DNA from: Candidatus Brocadia sp. | GTDB lineage: Bacteria > Planctomycetota > Brocadiia > Brocadiales > Brocadiaceae | NCBI GenBank assembly: GCA_021650915.1 | Contig: CP091279.1 | Span: 180,001 to 212,000 of the forward strand | DNA: 32,000 bases | Direction of reading: 5' to 3' | In this document: positions 1-32,000 of the stretch, one piece after another | How positions within the stretch are numbered: position 1 is the stretch's first letter | Layout of the letters: every line of letters starts with the position of its first letter | Translations under genes and position numbers: made by a program | Notes under the pieces: model-generated | Told to the model about the DNA's origin: nothing | The model's input: the letters and a program-made list of their open reading frames with translations, nothing else | The model's database searches: none

Positions 1-96
1 AATTGCATAACACTATAGTACTACTGTATAAAAACTCCTTTTTTTGTAAGTTTTTTCACAAACCCCTTTTCAGGAGGTACCGTTTTTATGAATGAA

Positions 97-189
97 AGAT
101 TGCTTCGCTTCACTCGCAATGACAACGTGCAGTGTGCCATCAAAGTGCATGGTCGCTGTCATTGCGGGGGGCCTTTTCCGAAGCAATCT
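97..189. repeat. Long imperfect hairpin repeat (agattgcttcg...cgaagcaatct; cgcaatgacaacg...cgctgtcattgcg)
   Basis: Read directly: 97-107 is the reverse complement of 179-189. 115-127 pairs with 154-166 with 1 mismatch. The repeat produces the LLRFTRNDN reading frame of ORF 88..318, a peptide pattern I associate with spurious ORFs laid over intergenic repeats. Confidence 0.6.
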
Positions 190-235
190 CCCCGTTTTCA
201 TAAAGGAACTTTGGTTGCGGCTGTGCCGCGCTATG

Positions 236-351
236 CTATAATCACGACATCCCTTCGGGATTACAGAATCACTATTTTGTTCGCTCGTAGTGATGATGAG
301 CGAAGGTACGCTGAATAGACACGAGAATTTTTCAAAAAACTAAATGATTAC
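236..351 (+). repeat. 116-bp mosaic repeat module ending in the terminal motif TTTTTCAAAAAACTAAATGATTAC
   Basis: An ungapped hand alignment with the reverse complement of 4837-4952 gives 95/116 identical positions. The module contains catcccttcggga and the gagcgaaggtacgctgaa core. Confidence 0.7.
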
Positions 352-379
352 AACACTACGAAATTTTTAAGCTGCGGTT

Positions 380-406
380 GTAGAGCGACGAGGCTCGTCG
401 CCCTAC
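380..406. repeat. REP-like palindrome with GTAG head (gtagagcgacgag-g-ctcgtcgccctac)
   Basis: The sequence is self-complementary. An inverted copy at 3916-3942 differs at 1 of 27 positions. The flanking motif gaaattcctatacat (RC at 439-453) recurs at 3872-3886, with variants near 7217 and 31378. Confidence 0.7.
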
Positions 407-581
407 AGATAAAAAGCCACCGAGAGTTTGATTGATGTATAGGAATTTCAATCTTCGTGGACGCACCTTTTCCCAATACGCCAGAACACAGGCGTACAAC
501 CTGTGACCATCGGCGCTGCCAAAGACCGTCTGATTAAATTCCGATTTTACGTTTCCTGGAGCACAGGATAACTATCTGCCT

Positions 582-863
582 TTATACCTCCTCTGCCGTA
601 TTTTTGGACTGGCTATGTAATTTTTTTGCATTCTTTCTTGCCCTCAGGTACCGTATTCCTATATACGTAGCGCCGCTTACAGAAAAGATGAGATAACTCA
701 TCGGTTCCGGCACAACGGGAGGTTTGCCTCCGGAGCCACCGCCATGACCGCCTCCGCCGCCACTATGCCTTTGCTGGGCATACGCTCCGCCATCAAGCAT
801 GGTAAACAGAAATACTATCAAAAATCCCAGAGCTAACCTTTTCTTCATCTTTTTCTTCCTCAT
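582..863 (-). CDS. Small secreted Gly-rich protein with PEP-CTERM-type sorting signal
   Basis: The N-terminal signal peptide is KKRLALGFLIVFLFTMLDGGAYA. A G-rich spacer follows, then VPEP, a hydrophobic helix (MSYLIFSVSGATYIGIRYL) and a basic cluster RARK. The start may instead be the internal Met at 848, which is preceded by GAGGAAG. The tail after the basic cluster is longer than in typical PEP-CTERM proteins. Confidence 0.6.
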   Translation of the reverse strand: MRKKKMKKRLALGFLIVFLFTMLDGGAYAQQRHSGGGGGHGGGSGGKPPVVPEPMSYLIFSVSGATYIGIRYLRARKNAKKLHSQSKNTAEEV

Positions 864-933
864 TCAGGATGTTTATTGAAATACCAGGTTTATTGTCATC
901 CGTTATAATAATTCCTATGGCCTTTAAGATCCT

Positions 934-1608
934 CTATTCAGGGAGGGGAAGAGGCACAACCTGGAATGTGCACCGGCTATTGCCGCGGCCGCCTCCGCTC
1001 GGTATGGACACCCTGGTACTTAACCGATAATACCCGTCAGTTAAAGGTGTATCGGCGCCCGAAGGATGCCACCATGCAAAATACCATTCATCCGGGTCTA
1101 ATGTCAGCAGATCGAAATTCCAGTTGGATCTGCTATGAAAACCCCAGTTATAACCAGCCTGATTGGCATCGTCTTTGTATAAACTCCATCGTATGCTTAC
1201 CCTTGTGGCCGCAGATACCTTAAAGGCTACATATAAGTATGCCTGGTCTGAATATACCCATGGCCAGTAAGCGTTTTGGAGTGGATCAGTGTTTGCCTGG
1301 AAACTTGTGTAGGCAGCGTATACATCAACCGGGTTGCCCGATCCCATGACGCTTGGCTCCATGACACTTTGCTCCGACTCCGCAGCGCTTTGTCTGGAGT
1401 TCATCAATCTCTTTAACTCCCGCCCCGCCTCGCCGCTGAACCTGACGCGGGCAAGCCCAAAATTCCCTTCGTCGTGAATCACCCTTATTGACATGCTCTT
1501 CTGAATCTCCCCCATTTCACCGGCGAAAGAGATTTGCCCCTGGACAAGGACGACTACGAGGGCTAGCGCGAGCCCACAGAACCCTTTCTTGAACGCGAAT
1601 TTAGTCAT
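934..1608 (-). CDS. Secreted hypothetical protein (signal peptide, Trp/Tyr-rich)
   Basis: The ORF is 934..1635. I place the start at ATG 1608 because AAAGGAGGAA lies 6 nt upstream and falls inside the longer ORF. The N-terminus MTKFAFKKGFCGLALALVVVLVQGQISFA looks like a signal peptide. No family was recognised. Confidence 0.65.
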   Translation of the reverse strand: MTKFAFKKGFCGLALALVVVLVQGQISFAGEMGEIQKSMSIRVIHDEGNFGLARVRFSGEAGRELKRLMNSRQSAAESEQSVMEPSVMGSGNPVDVYAAYTSFQANTDPLQNAYWPWVYSDQAYLYVAFKVSAATRVSIRWSLYKDDANQAGYNWGFHSRSNWNFDLLTLDPDEWYFAWWHPSGADTPLTDGYYRLSTRVSIPSGGGRGNSRCTFQVVPLPLPE

Positions 1609-1825
1609 ACAGTTCCTCCTTTCATTGAATGCCAAAAATGCCTATGCAAAACGACAAAACTCCTTGGTGATTATGTTAAACCGACAACCCTCCTTTCTCA
1701 TACCATTGATAACGTTATGCAGGGCGCGTCAGGCTTGCCCTGACTCTATCGAAGGCTGAAGCAGCCCACCTTCACCTCGTTCGCTAAGCACGCCTGTTTG
1801 CCCAATCTTCGCTATCTTTTTTCGA

Positions 1826-3283
1826 TCAGGAACCCTTTTCCATCTGAATATGCCAGTACATAAGACCCCGGAAAAGCGCGGGGAATATTTTGAATAATAT
1901 TTTGAGATCAAGAACCAATGACCAATTATCAATGTAATCAAGGTCCATTTGCATCCATTTCTGGAAATCGGGCTGAAATCTGTTGCTTACCTGCCATGTG
2001 CATACAATGCCGGGGCGAAAACTTAACCTTCGTCTCTGCCACCGCTCATATTTCTCCACTTCATCAGGGATCGGGGGGCGCGGCCCGATGAGGGACATGT
2101 CGCCTTTCAGGACATTAAATAATTGCGGCAGTTCGTCCAGGCTCATCATTCGCAGGATACGGCCTGCCGGGGTTACCCGCGGGTCATTTCTCGAATGGAA
2201 GACGGGGCCTTTGCTTTCATTCAAGTGCCTGATCTTATCAAGCATCTTGTCGGCATCCACGATCATGGTGCGAAATTTATAGAGCGTAAAGGGCTTTCCA
2301 TATAACCCGCAGCGTATCTGTCTGAAAAATACCGGGCCCGGCGAGGTTAGTTTAATCGCGACAACGGCCATCATAAAGACAGGAAGCGAAGAAACAAGGA
2401 CAATCAGGGACACCAAAATATCCACAAACCTCTTTATCAGCAGGTGAAACACATCGTAGGGCGTGGCATCAAGACTCAAAAGAGGAAAGCCGTGGAGTTG
2501 TTTAATTTTAGGCTTCGCCACAGAGGTATTAAAGAGGTCTATCGCAACCGTTGCTTTCACTCCAACCTTCTCGCAGGTATCTATATGAACTTCAAGACCG
2601 GCAAGCCACTTCCGCGGGAGGAGAAAGATCACCTCGCTTACCGCATGATTATCGAGAATGCTGGCCAGGTCTTTCAGTGCGCCGATCACCTCGTACTCTC
2701 CAACCTTCATACCGACCCGTTCTTCTTCATCAATAAAACCCATTATCCTGAAGCCCCACTGAGGATTTGTCTTGATGATATGGGCGAATCTTCTTGCCCT
2801 TTTTCCTGAGCCAGCGATGAGGAGTGTCCTGGAGTTATATCCTCTCCGTCTCATATGATGGAGCAGAGCAAGGATGAGACATTTCTCCGCAACAAGCGTA
2901 ACCAGGATGCATAAAGAAAAGGTGGTAATAAAGGTCCTTGATATCACTTCGAATTTTAAAAAAAAGGCGATGACTGAAAAGACTATTGAGGCAAGCAGTG
3001 AGCCTTCAAAAATGTTCCAGCAGGCGTCGATAAGCCGCTTCTCCCTCAAAGAACGGTACATTCCAGCATGAGAAAGCGATACAATCCATAAAGGCGCGAC
3101 AATAGTCAATAGCCATGCGCTCTCCTGCAAGGAGGGCAGTCTGTGCAGCCTTGCCAATTTTCCCGGAGCGAAATATGACAGAGAGTCTCTCAGGAGATAT
3201 GGCAGACAAAATGCAATACCTACAACAAGGCAATCAATGGCGATGACTATTCTTCGAAAAAGCTGATCGTGTTCGTAAATCAT
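1826..3283 (-). CDS. Polyprenyl-phosphate glycosyl-1-phosphate transferase (bacterial sugar transferase family; WcaJ/EpsB-like exopolysaccharide priming enzyme)
   Basis: The N-terminal half has about 4-5 TM helices. The C-terminal catalytic region reads SPGPVFFRQIRCGLYGKPFTLYKFRTM...DELPQLFNVLKGDMSLIGPRP, characteristic of the Bac_transf family. Confidence 0.85.
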   Translation of the reverse strand: MIYEHDQLFRRIVIAIDCLVVGIAFCLPYLLRDSLSYFAPGKLARLHRLPSLQESAWLLTIVAPLWIVSLSHAGMYRSLREKRLIDACWNIFEGSLLASIVFSVIAFFLKFEVISRTFITTFSLCILVTLVAEKCLILALLHHMRRRGYNSRTLLIAGSGKRARRFAHIIKTNPQWGFRIMGFIDEEERVGMKVGEYEVIGALKDLASILDNHAVSEVIFLLPRKWLAGLEVHIDTCEKVGVKATVAIDLFNTSVAKPKIKQLHGFPLLSLDATPYDVFHLLIKRFVDILVSLIVLVSSLPVFMMAVVAIKLTSPGPVFFRQIRCGLYGKPFTLYKFRTMIVDADKMLDKIRHLNESKGPVFHSRNDPRVTPAGRILRMMSLDELPQLFNVLKGDMSLIGPRPPIPDEVEKYERWQRRRLSFRPGIVCTWQVSNRFQPDFQKWMQMDLDYIDNWSLVLDLKILFKIFPALFRGLMYWHIQMEKGS

Positions 3284-3372
3284 GTATTAATCGCAACGTG
3301 CATTTATGGAATTACACCGCAAAGGGTATTTTTTTGTAAGTATTTTATTAAAAATCACAAAACCCGAAGCGA

Positions 3373-3405
3373 GAAGTCGTTCGACTGAGCGCTCACGACG
3401 AAGTC
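3373..3405. repeat. Short palindromic-rich repeat (gaagtcgttcgactgagcgctcacgacgaagtc)
   Basis: An inverted copy at 31242-31270 has 1 mismatch over 29 nt. The repeat contains the sub-palindromes gtcgttcgac and tgagcgctca. Confidence 0.7.
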
Positions 3406-3523
3406 CGAAATTTGAAACAATTTCAAAGTCACAAATTCAAATGCGCGCAACCGGGATTTACATTTTTTACCTCCCCCCTTGTCTGCCTGACTGCTGGATA
3501 TGGCGCTGAAATAAATACTTTCC

Positions 3524-3680
3524 AAAAACAGAGACAGCCTTACCGCCTGGATATTCACTAAAACATCTTCGGCAGTAAGGCTGTCTTTATACGGAGATGT
3601 GAGGCGCATTATCATACGCCCCGACAAAAGACCCTGTTACTTTGCGTCCCACGGTCACCCGTGGTTTGCCTTTATCGTGA
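3524..3680 (-). promoter_or_regulatory. c-di-GMP-I (GEMM-I)-like riboswitch with terminator hairpin, copy 1
   Basis: The minus-strand RNA reads GAUAAAGGCAAACC-ACGG-GUGA-CCGU-GGGACGCAAAG. That is the GGCAAACC / GNRA-capped stem / GGGACGCAAAG signature. A 16-bp hairpin follows (3571-3586 with 3532-3547, one G-U pair), then CUGUUUUU. The element lies 241 nt upstream of the sugar transferase start. Confidence 0.7.
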
Positions 3681-3721
3681 TATATTTACCTTGTTAGGGT
3701 GCGTTATTTGTGCAAAATCAT

Positions 3722-3871
3722 GTAACAATTTAGTTTTTTGAAAAATTACCATAATACGATGTTGCCGCACGGTGTAGGGGCGAAGCATTTGCCATACATT
3801 GGCATAAAGGTATTCACACCCCAAGCAGGCAAATGCTTCGCCCCTACCTTTTCAAAAAACTAAAGTGTTAC
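3722..3871. mobile_element. 150-bp MITE-like element with 23-bp terminal inverted repeats enclosing a REPIN-like hairpin
   Basis: The TIRs are gtaacaatttagttttttgaaaa (3722-3744) and ttttcaaaaaactaaagtgttac (3849-3871), matching at 22/23 positions. The internal arms are perfect 20-bp repeats: gtaggggcgaagcatttgcc (3774-3793) and ggcaaatgcttcgcccctac (3828-3847), separated by a 34-nt loop. Confidence 0.7.
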
Positions 3872-3915
3872 GAAATTCCTATACATTTAATTAAGTCCTC
3901 GACATCTTTCCCGCG

Positions 3916-3942
3916 GTAAGGCGACGAGCCTCGTCGCTCTAC
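3916..3942. repeat. REP-like palindrome, inverted copy of 380-406
   Basis: The sequence gtaaggcgacgagcctcgtcgctctac is the reverse complement of 380-406 with 1 mismatch. Confidence 0.7.
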
Positions 3943-4033
3943 AACCTCTGCCAAGCCAGTTAGTTGGTCATTCGGCAGCCTTTTGGTTGCAGTTTCTGCT
4001 CTGTCTGATGACCCTGTTAATCCTGCCTCTCTA

Positions 4034-4783
4034 TTATTTATGGGCATCCACAAATGACCGGATAATTTCCCTCTGATCGTGACTGACGTCTTTAAGGCGT
4101 ATTCCTGCATAGATCGATTCCTCTGCGGTAAACTCCCTGACACATGTCCCCCGTAAGGTCAATGACGTCGAATTACCATTGAGCCTGAACTGCAAATCGT
4201 AAATCTCCTGATCAATTATCCCCGGATAGCGGACAATTTCTTCCGTACCCTTCTTTCTGGCAACAATATGGCCCGCCAGGACTCCACCCTGGCTCAGGTT
4301 CAGGATATCTGCCCGGCCAAAGAGGGTTCTCCCATCCCTCCGGAATTTAAACTCCGAGGGAAAAGAGGTATTAACCCGGACATGATCTCTTTTTTTCAGG
4401 ACGGTATTGCCGGTTGCAGCCCTCTTTTCCATGATATCGCGTTCGAATGAGGACATGGCTTTCACCTGGTCCTTCTCATCTGACATGATCTGGAAGAGCG
4501 CCTCCTTTTTTGCCATCTCCAGGATACACTGTATCTCGGGCTTTACATTGATTAACCGAAGCTGTACCTCACGGGAGAGGATATTTTCCAACAACGCAAT
4601 CCCTACTCCATCGATCTTATGTGCGTGTTTAAGGTCGATGATGTGATAACATCTGCCCTCGTCCAGGCACTTGTACAGGTGGGATTGAATCTCTAATGCC
4701 CCATTGCCGATTAATCCACCGATGACCTCGATAATCTCTATCCTTGGATTACCTGCCGGAAGGATGTGGTTCGTATTCGGCAC
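4034..4783 (-). CDS. STAS domain - PilZ domain fusion protein (putative c-di-GMP receptor)
   Basis: The N-terminal part looks like a STAS domain (IEIIEVIGGLIGNGALEIQSHL...IIDLKHAHKIDGVGIALLENI...LINVKPEIQCILEM). The C-terminal part carries the PilZ motifs RDHVR (RxxxR) and NLSQGG (D/NxSxxG). The start is GTG. The usual phosphorylatable Ser of anti-sigma antagonists is replaced (IDGVG instead of DSSG). Confidence 0.75.
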   Translation of the reverse strand: MPNTNHILPAGNPRIEIIEVIGGLIGNGALEIQSHLYKCLDEGRCYHIIDLKHAHKIDGVGIALLENILSREVQLRLINVKPEIQCILEMAKKEALFQIMSDEKDQVKAMSSFERDIMEKRAATGNTVLKKRDHVRVNTSFPSEFKFRRDGRTLFGRADILNLSQGGVLAGHIVARKKGTEEIVRYPGIIDQEIYDLQFRLNGNSTSLTLRGTCVREFTAEESIYAGIRLKDVSHDQREIIRSFVDAHK

Positions 4784-4836
4784 ATTCCTGGTCTTTCTTA
4801 GCGAATAGCCATTGGAAAAATGTTCATAGAAAAAAA

Positions 4837-5102
4837 GTAACGATTTAGCTTTTTAAAAATTTCTCATATCTGTTCAGCGTACTTTCGCTCACAAACACTA
4901 CAAGTGGACAAAATGTGGATTCTGCAATCCCGAAGGGATGTCATGATGATAGAAAAGAGCATACCACCATATTTAACCCCGCAGGGGTGACATAGTACCG
5001 CTATGTTCTTGATATTTCACTCCTAAGGGGTTGAATATGGCGGTGCGTTTTTTCTATCATCATGACATCCCTTCGGGACTTTTCAAAAAGCTAAGGTGTT
5101 AC
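4837..5102. mobile_element. 266-bp MITE-like composite with GTAAC..TTTAG terminal motifs at both ends and a long internal hairpin
   Basis: The left end is gtaacgatttagctttttaaaaa (4837-4859). The right end is ttttcaaaaagctaaggtgttac (5080-5102). Internal inverted arms tcccgaagggatgtcatgatgatagaaaa / ttttctatcatcatgacatcccttcggga lie at about 4929-4957 and 5050-5078. An inner pair accatatttaacccc / ggggttgaatatgg is also present. The left 116 bp are homologous to 236-351. Confidence 0.7.
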
Positions 5103-5496
5103 GAAAAAAATAGTCAAAAATTATTTTCAATACATACACAAAAATGAAACCAAAGGAGTATATTGCGTGAAAATAAATCATAAACAATGCGTAAAAGGGA
5201 GGTTGTAAATAATCTTCGGTGAGATATGAGGAAAGGTAGCATCGGTGACCCAGTGGAGAGGATGTAAATGTCCTTCTATGTGCAATTGTAGTACAGATGT
5301 CGATTGCGCATACAATATGTAGTAGAGAAAGTCTCTTCTGTACTTTTTCTCATCTGGTGAGATGCAAAATCTGATGTTACGTATCTAACAGGGCATCATC
5401 CTGAAACCAATAAAAACCCGTTGGTAAGTTGAGTTAAGTTCCGCAGCTACGTTAACTGTCAGGATGCTAACGGTGAAATGTGATTTTTCTAACGGT

Positions 5497-7048
5497 TTAA
5501 TCAACGGTTGGATTTGGCCGGAGATGGAATTCTGCTATCTTGTTATTCAGGCTTGAGCGGCTGATTCCGAGCTCTTTTGATGCATAGGTCTTGTTCCATC
5601 GTGCCCGTTTTAAGGCGTCGCAGACCATGTTTTTCTCAAGGGTACTGAGGGCATCGCTGAGTTTGGCTGGTTGTAGCATGGTTATGAGTCTGCAAACCGT
5701 TATACGCGTCCGCAAGGATTTCCTTGGGAATGTGTGTAATTTCAATAACCTCACTGGCGCCGGACAAAAGGATTAAACGCTCCATCAGGTTTTTCAGCTC
5801 ACGCACATTGCCCGGCCAACGATAGACCAGCAATAGTTCCCTCACCTCCCGGCCTATTTCCTTCCTCGGTTCTTTACGAGCTATGGCATAATAGTCCAAA
5901 AAGTAATTGGCGAGGGGGAGAATGTCTTCCCGCCTTTCCCTGAGCGGAGGCAGTGTCAGGTGGATCGTATTAATCCTGTAAAAGAGATCTTTTCTGAAGA
6001 GACCTTGTTCAATCAATCCTTTTAGCGATCTATTTGTTGCAGCAATAATTCTGACTTTTGCCTTTTTCTGTTCTGTGCCTCCCACCCGGTAAAACGACCC
6101 GTCTTCCAATACCCGCAGGAGCTTTGCCTGGATTTCGATATTCATGTCGCCAATCTCATCCAGAAATAATGTCCCCTTATCCGCAACTTCAAATAAGCCT
6201 TTCTTATCAGAGACGGCGCCGGTAAAGGAGCCTTTTTCATGTCCAAATAATTCCGAATTAAGAAGGGTATCACTAAACGCAGAACAATTCTGAATAACAA
6301 ATGTTTTATCTTTGCACGGACTGTTATAATGTATGGCGGCCGCTATCAGTTCCTTTCCCGTTCCGCTTTCACCTTCGATTAAAACAGGGCTTTCACTCCG
6401 TTCAATGAGCTCTAAGGTATCAAACACCTGTCTGATTGCCGGACTGGCGCCGATGATTCTCCTATACTTTTCTTTATAATTGCCCTCCAGGAGAAAGAGG
6501 CGCTTCTTTGTCGTTTCATTCTTTTCCTGTAAGTATTCGTAAAAGGCTGCGACATCTTCAGCGACATGTTTGACAAAGTCGGATATATATTCCTTCTTGT
6601 GCTGGTCGATCGTTTTCATGTTCCGGTAGCACTGGTCCAGTTCCATGCTATCAAAACCGAGCTCCATGAGCGTTTCCCGATACCTCTTTTGAATGGGATC
6701 GTCGTCTTTTAATGATCGGATACCGGATCCGATCATGACGCCCACATATTTTTGTTGTACCGGAACTGGAACTGCAAAGCCCTGCAGGCCCGCAAAACAT
6801 TGGTAAAAAAACGGTGTTTGGCTTTTCCTGCATTTTTTCAGTTCCTTCTGATACGTCTGAGCGCAAAGTTTTATTCCTTTGGGTATGGAATGGATTACGC
6901 TGCAGACGGGGTTCTGGAAAAACGTACGATAGTTTTTACAGGCGTCATATTCGTCATAAAACTGTATGTCAATACCCCACCAGGCGTAACTGATTTTCCG
7001 GAACGTCCTGATGACATGTGATTCTGCGATTTTAATCCAATCAATCAT
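5497..7048 (-). pseudogene. Sigma-54 enhancer-binding protein (PocR-like sensor + AAA+ + Fis-type HTH) with the HTH in a different frame
   Basis: ORF 5636..7048 carries GESGTGKE (Walker A), GSFTGA (GAFTGA-type sigma-54 contact loop), LFLDEIG (Walker B) and RVIAATN-like motifs. The N-terminus has a CFAGL...PV...YVG pattern reminiscent of PocR. The HTH_8 segment (LEKNMVCDALKRARWNKTYASKELGISRSSLNNKI) lies in ORF 5497..5754, whose codons are offset by 1 nt. The frame junction is somewhere in 5636-5700. Confidence 0.75.
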
Positions 7049-7129
7049 TGTGTCTGTTTATGCGTTTCAGAGATTATGGAATCAAAAACAAAAAGTATTG
7101 AGGCACTTGGTTTTTGTTTGCGATCACAC

Positions 7130-7209
7130 GTAGGGACGAAGCATTTGCTGGCACGATATGTCTTATAAGTCCTATAGGTTATATAAGCCAGCAAATGCTT
7201 CGCCCCTAC
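7130..7209. repeat. REPIN-like hairpin (GTAG-headed 23-bp arms, 34-nt loop)
   Basis: The arm gtagggacgaagcatttgctggc (7130-7152) pairs with gccagcaaatgcttcgcccctac (7187-7209) with 1 mismatch. It belongs to the same arm family as 3774-3847. Confidence 0.75.
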
Positions 7210-7237
7210 AACAAACATTGAAATTCCGATACATAAA

Positions 7238-7415
7238 CAAAAAAGCCTTGCTGCACTGATATTTTTCAAAACATCTTCGGCAGCAAGGCTATCTTTCTCA
7301 ACTACTTCCCTAAATTATTCCAAAGAACTTTTCTGTTCCTTCCACACCTCCCTGTGTGATGAAAGACCCTTTTCTTTGCGTCCCCTGATCGCTCAGGGTT
7401 TGCCTTTATCATCCT
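7238..7415 (-). promoter_or_regulatory. c-di-GMP-I (GEMM-I)-like riboswitch with intrinsic terminator, copy 2
   Basis: The minus-strand RNA reads GAUAAAGGCAAACC-CUGA-GCGA-UCAGG-GGACGCAAAG. An 11-bp hairpin AGCCUUGCUGC...GCAGCAAGGCU follows (7280-7290 with 7244-7254), then U6. The element lies 189 nt upstream of the sigma-54 activator start. Confidence 0.7.
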
Positions 7416-7439
7416 GTTTTATTAACTTTATACTGCGCC

Positions 7440-7468
7440 ATGCTAAGCAATACGCTTTTGCTTGTCAA
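7440..7468 (-). promoter_or_regulatory. Candidate sigma-70 promoter for riboswitch copy 2
   Basis: The minus strand reads TTGACA (7463-7468), 17 nt, TAGCAT (7440-7445). This lies about 25-30 nt upstream of the aptamer. The call rests on pattern match only. Confidence 0.35.
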
Positions 7469-7835
7469 GTAAAAAAATAAAATACCATCGGTTCATAGAG
7501 ATGCCTGACAATGCACCGGACGTGCCCAACCGGTAACAAGCCGGGGTGTTGAGACGACCATTCATAATCGTATCGTACGGCCAACCGCTCACACATTCAG
7601 TCTCCCCGAATTTCATCGTGCAAAGACAACTTGCTTTCCACCGGATACATCATACCTTCTGCGTACTTTTTATCCTCCATCCGAACAATAATGTAACCGA
7701 TGGGAAAAGGCACACTTTTTTGTCACGGTCAATACTGACAAACATATCTGCAATCCATATTTTTCCCAATCCTTCCAGAGGTCTTCCTTTTTGCTCAGCA
7801 CCGCCCAGCCCACCGAAAAACGGGGCTTCCGCCTA

Positions 7836-10523
7836 TCACCGTGGCAATAAGGACGTTTCCAGAATTTTATACCACTCATTGAAGACATCCCGACTCCTCA
7901 AATCCAGAACCCTCTGTTCGTCACCCTGTCCCTTTTCGATCTCAGGCAACCGTGCTTTATCCGATAACTGCATCTGGTCTGACTTGAATGCCTCCCACCC
8001 TCCCAGCTTATCCGCAATGTGGTATCCAAGCGCACGGTACGCCTCAAACTGCGCCTCATCAAAGAACTGGTCGGCCGTCGATTCATGGGGAAAATCCTTG
8101 TTTTTCGAATGATACTCACGGATATATTCATTTTCATCACCCGTGAGGGAAGACTTGATGTACAGGAGATACCCCGTCTCTCCGTCTCCGTAATGAATTT
8201 TTCCGGATGCACAGTGTTTGTTGGTAAATTCATTTTCATCTTTTCCCCTTCGCAGGGCATTCAGATTAATGTCAATATCGATGCTCAAATCAATGCGGGC
8301 GTACCGTATCAGCTTCGCCAAACCTCCAAAAGTCATATCCGGATCTGCCTCCGCATCGCAGGCAATGATGTATTTGCACCTGCGGCGCAGCAGTTCATAA
8401 ATACCGAGGTTTTCAATGTGACCACCATCTGAGATATTCACATATTTACTATCTTCTGTAATCCAGCCAAATAGTTCTTTTACGAGATAGTACGGCCCGA
8501 CACCTGCAAATGGACTTCGACTATTATATTTTAGGAAAAGGTGTTTAGCCTTCCTTAATTTATGGGGATTTGGAATCCAATATCCCAGTCTGATATTAAG
8601 GAGCGCCATAATAAAAACAAGCGGTTTTATGGTGGTTGTACCCATATTAGGCGCTGCCGCAGCGCCGGATATGGCCATAGCGGTTCCCAGATCCAGGTGA
8701 GAATCCGCCTTTTCCATATCTGCCGTTTTACAAAATCCCGTTTTCATACCGCCGCAAAAGTGTTTACTGAGGATAAAAAAATCCGCATTCCGATCACGAA
8801 GATTAACATCCTCGCTTCCTTGCAGATTAAGCGCCACATTGATCAGGTGATACGGCGCCTTTGTGCCTCCTCTGTTTAGATGGGAAAGTTTTTGTTCATC
8901 ATTCGGTCGGATATTGCTCTCTTTTCCCGCTGTCTGAAACAAATACGCCGGGCTTAATTGGTCCCGGTAATAGTTGTGAAAAGACGTCCTGTTTATATCC
9001 GTAATTATCCTCGTAATACCAAACACTCCCGCGGCAGTGGCAAACAACATGGCTAAAGAAATATACCCGTTCAGCAGGCACTTACATAGCATTAAGTAAA
9101 GGAGGAAAAGAATAAATGGTCCCAGCATACCCAGGAACCAGAGTGTTATTTTCCCCCGCACCTTTGAAATATTTTCAGCCACCTTTCCGGCAAATATTAC
9201 CGGAATAAAGGAAATCACCGCGGCTATTACCGTCCTTATCCATTCCATGCCTAATGCGAGATAATAGGAAAGCACCGTTACTGTGAGTTCCAGAAGCGCG
9301 CATATAAAAACCAACAAGAGTCCAATGCTGAATGTTTTATCATAGCCGGTACGACTTTTGATCTTCTGGAAAAAAAATATCTGAATGAAAAGGAAGAGAA
9401 ATACATAGCACAGATAACCAATTCCAGACACTACGGTTAAACGATACTGGTTGTAAAATGTTTTCCAGTCCAACGAGAAATTTCTTTTATTGATCTGTTT
9501 TCCTACGAATGACCACCAGTTAACGTCGCCATCAATTCCCGTCAAAACATCCCTTATCTCTTGCTTTTGTTTAAACACCCTGCCTTCCAACTGTGCCATA
9601 ACCTCAGGAGGAAGTCCCTCCGACTTTAATTTTTCCCGGGCGTTTTCTGTAATTACATAGTGTGATTGTTGTTCCACCTCATTCAATGTATTACCATACA
9701 ATAATACCGTCACTATTACCGCCGCCATAACATACGGTAAGAGCAAGAGCAGATTAATCAGTGCGCCACGCACGAAAAGAGCCGGTATCTTTAGCCAGTC
9801 GATGATGCCATTCGGCGCGATATAATTGCCATAATTTCTCAGATGTTTAAATGCCAGAGGTTCTGGCTTTCCTTTCTCGTGGCGAAAGGGAAATTCCTTC
9901 TCCCCCGGTCCGGTTTCCGGATTATTGAGCACAGAACTCAGGCATGAGCCAATATACCCACCACCAGAAACGGTCGAGAGGTAATCAACGTGTTTAAGAG
10001 CCCCATGCTCTGCAAGCACCTGCAGGACACCAAGATTAAACGTGGCAGAGCGGATACCGCCGCCCGACAGAGCTAAACCAACAAGACCGTAGCTCGTTGT
10101 TGGTTTAGCTTTTTTCATTAATTCTTTCTTTTTATCCTCGTAAATATTTTTGCAGTGTTCATATTCAGCATTTGTTTCTCTTTCCCAAAAATTCTTGCAC
10201 ACCTGCCTTATGAACAATAAAGGGTTTTTCTTTTCTTTTTCAGAAAGATTTTTTCTGCATTTCTGGAAATTCCTATAGACCTTTTTAACAAGACTTCCCT
10301 TACCTTCCTCCTCTCTCTGAAGTTTTGTTTCCAAATCATGAAGGGTTTTTCGTATTCGTATTACTTCATCCATTTTTGAAAGTTCATTTATCAGATCTCC
10401 TCTTTCCGATCTGAAATCCGCAGGAGAGAATACTTCTTTCCGCCGCGCAGCAATCTCAATTAATTCGGTGGGAAACACTTCTCTATCAAACTGTTCGCTT
10501 AAATCACGATTCTTCTTTTTCAT
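7836..10523 (-). CDS. cPLA2/patatin-like phospholipase with about 6 TM helices inserted between the Ser and Asp motifs
   Basis: Motifs present are LSGGGIRSATF (oxyanion hole, GGGxR), STVSGGGYIG (nucleophile Ser) and ISDGGHIENLG (catalytic Asp). The N-terminal 150 aa are charged and coiled-coil-like. Six hydrophobic helices lie between roughly aa 255 and 520. The track ORF starts at TTG 10550; I prefer ATG 10523, which is preceded by AGGAG 7 nt upstream. Confidence 0.8.
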   Translation of the reverse strand: MKKKNRDLSEQFDREVFPTELIEIAARRKEVFSPADFRSERGDLINELSKMDEVIRIRKTLHDLETKLQREEEGKGSLVKKVYRNFQKCRKNLSEKEKKNPLLFIRQVCKNFWERETNAEYEHCKNIYEDKKKELMKKAKPTTSYGLVGLALSGGGIRSATFNLGVLQVLAEHGALKHVDYLSTVSGGGYIGSCLSSVLNNPETGPGEKEFPFRHEKGKPEPLAFKHLRNYGNYIAPNGIIDWLKIPALFVRGALINLLLLLPYVMAAVIVTVLLYGNTLNEVEQQSHYVITENAREKLKSEGLPPEVMAQLEGRVFKQKQEIRDVLTGIDGDVNWWSFVGKQINKRNFSLDWKTFYNQYRLTVVSGIGYLCYVFLFLFIQIFFFQKIKSRTGYDKTFSIGLLLVFICALLELTVTVLSYYLALGMEWIRTVIAAVISFIPVIFAGKVAENISKVRGKITLWFLGMLGPFILFLLYLMLCKCLLNGYISLAMLFATAAGVFGITRIITDINRTSFHNYYRDQLSPAYLFQTAGKESNIRPNDEQKLSHLNRGGTKAPYHLINVALNLQGSEDVNLRDRNADFFILSKHFCGGMKTGFCKTADMEKADSHLDLGTAMAISGAAAAPNMGTTTIKPLVFIMALLNIRLGYWIPNPHKLRKAKHLFLKYNSRSPFAGVGPYYLVKELFGWITEDSKYVNISDGGHIENLGIYELLRRRCKYIIACDAEADPDMTFGGLAKLIRYARIDLSIDIDINLNALRRGKDENEFTNKHCASGKIHYGDGETGYLLYIKSSLTGDENEYIREYHSKNKDFPHESTADQFFDEAQFEAYRALGYHIADKLGGWEAFKSDQMQLSDKARLPEIEKGQGDEQRVLDLRSRDVFNEWYKILETSLLPR

Positions 10524-10549
10524 TTTTTCGCTCCTGTTCTTCGAGAGCA

Positions 10550-10580
10550 AAGAATCCGCCCGCAGAGCAGGCTGATTCTT
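10550..10580 (-). other. Intercistronic hairpin between the caspase-fusion and phospholipase genes
   Basis: The segment aagaatc (10550-10556) pairs with gattctt (10574-10580), and gcc (10558-10560) pairs with ggc (10570-10572). No U-tract follows. Function is unknown. Confidence 0.35.
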
Positions 10581-10583
10581 TAC

Positions 10584-13145
10584 TTAGTTATCCAGTGCAT
10601 TGCGTTTCACTTCAAAAAATTCTGAAATTTTTCTGTACGTCTCCGCCTGTTTAAAGTAATTAAGGTGGTAGACATGGTCTGCTGGCTGAAATGCATGGCT
10701 TAATGTCTTTTTACCTTGAATGCCTTTTGGCCAGTCAACAATCATTTTTTCTGTATCAACCACTAAATCATTTGGCGCGCCGAAAAAGGCATCGGCAATG
10801 CCGTCAATAATGTCATCCCTGACCCCACCCGCGGAAATTCCTGATGGTTCAAACTCAGACCCAATCGTGTCATACGTTACCACCCCCTTAACATCAGTAC
10901 CTTTCTTGTTTAAGGTGTTGATAAAATCTGAATGGGGATCCATTGCCCAAATCCCTGGAATTGACTGATCTTTGATTTTCTGAGAAAGGAACTTAACCAA
11001 CCCGCCAACGAGGCTAAAGAAAATTTTCATGGGCGCCCCGCCGGCGAAAAAGAAGATATTCGTTAACAGATTGACCATTTTTGACAATGAATCCCATTTG
11101 CTGGTATCTGCCAGACTGGTTCCACCCGCAGGACACGCAACCATAGTTACCCTATCTACGTATCGATATCCTTCGTCAGTAAGCTCGACCAGAGACCGCA
11201 ATACCAGCCCACCACGGCTATGCGTTATTACATCAAACTTCAAACCCACATCCGAAATACCGGATTCCTTCAATTTCATCAGCATCTCACGGGCATTCTC
11301 AAGAGGAGTTTTTGACAGGGTGAAATGGTCATATCCCAGAATGACGGGATAGGTATCCTTTAACGTCTCCAGAATTGCCGGTGGTACATCTTCATATCCG
11401 CCCTCAAGAGAACTTCCTGTGCCATGAATGAAGAGAAGCGCCTTCTTGTTGCCTTTTACCAAATCCCTGACACCATCCCAATGGGTTACCGGATCGGTTT
11501 TTGATAGTCCTTCAACAAAGCCCTTGCTGTGCTCGATCAGCTTAAAGCCTTCCTTGATTACCTTTTCTTCAAATGCCTGCAACATCTTTTTTATAGCTTC
11601 AGAACTGCCCTCCTGGAACCAGTCTTTCGTAAATTTGATAACACAAACAAGCTTGCTCCATATCCCCCGTGTAGTCCTGTTCTGCACCTTAAAAGGAATG
11701 GTAAAAAAGCTCATTGGGCGTATTTCGTCACCCATCAGCCCCTTACTTGCCCCATCATCATCCTTAAAGTGCCACGCCCATACACCGTCTTCATGTGAGA
11801 GAAGAACCGTCTCTTGTTCTGTCTCTCCGGTTTTTTTGAGTTCACCTCTAATGGCAAGTTGAATTGGTTTCAACAGTTCTTCTATACCAATAACACGCTG
11901 TTCATTCGGACAAAATTCAAGCACCTTTTCAACCTTGAAGTATTCACCGTTTTCCAGAAAATCAAGACATTCCGGATGATAAGCATCGCCAATTGCATTA
12001 CGACTGCCATCCTTTGCCTTCCGGTTTGCTATGTCGGTCAAATCCCTTACCGTTCCAATAAATTCAGATGAGGGAAGAAGAATTACATCTCTCGAAATTG
12101 CACATTTTAAATTTTTAGAGGAAATAGATATACGTCTTAATGCCCCATTATCCCCCTGGGATTTGAAATCTGATACGGGGGAGTCTGAAGAAACCGGACT
12201 CGTGTAACCTTTCGGCGGATGCCCTTCACTGCATATCAGGGGGTGCCCATGTTCACAGGTAAGTTCGGTCTTCATGGCTGCAGACAAAAACCTTGTATTT
12301 TTTAGATCTTCATTCCCGAATAATTGCGGAATTTGACTGAAGGAATTATATGCAAGACTATTTTGCACCCTTTTCACAAGTTCCTGATAGGTTATCGTTC
12401 CTCTTGTATCCCGGATTGTTTTGCAAAGGTTATAGGTAAAGGCGCCATGGTAGTCGTTACTAATAAAGGCATCGGCAGAGGTCTGGTCGTCCATACACCC
12501 CGACAGGAGGATATGCTTTGCTTTGGCGCTCGTTTCGGACGCCGTATTTTTCTTGTCTTCCTTAATTCTTGCGCCCATTCGCCGGACAGCCGCCATTCTC
12601 CGGTAGCTTCTCAATGCAACATCCGCCGGTGGCTCAATAAAACGCGGCTGGATCTTTATTTCGCCGGGAGAAATTTGCAACTGCGAAGTAAGATATGCAA
12701 GGTCCCTGGTCGCAGTTCCAGAATGACATGAATCGATACACACCGTTAAAAAAGCCCCCTTAGGTATGCGATCGATGATATCGTTAAAGTCGTCATCAAG
12801 CAGGTAGGAATCCGGATTCCTGAAATCCATATCGTGCAAACAGAGGATTTCATCCAGCGAATCTTCCAGTTCATCGCCATCGCGATCCTGTATCTGTGAG
12901 CCATGCCCTGAAAAATGGAATACCAGGATATCTCCTTCCCGGGCTTCGTCTAAAAGCCAATCAAACCGGTTCATCAGGTTATTCCGGGTAACACCCTCAT
13001 CAACAATGGTCCGAATTTCATCCGTCCGAAACCCGTAAAAACTCGTCAGAATGTCGACCATGTTGCGCACATCGTTGACACAGCCATTGAGAGGTCTTAC
13101 GTATTTATACTTGTTGACCCCCACCAACAATGCCTTTTTCCCCAT
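10584..13145 (-). CDS. Caspase-like peptidase (C14) fused to a C-terminal alpha/beta hydrolase (esterase/lipase-like) domain
   Basis: The N-terminus reads KKALLVGVNKY...NGCVNDV...FHFSGHGSQ (catalytic His) ...CIDSCHSGT (catalytic Cys). The central ~300 aa were not recognised. The C-terminus reads ALLFIHGTGSS...VITHSRGGLVLRS (nucleophile elbow variant). The ATG directly abuts the upstream gene's stop (TAG|ATG), and AAGGAGG lies 5 nt upstream. Confidence 0.8.
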   Translation of the reverse strand: MGKKALLVGVNKYKYVRPLNGCVNDVRNMVDILTSFYGFRTDEIRTIVDEGVTRNNLMNRFDWLLDEAREGDILVFHFSGHGSQIQDRDGDELEDSLDEILCLHDMDFRNPDSYLLDDDFNDIIDRIPKGAFLTVCIDSCHSGTATRDLAYLTSQLQISPGEIKIQPRFIEPPADVALRSYRRMAAVRRMGARIKEDKKNTASETSAKAKHILLSGCMDDQTSADAFISNDYHGAFTYNLCKTIRDTRGTITYQELVKRVQNSLAYNSFSQIPQLFGNEDLKNTRFLSAAMKTELTCEHGHPLICSEGHPPKGYTSPVSSDSPVSDFKSQGDNGALRRISISSKNLKCAISRDVILLPSSEFIGTVRDLTDIANRKAKDGSRNAIGDAYHPECLDFLENGEYFKVEKVLEFCPNEQRVIGIEELLKPIQLAIRGELKKTGETEQETVLLSHEDGVWAWHFKDDDGASKGLMGDEIRPMSFFTIPFKVQNRTTRGIWSKLVCVIKFTKDWFQEGSSEAIKKMLQAFEEKVIKEGFKLIEHSKGFVEGLSKTDPVTHWDGVRDLVKGNKKALLFIHGTGSSLEGGYEDVPPAILETLKDTYPVILGYDHFTLSKTPLENAREMLMKLKESGISDVGLKFDVITHSRGGLVLRSLVELTDEGYRYVDRVTMVACPAGGTSLADTSKWDSLSKMVNLLTNIFFFAGGAPMKIFFSLVGGLVKFLSQKIKDQSIPGIWAMDPHSDFINTLNKKGTDVKGVVTYDTIGSEFEPSGISAGGVRDDIIDGIADAFFGAPNDLVVDTEKMIVDWPKGIQGKKTLSHAFQPADHVYHLNYFKQAETYRKISEFFEVKRNALDN

Positions 13146-14390
13146 CTACTCCTCCTTTTTGTAAAATAACTCCCCTCTGTTGCTCGTGCCATTCCATAAT
13201 TGAAACCCTTGTACTTCATTCGACTGGTCATCAATCTTGAAGATGACATAATCAATCGATTCCTGTTGTCCAAATACGATCTGCTTTTTCTTGTATCCAC
13301 CGGGGACAATCCTTCTTCTCCAGGTGCCGGTATTTACATAATATTTTTCCTTGCCGTCCTCCACATTCAGGAGTTGGACACAACTTTCATGGGTGTGACC
13401 AAAGAGGACGTAGTCGCACTGATGTTGCTCGCACAATTTTAATGCTTCCAACGCATTCTTGTCCGTGTCTTTGATAAAATCCCGCTTGATTTCCAAAAAT
13501 TTTTCGTAAACCCGTTCCAGGGTGGTATCCGTAAAGTGCTTGAATGCTATTTCAAGTTTATCAGCATCATCGGGGAGCAGACTCCAATAGTCGTGCTTTT
13601 GCAACCACTCTTTAACAAACGCATCATGAAAGAATTTATCCGACAGTATGTTCCAGGTATCGATTAATATCTTCTGATTTTTAGGCTTCAGGGACTTCTT
13701 CACCTGGTCAATCCAGTACGGTGTCATGGTAGACGGCCTGAGATTATCGATCTCCTGAAGGGCGTCAAATACATCCGGATCATCGATAACCTTGTTAACC
13801 TCTTCGGGATATTGATTAATTAAGAGCGTTACAATTGCATCGCCTACCGGCAGTGCATTATTTTCCGTTTTATTGTATACGTCATAATTATTGCCATGAA
13901 CTGCATAGACAGGCAACCCGTCTACCCGATATTCCCAGGGAAATGGTTCGCCCTTGCTTTTTGTGTAAGAAATTCCTGAAACGTCCCGGATTTTTTCTCT
14001 CATATCCTCGTACCCTTCGCTATTAATCAGACGGTCGTGATTCCCCATGATATAGGTAATTTTCACCTTTTTTTCTTCTACGTATCCCTTTAAGGTATCA
14101 AAGACCGATTTATTTTTTTTGATCACTTTACTTAAAACCTCGTCCACCCGCTCCTTTTTTTTCTTTGAAGCTTCTGACCACGGCTGCATATCTCCTGTCC
14201 ACTGCGTCGAGCGGATTACATCGATAAAATCACCGAGGATGATAATTTCCAATTTTTTCGTGCCGCCTGCGTTGTCTACGTCACCTTGAATATCACTCCA
14301 GAATCCTTCGAGCGTACCGGCAGTAATATTATGATCGCCTGTGGTAGTATCTGACAAATGAACATCACTGAAAAAGACCTTTATCGACAT
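13146..14390 (-). CDS. Calcineurin-like metallophosphoesterase
   Basis: The ordered motifs are FFSDVHLSD, ILGDFIDV, MGNHDRL, AVHGNNYD and LFGHTHES. A GGAGAAGG SD lies upstream of ATG 14390. Confidence 0.8.
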   Translation of the reverse strand: MSIKVFFSDVHLSDTTTGDHNITAGTLEGFWSDIQGDVDNAGGTKKLEIIILGDFIDVIRSTQWTGDMQPWSEASKKKKERVDEVLSKVIKKNKSVFDTLKGYVEEKKVKITYIMGNHDRLINSEGYEDMREKIRDVSGISYTKSKGEPFPWEYRVDGLPVYAVHGNNYDVYNKTENNALPVGDAIVTLLINQYPEEVNKVIDDPDVFDALQEIDNLRPSTMTPYWIDQVKKSLKPKNQKILIDTWNILSDKFFHDAFVKEWLQKHDYWSLLPDDADKLEIAFKHFTDTTLERVYEKFLEIKRDFIKDTDKNALEALKLCEQHQCDYVLFGHTHESCVQLLNVEDGKEKYYVNTGTWRRRIVPGGYKKKQIVFGQQESIDYVIFKIDDQSNEVQGFQLWNGTSNRGELFYKKEE

Positions 14391-14620
14391 AACCTTCTCC
14401 TTCTCATTAAAGAATAGACTTAACGATTAACCAATTACCCATTTGTTGTCTTAACAGATGGTAAGATTTTTTAGGCATCCAAATTTTTCTTTCTAAAATA
14501 TTTGTTTGATGGTTCTCTCTATTTCTGCGGATGATCGTTACAGCGTATAGACACATTATCAATGGCCGCACAGAAACTTATAATTCCTTACTATCAAGAT
14601 CAAACCCCAAGCGACCGGAC

Positions 14621-15982
14621 TTATTTTTTAAGATGTGACACTCTGCCCCCCTCGTTGTTTTGAAGAATTCTCACTGCGTTTCGCAGTTGCTGAATCCATA
14701 ATGGAGTCCCAGTTCTCTCTTTCCAATTTTTAGGAAAAGACCAATACAGCGTGTGGCTGAATAGCCCCAAGCGGAGATTGGTTTTAACTGCAACATCCTT
14801 GACACCTTGCCCGAACATTGGCGCGACCGGTCCACCGATCAAATCACCCCAGAATGTCCAATGGCAAGGGAAATAGAGGTTGGTCCAGCGGGTAGGTGCG
14901 AATACCGCCGCATGGTGTGGCACCCAAACACCATCCTTCTCGAATGAAAAGGTTTTCAGCTTTAACTTTTTCACAGTCCTGTCTTCTAAGACAGGTGGAC
15001 AAGCCGGAAACTCGCGCTCTTCTTCTTTACGTACAAAATTCCGTTCGTCCCGTGCCAATAACACAGATGCGTGTGCAAGCGGGCTACCCAAAGTAACAAA
15101 ATCAGTTACCTTCCATTTATTTCCCTGACTCTGTAGCTCAGTCAGATAAGCAGATTGGATTGTTTGATACGTTTTTATGTCTAGACTTCCGGTTAAGGAC
15201 TCTCGAACCATATTTTCTAACTTATCAAGCTCTGTGTACGTGGTTGGATTTCTAGATGCAGCCATTACATGAGCATTATGATAACGTACCCAAAGATGCG
15301 TCAGGATGTCATATCCAATCACACTTCCTAAACTGTGTCCTACGACAATAATACGATCATACCTAGGTGAGGAATGCAATTTTTCCAGGAGTTGGATTCC
15401 AGCCTCACGAATCCGGCGTCGAATTTCTATATTTGGCGGGGCGACATGTAAATAACGTGCTGCATCCCCGGCATATTTGATAAGAAATCCAATGAGCAAT
15501 GAGTTAAAAATAAACCATGCAAAGCTACCTACCTTTATGACCCATAGCGAAATCGGCACGAACTTAAACACATGGTTCAAACCGGCTATTACTGCCAGCA
15601 AAAAGAGCGCGATGATCAAGTACCAAATGCCACGCAGTTGCCTGGGTACACGCCAAGGCCAGCGCAAGACCAAAACCTTGGCCCATGCGCCGACATGAGA
15701 AAGAGTCGTACCTTCCATTAAATGCGCCCAATAGAATTCAAAGAAATCCGTCCTCTTCTTGTCACGATTGTCAGCGGTAGTCAGTCGTCTGAGTTCAAAG
15801 TTGCCTGAAATTGCGTCTGGTTTGCTCAAAGCCTGGGCTGGTTTATTGGACCAGCGAAGCGACGAATCGGTAACCCATACTGCCTCAACAAACCCGCGCA
15901 GTGTGTCCATTGGTACTTGTTCGCCGATGCCGTGAATCAAGACGACTGCTTGTTTTGGTTCTGGTTTTTCCTCTTCTGCCAT
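14621..15982 (-). CDS. Membrane-embedded alpha/beta hydrolase (lipase-like, GHSLG)
   Basis: VVLIHGIGEQ lies near the N-terminus. Hydrophobic helices follow (IWYLIIALFLLAVIAGL, WVIKVGSFAWFIFNSLLIGFLI), then IIVVGHSLGSVIGYD. A perfect AAGGAGGT SD precedes the ATG. Confidence 0.75.
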   Translation of the reverse strand: MAEEEKPEPKQAVVLIHGIGEQVPMDTLRGFVEAVWVTDSSLRWSNKPAQALSKPDAISGNFELRRLTTADNRDKKRTDFFEFYWAHLMEGTTLSHVGAWAKVLVLRWPWRVPRQLRGIWYLIIALFLLAVIAGLNHVFKFVPISLWVIKVGSFAWFIFNSLLIGFLIKYAGDAARYLHVAPPNIEIRRRIREAGIQLLEKLHSSPRYDRIIVVGHSLGSVIGYDILTHLWVRYHNAHVMAASRNPTTYTELDKLENMVRESLTGSLDIKTYQTIQSAYLTELQSQGNKWKVTDFVTLGSPLAHASVLLARDERNFVRKEEEREFPACPPVLEDRTVKKLKLKTFSFEKDGVWVPHHAAVFAPTRWTNLYFPCHWTFWGDLIGGPVAPMFGQGVKDVAVKTNLRLGLFSHTLYWSFPKNWKERTGTPLWIQQLRNAVRILQNNEGGRVSHLKK

Positions 15983-16030
15983 GCTTTACCTCCTTTGTGA
16001 TAATTAACCATTAAGAACAAAGCAAACAAT

Positions 16031-17587
16031 TTATGTACTGACAGAAAAGGGGGCAAAACGTTTTATAAGCAACCAGATTAATTGCCCCATGTCTTTGTCT
16101 AAAATGTCATTATGTGCATCATTTGGTTTATTTTCACCATTGCTAGAATTACATCCATCAACTATTACACTAGCGTCAATCAGTATTACTTTTTTCTCAT
16201 CTTCTTTCGGTATTTTTGATAATTTATCCAAATCTGTTTCGTAATTGTTTGTCCATTTGATCACATGAAAGACACCCTCATTATTTTCTTTCTTTATTTT
16301 TTTATTTTTTTCTTCTTCATTTTCTTTTTTTTCTGCATAGGCCAAACCATATTTACCGCCAACATGCCGTGAACCGGTAATAAAACGTGCAGTTTGATTT
16401 GCTGTATCATACCGTGACGATGTCAATGTAAATTTGGTCTCGTAATCTTTAAATCCTGCATAAGGAGAGCCTTCCCATCCTGCGTTTGCTACGAACCTTT
16501 TTGCACTGAATGCCCCCTGTAATCCGATAAAAAGATCTGCGTGTGACTCTGAAGAACTCTTGCGCAATTCAGACTTTTCAGACTTTTCAGGTTTTATATA
16601 TTCCTTACTAATAATTGCCTGAGAAAGGATCTGCGCTCCCATGCTGTGACCGATGGCAACAATCCTGGGACTAAAATCCTCTTTATATTCTTTCTTACAA
16701 TCGGTTTGAAATTCTTCTTTCGCTGACAATACTACCTTATGAATAACCCAATTTGCAATGGTACACCCAATTTCATCAGCATCGCCTTGTTTGGTAAAAT
16801 AACTAAAAAGAAATACTGTGTTTTTTTTCAACCAATTATTTTCTATTCCAGACCAAACGCTAGGCCATGTAAAACCAATTACCAGCGGGTTAAAGGAATC
16901 GCCTTTCTCATTATGAGCAGCATTTTTAACCTTATCAAGTATTGTATTGTAGCGATATATTGATTCCTGTTGATTGTTATTCCACCCCATAGACAAAATA
17001 ATGATGTGAGAATACGGTTTTTCCTGCTTTTCCGGCTCCCTACGCCATGTATGCACTTTTTCCTTTAAATCACTTACCAGCCTTTTTTCTAAGCATTCAA
17101 GCGCCTCGTATCCATCCTCGTAGTTTAAGTCATCTTTTTTATATTCGTCATAGGCATTATACAGAAAGTATGGCTTTCTATGTGTGTTAAAAGGACTGTT
17201 ATCTGGTTCTTCAAAATATCGCGCAATATGCGTTATTAGCATTGCCGTGTCGTCACCTGTGTATCTTTTAAAATTTTTGTCTCTTTTCTTTTTCTTTTTA
17301 ATCTCAGGGTCTCCACTATTTTCTTTGGATTCAGAAAGCAGTGAAAATCGGTCCGGATAACACTCCTCCGGAATCCCTCTTAATGATTCTCTTTCCCTTT
17401 TTTCAATACCAATAAGATAACCATCGTATTCTAATGAGAGATGTGATATGCGAGCCAGGTCACTGTATGGCAAATACGTTTGTATTTTACTGTTTTTGTA
17501 AATATTTTTTGTTTGCATCTTATTAGCCGAGCATCCGGCAAGAATCAGTAGCGAGAACAGTACAAAACCAAGATTATACTTTCGCAT
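16031..17587 (-). CDS. Lipoprotein alpha/beta hydrolase (GHSMG; DUF900-like esterase)
   Basis: From ATG 17587 the N-terminus is MRKYNLGFVLFSLLILAGC, a signal peptide ending in a lipobox. The nucleophile motif is IVAIGHSMGAQI. The protein has Lys/Glu/Asn-rich low-complexity stretches, and the DNA is AT-rich. The track start at 17635 is TTG and contains the RBS, so I reject the extension. Confidence 0.7.
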   Translation of the reverse strand: MRKYNLGFVLFSLLILAGCSANKMQTKNIYKNSKIQTYLPYSDLARISHLSLEYDGYLIGIEKRERESLRGIPEECYPDRFSLLSESKENSGDPEIKKKKKRDKNFKRYTGDDTAMLITHIARYFEEPDNSPFNTHRKPYFLYNAYDEYKKDDLNYEDGYEALECLEKRLVSDLKEKVHTWRREPEKQEKPYSHIIILSMGWNNNQQESIYRYNTILDKVKNAAHNEKGDSFNPLVIGFTWPSVWSGIENNWLKKNTVFLFSYFTKQGDADEIGCTIANWVIHKVVLSAKEEFQTDCKKEYKEDFSPRIVAIGHSMGAQILSQAIISKEYIKPEKSEKSELRKSSSESHADLFIGLQGAFSAKRFVANAGWEGSPYAGFKDYETKFTLTSSRYDTANQTARFITGSRHVGGKYGLAYAEKKENEEEKNKKIKKENNEGVFHVIKWTNNYETDLDKLSKIPKEDEKKVILIDASVIVDGCNSSNGENKPNDAHNDILDKDMGQLIWLLIKRFAPFSVST

Positions 17588-17827
17588 TGTTGTTTTTCCT
17601 TTCTCTGAAGTCAATGTAGTCTCATCGATTACCAATTACACGTTCATACTGCATTAATAAACTGAAAGCCAAAAAGGCAAATAAAATTACACGGTTTTCA
17701 TTTTATTCTCCTCCAACATAAAATCGTATTGTCGTTATTCAAAACTTGGCGCGGCAAATGACATCAATTTCATTACTTTCAATGGGCACACTGGTAACGA
17801 TTGAGCCTTTTCATTCTCTTTATCTCA

Positions 17828-17860
17828 GTCAGTGCCACCTGCCCTGCTGGTGGCACTGAC
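17828..17860. other. 12-bp GC-rich hairpin between the first and second genes of the cluster
   Basis: The segment gtcagtgccacc (17828-17839) pairs with ggtggcactgac (17849-17860) across a 9-nt loop. No U-tract follows on the minus strand. It could be a partial terminator or an RNA processing or stability element. Confidence 0.4.
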
Positions 17861-17971
17861 ACTGTTTTAAGGCATAGCAAAATTACATGAAATTTCCTCC
17901 AGTAATCTGGAATTTATTACAAAATATTATTAGACAATACCAATAAATCCGCATTACTATAATTACAACTG

Positions 17972-19837
17972 TTACGGAGCCACTGTCGGTGTAGGCGAAA
18001 CAGTCTCTATAGGTTTAGTTTTGAAAGATTCTTCAGATCCCTCAGATTTGCCTAAAGTATTTTCTGCTGCAATTCTGTAATAATATGTAGCGCCAAGTAA
18101 TAAGCCTTTTATTTCAACATTTATTAGCTTCTCTTCCTTATCAGTTACCTCTATCTTATCAGACTGGCTTCCATATGCCCCACTGACTGTGCCGTAGTCA
18201 AACCAAGCTGTTGTTGAAGCGCCATTGGCAGTTACCATTCCATGCAGCGTAGCAGAATTTGCAGTTGTATTCGTGGCTGTACCTGTTTCCACCGTTGGGG
18301 TAGAGATTTTGGTAACGAATGAATTCTCACTTCCATAAGCCGTATCTGCGGAATTTTTTACTGCAATTCTGTAATGATATGTAGTAGCAGGCTTTAAATC
18401 ACTTATTTCAGCTGTTACCGGTGTATCGCCTGTTCCGGTTATTGTTCCCGGCTGCGCATCTTTTTTTCGGCTATAATTTCCGGATTGCGTGCCATAATCA
18501 AACCACGCGTTAGTGGATGCATCACTATTGGCAGTTACTGTCCCATGCAATGTAACAGAATTTGCAGTCATACTCGTAGCCGTACCTGTTTCTACTGTTG
18601 GTTTAGGGATTACCACGTCTACAGCAAAATTGCCTGAACGACCAAGCACATTAAACACGGTTACAGTCGAGGAACCTGGTCCAACGCCTTTAATTACGAT
18701 TCTATCAGTGCCCCGTTCAAAATCACTAATATTATCAACAGTCACTACTCTTATATCATCAGATGCATACGTTATTGCCTTGCTATTGATTACATGTACA
18801 GTATGAGTTCCTCCAACACTAATGCTCAATCTCGTTGGCACTACTTTGATTTCTCCCAACTTTTCAAGCATTCCTGTTGCCGCCTTTAAATCCTCGATTG
18901 TCGGAATCGTCTGAAATAACGCCTTATCAACCAGTTTTAGGCAAGCCGCTGTCTCTACCAAAAGCTGGCTTCCTTCCGGGGTAAGTTTTTCTGCACTTAT
19001 TGTGGTTATAGCCCCATTTTGTGTCATTTTCTGGTAATAACGCGCCTCAGCGTCCTGGAGTAATGCAAGTCCATCTTTGTATGCTCCAACCCTGTCTCTT
19101 GCCTGAAAGATATTCTGCAGTTCTGGTATAACAGCGCTAACTGCGGCCAAAGCAGCAGCAGTTGTTACATCCTTTGTAATAAGACCCAACGTTGCACCGG
19201 CAGCAGCAGCAAGTATCTGCACTGTACCCGAACCCAGCCGCACTCTTCTTCCAAAATCCATTCTCGCTCTTAGTGCCTTTTGTATATCACTGGAGAATCC
19301 AATAACATCCGCATCGGTTACTTTAACGTCTTTCAACGGCACGCTCACTCCAAGCCCAGTAAATTCAATACTATTATCCTTTACTTTGAACTTCATTCCA
19401 TTTACAGCATATTCTTTTTCCTCATACTTAATCAAATCATTGAGTACTGGTTTGATATTTTCTTCTATAATCTGGTCTTCAGGTTTTAAATTAACCGTTT
19501 GGATATGTATTTTGATTTTGTCCGTGCATGCCTTTATCAGCTCATCTTTCTTTTTTTCTTTATTTTCACTATCTACCAACTCTCGGAGGGCCTTTTTGAC
19601 CTCACCTTCTTTACCTGGCTTAATAAAATCACGGATCTTTTCTACACTCTTCTCTATATTGTCATCTTTTGTCATAACCATAGAACGAGCCCACACCCTG
19701 TCCAGCAAGGTAGGTTGATATTTATAATATTTTTTATCTGCTCTAAAGGGGTGATAACCACATCCAACAATACTGCTTGATGACACAGAAAAAACCAAAA
19801 AATATACTAATTTACTGCTTTTCACACGGTTACCCAC
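17972..19837 (-). CDS. Lipoprotein with Ala-rich hydrophobic segment, Big_2-like domain and two FN3-like repeats
   Basis: The start is GTG with AAGGAG 6 nt upstream. The lipobox is SSIVGC (Cys26). Residues 331-408 resemble Big_2 (IVIKGVGPGSSTVTVFN). Residues 413-510 and 514-608 are paralogous PTVETGTAT...ANS.TLHG.VTAN...AWFDYGT...Y.YRIA repeats. Confidence 0.75.
   Translation of the reverse strand: MGNRVKSSKLVYFLVFSVSSSSIVGCGYHPFRADKKYYKYQPTLLDRVWARSMVMTKDDNIEKSVEKIRDFIKPGKEGEVKKALRELVDSENKEKKKDELIKACTDKIKIHIQTVNLKPEDQIIEENIKPVLNDLIKYEEKEYAVNGMKFKVKDNSIEFTGLGVSVPLKDVKVTDADVIGFSSDIQKALRARMDFGRRVRLGSGTVQILAAAAGATLGLITKDVTTAAALAAVSAVIPELQNIFQARDRVGAYKDGLALLQDAEARYYQKMTQNGAITTISAEKLTPEGSQLLVETAACLKLVDKALFQTIPTIEDLKAATGMLEKLGEIKVVPTRLSISVGGTHTVHVINSKAITYASDDIRVVTVDNISDFERGTDRIVIKGVGPGSSTVTVFNVLGRSGNFAVDVVIPKPTVETGTATSMTANSVTLHGTVTANSDASTNAWFDYGTQSGNYSRKKDAQPGTITGTGDTPVTAEISDLKPATTYHYRIAVKNSADTAYGSENSFVTKISTPTVETGTATNTTANSATLHGMVTANGASTTAWFDYGTVSGAYGSQSDKIEVTDKEEKLINVEIKGLLLGATYYYRIAAENTLGKSEGSEESFKTKPIETVSPTPTVAP
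18014..18601 (-). repeat. Intragenic tandem duplication encoding the two FN3-like repeats
   Basis: The repeat units are 18308-18601 and 18014-18298. Their ends share ccgtacctgtttc(t/c)ac(t/c)gttgg, and the protein repeats align clearly. Confidence 0.7.
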
Positions 19838-20085
19838 ATGATTCTCCTTTTTTCTTTTGGCGTATGAATTTTGCTGAAGAAAATTTACAAAGACTCATCA
19901 ACATACAGCCTCGTTATGAAGCACATCATTTATGCACCCATAAAAGGTCTAACATACCGATATTTATTAATTCCCACCCCTGACACTTTTTTAGGTATTT
20001 TTTCGCACCTCCTTTTATAAACCCTTCTAAACTGACCTTGTTGATCAGCCATAATGTTTTATTTTCAGGACCCTTTCACCATAAT

Positions 20086-20240
20086 AAAAAAAGCCTTACT
20101 GCAAAGATTTTTCAAAACATCTTCGGCAGTAAGGCTGTCTTTATTCCTGGGGATCGTGTTTTCTAAACCACTTCCGTGTCGGCTTAAAGATCCACTACTT
20201 TGCGCCCCCTGATCACTCAGGGTTTACCTTTCTCGTTATG
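20086..20240 (-). promoter_or_regulatory. GEMM-I-like riboswitch with intrinsic terminator, copy 3 (variant core)
   Basis: The minus-strand RNA reads GAGAAAGGUAAACC-CUGA-GUGA-UCAGG-GGGCGCAAAG. The hairpin AGCCUUACUGC...GCAGUAAGGCU follows (20126-20136 with 20092-20102), then U6. The core differs from copies 1 and 2 at two conserved positions (GGU vs GGC; GGCGC vs GACGC). The element lies 248 nt upstream of the lipoprotein GTG. Confidence 0.55.
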
Positions 20241-20387
20241 TTTCCTAAAATGATAATTCGCAAAATAGTAGCCATTGAAAGGTAATAATAACAATTTTAG
20301 TGAATCATTTCATAATTCCCTGAATTCATGAGGCTTACAAATAGGAAAAGTCTAGGAATAGCTAACGGTAAGCGAAAGGAGGTTGGC

Positions 20388-20447
20388 AAAAAAGTGTGTC
20401 ATGGCACAGATGTGCCAGTTACAAAAGTGTGCCATGACACACTTTTT
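20388..20447. terminator. Perfect 15-bp hairpin flanked by A6 and T5 (bidirectional intrinsic-terminator shape)
   Basis: The segment gtgtgtcatggcaca (20394-20408) pairs with tgtgccatgacacac (20428-20442) across a 19-nt loop. A-run 20388-20393 and T-run 20443-20447 flank it. It sits between the IS element and riboswitch copy 3. Confidence 0.6.
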
Positions 20448-20680
20448 ATTAAGGCATGCATTTGAGTTCTTCTGGAAAAGGAGAGAGCAGAAGTCTATCA
20501 AAAACCTTTAACACGCCTCAAGCCGCTCTTTTTAGAGTGGAGGTTAATGTTTCCGCTGCCAACAAAAGACTATGCATTTCCTTCCAAGCAAGCAAAAAAC
20601 TCTTTTCTCCAATACTAAGCGATGCTTCTTTTGTAGTATTTTCCAAAAGATGTTGATGTCTTTAGCAAAAATATAAAATA

Positions 20681-21996
20681 GGTTCTTCTCCCAATTAGTT
20701 TGCAAAAGCTTGTATAATTTTTAATGAAAAGTACCGTTCGTCATGAAATCCATAAGCTTTTCTTTTGATAACTTTGATCTTATTATTAACCCCTTCGAGT
20801 TTACTGGTATGAATTTTATAATCGCAGTGATTCAAGATTCCGTAGCTGTATTTTGTAAGCATATTTGCAAACGTATTCACGACAGAATAGTTGAGCGTTT
20901 TCGCTAAGAGGCTCCATTCATCAATGGCTTTTCTCGCCCACGTCCGTGAGGTATAGGTCCAAATATGTTTGAGCTTATCTTTAAGAATCAGAATGGTATT
21001 TATGGTTTCATTAAGCGACAAGAGCTGTTTGAGATGTTCTCGATGTTTTTTCCTGCGAATATTTCGTTTGTTTTTTAACAAAAGATATTTTGAACCCTTT
21101 TTGGTATTCAGCATTTCGCACCTTGTCAATAACTTTACCAAAACTTGAAACCACATGAAACAGGTCAAAGACTATCTTAACATGAGGCACGTGCTTTTTT
21201 ACTGCATGAATATAAGGATCCCACATATCCATGGCAATGGCCTCAAGCGCCTGCCTTTGTTCCTCTGTCATACCCGCAAAGAAGGTTCCCAGCGTTTCTT
21301 TTGTTCTTTCCTTTCCCACCCAGACTACGCGGCCACTCAGATAGTCCAGAACAACAGTCAAATAGCGCTGTCCCTTCTTAACAGAGATTTCGTCTACTGC
21401 CAGTATGCGAAGATTCTGATAATCTGTCTGCGCGTATTGTCGTTCCAGAAAAAACGTATCGATGGTTTTTACGGTTTTCCAGTTAATTCCAAAATGTTTT
21501 GCAACTTCGGTTACGGCTAACACTTTACACAATTCGTGAATATACGCTGCTAAACGATGCGTAACACGACTGTAGGGTTGAAAAAAACCCAAGTCTTCAA
21601 CTACGATTCGATTGCATGACTCACAGGCAATCTTACGATACGAACAATTTATCCATACGCGAACTGAACCAGGATTCAGATCCCGCAAAGATCGTTTGTC
21701 ATGACGGTAAATGCGCTGTGCTTTGCTGCCACACGCATGACATATTGGACGAAATCGTTCATCGGGCACGGCAGTAAGCTGAGATATCTCAGCATCAGGA
21801 AAAACAGTTTGCTTCGTAATTCTTACCCGCTGAAAAGGAAAATATGGTAATATACTTAATGGGGACATTGCTGGTCTCCTGTAAATAGTTTATAGAACGG
21901 TATATATCTATCTATAGGAAACACCAAATATCCACTCTTTTCACTGATTTAAAGGATTTTCTTCTCAATTCTTATTGACTAATTGGGAGAAGAACC
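20681..21996 (-). mobile_element. ISL3-family insertion sequence (1316 bp) with perfect 19-bp terminal inverted repeats
   Basis: The repeat ggttcttctcccaattagt (20681-20699) is the reverse complement of actaattgggagaagaacc (21978-21996). The GG(C/T)TCTT start is typical of ISL3 ends. The element encloses the transposase frames. Confidence 0.85.
20695..21868 (-). pseudogene. ISL3 transposase, split by a frameshift in a homopolymer
   Basis: ORF 21011..21868 carries a zinc-finger-like CHACG...CESC segment and the N-terminal DDE part. ORF 20695..21168 carries KGSKYLLLKNKRN...EGVNNKIKVIKRKAYGFHDERYF. The frames join at the run 21098-21102 (A5 on the coding strand). With A4 the reading would be EYQKGSKYLL, a continuous transposase. 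Confidence 0.8.
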
Positions 21997-22150
21997 CATT
22001 TTATCTAGCAATGAAACTAATTATTAACTTAATTAATGCAACAATCTATAACAGGCTGAAAAGAGTCAAGGGGGTTGTATTGATCGGCAGAGAGAGCAAT
22101 GACGTGCCGGTAAAGCTGAGGAGCTAAAAAGGAACAGAGGAAATAAACTA

Positions 22151-22180
22151 TTGACAACGTTACTCATTATTTATCATAAT
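22151..22180 (+). promoter_or_regulatory. Candidate sigma-70 promoter for the 22230 lipoprotein gene
   Basis: The sequence reads TTGACA (22151-22156), 18 nt, CATAAT (22175-22180), about 50 nt upstream of the ATG. The call rests on pattern match only. Confidence 0.4.
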
Positions 22181-22229
22181 TCGACTATGGAGAAAAACAG
22201 TATTCAGAAGCAATACGAGGTTTAAGGTT

Positions 22230-22931
22230 ATGCATCCCGTAAAATATTTTTCATGCAAATATGCGTTTATTTTGCTCATTTTTCTTGCCTCGTCCGGGTG
22301 CTTAAGCGGTCAAAGACCACCGGTAACGATTTCCCCGCAACTGGATAAAAGGGTGCGCGCGGTGACTCCGCTACCCATGAGCGTGGGTCTTTACATAGCG
22401 CCGCACTTGCGCAACTATGTTCAGGAAGCGCCAATAAAGCAATATGAGGCCGGCGCGCAGCTATATACCTTTCCCGACTTTGTTTTTCCTTTCGGCGAAC
22501 CTCTTGCCGCTAAGATTGAGGAAATGTCAAACATGTTATTCACCAGGGTAACCGTGCTCGATCACCTGCAAAATACGGCAAACACACCGAATGGAGCGCT
22601 GGATGGAATTTTGACCGTTGACCTGAAGAGTTCGGATATAGAACTGTATATTGAACAATCGGTATGGAGGGCTATTGGCAGGCATAATCTTTCCATTACG
22701 GCGTCTTTTTTCGATCTGAAGCAAAACAAAATATGGGAATCAGATATTGCCGTGGAAGGGAAGGGCCTGGATTTTATAACAAGCAGGGTCGAGCAGGAGT
22801 GGTGGGCGACGACCGGGCCGCGATTCGGGCCAGCGGTAGAGGATTCAATCCAGCAGATAACCTACGAACTTGCCAAAAAAATTACCACAGCGAAAGAAAT
22901 GACTGATTATATCGCCACATTAAAACAGTAA
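22230..22931 (+). CDS. Lipoprotein of unknown function
   Basis: The signal peptide with lipobox is FILLIFLASSGC. No family was recognised. Confidence 0.65.
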   Translation: MHPVKYFSCKYAFILLIFLASSGCLSGQRPPVTISPQLDKRVRAVTPLPMSVGLYIAPHLRNYVQEAPIKQYEAGAQLYTFPDFVFPFGEPLAAKIEEMSNMLFTRVTVLDHLQNTANTPNGALDGILTVDLKSSDIELYIEQSVWRAIGRHNLSITASFFDLKQNKIWESDIAVEGKGLDFITSRVEQEWWATTGPRFGPAVEDSIQQITYELAKKITTAKEMTDYIATLKQ

Positions 22932-22935
22932 GATG

Positions 22936-23865
22936 TTACGGATTCAGGATGATGGTGGCCTCCTGACGAAGTTGATTCAGTAATTTGAGAATTTCTGCGT
23001 CCAGCGCCTCTAAGCGCACCTTTTCCCTGACGTCATCAAACCGCACCGGCGCACCTTCTTTTTTCTCGGTAACCTTGATCAGGTGATAGCCATATTCCGT
23101 CTGTACCGGCCCGCTTACCTGACCTACCCTGAGCGAAAATGCCGTATCCAAAAAAGCCTTTGCGAAATTTTCCTTTCTCTGAATAAAACCTAAATTTCCT
23201 CCATCCTGAGCTGTCGGGCAGTCTGAATACTTTCTTGCAATCTCCTCAAAAGCTCCTCCCAGATCAATTTCCTTCTTGATATTTTTTATTCGTTCCAGCG
23301 CTTGTGCATGCTCTTTTTCCGATTTCATATCCCTGGTGTCGATAAGGATATGGCTTACCTTTACCGCTTCGCCGTTGAAGACGCCCTTGTTCTCCTCGAA
23401 ATATTTTTTTAAGGCTGTATCAGTAAGTTTTTTGTGGAAAAACCTTTCCAGGGCAATGGAGTGTTTCAGACTTTTTTTGAATTCATCGATATCAGAGCCT
23501 ATGGCGGAGAGGATACGTTCCAGTGATTGACTATCACCTTTCTGGCCGCCAGAGACCGTATTTTTTATCTGCCCGATTTCCCTTTCAATTTCCTCAGGGG
23601 CGACGATGATGCCCTGCTTGTCGATGAATTCATCTATCAGGATATCGGTAATTATCTGGTCGGTAATTTCCTGCTTCATTGCGCTGAAGGTTTCAGTATC
23701 CCGGCTCGTAACGTTTTTCATCCTGCCGGACACCATCTCCGCTGTTACGGGTTTGCCGTTTACGGTCGCGATAATGTCTTTGGGCGGTTCTTTTTCTGCA
23801 GAGAATACAGGGAGATGCAAACAGATTAAAAGCAAGCCGATGAGAGGCACTGCGAGTTTATTCAT
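22936..23865 (-). CDS. Secreted parvulin-type peptidyl-prolyl cis-trans isomerase (SurA/PrsA/EpsD-like)
   Basis: The signal peptide is MNKLAVPLIGLLLICLHLPVFSA. The PpiC domain reads VKVSHILI...FEEIARKYSDCPTAQDGGNLGF...GPVQTEYGYHLIKV. The start overlaps the upstream regulator gene by 8 nt. Confidence 0.8.
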   Translation of the reverse strand: MNKLAVPLIGLLLICLHLPVFSAEKEPPKDIIATVNGKPVTAEMVSGRMKNVTSRDTETFSAMKQEITDQIITDILIDEFIDKQGIIVAPEEIEREIGQIKNTVSGGQKGDSQSLERILSAIGSDIDEFKKSLKHSIALERFFHKKLTDTALKKYFEENKGVFNGEAVKVSHILIDTRDMKSEKEHAQALERIKNIKKEIDLGGAFEEIARKYSDCPTAQDGGNLGFIQRKENFAKAFLDTAFSLRVGQVSGPVQTEYGYHLIKVTEKKEGAPVRFDDVREKVRLEALDAEILKLLNQLRQEATIILNP

Positions 23866-25258
23866 GGCAATTCCTTTCTTTTATAATTCGAAGTTCCCGT
23901 ATCTTTTGCTGGAGGTTTTGGCGATGCATATCGAGCGCTTCAGCAGTACGGCTAACGTTCCCGTCACACTCTTCCAGTTTCTTTTGGATAAAATCACGTT
24001 CAAAATTTTCTATCAGGATCTTTTTTGCATCCCGGAACGAAAGGGTGTAATCAATGCTTTTCAAAGGAAGGGCGCTGCTTCCGGACAGTTTTATCTCTTC
24101 CGGCAGATCTGACGTGTCGAGGATTTCGTTATTGGAAAGCACCACGGCGCTCTCCAGGGCGTTTTTCAGCTGACGAATGTTGCCGGGCCAGTCATACGAC
24201 ACCAGATGCTTCATTGCTTCAGGGGTAATCGATGCAATGCGTTTCTGATGTTTTTCAGAAAAAGAGTGTAAAAAATGGTTTGCGAGCAAGGGTATGTCTT
24301 CCTTCCGGTGTCTCAAAGGGGGGAGTTTTATACTTACCACCTTGATCCGATAGTACAGGTCTTCCCGAAACCGGTTCTCCTCAATTTCCTCTTCAAGGTC
24401 GCGATGGGTGGCGCTGATAATACGGGTATCCACGGTGAGTGTTTCACTGCCGCCGAGACGTTCAAATTTTTGTTCCTGCAATACGCGGAGGAGTTTTGAT
24501 TGGGTGCTGGCGCTCATATCGCCGATTTCATCAAGGAATATCGTGCCCTTGTTTGCCAGCTCAAACTTTCCCAACCGCCGCTCCGCAGCGCCGGTGAACG
24601 CGCCCTTTTCATGGCCGAAGAGTTCGCTTTCAATCAACGTCTCCGGCACGGCGGCGCAATTCATAATAATGAGCGGTTCATTCCTGCGTTTGCTGCGCCG
24701 ATGAATTTCCCGGGCCACGAGTTCCTTTCCGCTGCCACTTTCACCCTGGATGAGCACGGTAACGTCGGTGGTGCCGACCTTTTCAATCCTATCGAACACC
24801 GCCTTCATGGATTCGCTCTGGCCGATGAGTTCGCCCATGCCTTCCAGTCTGCCGATCTCCAGCCGGAGCCTGGCGTTTTCCTCCTGTAAAACAAGCCGTT
24901 CGAAGGCGTTTTTTGCAATAATCCGGAGCTCATCGATTTCATAAGGTTTTGCAATATAATCATACGCGCCCCTTTTCATGGCCTCAACGGCAATTTTTTC
25001 GGAGCCATAGGCAGTGACGATCACTACCAGGGGAGGGTTCTGCAGGGCGTTGATCATTTCAAGGGTTTTCATGCCGTCGGGCTGCGGCATATTAATGTCC
25101 AGGAGGACCAGAGCGGGACGCAGGGTTTTTATCATCTGGAGCGCATCGGCACCATCCCTTGCCTCATGGACGATATAATTATCTTTGAGGAGCGCCTTCT
25201 TCATCCCGTAGCGCGCGGCCTTTTCGTCGTCTATAATGAGTACGGATGGCTTGAACAT
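23858..25258 (-). CDS. NtrC-family sigma-54-dependent response regulator (REC + AAA+ + HTH); candidate PEP-CTERM-box regulator PrsR type
   Basis: The receiver domain reads VLIIDDE...LLDINMP. The AAA+ domain carries GESGSGKE, GAFTGA and IFLDEIGDM. The C-terminal HTH reads GNVSRTAEALDMHRQNLQQKI. The PrsR assignment is contextual, based on the adjacent multi-TM GAF kinase and PPIase. Confidence 0.85.
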   Translation of the reverse strand: MFKPSVLIIDDEKAARYGMKKALLKDNYIVHEARDGADALQMIKTLRPALVLLDINMPQPDGMKTLEMINALQNPPLVVIVTAYGSEKIAVEAMKRGAYDYIAKPYEIDELRIIAKNAFERLVLQEENARLRLEIGRLEGMGELIGQSESMKAVFDRIEKVGTTDVTVLIQGESGSGKELVAREIHRRSKRRNEPLIIMNCAAVPETLIESELFGHEKGAFTGAAERRLGKFELANKGTIFLDEIGDMSASTQSKLLRVLQEQKFERLGGSETLTVDTRIISATHRDLEEEIEENRFREDLYYRIKVVSIKLPPLRHRKEDIPLLANHFLHSFSEKHQKRIASITPEAMKHLVSYDWPGNIRQLKNALESAVVLSNNEILDTSDLPEEIKLSGSSALPLKSIDYTLSFRDAKKILIENFERDFIQKKLEECDGNVSRTAEALDMHRQNLQQKIRELRIIKERNCHE

Positions 25259-25262
25259 GGTC

Positions 25263-27377
25263 TCAGGTCTGTATGAATGCCGGTTCGTGAAAAGGAAAGT
25301 TTATTACGAATGCCGCGCCCTGCCCATCACTTTCCACATCGATGGTGGCTTCCATGTCTTCGAGTTTTTTCTTTACAATAGAGAGGCCCAATCCTGTTCC
25401 CGTCTGTTTCGTGGTATAAAAAGGCTCGAATATTTTCTGGAACGATTCCCGGGGTATGCCGGGGCCGGTATCGGCAATTGTTACCTGAATTGCATGCCTT
25501 TCCTGCTGGACGTGGGCGTGAATAAGTATTGTCCCGCCGGATGGCATTGCTTGGATGGCATTGTGGAACAGGTTAAAAAAAACCTCCTTTAATGCCCCCC
25601 CATCGGCAGTAATTGCGGGGAGGTCGTGGGGGATGTTGCAGGATGTCGTAATCTTATTCTGCTTTGCTTCATGATTGAGCACAACAAGGGTTGAGTGAAT
25701 AACGTCTCCGATTCTGACGCTGGTTCTTGTGTCGCTTCCTGGTTTCGCAAATTGCAGCAGTTGATTGACAACCTTTGTCAGACGATCTATTTCGTCCACG
25801 ATAATAGCGAGATCCTCCTGCAAAGGATCATTTTCCCTTATATCTTCCCGCATCACCTGCACGATGGCTTTTATCGAGCTCAGCGGATTTTTTACTTCAT
25901 GAGCCACGCTGGTGGAGAGACGCCCAAGGCTGGATAATTTTTCATTTTCATACATCTTCCGTTCCAGGGCAAGTTTCTCCTCAATAATCTTTGACTTTTC
26001 AACCGCGGAGCCAATGTCGTTGGCAATAATCATCAACTGATCCAGATTATCAGAGGCAAGCTGTATGCCTCGTTTTACCCGTCCCAGGCTCAGAAGACCG
26101 GTGAGTTTCCGATTGACAAAGATCGGGAAGATGAAAATGGCATCGAGCAGCCGCATCTCATTAATGACAGAAACATCTTTTACCTCATAGCGGTTTAATA
26201 CGATAAATTCACCCTTGGCAAAAAACTGCAGAATATGCTGTATCTTTTCCAGGGAAATGGGTTCGTATCGTTTCTCCCCAATAACCTGAATCCGGTCGCT
26301 CTTAAAGAGAAGGAGGTTGGTCGATTTGATGGCAGTTGCTTTCCGAATAGACTCGACGACCTGCTCCAGCAGTTTGGTGAAGTGAATGAGGGGATCGGTG
26401 CTAATAACGTGACTCAGTTCGTTTAAGAGATATTCACTGTCCACCGTACGGTAAAAGATCAGTTTCCGGAAAAGCTTTTGCATCTTCTCCCTAAGGGTCG
26501 GAAACCAGAATACCAGGTTAATGACAAAGACCGCCTCCAGCATCCGCGCATTTACCAGATAGTGGTGCTCCAGATATTTACTGAATTGTTTGATGCCGAA
26601 ATAATAAAGACAAATTAAGATCAGGGTGAGAAATGAATAGAAGGCGCTGCGCCGGAGGACAAACTCCATGTAATTATACCGGTAAACATAGTAGGCGAAA
26701 ATAATGCTGGGGAAGATGGATGACAACATGGAAGCCAGCACCAGATAGTCTCCTGCATAGGGAATCTTGTTGCCGTTCAGGAGCACCGTGAATCCGATAA
26801 AAACGGCTATGGTCGTCACCACCCAAAAGATCGCCAGATGAAATTTGCGTTCTTCCTTTTCATCTCCCATTTTTGAAAGCCAGCGGGAAATACCCGCAGA
26901 AATGAACAGGGAAAGGAGCAGCCAGAATACAAAAGGCTTCACATAGTGAGTCGCAAGTGCGGTCAAAGAGGAATCTGAGAGCTCGATAAAATTCCTGATA
27001 ACCCGTGAAAAAGGTATAACAGGGAGATAAATACCCACGATAATAAGCCGTTGCAGGGATTTTCTGATATGCGGATTATTCTCAAAAAGAAAAGAAACCG
27101 CCGTATGGAGCAACAAGCTGGGCATGAAGCCGATCCCGGTGTAGGAAATCGCATCAGCAATAAAATTTACCGAGAAGAGACTTTTCCGAAACAGGAGAAA
27201 GCTGAAGAGTGAAACCGAATTTCCAAAGTGCCACATGGCCACACTGATGACAAGGAAGAGAAAAATGAGTTCGCTTCCCGTCTTGTGCTTTCGTTGCACG
27301 ATAAGGATGGAGAGCACGATGTGCAGGATAGTGCCCAGAATGAAGCCGATAAGGGAGATAATTTCGTAGAGCTGCAT
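25263..27377 (-). CDS. Multi-TM sensor histidine kinase with GAF-like domain; candidate PEP-CTERM system kinase PrsK type
   Basis: About 8 N-terminal TM helices are followed by a central GAF-like region. Catalytic motifs are the H-box SVAHEVKNPLSSI, the N-box FFNLFHNAIQAM, and DTGPGI and GTGLGLSIV. A 4-nt gap separates it from the regulator gene. Confidence 0.85.
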   Translation of the reverse strand: MQLYEIISLIGFILGTILHIVLSILIVQRKHKTGSELIFLFLVISVAMWHFGNSVSLFSFLLFRKSLFSVNFIADAISYTGIGFMPSLLLHTAVSFLFENNPHIRKSLQRLIIVGIYLPVIPFSRVIRNFIELSDSSLTALATHYVKPFVFWLLLSLFISAGISRWLSKMGDEKEERKFHLAIFWVVTTIAVFIGFTVLLNGNKIPYAGDYLVLASMLSSIFPSIIFAYYVYRYNYMEFVLRRSAFYSFLTLILICLYYFGIKQFSKYLEHHYLVNARMLEAVFVINLVFWFPTLREKMQKLFRKLIFYRTVDSEYLLNELSHVISTDPLIHFTKLLEQVVESIRKATAIKSTNLLLFKSDRIQVIGEKRYEPISLEKIQHILQFFAKGEFIVLNRYEVKDVSVINEMRLLDAIFIFPIFVNRKLTGLLSLGRVKRGIQLASDNLDQLMIIANDIGSAVEKSKIIEEKLALERKMYENEKLSSLGRLSTSVAHEVKNPLSSIKAIVQVMREDIRENDPLQEDLAIIVDEIDRLTKVVNQLLQFAKPGSDTRTSVRIGDVIHSTLVVLNHEAKQNKITTSCNIPHDLPAITADGGALKEVFFNLFHNAIQAMPSGGTILIHAHVQQERHAIQVTIADTGPGIPRESFQKIFEPFYTTKQTGTGLGLSIVKKKLEDMEATIDVESDGQGAAFVINFPFHEPAFIQT

Positions 27378-27614
27378 AAAACGAAGCGGGTTCTTTGATC
27401 CTCATGAAAAAGGGTTATTGGTAAAGATTTTTACAAAACAGGCAGCAGGCATACCGGGGTTATGGGTCTGATAACGTGAAAATAAGGCGTTGTAAAGCCA
27501 TTTCTGATATCGAATAAGCGGACATATTCCCGATTTTTTGTAAAAAATGAACAAATAGTTATGGATGAATACCTGCGAAAGTTGTCGTGGCAGGCATGCC
27601 TTTCCCTCCGGAGT

Positions 27615-27681
27615 GTGGGCATCACCCACGAAAAATAAGCGATATGGACGAGTAATATGTGGTGGGCGATGCCCACCCTAC
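27615..27681. repeat. REP/REPIN-like pair (gtgggcatcacccac ... ggtgggcgatgcccaccctac)
   Basis: 27615-27629 is the reverse complement of 27662-27676 with 1 mismatch. Each half is also a small palindrome. On the minus strand the element starts with GTAGGG. It generates the MGIAHH / GGRCPPYP spurious frames. Confidence 0.65.
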
Positions 27682-28025
27682 CCGGTTAGCCCGATACCAA
27701 AAATCGGAAATGTACACGGGCAGGCTGTTATTCTCATTTATAATATTGGTGACAAAAGCCACTGTCAATAGAAAAACCGTATCCCCGTCATGCATACAGC
27801 ACCATCGCTGAAAACAGAAAAATATCAGAAGAGTATAGAGTCGCAGGATATGGTTCTGGATATGGTTATGGATAAGAACGGTAAACGGAGATGATCAGAC
27901 AGCGGGAGAGAAAGACCGGAAAAATGAGGTGTAAAGCAAAAAGATATAGAATTCTGGGGAATGAAAATGCTAAGATAGTAGCGTCAATTTTCATATCCAG
28001 GGTGTTTGAAAGGAAAAGATACATC

Positions 28026-28841
28026 ATGATACAAGAAAAAATCGGGTTTATCGGTGGCGGGAGGATGGCGGAGGCGCTCAGCAGAAGTCTTATCGGGAGC
28101 GGGCTGAGTGATGCTGGCCGTATTCTGGTAAGTGATGTGCTGCCGGAACGATGCCGGCTGTTAAGTCAGGAGACCGGCGTAAAGACAACACAAAACAACA
28201 AGGACGTGGTTGCCTTTGCTGACGTTCTTATCTTTGCGGTAAAACCTCCCCTGATGAACGAGATCCTGAATGACCTGAAAAACAGTATTACCCAACGGCA
28301 TATCGTAATATCGATTGCCGCGGGCATTCCGGTGCGATTTGTTGAATCCAGACTGCAGGCGGGCGTTCGGGTCGTCCGGGTAATGCCGAATACCCCCTGT
28401 TTGGTTGGCCTCTCAGCAACGGCCTTTGCCCTGGGTCAGCATGCTACCCCGGCAGATGGGCAATTGGTGTCCACCCTCTTTCAGTCCGTTGGGAAGGTGT
28501 TTCAGATGGAAGAAAAGTATTTGGATTCCGTGACCGGCCTGAGCGGAAGCGGCCCTGCGTACGTTTATCTGTTTATTGAGGCATTATCGGACGGCGGCGT
28601 CAAAGTGGGGCTGCCGCGGGATATCGCCACTACCCTTGCGGCGCAAACCGTATTGGGCGCCGCAAAGATGGTCCTGGAGACGGGACAGCATCCGGCCCAG
28701 TTAAAGGATGCCGTGACCTCGCCGGGCGGCACAACGATTGAAGGAATAAGCGCGTTAGAAGACGGCGGCCTCCGGGCGGCCGTCATCAATGCCGTCGTGG
28801 CTGCAACGTTAAAATCAAAGAAATTAGGAGAACTATCATAA
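28026..28841 (+). CDS. proC: Pyrroline-5-carboxylate reductase
   Basis: The dinucleotide-binding N-terminus is KIGFIGGGRMAEAL. The C-terminal region reads VTSPGGTTIEGISALEDGGLRAAV. I place the start at ATG 28026, preceded by AGGAAAAG. The 45-codon upstream extension in the track shows no similarity to ProC. Confidence 0.9.
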   Translation: MIQEKIGFIGGGRMAEALSRSLIGSGLSDAGRILVSDVLPERCRLLSQETGVKTTQNNKDVVAFADVLIFAVKPPLMNEILNDLKNSITQRHIVISIAAGIPVRFVESRLQAGVRVVRVMPNTPCLVGLSATAFALGQHATPADGQLVSTLFQSVGKVFQMEEKYLDSVTGLSGSGPAYVYLFIEALSDGGVKVGLPRDIATTLAAQTVLGAAKMVLETGQHPAQLKDAVTSPGGTTIEGISALEDGGLRAAVINAVVAATLKSKKLGELS

Positions 28842-30854
28842 ATGCTAATACAAAAAATAGACAAAGAAAAGGTTGATCTGGCCGTAAACACGTTAAGAAT
28901 GCTTTCTGCAGATGCGGTTGAAAAGGCACAGTCAGGCCATCCCGGCCTTCCTATGGGTTTTGCAGACATAGCCTTTGTCCTTTGGATGCAATTCCTGCGA
29001 TTCCATCCCGAAGACCCGCAGTGGCCCAATCGCGACCGTTTTATCCTGTCTGCCGGACATGGTTCCGCGCTCTTGTACTCATTGCTGCACCTCTTTGGTT
29101 ATGATGTCTCCCTGGAAGACCTCAAGCAGTTCCGACAGTTTGGAAGCAAGACCCCCGGTCACCCTGAATACCGGCATACGCCAGGGGTAGAGGTTACCAC
29201 GGGCCCGCTGGGCCAGGGATTTGCCAACGGGGTAGGAATGGCGCTGGCCCAACGCATGCTGGCGGAACGATTTAATAAAGACGGCAGCAAGATTATTCAT
29301 CATCACATTTACGGGGTAGTGAGCGATGGTGACCTGATGGAGGGAATTACCTCCGAGGCCGCTTCGCTTGCCGGACATCTCGGTCTTTCCAATATTATCT
29401 ACGTGTACGACAGTAACCAAATCTCCATTGAAGGAACTACTTCCCTGACCTTTACCGAGGACGTTGGGAAACGATTTGAGGCGTATAACTGGCGGGTGAT
29501 GAAGATAGACGGGCATAACCATCAGGAGATTGCTGAGGCTATTGAAGCGGCGCGGAACGAACAAGCACGGCCTTCGCTGATCATTGCCAGGACGCACATT
29601 GGCAGAGGAAGCCCCAATAAACAGGATATGGCGTCTGCTCATGGCGAACCGCTGGGGGCAAAGGAGCTGGAGTTGACAAAGGATAACATCGGCTGGCCTC
29701 AAAGCCCGACATTCCTTATTCCGGACGAGGTACTGCGCCTGTGCCGGAGTCGTGTCGATGAGCTCAGGGAAGAGTATAATCAATGGCGGGGTATGTGCAA
29801 GAGACATTTCAAAAGCGACCCTCATCTGTCCAAGGCATGGAACACCTTCCTTCAGAAAGAAATCCCTGCTGATCTGGAACTTGAGTTGCTGAAAACAATT
29901 AAAAAGGACGCCATTGCCACCCGTTCAGCATCGGGAGATATGATACAGGTGATTGCACAGCGCATTCCTTCTTTGATGGGTGGTTCTGCAGACCTCAGCC
30001 CTTCGACAAAAACCTCGATAAAAAGCTCTCCTTCCCTGGAGAAGACGATGTTTTCAGGAAGAAATATTCATTTCGGGGTGAGGGAGCACGCCATGGGTGG
30101 TATTTTGAATGGGCTGGCGCTGTACGGAGGCATTATTCCCTTTGGCTCAACCTTTCTGATGTTCTCCGACTATATGCGTCCTCCCATCCGGCTTGCAGCC
30201 ATGATGAAGATCCAGGTGATCTATGTATTTACCCACGACAGTATCTTTGTTGGTGAAGACGGTCCTACCCACCAGCCCATTGAACAATTGCCCTCCCTCC
30301 GTGCCATACCCAACCTGCTGGTGATACGGCCGTCAGACGCCACCGAAACAGCGGCTGCCTGGATAACGGCGCTCAAGCATAAAAACGGGCCAACGGCGCT
30401 GATCCTCACCCGTCAGGATGTACCGGTAATCATCCGTTCAATTTATCCGTCACAAAGTCAGTTGCAACAGGGGGCGTACATTTTAAAGGATTCCGTCAAA
30501 CCGCCGGAGATCGTCCTTATGGCAACCGGCTCAGAGGTCGCCATTGCCCTTGATGCCACCCTGCAGTTGCAGGGAAAAGGGATACAGGCGAGGCTTCTGA
30601 GTGTGCCCTGTTTCGAGCTGTTTCGCTCTCATTCAGCGGAATACAGGAACAGCGTGCTCCCGCCGGACTGCAGAAAGCGGGTGGCCATTGAAGCCGCCGG
30701 AAAAAGCAGTTGGTATGAACTGGTCGGGTTGGATGGTCTTATCATCGGGCTCGATGGCTATGGCGCTTCAGCGCCGGCAAAAATCCTGGCAGAGCACTAT
30801 GGTTTTACAGTAAAAAATATTCTTAGTGAAATTGCCAGGAAATGGGGCGTTTAA
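28842..30854 (+). CDS. tkt: Transketolase
   Basis: Diagnostic segments are [50 protein letters not shown] and [20 protein letters not shown]. The ATG immediately follows the proC stop. Confidence 0.95.
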
Positions 30855-30949
30855 ATTGAGGAGAATGACCGCCGGGGAACAGGAGGAATCTATCCTTAAT
30901 GAAGAGTATCTTACAGAAAATATTTTGACATTTTTAGTAAAAATATTGT

Positions 30950-31006
30950 GTAGCGCAGGCATCGTACCTGCATTTTAGCGAATTGCAGACTGGAAGCCTG
31001 CGCTAC
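30950..31006. repeat. GTAG-headed hairpin (gtagcgcaggc ... gcctgcgctac) downstream of tkt
   Basis: The 11-bp arms are perfect (30950-30960 and 30996-31006) with a 35-nt loop. It starts 96 nt after the tkt stop. It may double as a terminator, but the T-run after it is weak. Confidence 0.55.
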
Positions 31007-31241
31007 GACCTTTTCCGGCTCGTTCGGGTTAGTCATTATGTTGCTCCGGCAACACCCAGAAACGATGAAAATTGGGTTTGTTGCTGTATTATAAATTAAT
31101 ACTGATAGTTACGCTGTTTTTTGTGGTCTTATTTCCGAACCAGAAATTTTCAAACTTTCTGCTCCTGTCTAACACACACCCAACCCCCGCTCAAGCTTAC
31201 TGTTGGACAATCTTTTTTCTAGACAAGTTCTGTTTAGGGAC

Positions 31242-31270
31242 GACTTCGTCGTGAGTGCTCAGTCGAACGA
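31242..31270. repeat. Inverted copy of repeat 3373-3405
   Basis: The sequence gacttcgtcgtgagtgctcagtcgaacga is the reverse complement of 3377-3405 with 1 mismatch. Confidence 0.7.
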
Positions 31271-31656
31271 TTAAGGCGTTGATTTTTACGCCGAATCCAC
31301 CACACCTATTTCCCGGAAAGGTGGATTCGCTCTCGCTTAATCCACCCTACCGCAGACCCGTTTAAATAAAATGAAAATTCCTATACCATTAAGTTGAGGA
31401 TATTGTAACTATAGAGCTGGCGCATAAGCGAAAAGATTCGTTGTAAATCAGGGAGAAGAGGCGATAGGACGGGGCAATAATTTTGTAAAGTCTACAAAAA
31501 GATATCAAGAACGGCAGCATGAAAAGGCTTGTTTTTCAGGGGAGATGAAAAAATATTTGAAGAAAAGAGGGGAAAAATTACAAAATAGTCGTGCCCATCT
31601 TGTATAATAAATCAGGCAAACTATTCGAAATACCATACAAGGGAGGGCACAGTGAA

Positions 31657-32000
31657 ATGATACCATTATTGAGGAACACAAGCCAGCAAAAACCATTATT
31701 CCATATCATTCATGAAGACGACAGATATTTGCTGAATACCGATGATGCGGAGTGGTTTCAGGTATTGTACCATTTTCGATACGAAAGATATGTGGGGTTT
31801 GGAGTAGACTATTATAATGCGCTGCATGAATTTAACCAGAAGCAGGCCAGGGAGCGAGAAGAGCGAGGAGTTGAGGGGGAGAAAGATGCGAGGGAGACCA
31901 AGGAGGAAGCGCGGCAGAGATTGCTCTTTTCACGGGTAACCATGCAGGCAGAGGGTGAGAGAGGAGAAGGGGTTTTATTCGAGGTAAAAAGAGAAGATTT
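31657..32000 (+). CDS. Partial ORF (5' end), hypothetical protein running off the window
   Basis: My own translation from ATG 31657 is MIPLLRNTSQQKPLFHIIHEDDRYLLNTDDAEWFQVLYHFRYERYVGFGVDYYNALHEFNQKQAREREERG..., with no stop before position 32000. GGGAGGG lies 9 nt upstream and TATAAT lies at 31603-31608. The ORF is not in the supplied track, presumably because it is open-ended. Confidence 0.45.
   Translation, partial: MIPLLRNTSQQKPLFHIIHEDDRYLLNTDDAEWFQVLYHFRYERYVGFGVDYYNALHEFNQKQAREREERGVEGEKDARETKEEARQRLLFSRVTMQAEGERGEGVLFEVKRED

Follow-up and report, generated by a model that had tools for sequence, protein, structure and literature searches.

A c-di-GMP-I riboswitch precedes a lineage-variable cluster of predicted lipase-like hydrolases, a metacaspase fusion and a metallophosphoesterase in Candidatus Brocadia

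Do six adjacent genes for putative lipases, a caspase fusion protein, a phosphoesterase and a surface lipoprotein, preceded by a riboswitch-like leader, form a single functional system? The question is raised by a locus of Candidatus Brocadia, an anammox planctomycete, contained in a stretch of 32,000 nucleotides that was analysed as a whole and is referred to here as the window. The initial annotation, made from sequence alone, described the locus as a candidate undescribed system of six consecutive minus-strand genes (here A to F). This layout is borne out by the list of open reading frames (ORFs), and the spacers of 384, 48, 230, 0 and 60 nt are exactly those obtained when genes were called independently on public contigs of identical sequence. 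All motifs quoted for B to F were located at definite positions in the sequences. The features of the locus, in window coordinates, are:

20122–20238, minus strand: c-di-GMP-I (GEMM-I) riboswitch aptamer (Rfam RF01051)
20085–20136, minus strand: predicted intrinsic terminator, the expression platform (sequence, MFE fold, conserved helix)
17972–19837, minus strand: gene A, riboswitch-proximal, 621-aa lipoprotein (ORF, Pfam, lipobox)
17827–17860, minus strand: perfect 12-bp hairpin, lacking a U-run, in the A–B spacer (sequence, fold)
16031–17587, minus strand: gene B, 518-aa lipoprotein (ORF 16031–17635; independent gene call, Pfam, motif)
14621–15982, minus strand: gene C, 453-aa predicted serine esterase (ORF, motifs)
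13146–14390, minus strand: gene D, 414-aa metallophosphoesterase, LpxH-like (Pfam Metallophos, fold search)
10584–13145, minus strand: gene E, 853-aa metacaspase (C14) with DUF7362 and a DUF7379 lipase-like hydrolase (Pfam, hhalign)
7836–10523, minus strand: gene F, 895-aa patatin-like phospholipase (ORF 7836–10550; Pfam Patatin, independent gene call)

The ISL3 element noted upstream of the cluster is present as a transposase at 20695–21868 that is split into two ORFs, and the composition is indeed uneven, with a low and deviant G+C content of 0.35–0.37 across B compared to 0.53 at tkt. The window contains two more riboswitches that belong to the clan of the leader, at 7276–7414 and 3567–3679, which makes three inside 17 kb. 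Both are ON-type, and the genes behind them code for a sigma-54 activator and an EPS priming sugar transferase. Near the cluster there is also a gene for a STAS-PilZ protein.

The leader, initially described as GEMM-I-like, is a bona fide c-di-GMP-I riboswitch (RF01051, 50.3 bits against a gathering score of 35, E = 3.6e-7), and the match covers the full aptamer (model positions 1–87). A GNRA-type tetraloop is present in P1, and the cmscan alignment shows that the segments AAAGGU..., GCAAAG and ACAGCC are kept. The nucleotides that we take to be the ligand contacts (G20, A47 and C92 in Vc2 numbering) are canonical. The 5' arm of the terminator, AGCCTTACTGC, doubles as the 3' strand of the aptamer; because the two structures compete for this one strand, the leader is predicted to be an ON switch. 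The minimum free energy fold favours the terminator hairpin, with aptamer P2 lost (−55.4 kcal/mol, z = −4.6). The eight riboswitches seen in Brocadia are near-identical cassettes, including the expression platform, and in the seven that were aligned together the terminator helix is kept, with 91.6% of cells paired versus 34–50% with slid partners and two compensatory pairs. In its full-length, above-gathering match, its P1 GNRA-type tetraloop and its transcription-terminator platform, the leader resembles other RF01051 riboswitches (Vc2 of Vibrio cholerae, Geobacter, Clostridioides), and as with many c-di-GMP-I riboswitches the first gene downstream encodes a surface protein. It differs from them in fronting a metacaspase/lipase cluster and in its host, an anammox planctomycete; we found no publication on c-di-GMP riboswitches from this group.

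The leader had been regarded as the only visible regulatory input, which is not supported by the sequence downstream of A. The hairpin in the A–B spacer is strong (−32.3 kcal/mol for its 101-nt context, z = −3.1) and may act as a terminator or attenuator, or as an element of processing or stability, and part of the region upstream of B is shared with a B copy sited elsewhere in L087, one of the sister loci, which hints at an own promoter for B. Across lineages, D has no conserved upstream element; the C–D spacer in the window is 230 nt long. D and E are probably made together, because the stop codon of D abuts the start codon of E. One explanation of this arrangement is that the six genes are not a system at all: the riboswitch would control A alone (or whichever gene comes first, typically one for a surface or membrane protein), and B to F would be transcribed independently and merely share a variable genomic island. 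The strong hairpin and the 384-nt gap after A are consistent with this, as are the upstream region of B and the long spacers before D in the sister loci L087 (547 nt) and L010 (278 nt); the abutting codons of D and E argue against it.

Comparison with related genomes bears on the same alternative. A search for synteny, which the initial annotation had proposed, found homologues co-localised elsewhere in the combinations D–E, D with a C-type esterase, and E–F–B. D and E adjoin directly in the window and in L007/L087, with 117 nt between them in L010; D adjoins a C-type esterase in two lineages (the window and L177); and E, F and B are found together in three (the window, L087 and L091). The notion of a fixed system of six genes does not hold, since each lineage has its own gene order and content, and A was found only in that of the window, tblastn giving no match for it in the further Brocadiaceae loci tested. 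Lipoproteins and membrane proteins are the products of many of the variable partner genes. The sister loci also encode further caspase-fold proteases, C25 in L087 and CHAT in L089.

Across Brocadia lineages no member of the cluster is as constant as D, and a c-di-GMP riboswitch lies upstream of it in four (the window, L007/L087, L010 and L177). The rare variants GGTAAAC and GGGGGC, held in common, identify the riboswitches of the window, L087 and L177 as orthologous; the first gene behind them is A in the window, X291 in L087 and X1107 in L177. In three lineages, then, between which the identity of D falls to as low as 54%, this riboswitch has kept its place ahead of D although the gene between them was exchanged; unless the linkage is under selection, this would be hard to explain. 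In every version of the cluster all genes share one strand over 12–14 kb. E occurs alone, with neither D, F, B nor a riboswitch, in at least seven loci, whereas clusters that contain D have one; D in L094 occurs without a riboswitch. On this evidence we consider it unlikely that the riboswitch serves the first gene only, even though A was found in one lineage only and most relatives of E stand alone, as do most of those of D and F sampled outside Brocadiaceae: no conserved neighbours were found around 80 sampled distant relatives of D, and two relatives of F outside Brocadiaceae are stand-alone genes, likewise with no conserved neighbours. The cluster is lineage-variable, and part of it recurs in related Brocadia genomes together with the riboswitch link.

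The identification of D as a metallophosphoesterase is confirmed by Pfam (Metallophos, E = 2.9e-9) and by the presence of DVHLSD, GDFID, GNHD and GHTH, and the metal-binding motifs are invariant in 16 of 16 homologues. The structure model (pLDDT 86.5) contains a helical insertion of ~140 residues (helices at 182–323) within the core, and a hydrophobicity scan gives no hydrophobic helix. LpxH is the top match in the sequence profile search and the best in the fold search (E = 5.5e-8), followed by SMPDL3A/B, with a TM score to LpxH of only 0.34/0.57 and 13–15% identity. As in LpxH and SMPDL3A/B, the metallophosphoesterase motif set of D is complete, and a helical insertion is present. This insertion coincides with a gap in the alignments to LpxH from the fold search, which we read as the position of the LpxH lipid-binding cap. 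The size of the insertion, the low identity and the lack of lipid A genes nearby set D apart from LpxH, and the last of these led us to reject D as a housekeeping LpxH; it also scores below the LpxH equivalog cutoffs of NCBIfam (NF003743, 20.6 vs 134; TIGR01854, 17.9 vs 190). The putative substrate assignments for the cluster rest on weak similarity in fold or sequence, for D that to LpxH.

D could instead be a nucleotide or cyclic-dinucleotide phosphodiesterase that provides second-messenger feedback or signal turnover in a riboswitch-controlled unit. SMPDL3A, its second-best fold neighbour, hydrolyses nucleotides and also degrades cGAMP. One of the matched entries, 5ebe, is the enzyme bound to 5'-CMP. 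The calcineurin-type phosphoesterases of conflict systems, too, are predicted to be nucleotide phosphodiesterases (PMC7159879). We nevertheless regard this role as highly improbable: LpxH is the best match in both sequence and fold, the insertion sits (in our reading) where LpxH has its lipid-binding cap, all other enzymes of the cluster are lipase-like, and the c-di-GMP phosphodiesterases known so far belong to the EAL or HD-GYP type.

Both A and B have lipoprotein-type signal peptides, as read from their translations (IVGC and LAGC, respectively). Of the domains assigned to A, the two FN3/Pur_ac_phosph_N-like repeats are recovered (Pfam, 8.1e-12) and the Big_2-like domain is not reproduced at E ≤ 0.1. 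B, described as a lipoprotein with GHSMG, has both features, and a weak DUF900 (alpha/beta-hydrolase) match is limited to residues 205–271 (Pfam, 8.2e-6); in L007/L087 its homologues (59% identity) lie at the opposite cluster end, and L091 has a fragment. C contains HGIGEQ and GHSLG with two hydrophobic helices inserted between them and has no significant Pfam match; its homologue in L177, located directly after D (BLASTP E = 8e-17), gives weak matches to DUF676, Lipase_3 and PGAP1.

F belongs to the patatin family (PF01734, 36.9 bits against a cutoff of 27.7, E = 5.5e-9). The motifs SGGGIRS, TVSGGG and SDGG are all there, with the oxyanion GGGxR, nucleophile xxSxG and DGG elements at residues 162, 193 and 707, and in the nucleophile motif T replaces the first G of GxSxG. 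Where about six transmembrane helices had been estimated, five hydrophobic helices exceed the scan threshold; a multi-helix hydrophobic block, predicted to lie in the membrane, interrupts the catalytic domain. More than 7600 homologues occur in many phyla, some of them fused to vWA, and the L007/L087 cluster contains a 60% homologue and L091 fragments. The glycine-rich oxyanion, serine-nucleophile and DGG motifs are those of cPLA2-like phospholipases such as ExoU and CapV of CBASS; F differs from these patatins in that the hydrophobic block splits the domain, no cyclase or CBASS partner accompanies it, and it has no PADLOC match.

E combines, as annotated, a caspase dyad with a C-terminal hydrolase: Peptidase_C14 (4.8e-36) with FSGHGS and DSCHSG, and DUF7379 (6.7e-53) with IHGTGSS and THSRGG. 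A PDB profile search retrieves Mca1/Yca1 (E = 3.5e-47) and matches the C-terminus to family I lipases, and residues 391–840 align to the DUF7362-DUF7379 family (hhalign probability 100, E = 2.5e-69). His81/Cys140 and Ser643/Asp793/His827 are invariant in the homologue alignment. In a sample of 40 DUF7379-family proteins we found fusions to CHAT (21), Peptidase_C25 (6) and Peptidase_C11 (2), with TCAD7 in 10/40 and DUF7363 in 18/40; the last two domains are absent from E (Pfam).

The combination of caspase and alpha/beta-hydrolase is not as unfamiliar as had been supposed, because the theme has already been predicted computationally. Kaur, Burroughs, Iyer and Aravind (2020; PMC7159879) described an obligatory alpha/beta-hydrolase–caspase pairing in MoxR-vWA (VMAP) ternary conflict systems, which also employ calcineurin-type phosphoesterase effectors and are enriched in multicellular or aggregating prokaryotes. 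Like VMAP-system and DUF7362-DUF7379-TCAD7-DUF7363-CHAT proteins, E joins the DUF7362-DUF7379 module to a caspase-superfamily protease with an intact dyad, and a calcineurin-type phosphoesterase (D) adjoins it; unlike them, it has an N-terminal C14 metacaspase instead of a C-terminal CHAT domain and neither TCAD7 nor DUF7363. Judged from its domain order, E is a permuted form of the pairing predicted in these systems. The Brocadia cluster further differs from the ternary systems in being fronted by a riboswitch. The EACC1-caspase system (PMC7159879; NCBIfam NF047832) shares with E the N-terminal caspase followed by a variable C-terminal enzymatic domain; this identification was rejected, as E scores 45.9 on NF047832 against a cutoff of 140, and the gene 5' of E encodes the soluble phosphoesterase D and not a single-TM EACC1 protein.

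These relationships raise the alternative of a cell-death or conflict module, in which D, E and F (and B and C) would be abortive-infection or kin-protective suicide effectors, the metacaspase would activate, or be activated with, membrane-destroying lipases, and the riboswitch would do no more than permit expression in aggregated cells, among which altruistic death is of benefit. Apart from the family context of E and the phosphoesterase effectors, the vWA fusions among F-family members, the gene turnover between close lineages, the adjacent IS element and patchy G+C content, the extra caspase-fold proteases of two sister loci and the intact catalytic residues throughout all agree with it. 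On the other hand, no MoxR, vWA, VMAP/iSTAND, STAND, GTPase or EACC1 partner was detected in A to F or the ten flanking ORFs scanned, nor any MoxR, vWA or VMAP component in the sister-locus proteins scanned. The initial annotation's statements that no named pathway or defence system matches the cluster (PADLOC, NCBIfam) and that A to F contain no NTPase, nuclease, kinase or transcription-factor domain (Pfam, PADLOC and NCBIfam scans) both stand: with PADLOC-DB 2.0, E to the generic 'caspase' model PDLC02987 is the sole match among A to F, and nine partner proteins of the sister loci give none. Many partners are lipoproteins or exported proteins, unlike cytoplasmic sensor-effector systems, and E is widespread in Brocadiaceae lineages, often as a lone gene, with no full-length homologue on plasmids or phages. 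We consider a cell-death module possible, if on the unlikely side.

The reading that we tentatively prefer is a c-di-GMP-induced module, mosaic in make-up and specific to Brocadia, that acts on membrane lipids or the envelope. In its favour are the conserved link between riboswitch and D, the partial synteny, the lipid-related matches of D, E, F and the C homologue, the invariant catalytic residues, the further riboswitches and the STAS-PilZ protein in the surroundings, and the lipoproteins and membrane proteins among the variable partners. With c-di-GMP bound, the aptamer would keep its 3' strand, so that the overlapping terminator could not form, and RNA polymerase would read on into A, the surface lipoprotein, and presumably past the U-less hairpin and through the long spacers into B to F. 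At the recurrent core would stand D, the LpxH-like metallophosphoesterase with its large helical cap, together with a set of lipase-type serine hydrolases: the membrane-anchored esterase C, the lipoprotein hydrolase B, the membrane patatin F and the fusion E. Expressed in the aggregated, high-c-di-GMP state, the module would cleave membrane or envelope lipids, with D acting on a head group or pyrophosphate and B, C, E and F on acyl chains, and the metacaspase of E may process itself via the Arg/Lys-rich p20–p10 linker, or process a partner. The analysis establishes what the riboswitch is and how it is built, which domains the proteins have, that catalytic residues are intact and that synteny is partial; co-transcription, the substrates and the outcome, remodelling as opposed to killing, are what we infer. 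The metacaspase speaks against this lipid or envelope role, as it is not an obvious component of lipid remodelling. The hairpin and long spacers, the deviant G+C content and upstream region of B, D without a riboswitch in L094, the lone E genes and the lack of conserved neighbours around the distant D and F relatives likewise count against the module.

A bolder interpretation, which we think improbable, is that the c-di-GMP riboswitch licenses the expression of an apoptosis-like effector cluster that lacks an NTPase, and whose effectors would be the metacaspase-lipase fusion, the membrane patatin, the LpxH-like phosphodiesterase and the further esterases. If this were true, the cells of anammox granules, aggregated and high in c-di-GMP, would arm a module for self-destruction or autolysis, and a 'multicellular' conflict effector set would be tied directly to a second-messenger RNA switch.

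Our results support the view that the six minus-strand genes A to F form a Brocadia-specific mosaic headed by a predicted c-di-GMP ON riboswitch, with the metallophosphoesterase D as its anchor. The open reading frames are as the initial annotation had described them, gene calls on identical public contigs reproduced its spacers of 384, 48, 230, 0 and 60 nt, and all motifs that it had quoted were found, each at a single position. The features of the window discussed here are the following.

27891-30854 (+): P5CR-tkt gene pair, 15 kb from E
20695-21868 (-): ISL3 transposase in two overlapping ORFs, probably a frameshifted pseudogene
20389-20447: long perfect palindrome, between the ISL3 element and the riboswitch promoter region
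20122-20238 (-): c-di-GMP-I riboswitch heading the cluster
7836-19837 (-): genes A to F
10556-10572 (-): small GC-rich hairpin, then a weak T-rich tail, in the 60-nt E-F spacer; could be an attenuator
7276-7414 (-): second c-di-GMP-I riboswitch, 55.2 bits, same terminator design, with a sigma-70-like promoter at 7468-7440
5636-7048 (-): sigma-54 AAA+ activator behind the second riboswitch, with a PocR sensory domain and no receiver-domain match
4034-4783 (-): STAS + PilZ protein of 249 aa, between the two downstream riboswitch units; likely c-di-GMP receptor
3567-3679 (-): third riboswitch, Rfam c-di-GMP-I-GGC variant, 61.6 bits
1826-3283 (-): EPS priming sugar transferase (Bac_transf) behind the third riboswitch

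Pfam agrees with the proposed assignment of D, E and F to phosphoesterase, caspase and patatin (Metallophos, Peptidase_C14 and Patatin, respectively), and in A it recovers the two FN3-like repeats (FN3/Pur_ac_phosph_N-like) but not the Big_2 domain called there initially. Both A and B start with lipoprotein signal peptides; B, the GHSMG lipoprotein, has a weak, partial Pfam match to DUF900, and the serine esterase C has no significant Pfam match, its family showing weak affinities to DUF676, Lipase_3 and PGAP1. The family of F comprises more than 7600 membrane-interrupted patatins, some fused to vWA; a general link of F-type patatins to caspases was not supported, two distant homologues of F being found in unrelated contexts. 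In the structure model of D, which is confident (pLDDT 86.5), a helical insert of ~140 residues interrupts a metallophosphoesterase core. In both sequence and fold D matches LpxH best, then SMPDL3A/B; identity to LpxH is low, at 13-15%, and D fails the LpxH equivalog models.

Homologues of E and of D were collected, and the loci holding them (L numbers) were fetched and searched with all window proteins by tblastn. Co-localisation of the homologues in other genomes, as the initial annotation had envisaged, extends to subsets of A to F, in Brocadiaceae only; no fetched locus has the complete set, and a fixed six-gene system conserved elsewhere is rejected. Gene A was not matched by tblastn in any other Brocadiaceae locus searched with it.

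Riboswitch and gene order in the window and in Brocadiaceae loci (X with a number, other genes; primes, homologues of B, C and F).
Window: c-di-GMP-I; A-B-C-D-E-F
L007/L087 (Brocadia, E 71%): c-di-GMP-I; X291-D-E-X508-F'-B'-PPC/C25 protease
L010 (B. sapporoensis): GGC-type; X1107-D-E
L177 (D 54%): c-di-GMP-I; X1107-D-C'-X445
L091: no riboswitch; E, then fragments of F and B
L089: GGC-type, 3.6 kb upstream; E-CHAT-...-D-like (25%)-X1184

In this arrangement D would anchor the cluster, surrounded by a varying set of caspase-fold proteases and hydrolases of lipase type. C' of L177 is homologous to C (BLASTP E 8e-17), and X1184 to X1107. Protease content, like lipase content, recurs across the sister clusters but is interchangeable; these hold a PPC + Peptidase_C25 protein (L087 19951-21675) and a CHAT/C25 lipoprotein (L089 9827-12850). 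E is solitary and without a riboswitch in L008, L009, L088, L090, L092, L093 and L082; L094 has D without a riboswitch, and in L176 the sequence upstream of D is 482 nt only. Outside Brocadiaceae, phmmer and all-against-all clustering of 80 metagenome loci revealed no recurrent neighbour of D, which was rejected as a marker of a conserved operon in other phyla.

Several neighbours of D and E may be recorded here. X1107/X1184 (L010 5073-8396; L177 6488-9902; L089 17171-19700) is a large membrane protein with a single hydrophobic helix at the N-terminus and eight more in the C-terminal half. Pfam, NCBIfam and PADLOC give no match to it. It adjoins D or a D-like gene in three lineages, in two of which it directly follows the riboswitch, and it is absent from the window. 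In L176 (483-4787) a second metallophosphoesterase, of 555 aa, follows D, and in L094 (15416-17947) an HD-GYP-type (HD_5) GAF-HAMP protein is encoded ~4 kb downstream of the D homologue. In the Brocadiaceae genome of L090 (5945-12607), E comes directly after P5CR-transketolase-DUF72 genes, and the P5CR-tkt neighbourhood may be the ancestral position of E.

The GEMM-I-like leader of the initial annotation is a c-di-GMP-I riboswitch scoring above the Rfam gathering score. Its 3' aptamer strand AGCCTTACTGC (20136-20126) is complementary to GCAGTAAGGCT (20102-20092), which lies directly after the aptamer and is followed by a T-run. In the minimum-free-energy fold of the ligand-free RNA the terminator wins over aptamer helix P2; since it forms at the cost of P2, ligand binding should block termination, and the element is predicted to be a c-di-GMP ON switch. 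Across a joint alignment of seven riboswitches of one clan (three from the window, one from L087, two from L010 and one from L089), the aptamer is almost identical and the terminator identical in design, its helix being 91.6% paired versus 34-50% in slid controls, with two compensatory pairs; for these only seven related sequences covariation support is modest and conservation strong.

Eight distinct copies of the riboswitch were located, namely rs1, rs2 and rs3 of the window, L087 7089-7205, L010 2420-2562 and 4718-4828, L089 3311-3400 and L177 6297-6414. All eight come from the window or from loci with D or a D-like gene; about 90 kb of sequence surrounding Brocadiaceae E genes without a nearby D contained none. 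The paralogous Brocadia copies are near-identical through aptamer, linker and terminator, and look like one regulatory cassette duplicated into many loci. A group II intron match (L177 5594-5664) lies just upstream of the L177 riboswitch. Because the palindrome of the window stands between the ISL3 element and the riboswitch promoter region, the element may have displaced the original upstream flank, which is AspRS in L087 and L010.

The riboswitches of the window, L087 and L177 have the rare variants GGTAAAC and GGGGGC and the same P2 insert in common and, judged by these characters, are orthologous, though the first gene behind differs in each. The riboswitch-D linkage has thus persisted through a divergence of D to 54% identity and a replacement of the gene in between. 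This persistence is the strongest argument, an indirect one, that the riboswitch would matter beyond the first gene, and it speaks against regulation of the first gene only, which we rank third and consider improbable. Within the cluster, the stop codon of D abuts the start codon of E, and the A-B gap contains a perfect 12-bp hairpin without a U-run. The C-D gap has no conserved element in common with the sequences preceding D in sister loci, where a search for a conserved promoter or RNA element found none; the long spacers yielded no further Rfam element or extra riboswitch, and the sigma-54 promoter consensus occurs window-wide at chance level only. There are hints that B may have its own promoter: its G+C is markedly lower, and its upstream region is partly similar to that of B' in L087, where B' stands at the cluster's other end.

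The window holds three near-identical, predicted ON-type riboswitches within 17 kb. An RNA switch over an enhancer-binding protein, as at the second riboswitch, would constitute a regulatory cascade. The third carries A where the variant is defined by G, and so do the 'GGC' copies of L010 and L089; its c-di-GMP-I-GGC label is therefore probably nominal, and from our own mapping of these copies onto the Vc2 structure, ordinary c-di-GMP specificity is presumably to be expected. As the function of the cluster we tentatively rank first an action on lipids of the membrane or envelope, induced by c-di-GMP when the cells are aggregated. It is favoured by the sigma-54 activator and EPS transferase that window riboswitches also front, by the STAS-PilZ protein nearby, and by partner proteins that are often lipoproteins or membrane proteins.

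E matches Peptidase_C14 and DUF7379 in Pfam. Its N-terminus is type-I-metacaspase-like (PDB Mca1/Yca1, E 3.5e-47), with an Arg/Lys-rich linker, of low confidence in the model, between p20 and p10, and its C-terminus is similar to family I lipases. The structure model is poor (pLDDT 59), recovering only the metacaspase and lipase folds and leaving the middle domain unresolved; profile-profile alignment assigns residues 391-840 to DUF7362 + DUF7379 (probability 100, E 2.5e-69). All 15 homologues compared retain His81/Cys140 and Ser643/Asp793/His827. With the C-terminal domain as query, an exhaustive search gave 2699 cluster representatives; 40 sampled ones carry DUF7362 (28/40), CHAT (21/40), DUF7363 (18/40), TCAD7 (10/40), Peptidase_C25 (6/40) and Peptidase_C11 (2/40). 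Since E carries DUF7362 and DUF7379, which are habitually joined to a caspase-fold protease, it is by domain composition a permuted form of a hydrolase family usually fused to such a protease. A mobile-element origin of E is unsupported, with no full-length match on plasmids or phages and a single plasmid match to DUF7379 in an uninformative context.

Kaur et al. 2020 (PMC7159879) reported, for the 'ternary' conflict systems of MoxR-vWA type, an obligatory alpha/beta-hydrolase-caspase pairing as well as calcineurin-type phosphoesterase effectors. E has the same pairing, and its family ties, together with the rapid gene turnover, speak for a cell-death or conflict module; the MoxR-vWA core components are, however, missing from the scanned window proteins, and we rank this reading second, as a doubtful one. 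A known defence system is rejected, the gene combination matching none that is named in PADLOC or NCBIfam, as initially supposed. The locus is a variant that joins a GEMM-I regulon to the alpha/beta-hydrolase-caspase pairing, each of a kind already known; literature searches on DUF7379, TCAD7 and anammox riboswitches found nothing specific.

Anammox bacteria, to which the planctomycete carrying the window belongs, are cultivated in granules and biofilms, with c-di-GMP as the presumed driver of aggregation; to our knowledge, their c-di-GMP output genes are essentially unknown. The locus supplies concrete, testable outputs headed by riboswitches: a cluster of an adhesin-like lipoprotein and lipid hydrolases, a sigma-54 activator and an EPS priming transferase. 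The alpha/beta-hydrolase-caspase pairing occurs here without an NTPase-based system, in a permuted fusion and beside an LpxH-like enzyme, a simpler setting for learning the role of this widespread, uncharacterised pair. Should the module prove to kill or lyse cells, it would tie RNA second-messenger sensing to programmed cell death in an organism of biotechnological importance.

Follow-up and report, generated by a model that had tools for sequence, protein, structure and literature searches.

A metacaspase-DUF7362-DUF7379 fusion protein as a candidate protease-activated lipase in a riboswitch-headed hydrolase array of Brocadia

The 32-kb stretch of Candidatus Brocadia DNA analyzed here (the window) encodes an 853-aa fusion protein (10584..13145, minus strand) that consists of a metacaspase, a DUF7362 region, and a DUF7379 lipase-like domain, as delineated by the ORF listing, Pfam, a homologue alignment, AF2, and Foldseek. 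The favored reading, whose chances we judge to be about even, is that this protein is a cytoplasmic protease-activated lipase effector in a Brocadia gene array headed by a c-di-GMP riboswitch, and that the metallophosphoesterase (MPE) encoded next to it is a mere accessory. Neither a signal peptide nor a TM segment was found in the fusion protein by sequence and hydropathy. The protein has His81 (FHFSGHGS), Cys140 (DSCHSG), and Ser643 (THSRGG), each of which is invariant across 26 homologues. The AF2 models were of moderate confidence (pLDDT 69.5 and 67.5).

Judged by its sequence, the N-terminal domain (aa 1-285; 12291..13145, minus strand) is a canonical metacaspase (Pfam Peptidase_C14, 4.8e-36, aa 3-276). 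An earlier note on this DNA had described the C14 dyad as intact, and the invariance of His81 and Cys140 bears this out. PDB metacaspases of Candida, yeast, and Arabidopsis matched in phmmer at 1e-36 to 1e-33 with their motifs aligned, and the best Foldseek matches were AtMC4/AtMC9/Yca1. The domain shares with type I metacaspases and prokaryotic orthocaspases (Peptidase C14B; yeast Yca1, PDB 4f6o) the His-Cys dyad, an acidic stretch after the catalytic His (DRDGDELEDSLDE), and the SGCxDxQTSAD p10 motif (here SGCMDDQTSAD), and Yca1-type enzymes align over aa 3-280 (phmmer E 1e-34 to 1e-36). In contrast to them, it has no N-terminal prodomain and carries a 570-aa C-terminal DUF7362-lipase extension. 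It is predicted to be Arg/Lys-specific. The p20-p10 linker is ~60 aa long, was modeled with low confidence, and carries an invariant R168. Behind the protease lies a Cys/His-rich motif, CEHGHPLICSEGHPPKGY (aa 295-312; 12210..12263, minus strand), in which C297, G300, and P302 are nearly invariant. The motif has a pLDDT <50 and is lost in homologue P0036 and diverged in P0037; a low-complexity linker (aa 313-334) comes next.

The C-terminal part (aa 566-853; 10587..11450, minus strand) is a DUF7379 lipase-like alpha/beta hydrolase (Pfam 6.7e-53, aa 570-746). A profile search of the PDB with this domain led to lipases (7x2p, 1.7e-5; BlEst2, 0.003), and Foldseek matched it to bacterial lipases. 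The putative triad is Ser643 (THSRGG), Asp793 (PNDLVVD), and His827 (HVYHLNYF); all three are invariant, and Asp and His were assigned by order and invariance. Lipase elbows include the GHSMGG/AHSMG types. The THSRG elbow is a normal small-x-Ser-x-small lipase variant, and the serine-hydrolase domain reported earlier with this elbow is the one that Pfam knows as DUF7379. A hydrophobic helical hairpin (aa 681-725) is likely a lid.

Between the two enzymes lies a beta-rich region (aa 335-565; 11451..12143, minus strand). The earlier note had seen here an unrecognized domain of ~300 aa; the extra domain is present, but it can be recognized, as its ~390-540 part is a divergent DUF7362. Pfam DUF7362 matched 20 of the 26 family members (best E 4.4e-5), with the window protein under the reporting score, and hhalign aligned the region with the N-terminal portions of DUF7379 proteins that are linked to CHAT (98% probability, E 1.7e-13). 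The AF2 model of the region (pTM 0.68) had no fold match in a structure search of the PDB (best E 0.079). DUF7362 always accompanies the lipase domain rather than the protease, and a role as regulator or pro-domain is plausible.

How might the protease control the lipase? One place where the protease, if Arg/Lys-specific, could cut (as P1-P1') is Arg493-Gly494 (in QNRTTRGIWSK; 11664..11669, minus strand), a near-invariant DUF7362 dipeptide in a low-confidence loop whose residues 488-493 have a pLDDT <50. Arg-Gly is present in 26/26 family members and in 22-23/25 CHAT-linked proteins. Where a caspase-fold partner is present, the Arg is kept throughout (41 of 41 aligned loci); it is replaced in five loci shown without one, a correlation that amounts to about two independent evolutionary events. 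At four of these loci (L105, L106, L111, and L114; ALG), the nearby protease is S41 or there is none, and no caspase-fold gene was found; the fifth (L169; KHG) has an astacin-like neighbor. A protease-activated lipase is suggested because loss of the Arg is confined to loci that lack the caspase-fold partner. The conserved Arg-Gly could also be structural. In the favored model, DUF7362 would keep the lipase inactive, the protease would cut the exposed Arg493-Gly494 loop, either within its own chain or in another molecule, and the released lipase would attack membrane lipid. The lipid target and the cell-damaging role are both conjectural.

The association of protease and lipase extends well beyond the window. 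Among 71 other DUF7379 loci, a caspase-fold protease (CHAT or C14) is fused or adjacent to DUF7362-DUF7379 in 55: 49 carry CHAT on the same chain (one has C14 as well), and in six a CHAT or C14 gene is the neighbor, while the 16 without a counted partner are mostly on truncated contigs. Independent contexts of the pairing are a C14 gene 1.2 kb from the DUF7379 gene (L170) and a CHAT gene that overlaps it beside SIR2-like genes (L171). At L070 and L080, the gene for a 1,900-aa DUF7379-LCAT-CHAT-TPR-S protein comes right after a separate C14 gene. DUF7362-DUF7379 is a widespread bacterial module, and the window protein is a domain-order variant of a known pairing, in which the protease is mostly a CHAT domain at the C-terminus. 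It has the lipase module, the Arg-Gly loop, and HSRGG in common with DUF7362-DUF7379(-DUF7363)-CHAT proteins and with ~550-aa DUF7362-DUF7379 'esterase/lipase family' proteins (PF24062/PF24096, uncharacterized). It differs in that its protease is C14 and N-terminal, its DUF7362 is too divergent for the Pfam model, and an extra ~55-aa beta segment and the Cys/His motif precede DUF7362. A literature search returned no paper that mentions DUF7379.

A related pairing was described computationally in NTP-dependent conflict systems, where the caspase-superfamily domain of ternary systems "always" occurs with a neighboring alpha/beta-hydrolase gene (Kaur, Burroughs, Iyer, and Aravind 2020, eLife e52696, PMC7159879). 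TCAD7 and TPR-S from that study, together with CHAT, are present in relatives of the window hydrolase, and, going by these co-occurring domains, the hydrolase family of the study would be DUF7379. In contrast to the described pairing, the window enzymes share one polypeptide with the C14 metacaspase N-terminal rather than CHAT C-terminal, and their array is riboswitch-headed. By Pfam, the 32-kb window contains no MoxR, vWA, VMAP, STAND, GTPase, or NTPase core of the described systems. Bacterial gasdermins, which are reportedly pore-formers activated by a caspase-like protease, offer a common concept in which a caspase-fold protease removes an inhibitory segment and so sets free an effector that damages membranes. 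Unlike there, the effector would be a lipase, and protease and putative substrate are on one chain; Pfam found no gasdermin-like gene in the window.

The fusion gene is part of a same-strand array of two lipoproteins, three lipase-type hydrolases, MPE, fusion, and patatin, whose theme is lipid- and phosphoester-directed hydrolases. The first intact gene encodes a 621-aa lipoprotein (17972..19837, minus strand; lipobox SIVGC) with two FN3-type repeats (Pfam Pur_ac_phosph_N/fn3). It is followed by a 534-aa DUF900 alpha/beta hydrolase (16031..17635, minus strand; Pfam 8.2e-6) with a lipoprotein signal (LLILAGC) and GHSMG, which has homologues in the L004 and L094 arrays. A 453-aa protein (14621..15982, minus strand) had no Pfam, NCBIfam, or PDB match, and its lipase-type motifs (VVLIHGIGEQ, VVGHSLGS) point to an alpha/beta hydrolase; it also has a TM hairpin at aa 114-169. 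The fusion gene is followed after 33 nt by the gene for a 904-aa patatin-like phospholipase (7836..10550, minus strand; Pfam Patatin 5.5e-9) with a block of TM segments by hydropathy (aa ~250-517), whose orthologue in the L004 array is 59% identical. Arrays of related genomes add Tle1-like (1.1e-67, L094) or PLD-like genes, and the gene content is patchy and differs between strains. Membrane damage is the classic effector activity of patatin, Tle1-like, and PLD-like enzymes. GC is low at 16-22 kb, and an ISL3 remnant is adjacent. The fusion gene lies near genes for pyrroline-5-carboxylate reductase (P5CR) and transketolase in two genomes.

A c-di-GMP-I riboswitch aptamer (20122..20238, minus strand) heads the array. 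Like other GEMM-I riboswitches, it scores above the Rfam gathering score (RF01051, 50.3 bits against 35) and has an expression platform with an intrinsic terminator (20083..20145, minus strand; MFE -52.7 kcal/mol, z -4.8, hairpin and U-run). By the Rfam structure line, the terminator 5' arm, AGCCUUACUGC, shares nucleotides with the 3' strand of aptamer helix P2; therefore, ligand binding should favor read-through, and the element is probably an ON switch. Because such a switch heads the array, expression of at least the first array genes would be tied to c-di-GMP, a signal of the aggregated (biofilm or granule) state. The fusion gene follows the riboswitch at a distance of 7 kb, with gaps of 336 nt and 230 nt between; internal promoters are possible, and read-through may reach the MPE-fusion pair. 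The aptamer and the one that heads the L004 array are orthologous, and riboswitch-headed arrays occur in three other Brocadia lineages. All 12 matches of a home-built model fell in Brocadia fusion loci, and it had no match in 1.19 Mb around unrelated caspases, a weak background given its bias to Brocadia; four family loci (L001, L005, L097, and L172) have no riboswitch. To our knowledge, a metacaspase-lipase fusion with a phospholipase-type battery has not previously been described as c-di-GMP-I cargo, and the sole full-text match for c-di-GMP, riboswitch, and Brocadia together was a general review.

The gene directly upstream of the fusion gene encodes the MPE (13146..14390, minus strand; 414 aa, soluble; Pfam Metallophos 2.9e-9). 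It is a co-transcribed neighbor and, by its motifs, catalytically intact: the calcineurin-type metal motifs D9xH11, GD54, GN117H118D, H165, and GH332TH334 are invariant columns among 30 homologues, and a ~140-aa insert separates motifs IV and V. Its nearest solved relatives are LpxH (UDP-2,3-diacylglucosamine hydrolase; PDB search, E 0.002), which shares the metal motifs and an insert at that position and is also its best, weak NCBIfam match. LpxH itself was rejected, as the NCBIfam equivalog score is far under the cut-off (20.6 bits against 134); moreover, LpxH has ~240 aa, and the MPE is without lipid-A gene context. The ORF listing (both genes start with ATG) and the minus-strand letters, ...AAAAAGGAGGAGTAGATGGGG..., confirm the junction reported earlier (13143..13157): the MPE stop TAG (13148-13146) abuts the fusion-gene ATG (13145-13143) with 0 nt between and no overlap, and an AAGGAGG SD (13157-13151) lies 5 nt 5' of the ATG inside the MPE CDS end. 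The layout is the same in L004 (AAGGAGGAATAAATG) and L089 (AAGGAGGAGTAAATG). Translational coupling is probable. The junction is real, but alone it says little beyond co-transcription, because stop-start abutments with an internal SD are frequent in operons and P5CR (27891..28841) and transketolase (28842..30854) meet in the window at an identical 0-nt TAA|ATG junction.

Does this arrangement mark an obligate 1:1 complex of MPE and caspase-hydrolase, with the caspase cleaving and activating the patatin by analogy with gasdermins? The earlier note had suggested a 1:1 functional pair and the phospholipase as a plausible substrate; in this obligate form, we consider the idea quite improbable. The 0-nt junction and internal SD are conserved in two lineages, the MPE is 86% identical between window and L004 (fusion protein 71%), and the patatin gene follows the fusion gene in window/L089 and belongs to the same array in L004. 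However, the MPE adjoins the fusion gene in three Brocadia lineages only, the third being the B. sapporoensis clade with a 117-nt spacer that has its own SD (L006); it is missing from at least eight other family loci (L001, L002, L003, L005, L093, L097, L070, L080, L172), and its homologues at 41% and 28% identity occur in unrelated contexts with no caspase link. Likewise, the patatin is absent from all family loci outside those two lineages, P5CR/transketolase is as tightly joined, and the window has no gasdermin. The comparative data favor the protein's own DUF7362-lipase part as substrate over the neighboring phospholipase. Some functional tie within Brocadia is possible because conservation is higher in the MPE than in the fusion protein and the 0-nt junction is kept. 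The link is weak, and the MPE is a lineage-specific array accessory, not a defining partner. Calcineurin-type phosphoesterases are named among common effectors by Kaur et al. 2020 (PMC7159879).

Three further readings concern the role of the enzymes. Protease and lipase might be independent effectors on one chain that hit their own targets after a common trigger, with neither DUF7362 nor the lipase processed by the protease. Both active sites are intact, conflict systems often fuse several effector domains (Kaur et al. 2020, PMC7159879), and the gene is split into two ORFs at L172, so that covalent linkage may be dispensable; but the near-constant protease partner of the lipase family and the joint loss of the DUF7362 Arg and the caspase-fold partner would go unexplained, and we hold this to be unlikely. 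Somewhat less unlikely is non-lethal envelope or lipid remodeling during aggregation under c-di-GMP control, in which lipases, phospholipases, and a lipid phosphodiesterase would reshape membranes or the cell surface and the metacaspase would mature these enzymes, with no role in death or immunity. In its favor, the 32 kb contain three c-di-GMP riboswitches along with genes for a PilZ protein and a sugar transferase; the lipoprotein and TM-anchored array members, the weak likeness of the MPE to lipid-A enzymes, and the proximity to P5CR-transketolase fit it too. Set against it are the patchy array with its low GC and ISL3 remnant, the conflict-type architectures of relatives (CHAT, TPR-S, TCAD7, SIR2 neighbors), and the membrane-damaging repute of the patatin, Tle1-like, and PLD-like enzymes. 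Those same enzymes, including the Tle1-like catalytic domain in L094, together with the export signals of the DUF900 and FN3 proteins, could instead indicate Tle-like phospholipase toxins exported against competitors in the anammox community. This appears very improbable, as a signal peptide is lacking in both the fusion protein and the MPE, the patatin is embedded in the producer's own membrane, and no secretion-system or immunity genes were recognized in the window.

A further feature at the head of the array speaks for the place of the riboswitch there. Just 3' of the riboswitch terminator, a caspase 5' end has survived as a frameshifted remnant (KKVSGVGINKYRYVRPFMG / GCINDV; 19922..19992, minus strand) with its own SD; it aligned with 12/19 identities in tblastn (E 5e-6 in a 451-nt search space) and 61/97 in blastn.

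Two minus-strand reading frames abut in the ORF listing: a 414-aa metallophosphoesterase (MPE; 13146..14390) and, directly downstream, the 853-aa fusion protein (10584..13145). A direct read of the minus strand at the junction gives AAAAAGGAGGAGTAGATGGGG. The TAG stop of the MPE (13148-13146) is followed at once by the ATG of the fusion gene (13145-13143), and a Shine-Dalgarno (SD) sequence, AAGGAGG (13157-13151), lies inside the upstream coding sequence. Both the ORF listing and the sequence read bear out the junction as the earlier note had placed and described it. A start codon that abuts the preceding stop, with the SD lying within the upstream gene, is the arrangement of translational coupling. 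In the window strain, the two genes are likely co-transcribed, and their translation is probably coupled.

Does this junction mark a dedicated protein pair? The earlier note had suggested that the MPE and the caspase form a 1:1 functional pair, and comparison of loci argues against that view. Only three lineages have the MPE upstream of the fusion gene: the one formed by the window and the related contig L089, the one represented by locus L004, and the Brocadia sapporoensis clade. The spacing is 0 nt in the window, in L089 and in L004, whose MPE is 86% identical. In the B. sapporoensis clade (L006, L084, L085, L090-L092), the genes are 117 nt apart and the spacer has an SD of its own. The 0-nt junction is thus kept in two of the three MPE-bearing lineages. 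At no fewer than eight other loci of the family (L001, L002, L003, L005, L093, L097, L070, L080, L172), the MPE is not adjacent to the fusion gene, and MPE homologues at 41% and 28% identity sit in unrelated neighborhoods. Across the family, neither the junction nor the pairing is conserved, and a family-wide 1:1 partnership is not supported. The same kind of junction also occurs elsewhere in the window, where the TAA stop of a pyrroline-5-carboxylate reductase (P5CR) gene directly precedes the ATG of a transketolase gene (28839-28844, plus strand), again with an internal SD and 0 nt between the genes. These are unrelated housekeeping genes, and in L001 the same pair adjoins the fusion gene. 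Direct abutment of stop and start (0 nt) is therefore weak evidence of a dedicated protein pair, which calls for caution in gene-pair inference.

The MPE itself appears to be an intact enzyme. It matches Pfam Metallophos (2.9e-9), and all five metal-binding motifs (DxH, GD, GNH(D/E), H and GHxH) are present. Thirty homologues all retain D9, H11, D54, N117, H118, H165, H332 and H334. Its closest relatives, weakly, are LpxH enzymes (E 0.002), but an assignment as LpxH was rejected because the NCBIfam equivalog scores fall far below the cut-offs (20.6 bits vs 134, and 17.9 vs 190). The MPE family is small (89 matches), and a 99%-identical protein is annotated in a Candidatus Brocadia MAG. When the window, L004 and L006 were compared, no conserved element beyond the SD was seen upstream of the MPE.

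The N-terminal domain of the fusion protein is a canonical metacaspase. Peptidase_C14 covers residues 3-276 (Pfam, 4.8e-36). In an alignment that took in 26 of the ~37 full-length homologues listed (31-75% identical to the window protein), His81 and Cys140, in the motifs SGHG... and DSCHSG, are invariant, as are most of the surrounding motif positions. A phmmer search of PDB sequences recovered Candida and yeast Mca1 and AtMC4 at 1e-36 to 1e-33. Both DRDGDELEDSLDE, the acidic stretch that follows the catalytic His, and SGCMDDQTSAD, the p10 motif, align with these proteins. In other words, the domain shares with metacaspases the His-Cys dyad, the acidic Ca2+/S1 region and the p10 motif SGCxDxQTSAD. 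Further evidence comes from a Foldseek search with an AF2 model (pLDDT 69.5), in which plant, yeast and trypanosome metacaspases ranked on top. Among named relatives, the nearest are entries labeled "caspase family protein" from Candidatus Brocadia, Brocadiaceae and Desulfobacula; with the 99%-identical Brocadia MPE, they place the window in an anammox planctomycete. Membership in the "caspase, EACC1-associated type" subfamily was rejected (NCBIfam 45.9 bits vs a cut-off of 140), and nothing specific on metacaspases in anammox bacteria was found in the literature.

The C-terminal part carries DUF7379 (PF24096) at residues 570-746 (6.7e-53; 179.9 bits vs a Pfam gathering score of 33). It resembles bacterial lipases by fold (Foldseek), and a profile search against the PDB recovered the putative lipase 7x2p (1.7e-5) and BlEst2. 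The putative triad of Ser643 (THSRGG), Asp793 and His827 is invariant in the 26 homologues, with D793 lying in a low-confidence AF2 loop. The sequence T-H-S-R-G is a small-x-Ser-x-small nucleophile elbow, a normal lipase variant. Hydropathy analysis gave no hydrophobic segment of transmembrane (TM) strength in the fusion protein, and a literature search found no paper containing "DUF7379".

The Pfam matches to C14 and to the hydrolase, together with the conserved motifs, show that the domains of the fusion protein had been read correctly in the earlier note, which had called the middle domain unrecognized. On the profile evidence, this region is a divergent member of a named, uncharacterized family, DUF7362 (PF24062). 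Pfam DUF7362 matches 20 of 26 family members (best E 4.4e-5), the window protein itself falling below reporting. When this region of the family was aligned, profile to profile, with the N-terminal parts of 25 unrelated proteins carrying DUF7379, the match spanned residues ~390-540 at 98% probability (E 1.7e-13). DUF7362 is always N-terminal to the lipase domain DUF7379. A separate AF2 model of residues 335-565, built on a 16-sequence alignment, is beta-rich (pTM 0.68), and Foldseek returned no significant PDB match for this fold (best E 0.079, probability at most 0.33).

How might the protease and the lipase on this chain be connected? DUF7362 contains an Arg-Gly pair, Arg493-Gly494 (QNRTTRGIWSK), which is present in 26 of 26 family members and in 22-23 of the 25 CHAT-linked proteins, within a loop of variable length and low AF2 confidence (pLDDT <50). 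When all available loci were aligned to the DUF7362 profile, the Arg was retained in 41 of 41 loci with a caspase-fold partner. It was replaced in all five loci where such a partner was shown to be absent (ALG in L105, L106, L111 and L114; KHG in L169). Metacaspases cleave after Arg or Lys. Because of this preference, and because the Arg tracks the partner, the loop is a candidate protease target and DUF7362 a putative removable inhibitor. The metacaspase would cut the Arg493-Gly494 loop, and DUF7362 would be an inhibitory domain that is removed from the lipase. The joint loss of the Arg and of the protease amounts to about two independent events and, as a pattern in aligned sequences, is suggestive of the loop as a protease target rather than proof of it. 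A metacaspase-activated lipase is nevertheless a better-supported picture than a dedicated MPE-caspase pair with the patatin as substrate, for which support is weak. It is also directly testable, since in this family both enzymes share one soluble chain whose catalytic residues are clear and which offers one candidate cleavage site.

The four ALG loci form a clade of ~550-aa DUF7362-DUF7379 proteins. In L106 and L111, the DUF7362-DUF7379 gene is preceded by one for a beta-CASP metallo-beta-lactamase (nuclease). L105 and L114 encode an S41 C-terminal-processing protease nearby on the opposite strand; a swap of the partner protease may have occurred in this clade. In L169, an astacin-like gene neighbors the DUF7362-DUF7379 gene. 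At L172 (10001-12593), two overlapping ORFs take the place of the fusion gene, one of 503 aa with C14 and the middle region and one of 371 aa with DUF7379. The break falls near the Arg-Gly loop, and HEPN/NTase and methylase genes are close by. Either a frameshift, a fault in the assembly or a natural split may account for this.

Coupling of DUF7379 to a caspase-fold protease is general. A metagenome scan with lipase-specific patterns gave 80 loci. DUF7379 reading frames outside the Brocadia-type family are mostly 1,150-1,550 aa long, with the architectures DUF7362-DUF7379-(TCAD7)-DUF7363-CHAT(-C14) or DUF7379-CHAT-TPR-S. Among 71 such loci scanned for partners with HMMs built for this analysis, CHAT lies in the same frame in 49 and a CHAT or C14 gene lies next door in six, while the 16 without a partner are mostly truncated contigs. 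In L170, a C14 gene is 1.2 kb from the DUF7379 gene; in L171, a CHAT gene overlaps it beside SIR2-like genes. This general protease-lipase module thus takes a permuted form in the fusion protein, with C14 as the protease. Two loci from Burkholderiales and Proteobacteria MAGs (L070, 5786-12599; L080, 3939-10682) have a stand-alone C14 gene directly before a ~1,900-aa DUF7379-LCAT-CHAT-TPR-S protein, so that each combines two caspase-fold proteases and two lipase-type domains.

In the ternary conflict systems described by Kaur et al. (2020, eLife e52696, PMC7159879), a caspase-superfamily domain is reported always to have an alpha/beta-hydrolase gene as its neighbor, and the window protein likewise couples the two activities, here on one chain. 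The pairing is known computationally and is experimentally untouched, and the fusion protein is a variant of it. The MoxR-vWA ternary/GTPase systems of Kaur et al. have core genes for MoxR AAA+, vWA, VMAP/iSTAND or GAP1-N GTPase. In the window, a Pfam scan of 18 selected ORFs, comprising all large non-nested ones but leaving aside several ORFs of at least 100 aa that are mostly nested in larger ones, found no such core domain. The only AAA+ proteins among those scanned are two sigma-54 activators, and no such core surrounds L169-L171 either. The locus also differs from gasdermin/caspase-like protease defense systems, as no neighbor of the fusion gene matches a gasdermin family in Pfam. A known defense system was rejected, since the PADLOC matches were limited to a generic caspase model and cross-hits of the sigma-54 AAA+ type. 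Caspase-fold proteases and alpha/beta hydrolases recur together in predicted bacterial immunity and cell-death systems.

The fusion gene belongs to a same-strand array whose order in the window is FN3 lipoprotein, DUF900 lipoprotein, a 453-aa protein with a GHSLG motif and a TM hairpin (no match in the PDB), MPE, fusion gene and polytopic patatin. The cargo of this array is variable. L004 has patatin and DUF900 in a different order, L094 has DUF900 and a Tle1-like phospholipase (1.1e-67), L005 has a PLD-like protein with two HKD motifs, L001 has PhoD, and L002 and L093 have extra stand-alone C14 genes. The array head varies even between strains, since L089 is 99% identical to the window, yet its DUF900 gene shows just 83% identity and no FN3 gene was found there. 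The patatin, which had been put forward as a plausible substrate of the protease, is part of this variable cargo, and the DUF7362 loop is the better-supported target. BLASTP at E <1e-4 found no paralogy among the array proteins, and terminator and promoter scans within the array gave no decisive operon boundaries. With a sigma-54 activator adjacent, a sigma-54 promoter for the array was considered and rejected: with up to 2 mismatches allowed, TGGCAC-N5-TTGCW matched 21 times vs 15.3 +/- 4.0 expected, and no match was well placed. DUF900 may correspond to the Tle4 family, an assumption not used in the analysis; a literature search found no paper linking the two.

The array is headed by a c-di-GMP-I riboswitch. 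Three c-di-GMP-I aptamers, all on the minus strand, lie within the 32 kb and score 50.3, 55.2 and 61.6 bits, above the gathering threshold (Rfam RF01051/RF03167). The aptamer at 3567-3679, of the GGC variant RF03167, precedes a Bac_transf sugar transferase (3283..1826), that at 7276-7414 precedes a sigma-54 activator (7048..5636), and that at 20122-20238 heads the hydrolase array. With these elements, the region resembles a c-di-GMP regulon cluster. A STAS-PilZ protein (4034-4783) is encoded between riboswitches. The sigma-54 activator (5636-7048, minus strand), itself behind a riboswitch, has an N-terminal PocR sensory domain and no detectable C-terminal HTH_8, ending ~20 aa past the AAA lid. 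Direct repeats of ~45 bp (7374-7410 and 20198-20234) flank the hydrolase genes; they were considered as island att sites and rejected, both being the conserved core of the aptamers.

Behind the 20122-20238 aptamer is a strong terminator whose 5' arm overlaps the 3' strand of helix P2, and for this reason we infer an ON switch. Aptamer and terminator are orthologous to those heading the L004 array, beyond which the cargo diverges. Riboswitches also head the arrays in L089, L093 and the B. sapporoensis clade, where the order is riboswitch, 1,107-aa membrane protein, MPE and fusion gene. An aptamer-derived, Brocadia-biased model had no matches in 1.19 Mb around unrelated caspase genes. In the window, the MPE-fusion pair lies 5.7-7 kb downstream of the riboswitch. 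Just past the terminator, and ahead of the FN3 lipoprotein gene, a 451-nt search identified what is left of the start of a caspase gene, a frameshifted stretch of ~75 nt (KKVSGVGINKYRYVRPFMG / GCINDV; 19922-19992, minus strand; E 5e-6) with its own SD at ~20008-20016. The position of this 5'-end remnant right behind the terminator suggests that a caspase gene was once directly under riboswitch control.

In Brocadia, the fusion gene sits in a variable array of lipid-directed hydrolases headed by a c-di-GMP riboswitch. The riboswitch would tie the caspase/lipase module to c-di-GMP, the second messenger of aggregation, and the granule lifestyle of the organism is industrially important. The literature held nothing specific on c-di-GMP riboswitches in Brocadia. 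A far-reaching and rather improbable extension is that c-di-GMP opens the array in aggregating anammox bacteria and that its centerpiece is a self-contained death or lysis switch. The metacaspase would cut its own DUF7362 pro-domain at Arg-Gly, the freed lipase would act with co-expressed membrane phospholipases, and the co-translated MPE would join them as a lipid-headgroup or nucleotide-signal phosphodiesterase. More broadly, DUF7362-DUF7379 would be a lipase zymogen activated by its partner protease, and the two would co-evolve at the P1 position: Arg for a caspase-fold protease, Ala-Leu for S41 and Lys-His for an astacin-like one.

GC content falls to 35-40% at 16-22 kb of the window. An ISL3-family transposase (20695-21868, minus strand), split into two overlapping ORFs and a probable pseudogene, borders this low-GC part of the array. 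In the interval that separates the IS remnant from the riboswitch, a perfect inverted repeat of 14 nt, GTGTGTCATGGCAC...GTGCCATGACACAC, flanks a TGGCACATCTGTGCCA palindrome (20395-20445); it may represent a terminator or the end of an IS. In L004, the first gene after the orthologous riboswitch (219-1112) encodes a 297-aa protein with no Pfam match, whose Cys...His pattern (NNCYNYA ... GHLVALV ... DFHWY) recalls a papain-like or transglutaminase-like hydrolase.

Follow-up and report, generated by a model that had tools for sequence, protein, structure and literature searches.

A probable lineage-typical class I c-di-GMP riboswitch, predicted to act as an ON switch, upstream of a surface lipoprotein gene and a hydrolase/caspase cluster in Candidatus Brocadia

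Within the 32,000-nt stretch of the Candidatus Brocadia genome analysed here (the window), an Rfam cmscan over the whole sequence detects three class I c-di-GMP aptamers, all on the minus strand, and the third of these (copy 3) is very likely functional as a c-di-GMP riboswitch of class I (GEMM-I, known since 2008), typical of its lineage and predicted to operate as a c-di-GMP ON switch. The copy 3 aptamer at 20122-20238 (-) matches the c-di-GMP-I model RF01051 with 50.3 bits versus a gathering score of 35 (E = 3.6e-7) and covers all model positions (1-87 of 87), a match that is far above chance. Besides this score, the RF01051 features G20, A47 and C92 (Vc2 numbering), the C44-G83 pair, covariation in helices P1 and P2 and a coupled expression platform are found. 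Copy 3 is a known kind of element, for which family membership, conservation of the contact bases, an aptamer-terminator overlap, covariation and synteny are observed, and its ligand is most probably c-di-GMP, as judged from the aptamer sequence.

All elements of the GEMM-I layout that an earlier note had read from the minus strand are present, and the cmscan against RF01051 proposed there gave the significant match above the gathering score. In the direction of transcription, AAAGGUAAACC (20221-20231, -) is followed by the P1b hairpin CCCUGA-GUGA-UCAGGG (20207-20222, -), bearing the GNRA tetraloop already recognized in the note, by GGCGCAAAG (20198-20206, -) and, at the 3' end, by the terminator stem AGCCUUACUGC/GCAGUAAGGCU (20126-20136 with 20092-20102, -) running into a U6 tract (20086-20091, -), so that the described 11-bp stem plus U6 is located at 20086-20136. 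Pairing and conservation refer to an alignment of 26 elements, i.e., the three from the window and 23 anammox-type loci. P1b is 100% paired over these homologues, with compensatory changes in three of its six pairs, and P1 of copy 3 is likewise 100% paired, its loop being GUGA. In P2, nine of the ten modelled pairs are standard; the exception is an A-C mismatch which the orthologues carry as well, and a bulge of ambiguous register is also conserved in them. Across the alignment, 94.2% of the aptamer helix cells are paired, with four compensatory pairs. Vc2 positions were taken from the cmscan alignment, in which A47 is the first A after GACGC, in agreement with the Vc1/Vc2 offsets in PMC4744006. 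On this basis, G20 is found at 20228, C44, G45, C46 and A47 at 20204 to 20201, G83 as inter-helix partner of C44 at 20135 and C92 at 20126 (all -), each being invariant in 26/26 cassettes; G21-C46, A47-A49, U90 and C93 are equally invariant. A relaxed Rfam scan of 19700-20600 for other RNA families returned only hairpin noise.

The 5' arm of the terminator (20126-20136, -) consists of G83, the P2 3' strand, G91 and C92, and aptamer and terminator are therefore mutually exclusive, while the 3' arm and the U6 tract together occupy 20086-20102 (-). This overlap design is common to all three copies of the window, and the terminator stem is 98.6% paired over the 26 cassettes, with two pairs changed on both sides (e.g., UGCC/GCAG to UACC/GUAG, copy 2 having UUGCUG/CAGCAA). 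When the full transcript is folded, the minimum-free-energy structure is the terminator form at -52.7 kcal/mol, whereas the best fold keeping the aptamer (P2) only reaches -43.4 kcal/mol; the aptamer-length transcript alone folds GEMM-I-like. Since the terminator form is 9 kcal/mol more stable and excludes the aptamer, termination is the likely default state, and ligand binding should allow read-through, corresponding to a c-di-GMP ON switch whose direction is predicted from these folds.

During transcription, the aptamer would form first, beginning with P1 and its GUGA tetraloop and followed by P2. Binding of c-di-GMP via G20, A47 and C92 would then lock the P2 3' strand and C92 in the aptamer, so that the 11-bp terminator would be blocked and RNA polymerase could read into the gene of a 621-aa surface lipoprotein and probably further into the hydrolase/caspase cluster, as far as the gene arrangement suggests. 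Without ligand, the stabler terminator would win and transcription would stop at the U6 tract. Hence, high c-di-GMP levels are expected to turn expression on.

The first gene downstream (17972-19837, -) encodes the 621-aa lipoprotein with lipobox IVGC and two FN3/Pur_ac_phosph_N-like domains; its GTG start at 19837 has an AAGGAG ribosome-binding site ahead of it and lies 245 nt beyond the terminator. It is followed by a same-strand cluster of five genes (7836-17587, -) for a DUF900 hydrolase lipoprotein, a 453-aa protein with the look of an alpha/beta-hydrolase, a metallophosphoesterase, a caspase-DUF7379 fusion and a patatin-like protein. Searches with PADLOC and NCBIfam did not find a known defence system in this cluster, giving only generic caspase matches. 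In a second Brocadia genome (locus L251), an orthologous riboswitch region, 74% identical over 371 nt, is followed by orthologues of four of the cluster genes, with amino-acid identities to the window copies of 86% for the metallophosphoesterase, 70% for caspase-DUF7379, 60% for the patatin-like protein and 61% for the DUF900 protein. As the orthologous switch precedes the orthologous cluster there, the link between riboswitch and cluster is conserved. The patatin-like gene of the window (7636-10550, -) encodes 895-904 aa versus 1162 aa in the L251 orthologue, and fragments matching the missing C-terminus are found at 7636-7811 in other frames, suggestive of a frameshifted or decaying 3' end.

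How far the control reaches is less clear-cut than its upstream position suggests. The functional c-di-GMP switch might govern only the 621-aa lipoprotein, with the hydrolase/caspase cluster merely being adjacent and driven by its own promoters, a reading that is quite conceivable, albeit on balance somewhat doubtful. It would fit the gap of 336-384 nt between the lipoprotein and DUF900 genes, which holds a 12-bp GC-rich hairpin, the second gap of 230 nt at 14391-14620 ahead of the metallophosphoesterase gene, and the finding that the first gene behind the orthologous riboswitch is a different one (291 aa in L251, unlike the 621 aa here). However, the riboswitch-cluster link has been kept in the second Brocadia genome despite the reshuffling of genes, all genes share one strand, the hairpin has no U tract and a caspase-like stub directly behind the riboswitch, described below, suggests an old link to the caspase family. 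The hairpin itself (17828-17860, -) may serve in RNA processing or stabilisation or act as a factor-dependent terminator limiting riboswitch control. Because of the intergenic gaps and this hairpin, co-transcription of the whole cluster is only putative. Of the control over the cluster suggested in the earlier note, the upstream position and the orthologous riboswitch/cluster pair in L251 thus stand. If control does extend that far, the riboswitch may put the caspase/patatin/esterase cluster under c-di-GMP, for matrix remodelling or cell death in the granule lifestyle.

Behind the other two copies, a sigma-54 activator with PocR sensory domain (5636-7048, -) and a Bac_transf sugar transferase (1826-3283, -), a priming enzyme for exopolysaccharide synthesis, are encoded, so that a regulator and a matrix-synthesis gene are predicted to be under the same c-di-GMP ON control. 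At other anammox loci, the genes behind this cassette encode secreted or surface proteins, as is usual for c-di-GMP regulons, among them a beta-helix plus Big-domain protein as well as DUF11, Big_5, IgGFc-binding-like, M6 peptidase and TPR lipoproteins. A palindromic repeat GTAGGGGCGAAGCATTTGC ... GCAAATGCTTCGCCCCTAC, which may be a REP- or MITE-like element, occurs twice in the window, at 3771-3847 upstream of copy 1 and at 7127-7209 downstream of copy 2.

Upstream of copy 3, a perfect 19-bp inverted repeat AAAAAGUGUGUCAUGGCAC ... GUGCCAUGACACACUUUUUU with A/T-run flanks (20388-20447) is probably a bidirectional terminator insulating the riboswitch unit from a broken ISL3 transposase, and a homologue of this repeat is found upstream of the riboswitch in L251, L059 and L089. 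The ISL3-family transposase, directly upstream of the riboswitch unit (20695-21868, -), is split into two overlapping ORFs (285 and 157 aa) and presumably frameshifted or inactive. A motif scan gave a sigma-70-like promoter (ATGAAA, 17 nt, TG-TATTAT) at 20285-20313 (-), which is only a candidate, as such matches are no more numerous in the region than in shuffled sequence. Behind the terminator, a 41-codon leader ORF (MADQQ...VGINKYRYVRPFMGA*, 19930-20052, -) shares its first five codons (MADQQ) and the sequence upstream of them with the start of a 1109-aa gene that follows a homologous riboswitch in Brocadia sp. WS118 (L059), while its residues 24-40 resemble a caspase N-terminus (63% over 19 aa, E = 6e-4). 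A homologue of the 1109-aa gene was not found in the window. The leader ORF looks like the vestige of a gene once directly behind the riboswitch, and the present association of riboswitch and first gene would therefore result from rearrangement.

In the alignment, aptamer, terminator and U tract form a cassette of striking uniformity. Among columns conserved to at least 90% (n = 70), copy 3 has no deviation, compared to three in copy 2 and seven in copy 1, and at a threshold of at least 80% (n = 92) the corresponding numbers are two, seven and eleven; copy 3 is closer to the family consensus than the other two copies. Its two deviations, a G bulge and the A-C mismatch in the P2 5' strand, recur in the orthologues from two further Brocadia assemblies (L251, and L254 with two copies), which share 88% identity with copy 3 over 175 nt, their flanks having diverged, a pattern indicative of purifying selection and not of decay. 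As the 13 remaining anammox copies with an RF01051 assignment score between 43.9 and 58.2 bits on this model, the 50.3 bits of copy 3 are typical. Hence, the decaying copy considered in the earlier note, taken here as a non-functional paralogue left by rearrangement beside the broken IS element, is highly improbable: the transposase directly upstream, the gene stub in the leader, the A-C mismatch and a score below that of copy 2 (55.2 bits) would agree with it, but the best-conserved columns are free of deviations across copy 3, fewer than in its two paralogues, the score is well within the family range, sub-type and mismatch have been kept at 88% identity across three Brocadia genomes despite diverged flanks, and terminator and downstream genes are intact.

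The P2 3' strand, terminator and U tract of the cassette (AGCCUUACUGCCGAAGAUG...GCAGUAAGGCUUUUUU) hardly vary among Brocadia, Jettenia and Scalindua. In the window, cassettes are located at 3515-3685, 7225-7420 and 20075-20245 (-), i.e., three copies within 17 kb, and elsewhere up to three per 8-kb locus occur, with 23 further loci found (e.g., L019, L024, L053, L081 and L102). The short-read assemblies L001 and L002 break inside the cassette, at a position corresponding to 20112 of the window. Copy 1 (3567-3679, -) is assigned to RF03167 (c-di-GMP-I-GGC) with 61.6 bits, just over the threshold of 59, yet it has A47 and not the G of that model. The same assignment despite A47 is seen in L053, L120, L112, L026, L088, L102 and many other anammox and non-anammox aptamers, and these RF03167 calls are misleading because the variant model cross-hits standard riboswitches.

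The two substitutions by which copy 3 had been reported to deviate from copies 1 and 2 and from the consensus (C to U and A to G) are real, changing GGC to GGU at 20226 and GAC to GGC at 20205 (-). The earlier note had suggested inspecting G20, A47 and C92 in this respect; all three are retained, and the substitutions are instead at Vc2 C22 and A43, outside the ligand contacts. At position 22, the pair becomes a U-G wobble since its partner G45 (20203) is unchanged, and position 43 is the middle base on the GAC side of the P1 internal loop. In the anammox cassettes, the 22/45 pair is UG in 20 and CG in six of the 26, and G43 is present in 18 of them. The combined 22/43 states are distributed as U/G 16, C/A 4, U/A 4 and C/G 2, so that the family consensus itself is U22/G43, and all four states are represented among paralogues that hardly differ otherwise, reside in single anammox genomes and precede similar types of genes. 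Accordingly, copy 3 looks like a variant only when set against the Rfam consensus, U22/G43 being the norm in its own lineage.

Beyond the anammox bacteria, a scan of one genome per species with AAAGGTAAACC...GGGRCGCAAAG (at least 120 loci) gave at least 124 U22 aptamers, with U22 accompanied by G43 87 times and by A43 37 times among the matches listed, which belong to Planctomycetota, Omnitrophota, Chloroflexota, Nitrospirota, Bacillota, Bipolaricaulota, Atribacterota, Proteobacteria and others. In an unselected metagenome scan with N at both positions (at least 124 aptamers), the 22/43 counts among the 124 aptamers listed are C/A 90, C/G 30, U/G 1, U/A 1 and other 2. G43 is thus an ordinary polymorphism, with a frequency of about 25% (31/124) among these, while U22 is rarer overall (about 2% of those listed), yet widespread. 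A corresponding scan of viral contigs for background frequencies gave only four loci, too few for use. U22/G43 aptamers from isolates and MAGs of other phyla reach RF01051 scores of up to 76.8 bits, for example in Tumebacillus lipolyticus. Taken together, U22 and G43 are common natural polymorphisms of the class for which a change of ligand is not expected.

This is in line with what is known about ligand recognition. G20 contacts the G-alpha base of the ligand and C92 pairs with G-beta in Watson-Crick geometry (PMC6140456, PMC5888326), while A47 intercalates in the ligand and the inter-helix pair C44-G83 is universally conserved (PMC4744006). Whether c-di-GMP or 3'3'-cGAMP is selected has been shown to depend on nucleotide 20, G versus A (PMC6140456, PMC6456294): the A20G exchange makes the GEMM-Ib riboswitch Gmet_0970 c-di-GMP-selective (PMC6456294), and for wild-type Vc2, which has G20, binding of cGAMP is reported at only 10 μM, compared to the picomolar range for c-di-GMP (PMC6140456). 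In copy 3, all three contact bases are unchanged, nucleotide 20 is G (20228) and not the A of GEMM-Ib, and position 47 is A (20201) where RF03167 has G, the score against the latter model being 49.8 bits versus a gathering score of 59. A full-text sequence search did not find a tested U22/G43 aptamer, the sole match being an untested example in the Riboflow preprint. A possible occurrence of U22/G43 in Geobacter GEMM-Ib aptamers, for which a sequence search of the literature gave no match, was given no weight. That copy 3 is a retuned sensor, as considered in the earlier note, with U22 and/or G43 shifting the ligand to, e.g., 3'3'-cGAMP or c-di-AMP in the way G20A does in GEMM-Ib, is hardly credible, although both positions are well conserved (upper-case) in the Rfam consensus and only one layer off the binding pocket and their co-occurrence above expectation (odds ratio 4.2 for unique P1 sequences, p = 3e-6) could mark a sub-class, considering the unchanged contact bases, the known selectivity determinant at nucleotide 20 (PMC6456294, PMC6140456), the low RF03167 score, the G43 frequency of about 25% among the metagenome matches listed and the four 22/43 combinations on near-identical paralogues, the latter being a pattern of neutral or mildly tuning variation.

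G43 is found in 64% of unique U22 but 29% of unique C22 P1 sequences, as derived from the genome loci L011-L130 and metagenome loci L131-L250 among the matches listed, and overall in 64-70% of U22 aptamers, compared to 25-29% of those with C22 (odds ratio 4-7). For the anammox family alone, an odds ratio of 8 is obtained (p = 0.05). These tests ignore phylogeny, and in the larger of them two collections are combined, so that the association is a lead only. Possibly, the U22-G45 wobble is physically coupled to G43 as a second-shell pair, with a stacking or base-triple interaction beside the binding pocket perhaps causing the enrichment, and the pair could define a c-di-GMP-I sub-class of different affinity or kinetics that dominates in anammox bacteria, Omnitrophota and Chloroflexota. 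If so, Brocadia would run paralogous switches with graded thresholds. Taken jointly, such a sub-class and a caspase/patatin/esterase module run by c-di-GMP are rather unlikely.

For riboswitch biology, the weight of these results is small, copy 3 being a standard class member whose variant bases are normal natural variation, and a deviation from the Rfam consensus at non-contact positions is no evidence of a new ligand specificity. Many near-identical, predicted c-di-GMP ON cassettes in front of genes for surface or secreted proteins fit c-di-GMP control of aggregation in anammox bacteria, which are used industrially, and in two Brocadia species one of these switches shows synteny with a caspase/patatin/metallophosphoesterase/esterase cluster that is poorly understood. 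Only two threads are mildly new, the putative c-di-GMP control of this cluster and the statistical 22/43 coupling, the latter being a small, testable structural hypothesis.

Compared to known systems, copy 3 belongs to the same Rfam clan (CL00126) as c-di-GMP-I-GGC (RF03167), a model that cross-hits many anammox copies including copy 1; the consensus of this variant has G at the A47 position (GACGCGAAG), whereas copy 3 has A and stays below the threshold. With the 3'3'-cGAMP riboswitches of Geobacter (GEMM-Ib; Gs1761, Gmet_0970), it shares the fold and, as far as predicted for copy 3, also the action as transcriptional ON switch before genes for extracellular or surface proteins, but these riboswitches have A20 and copy 3 has G20. 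Vc2 from Vibrio cholerae (RF01051; 3IRW, 3MXH) shows the same two-helix GEMM-I architecture and has G20, A47, C92, G21-C46, C44-G83 and a GNRA tetraloop on P1b in common with copy 3. It differs in having C22-G45 instead of the U22-G45 wobble, A43 instead of G43 and a GAAA tetraloop facing an 11-nt receptor, while the GUGA tetraloop of copy 3 faces a UCUUU/AAAGA helix; in addition, copy 3 has a 40-nt insertion in distal P2 and an explicit intrinsic-terminator platform. The closest relatives are the GEMM-I cassettes of Brocadia, Jettenia, Scalindua and related Planctomycetota; the Riboflow preprint (bioRxiv 10.1101/868695) shows one of these cassettes as a riboswitch example. Copy 3 falls within this family, its P1 sequence AAAGGUAAACCCUGAGUGAUCAGGGGGCGCAAAG recurring identically in genomes of Brocadia, Jettenia and other Planctomycetota as well as in the Riboflow example. 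The P2 3' strand, terminator and U tract are the same, and only distal P2 and the downstream gene differ. Within the family, copy 3 represents a sub-type characterized by the P2 5' strand GUAGUGGAUC with its conserved A-C mismatch, which is also found in L251 and L254.
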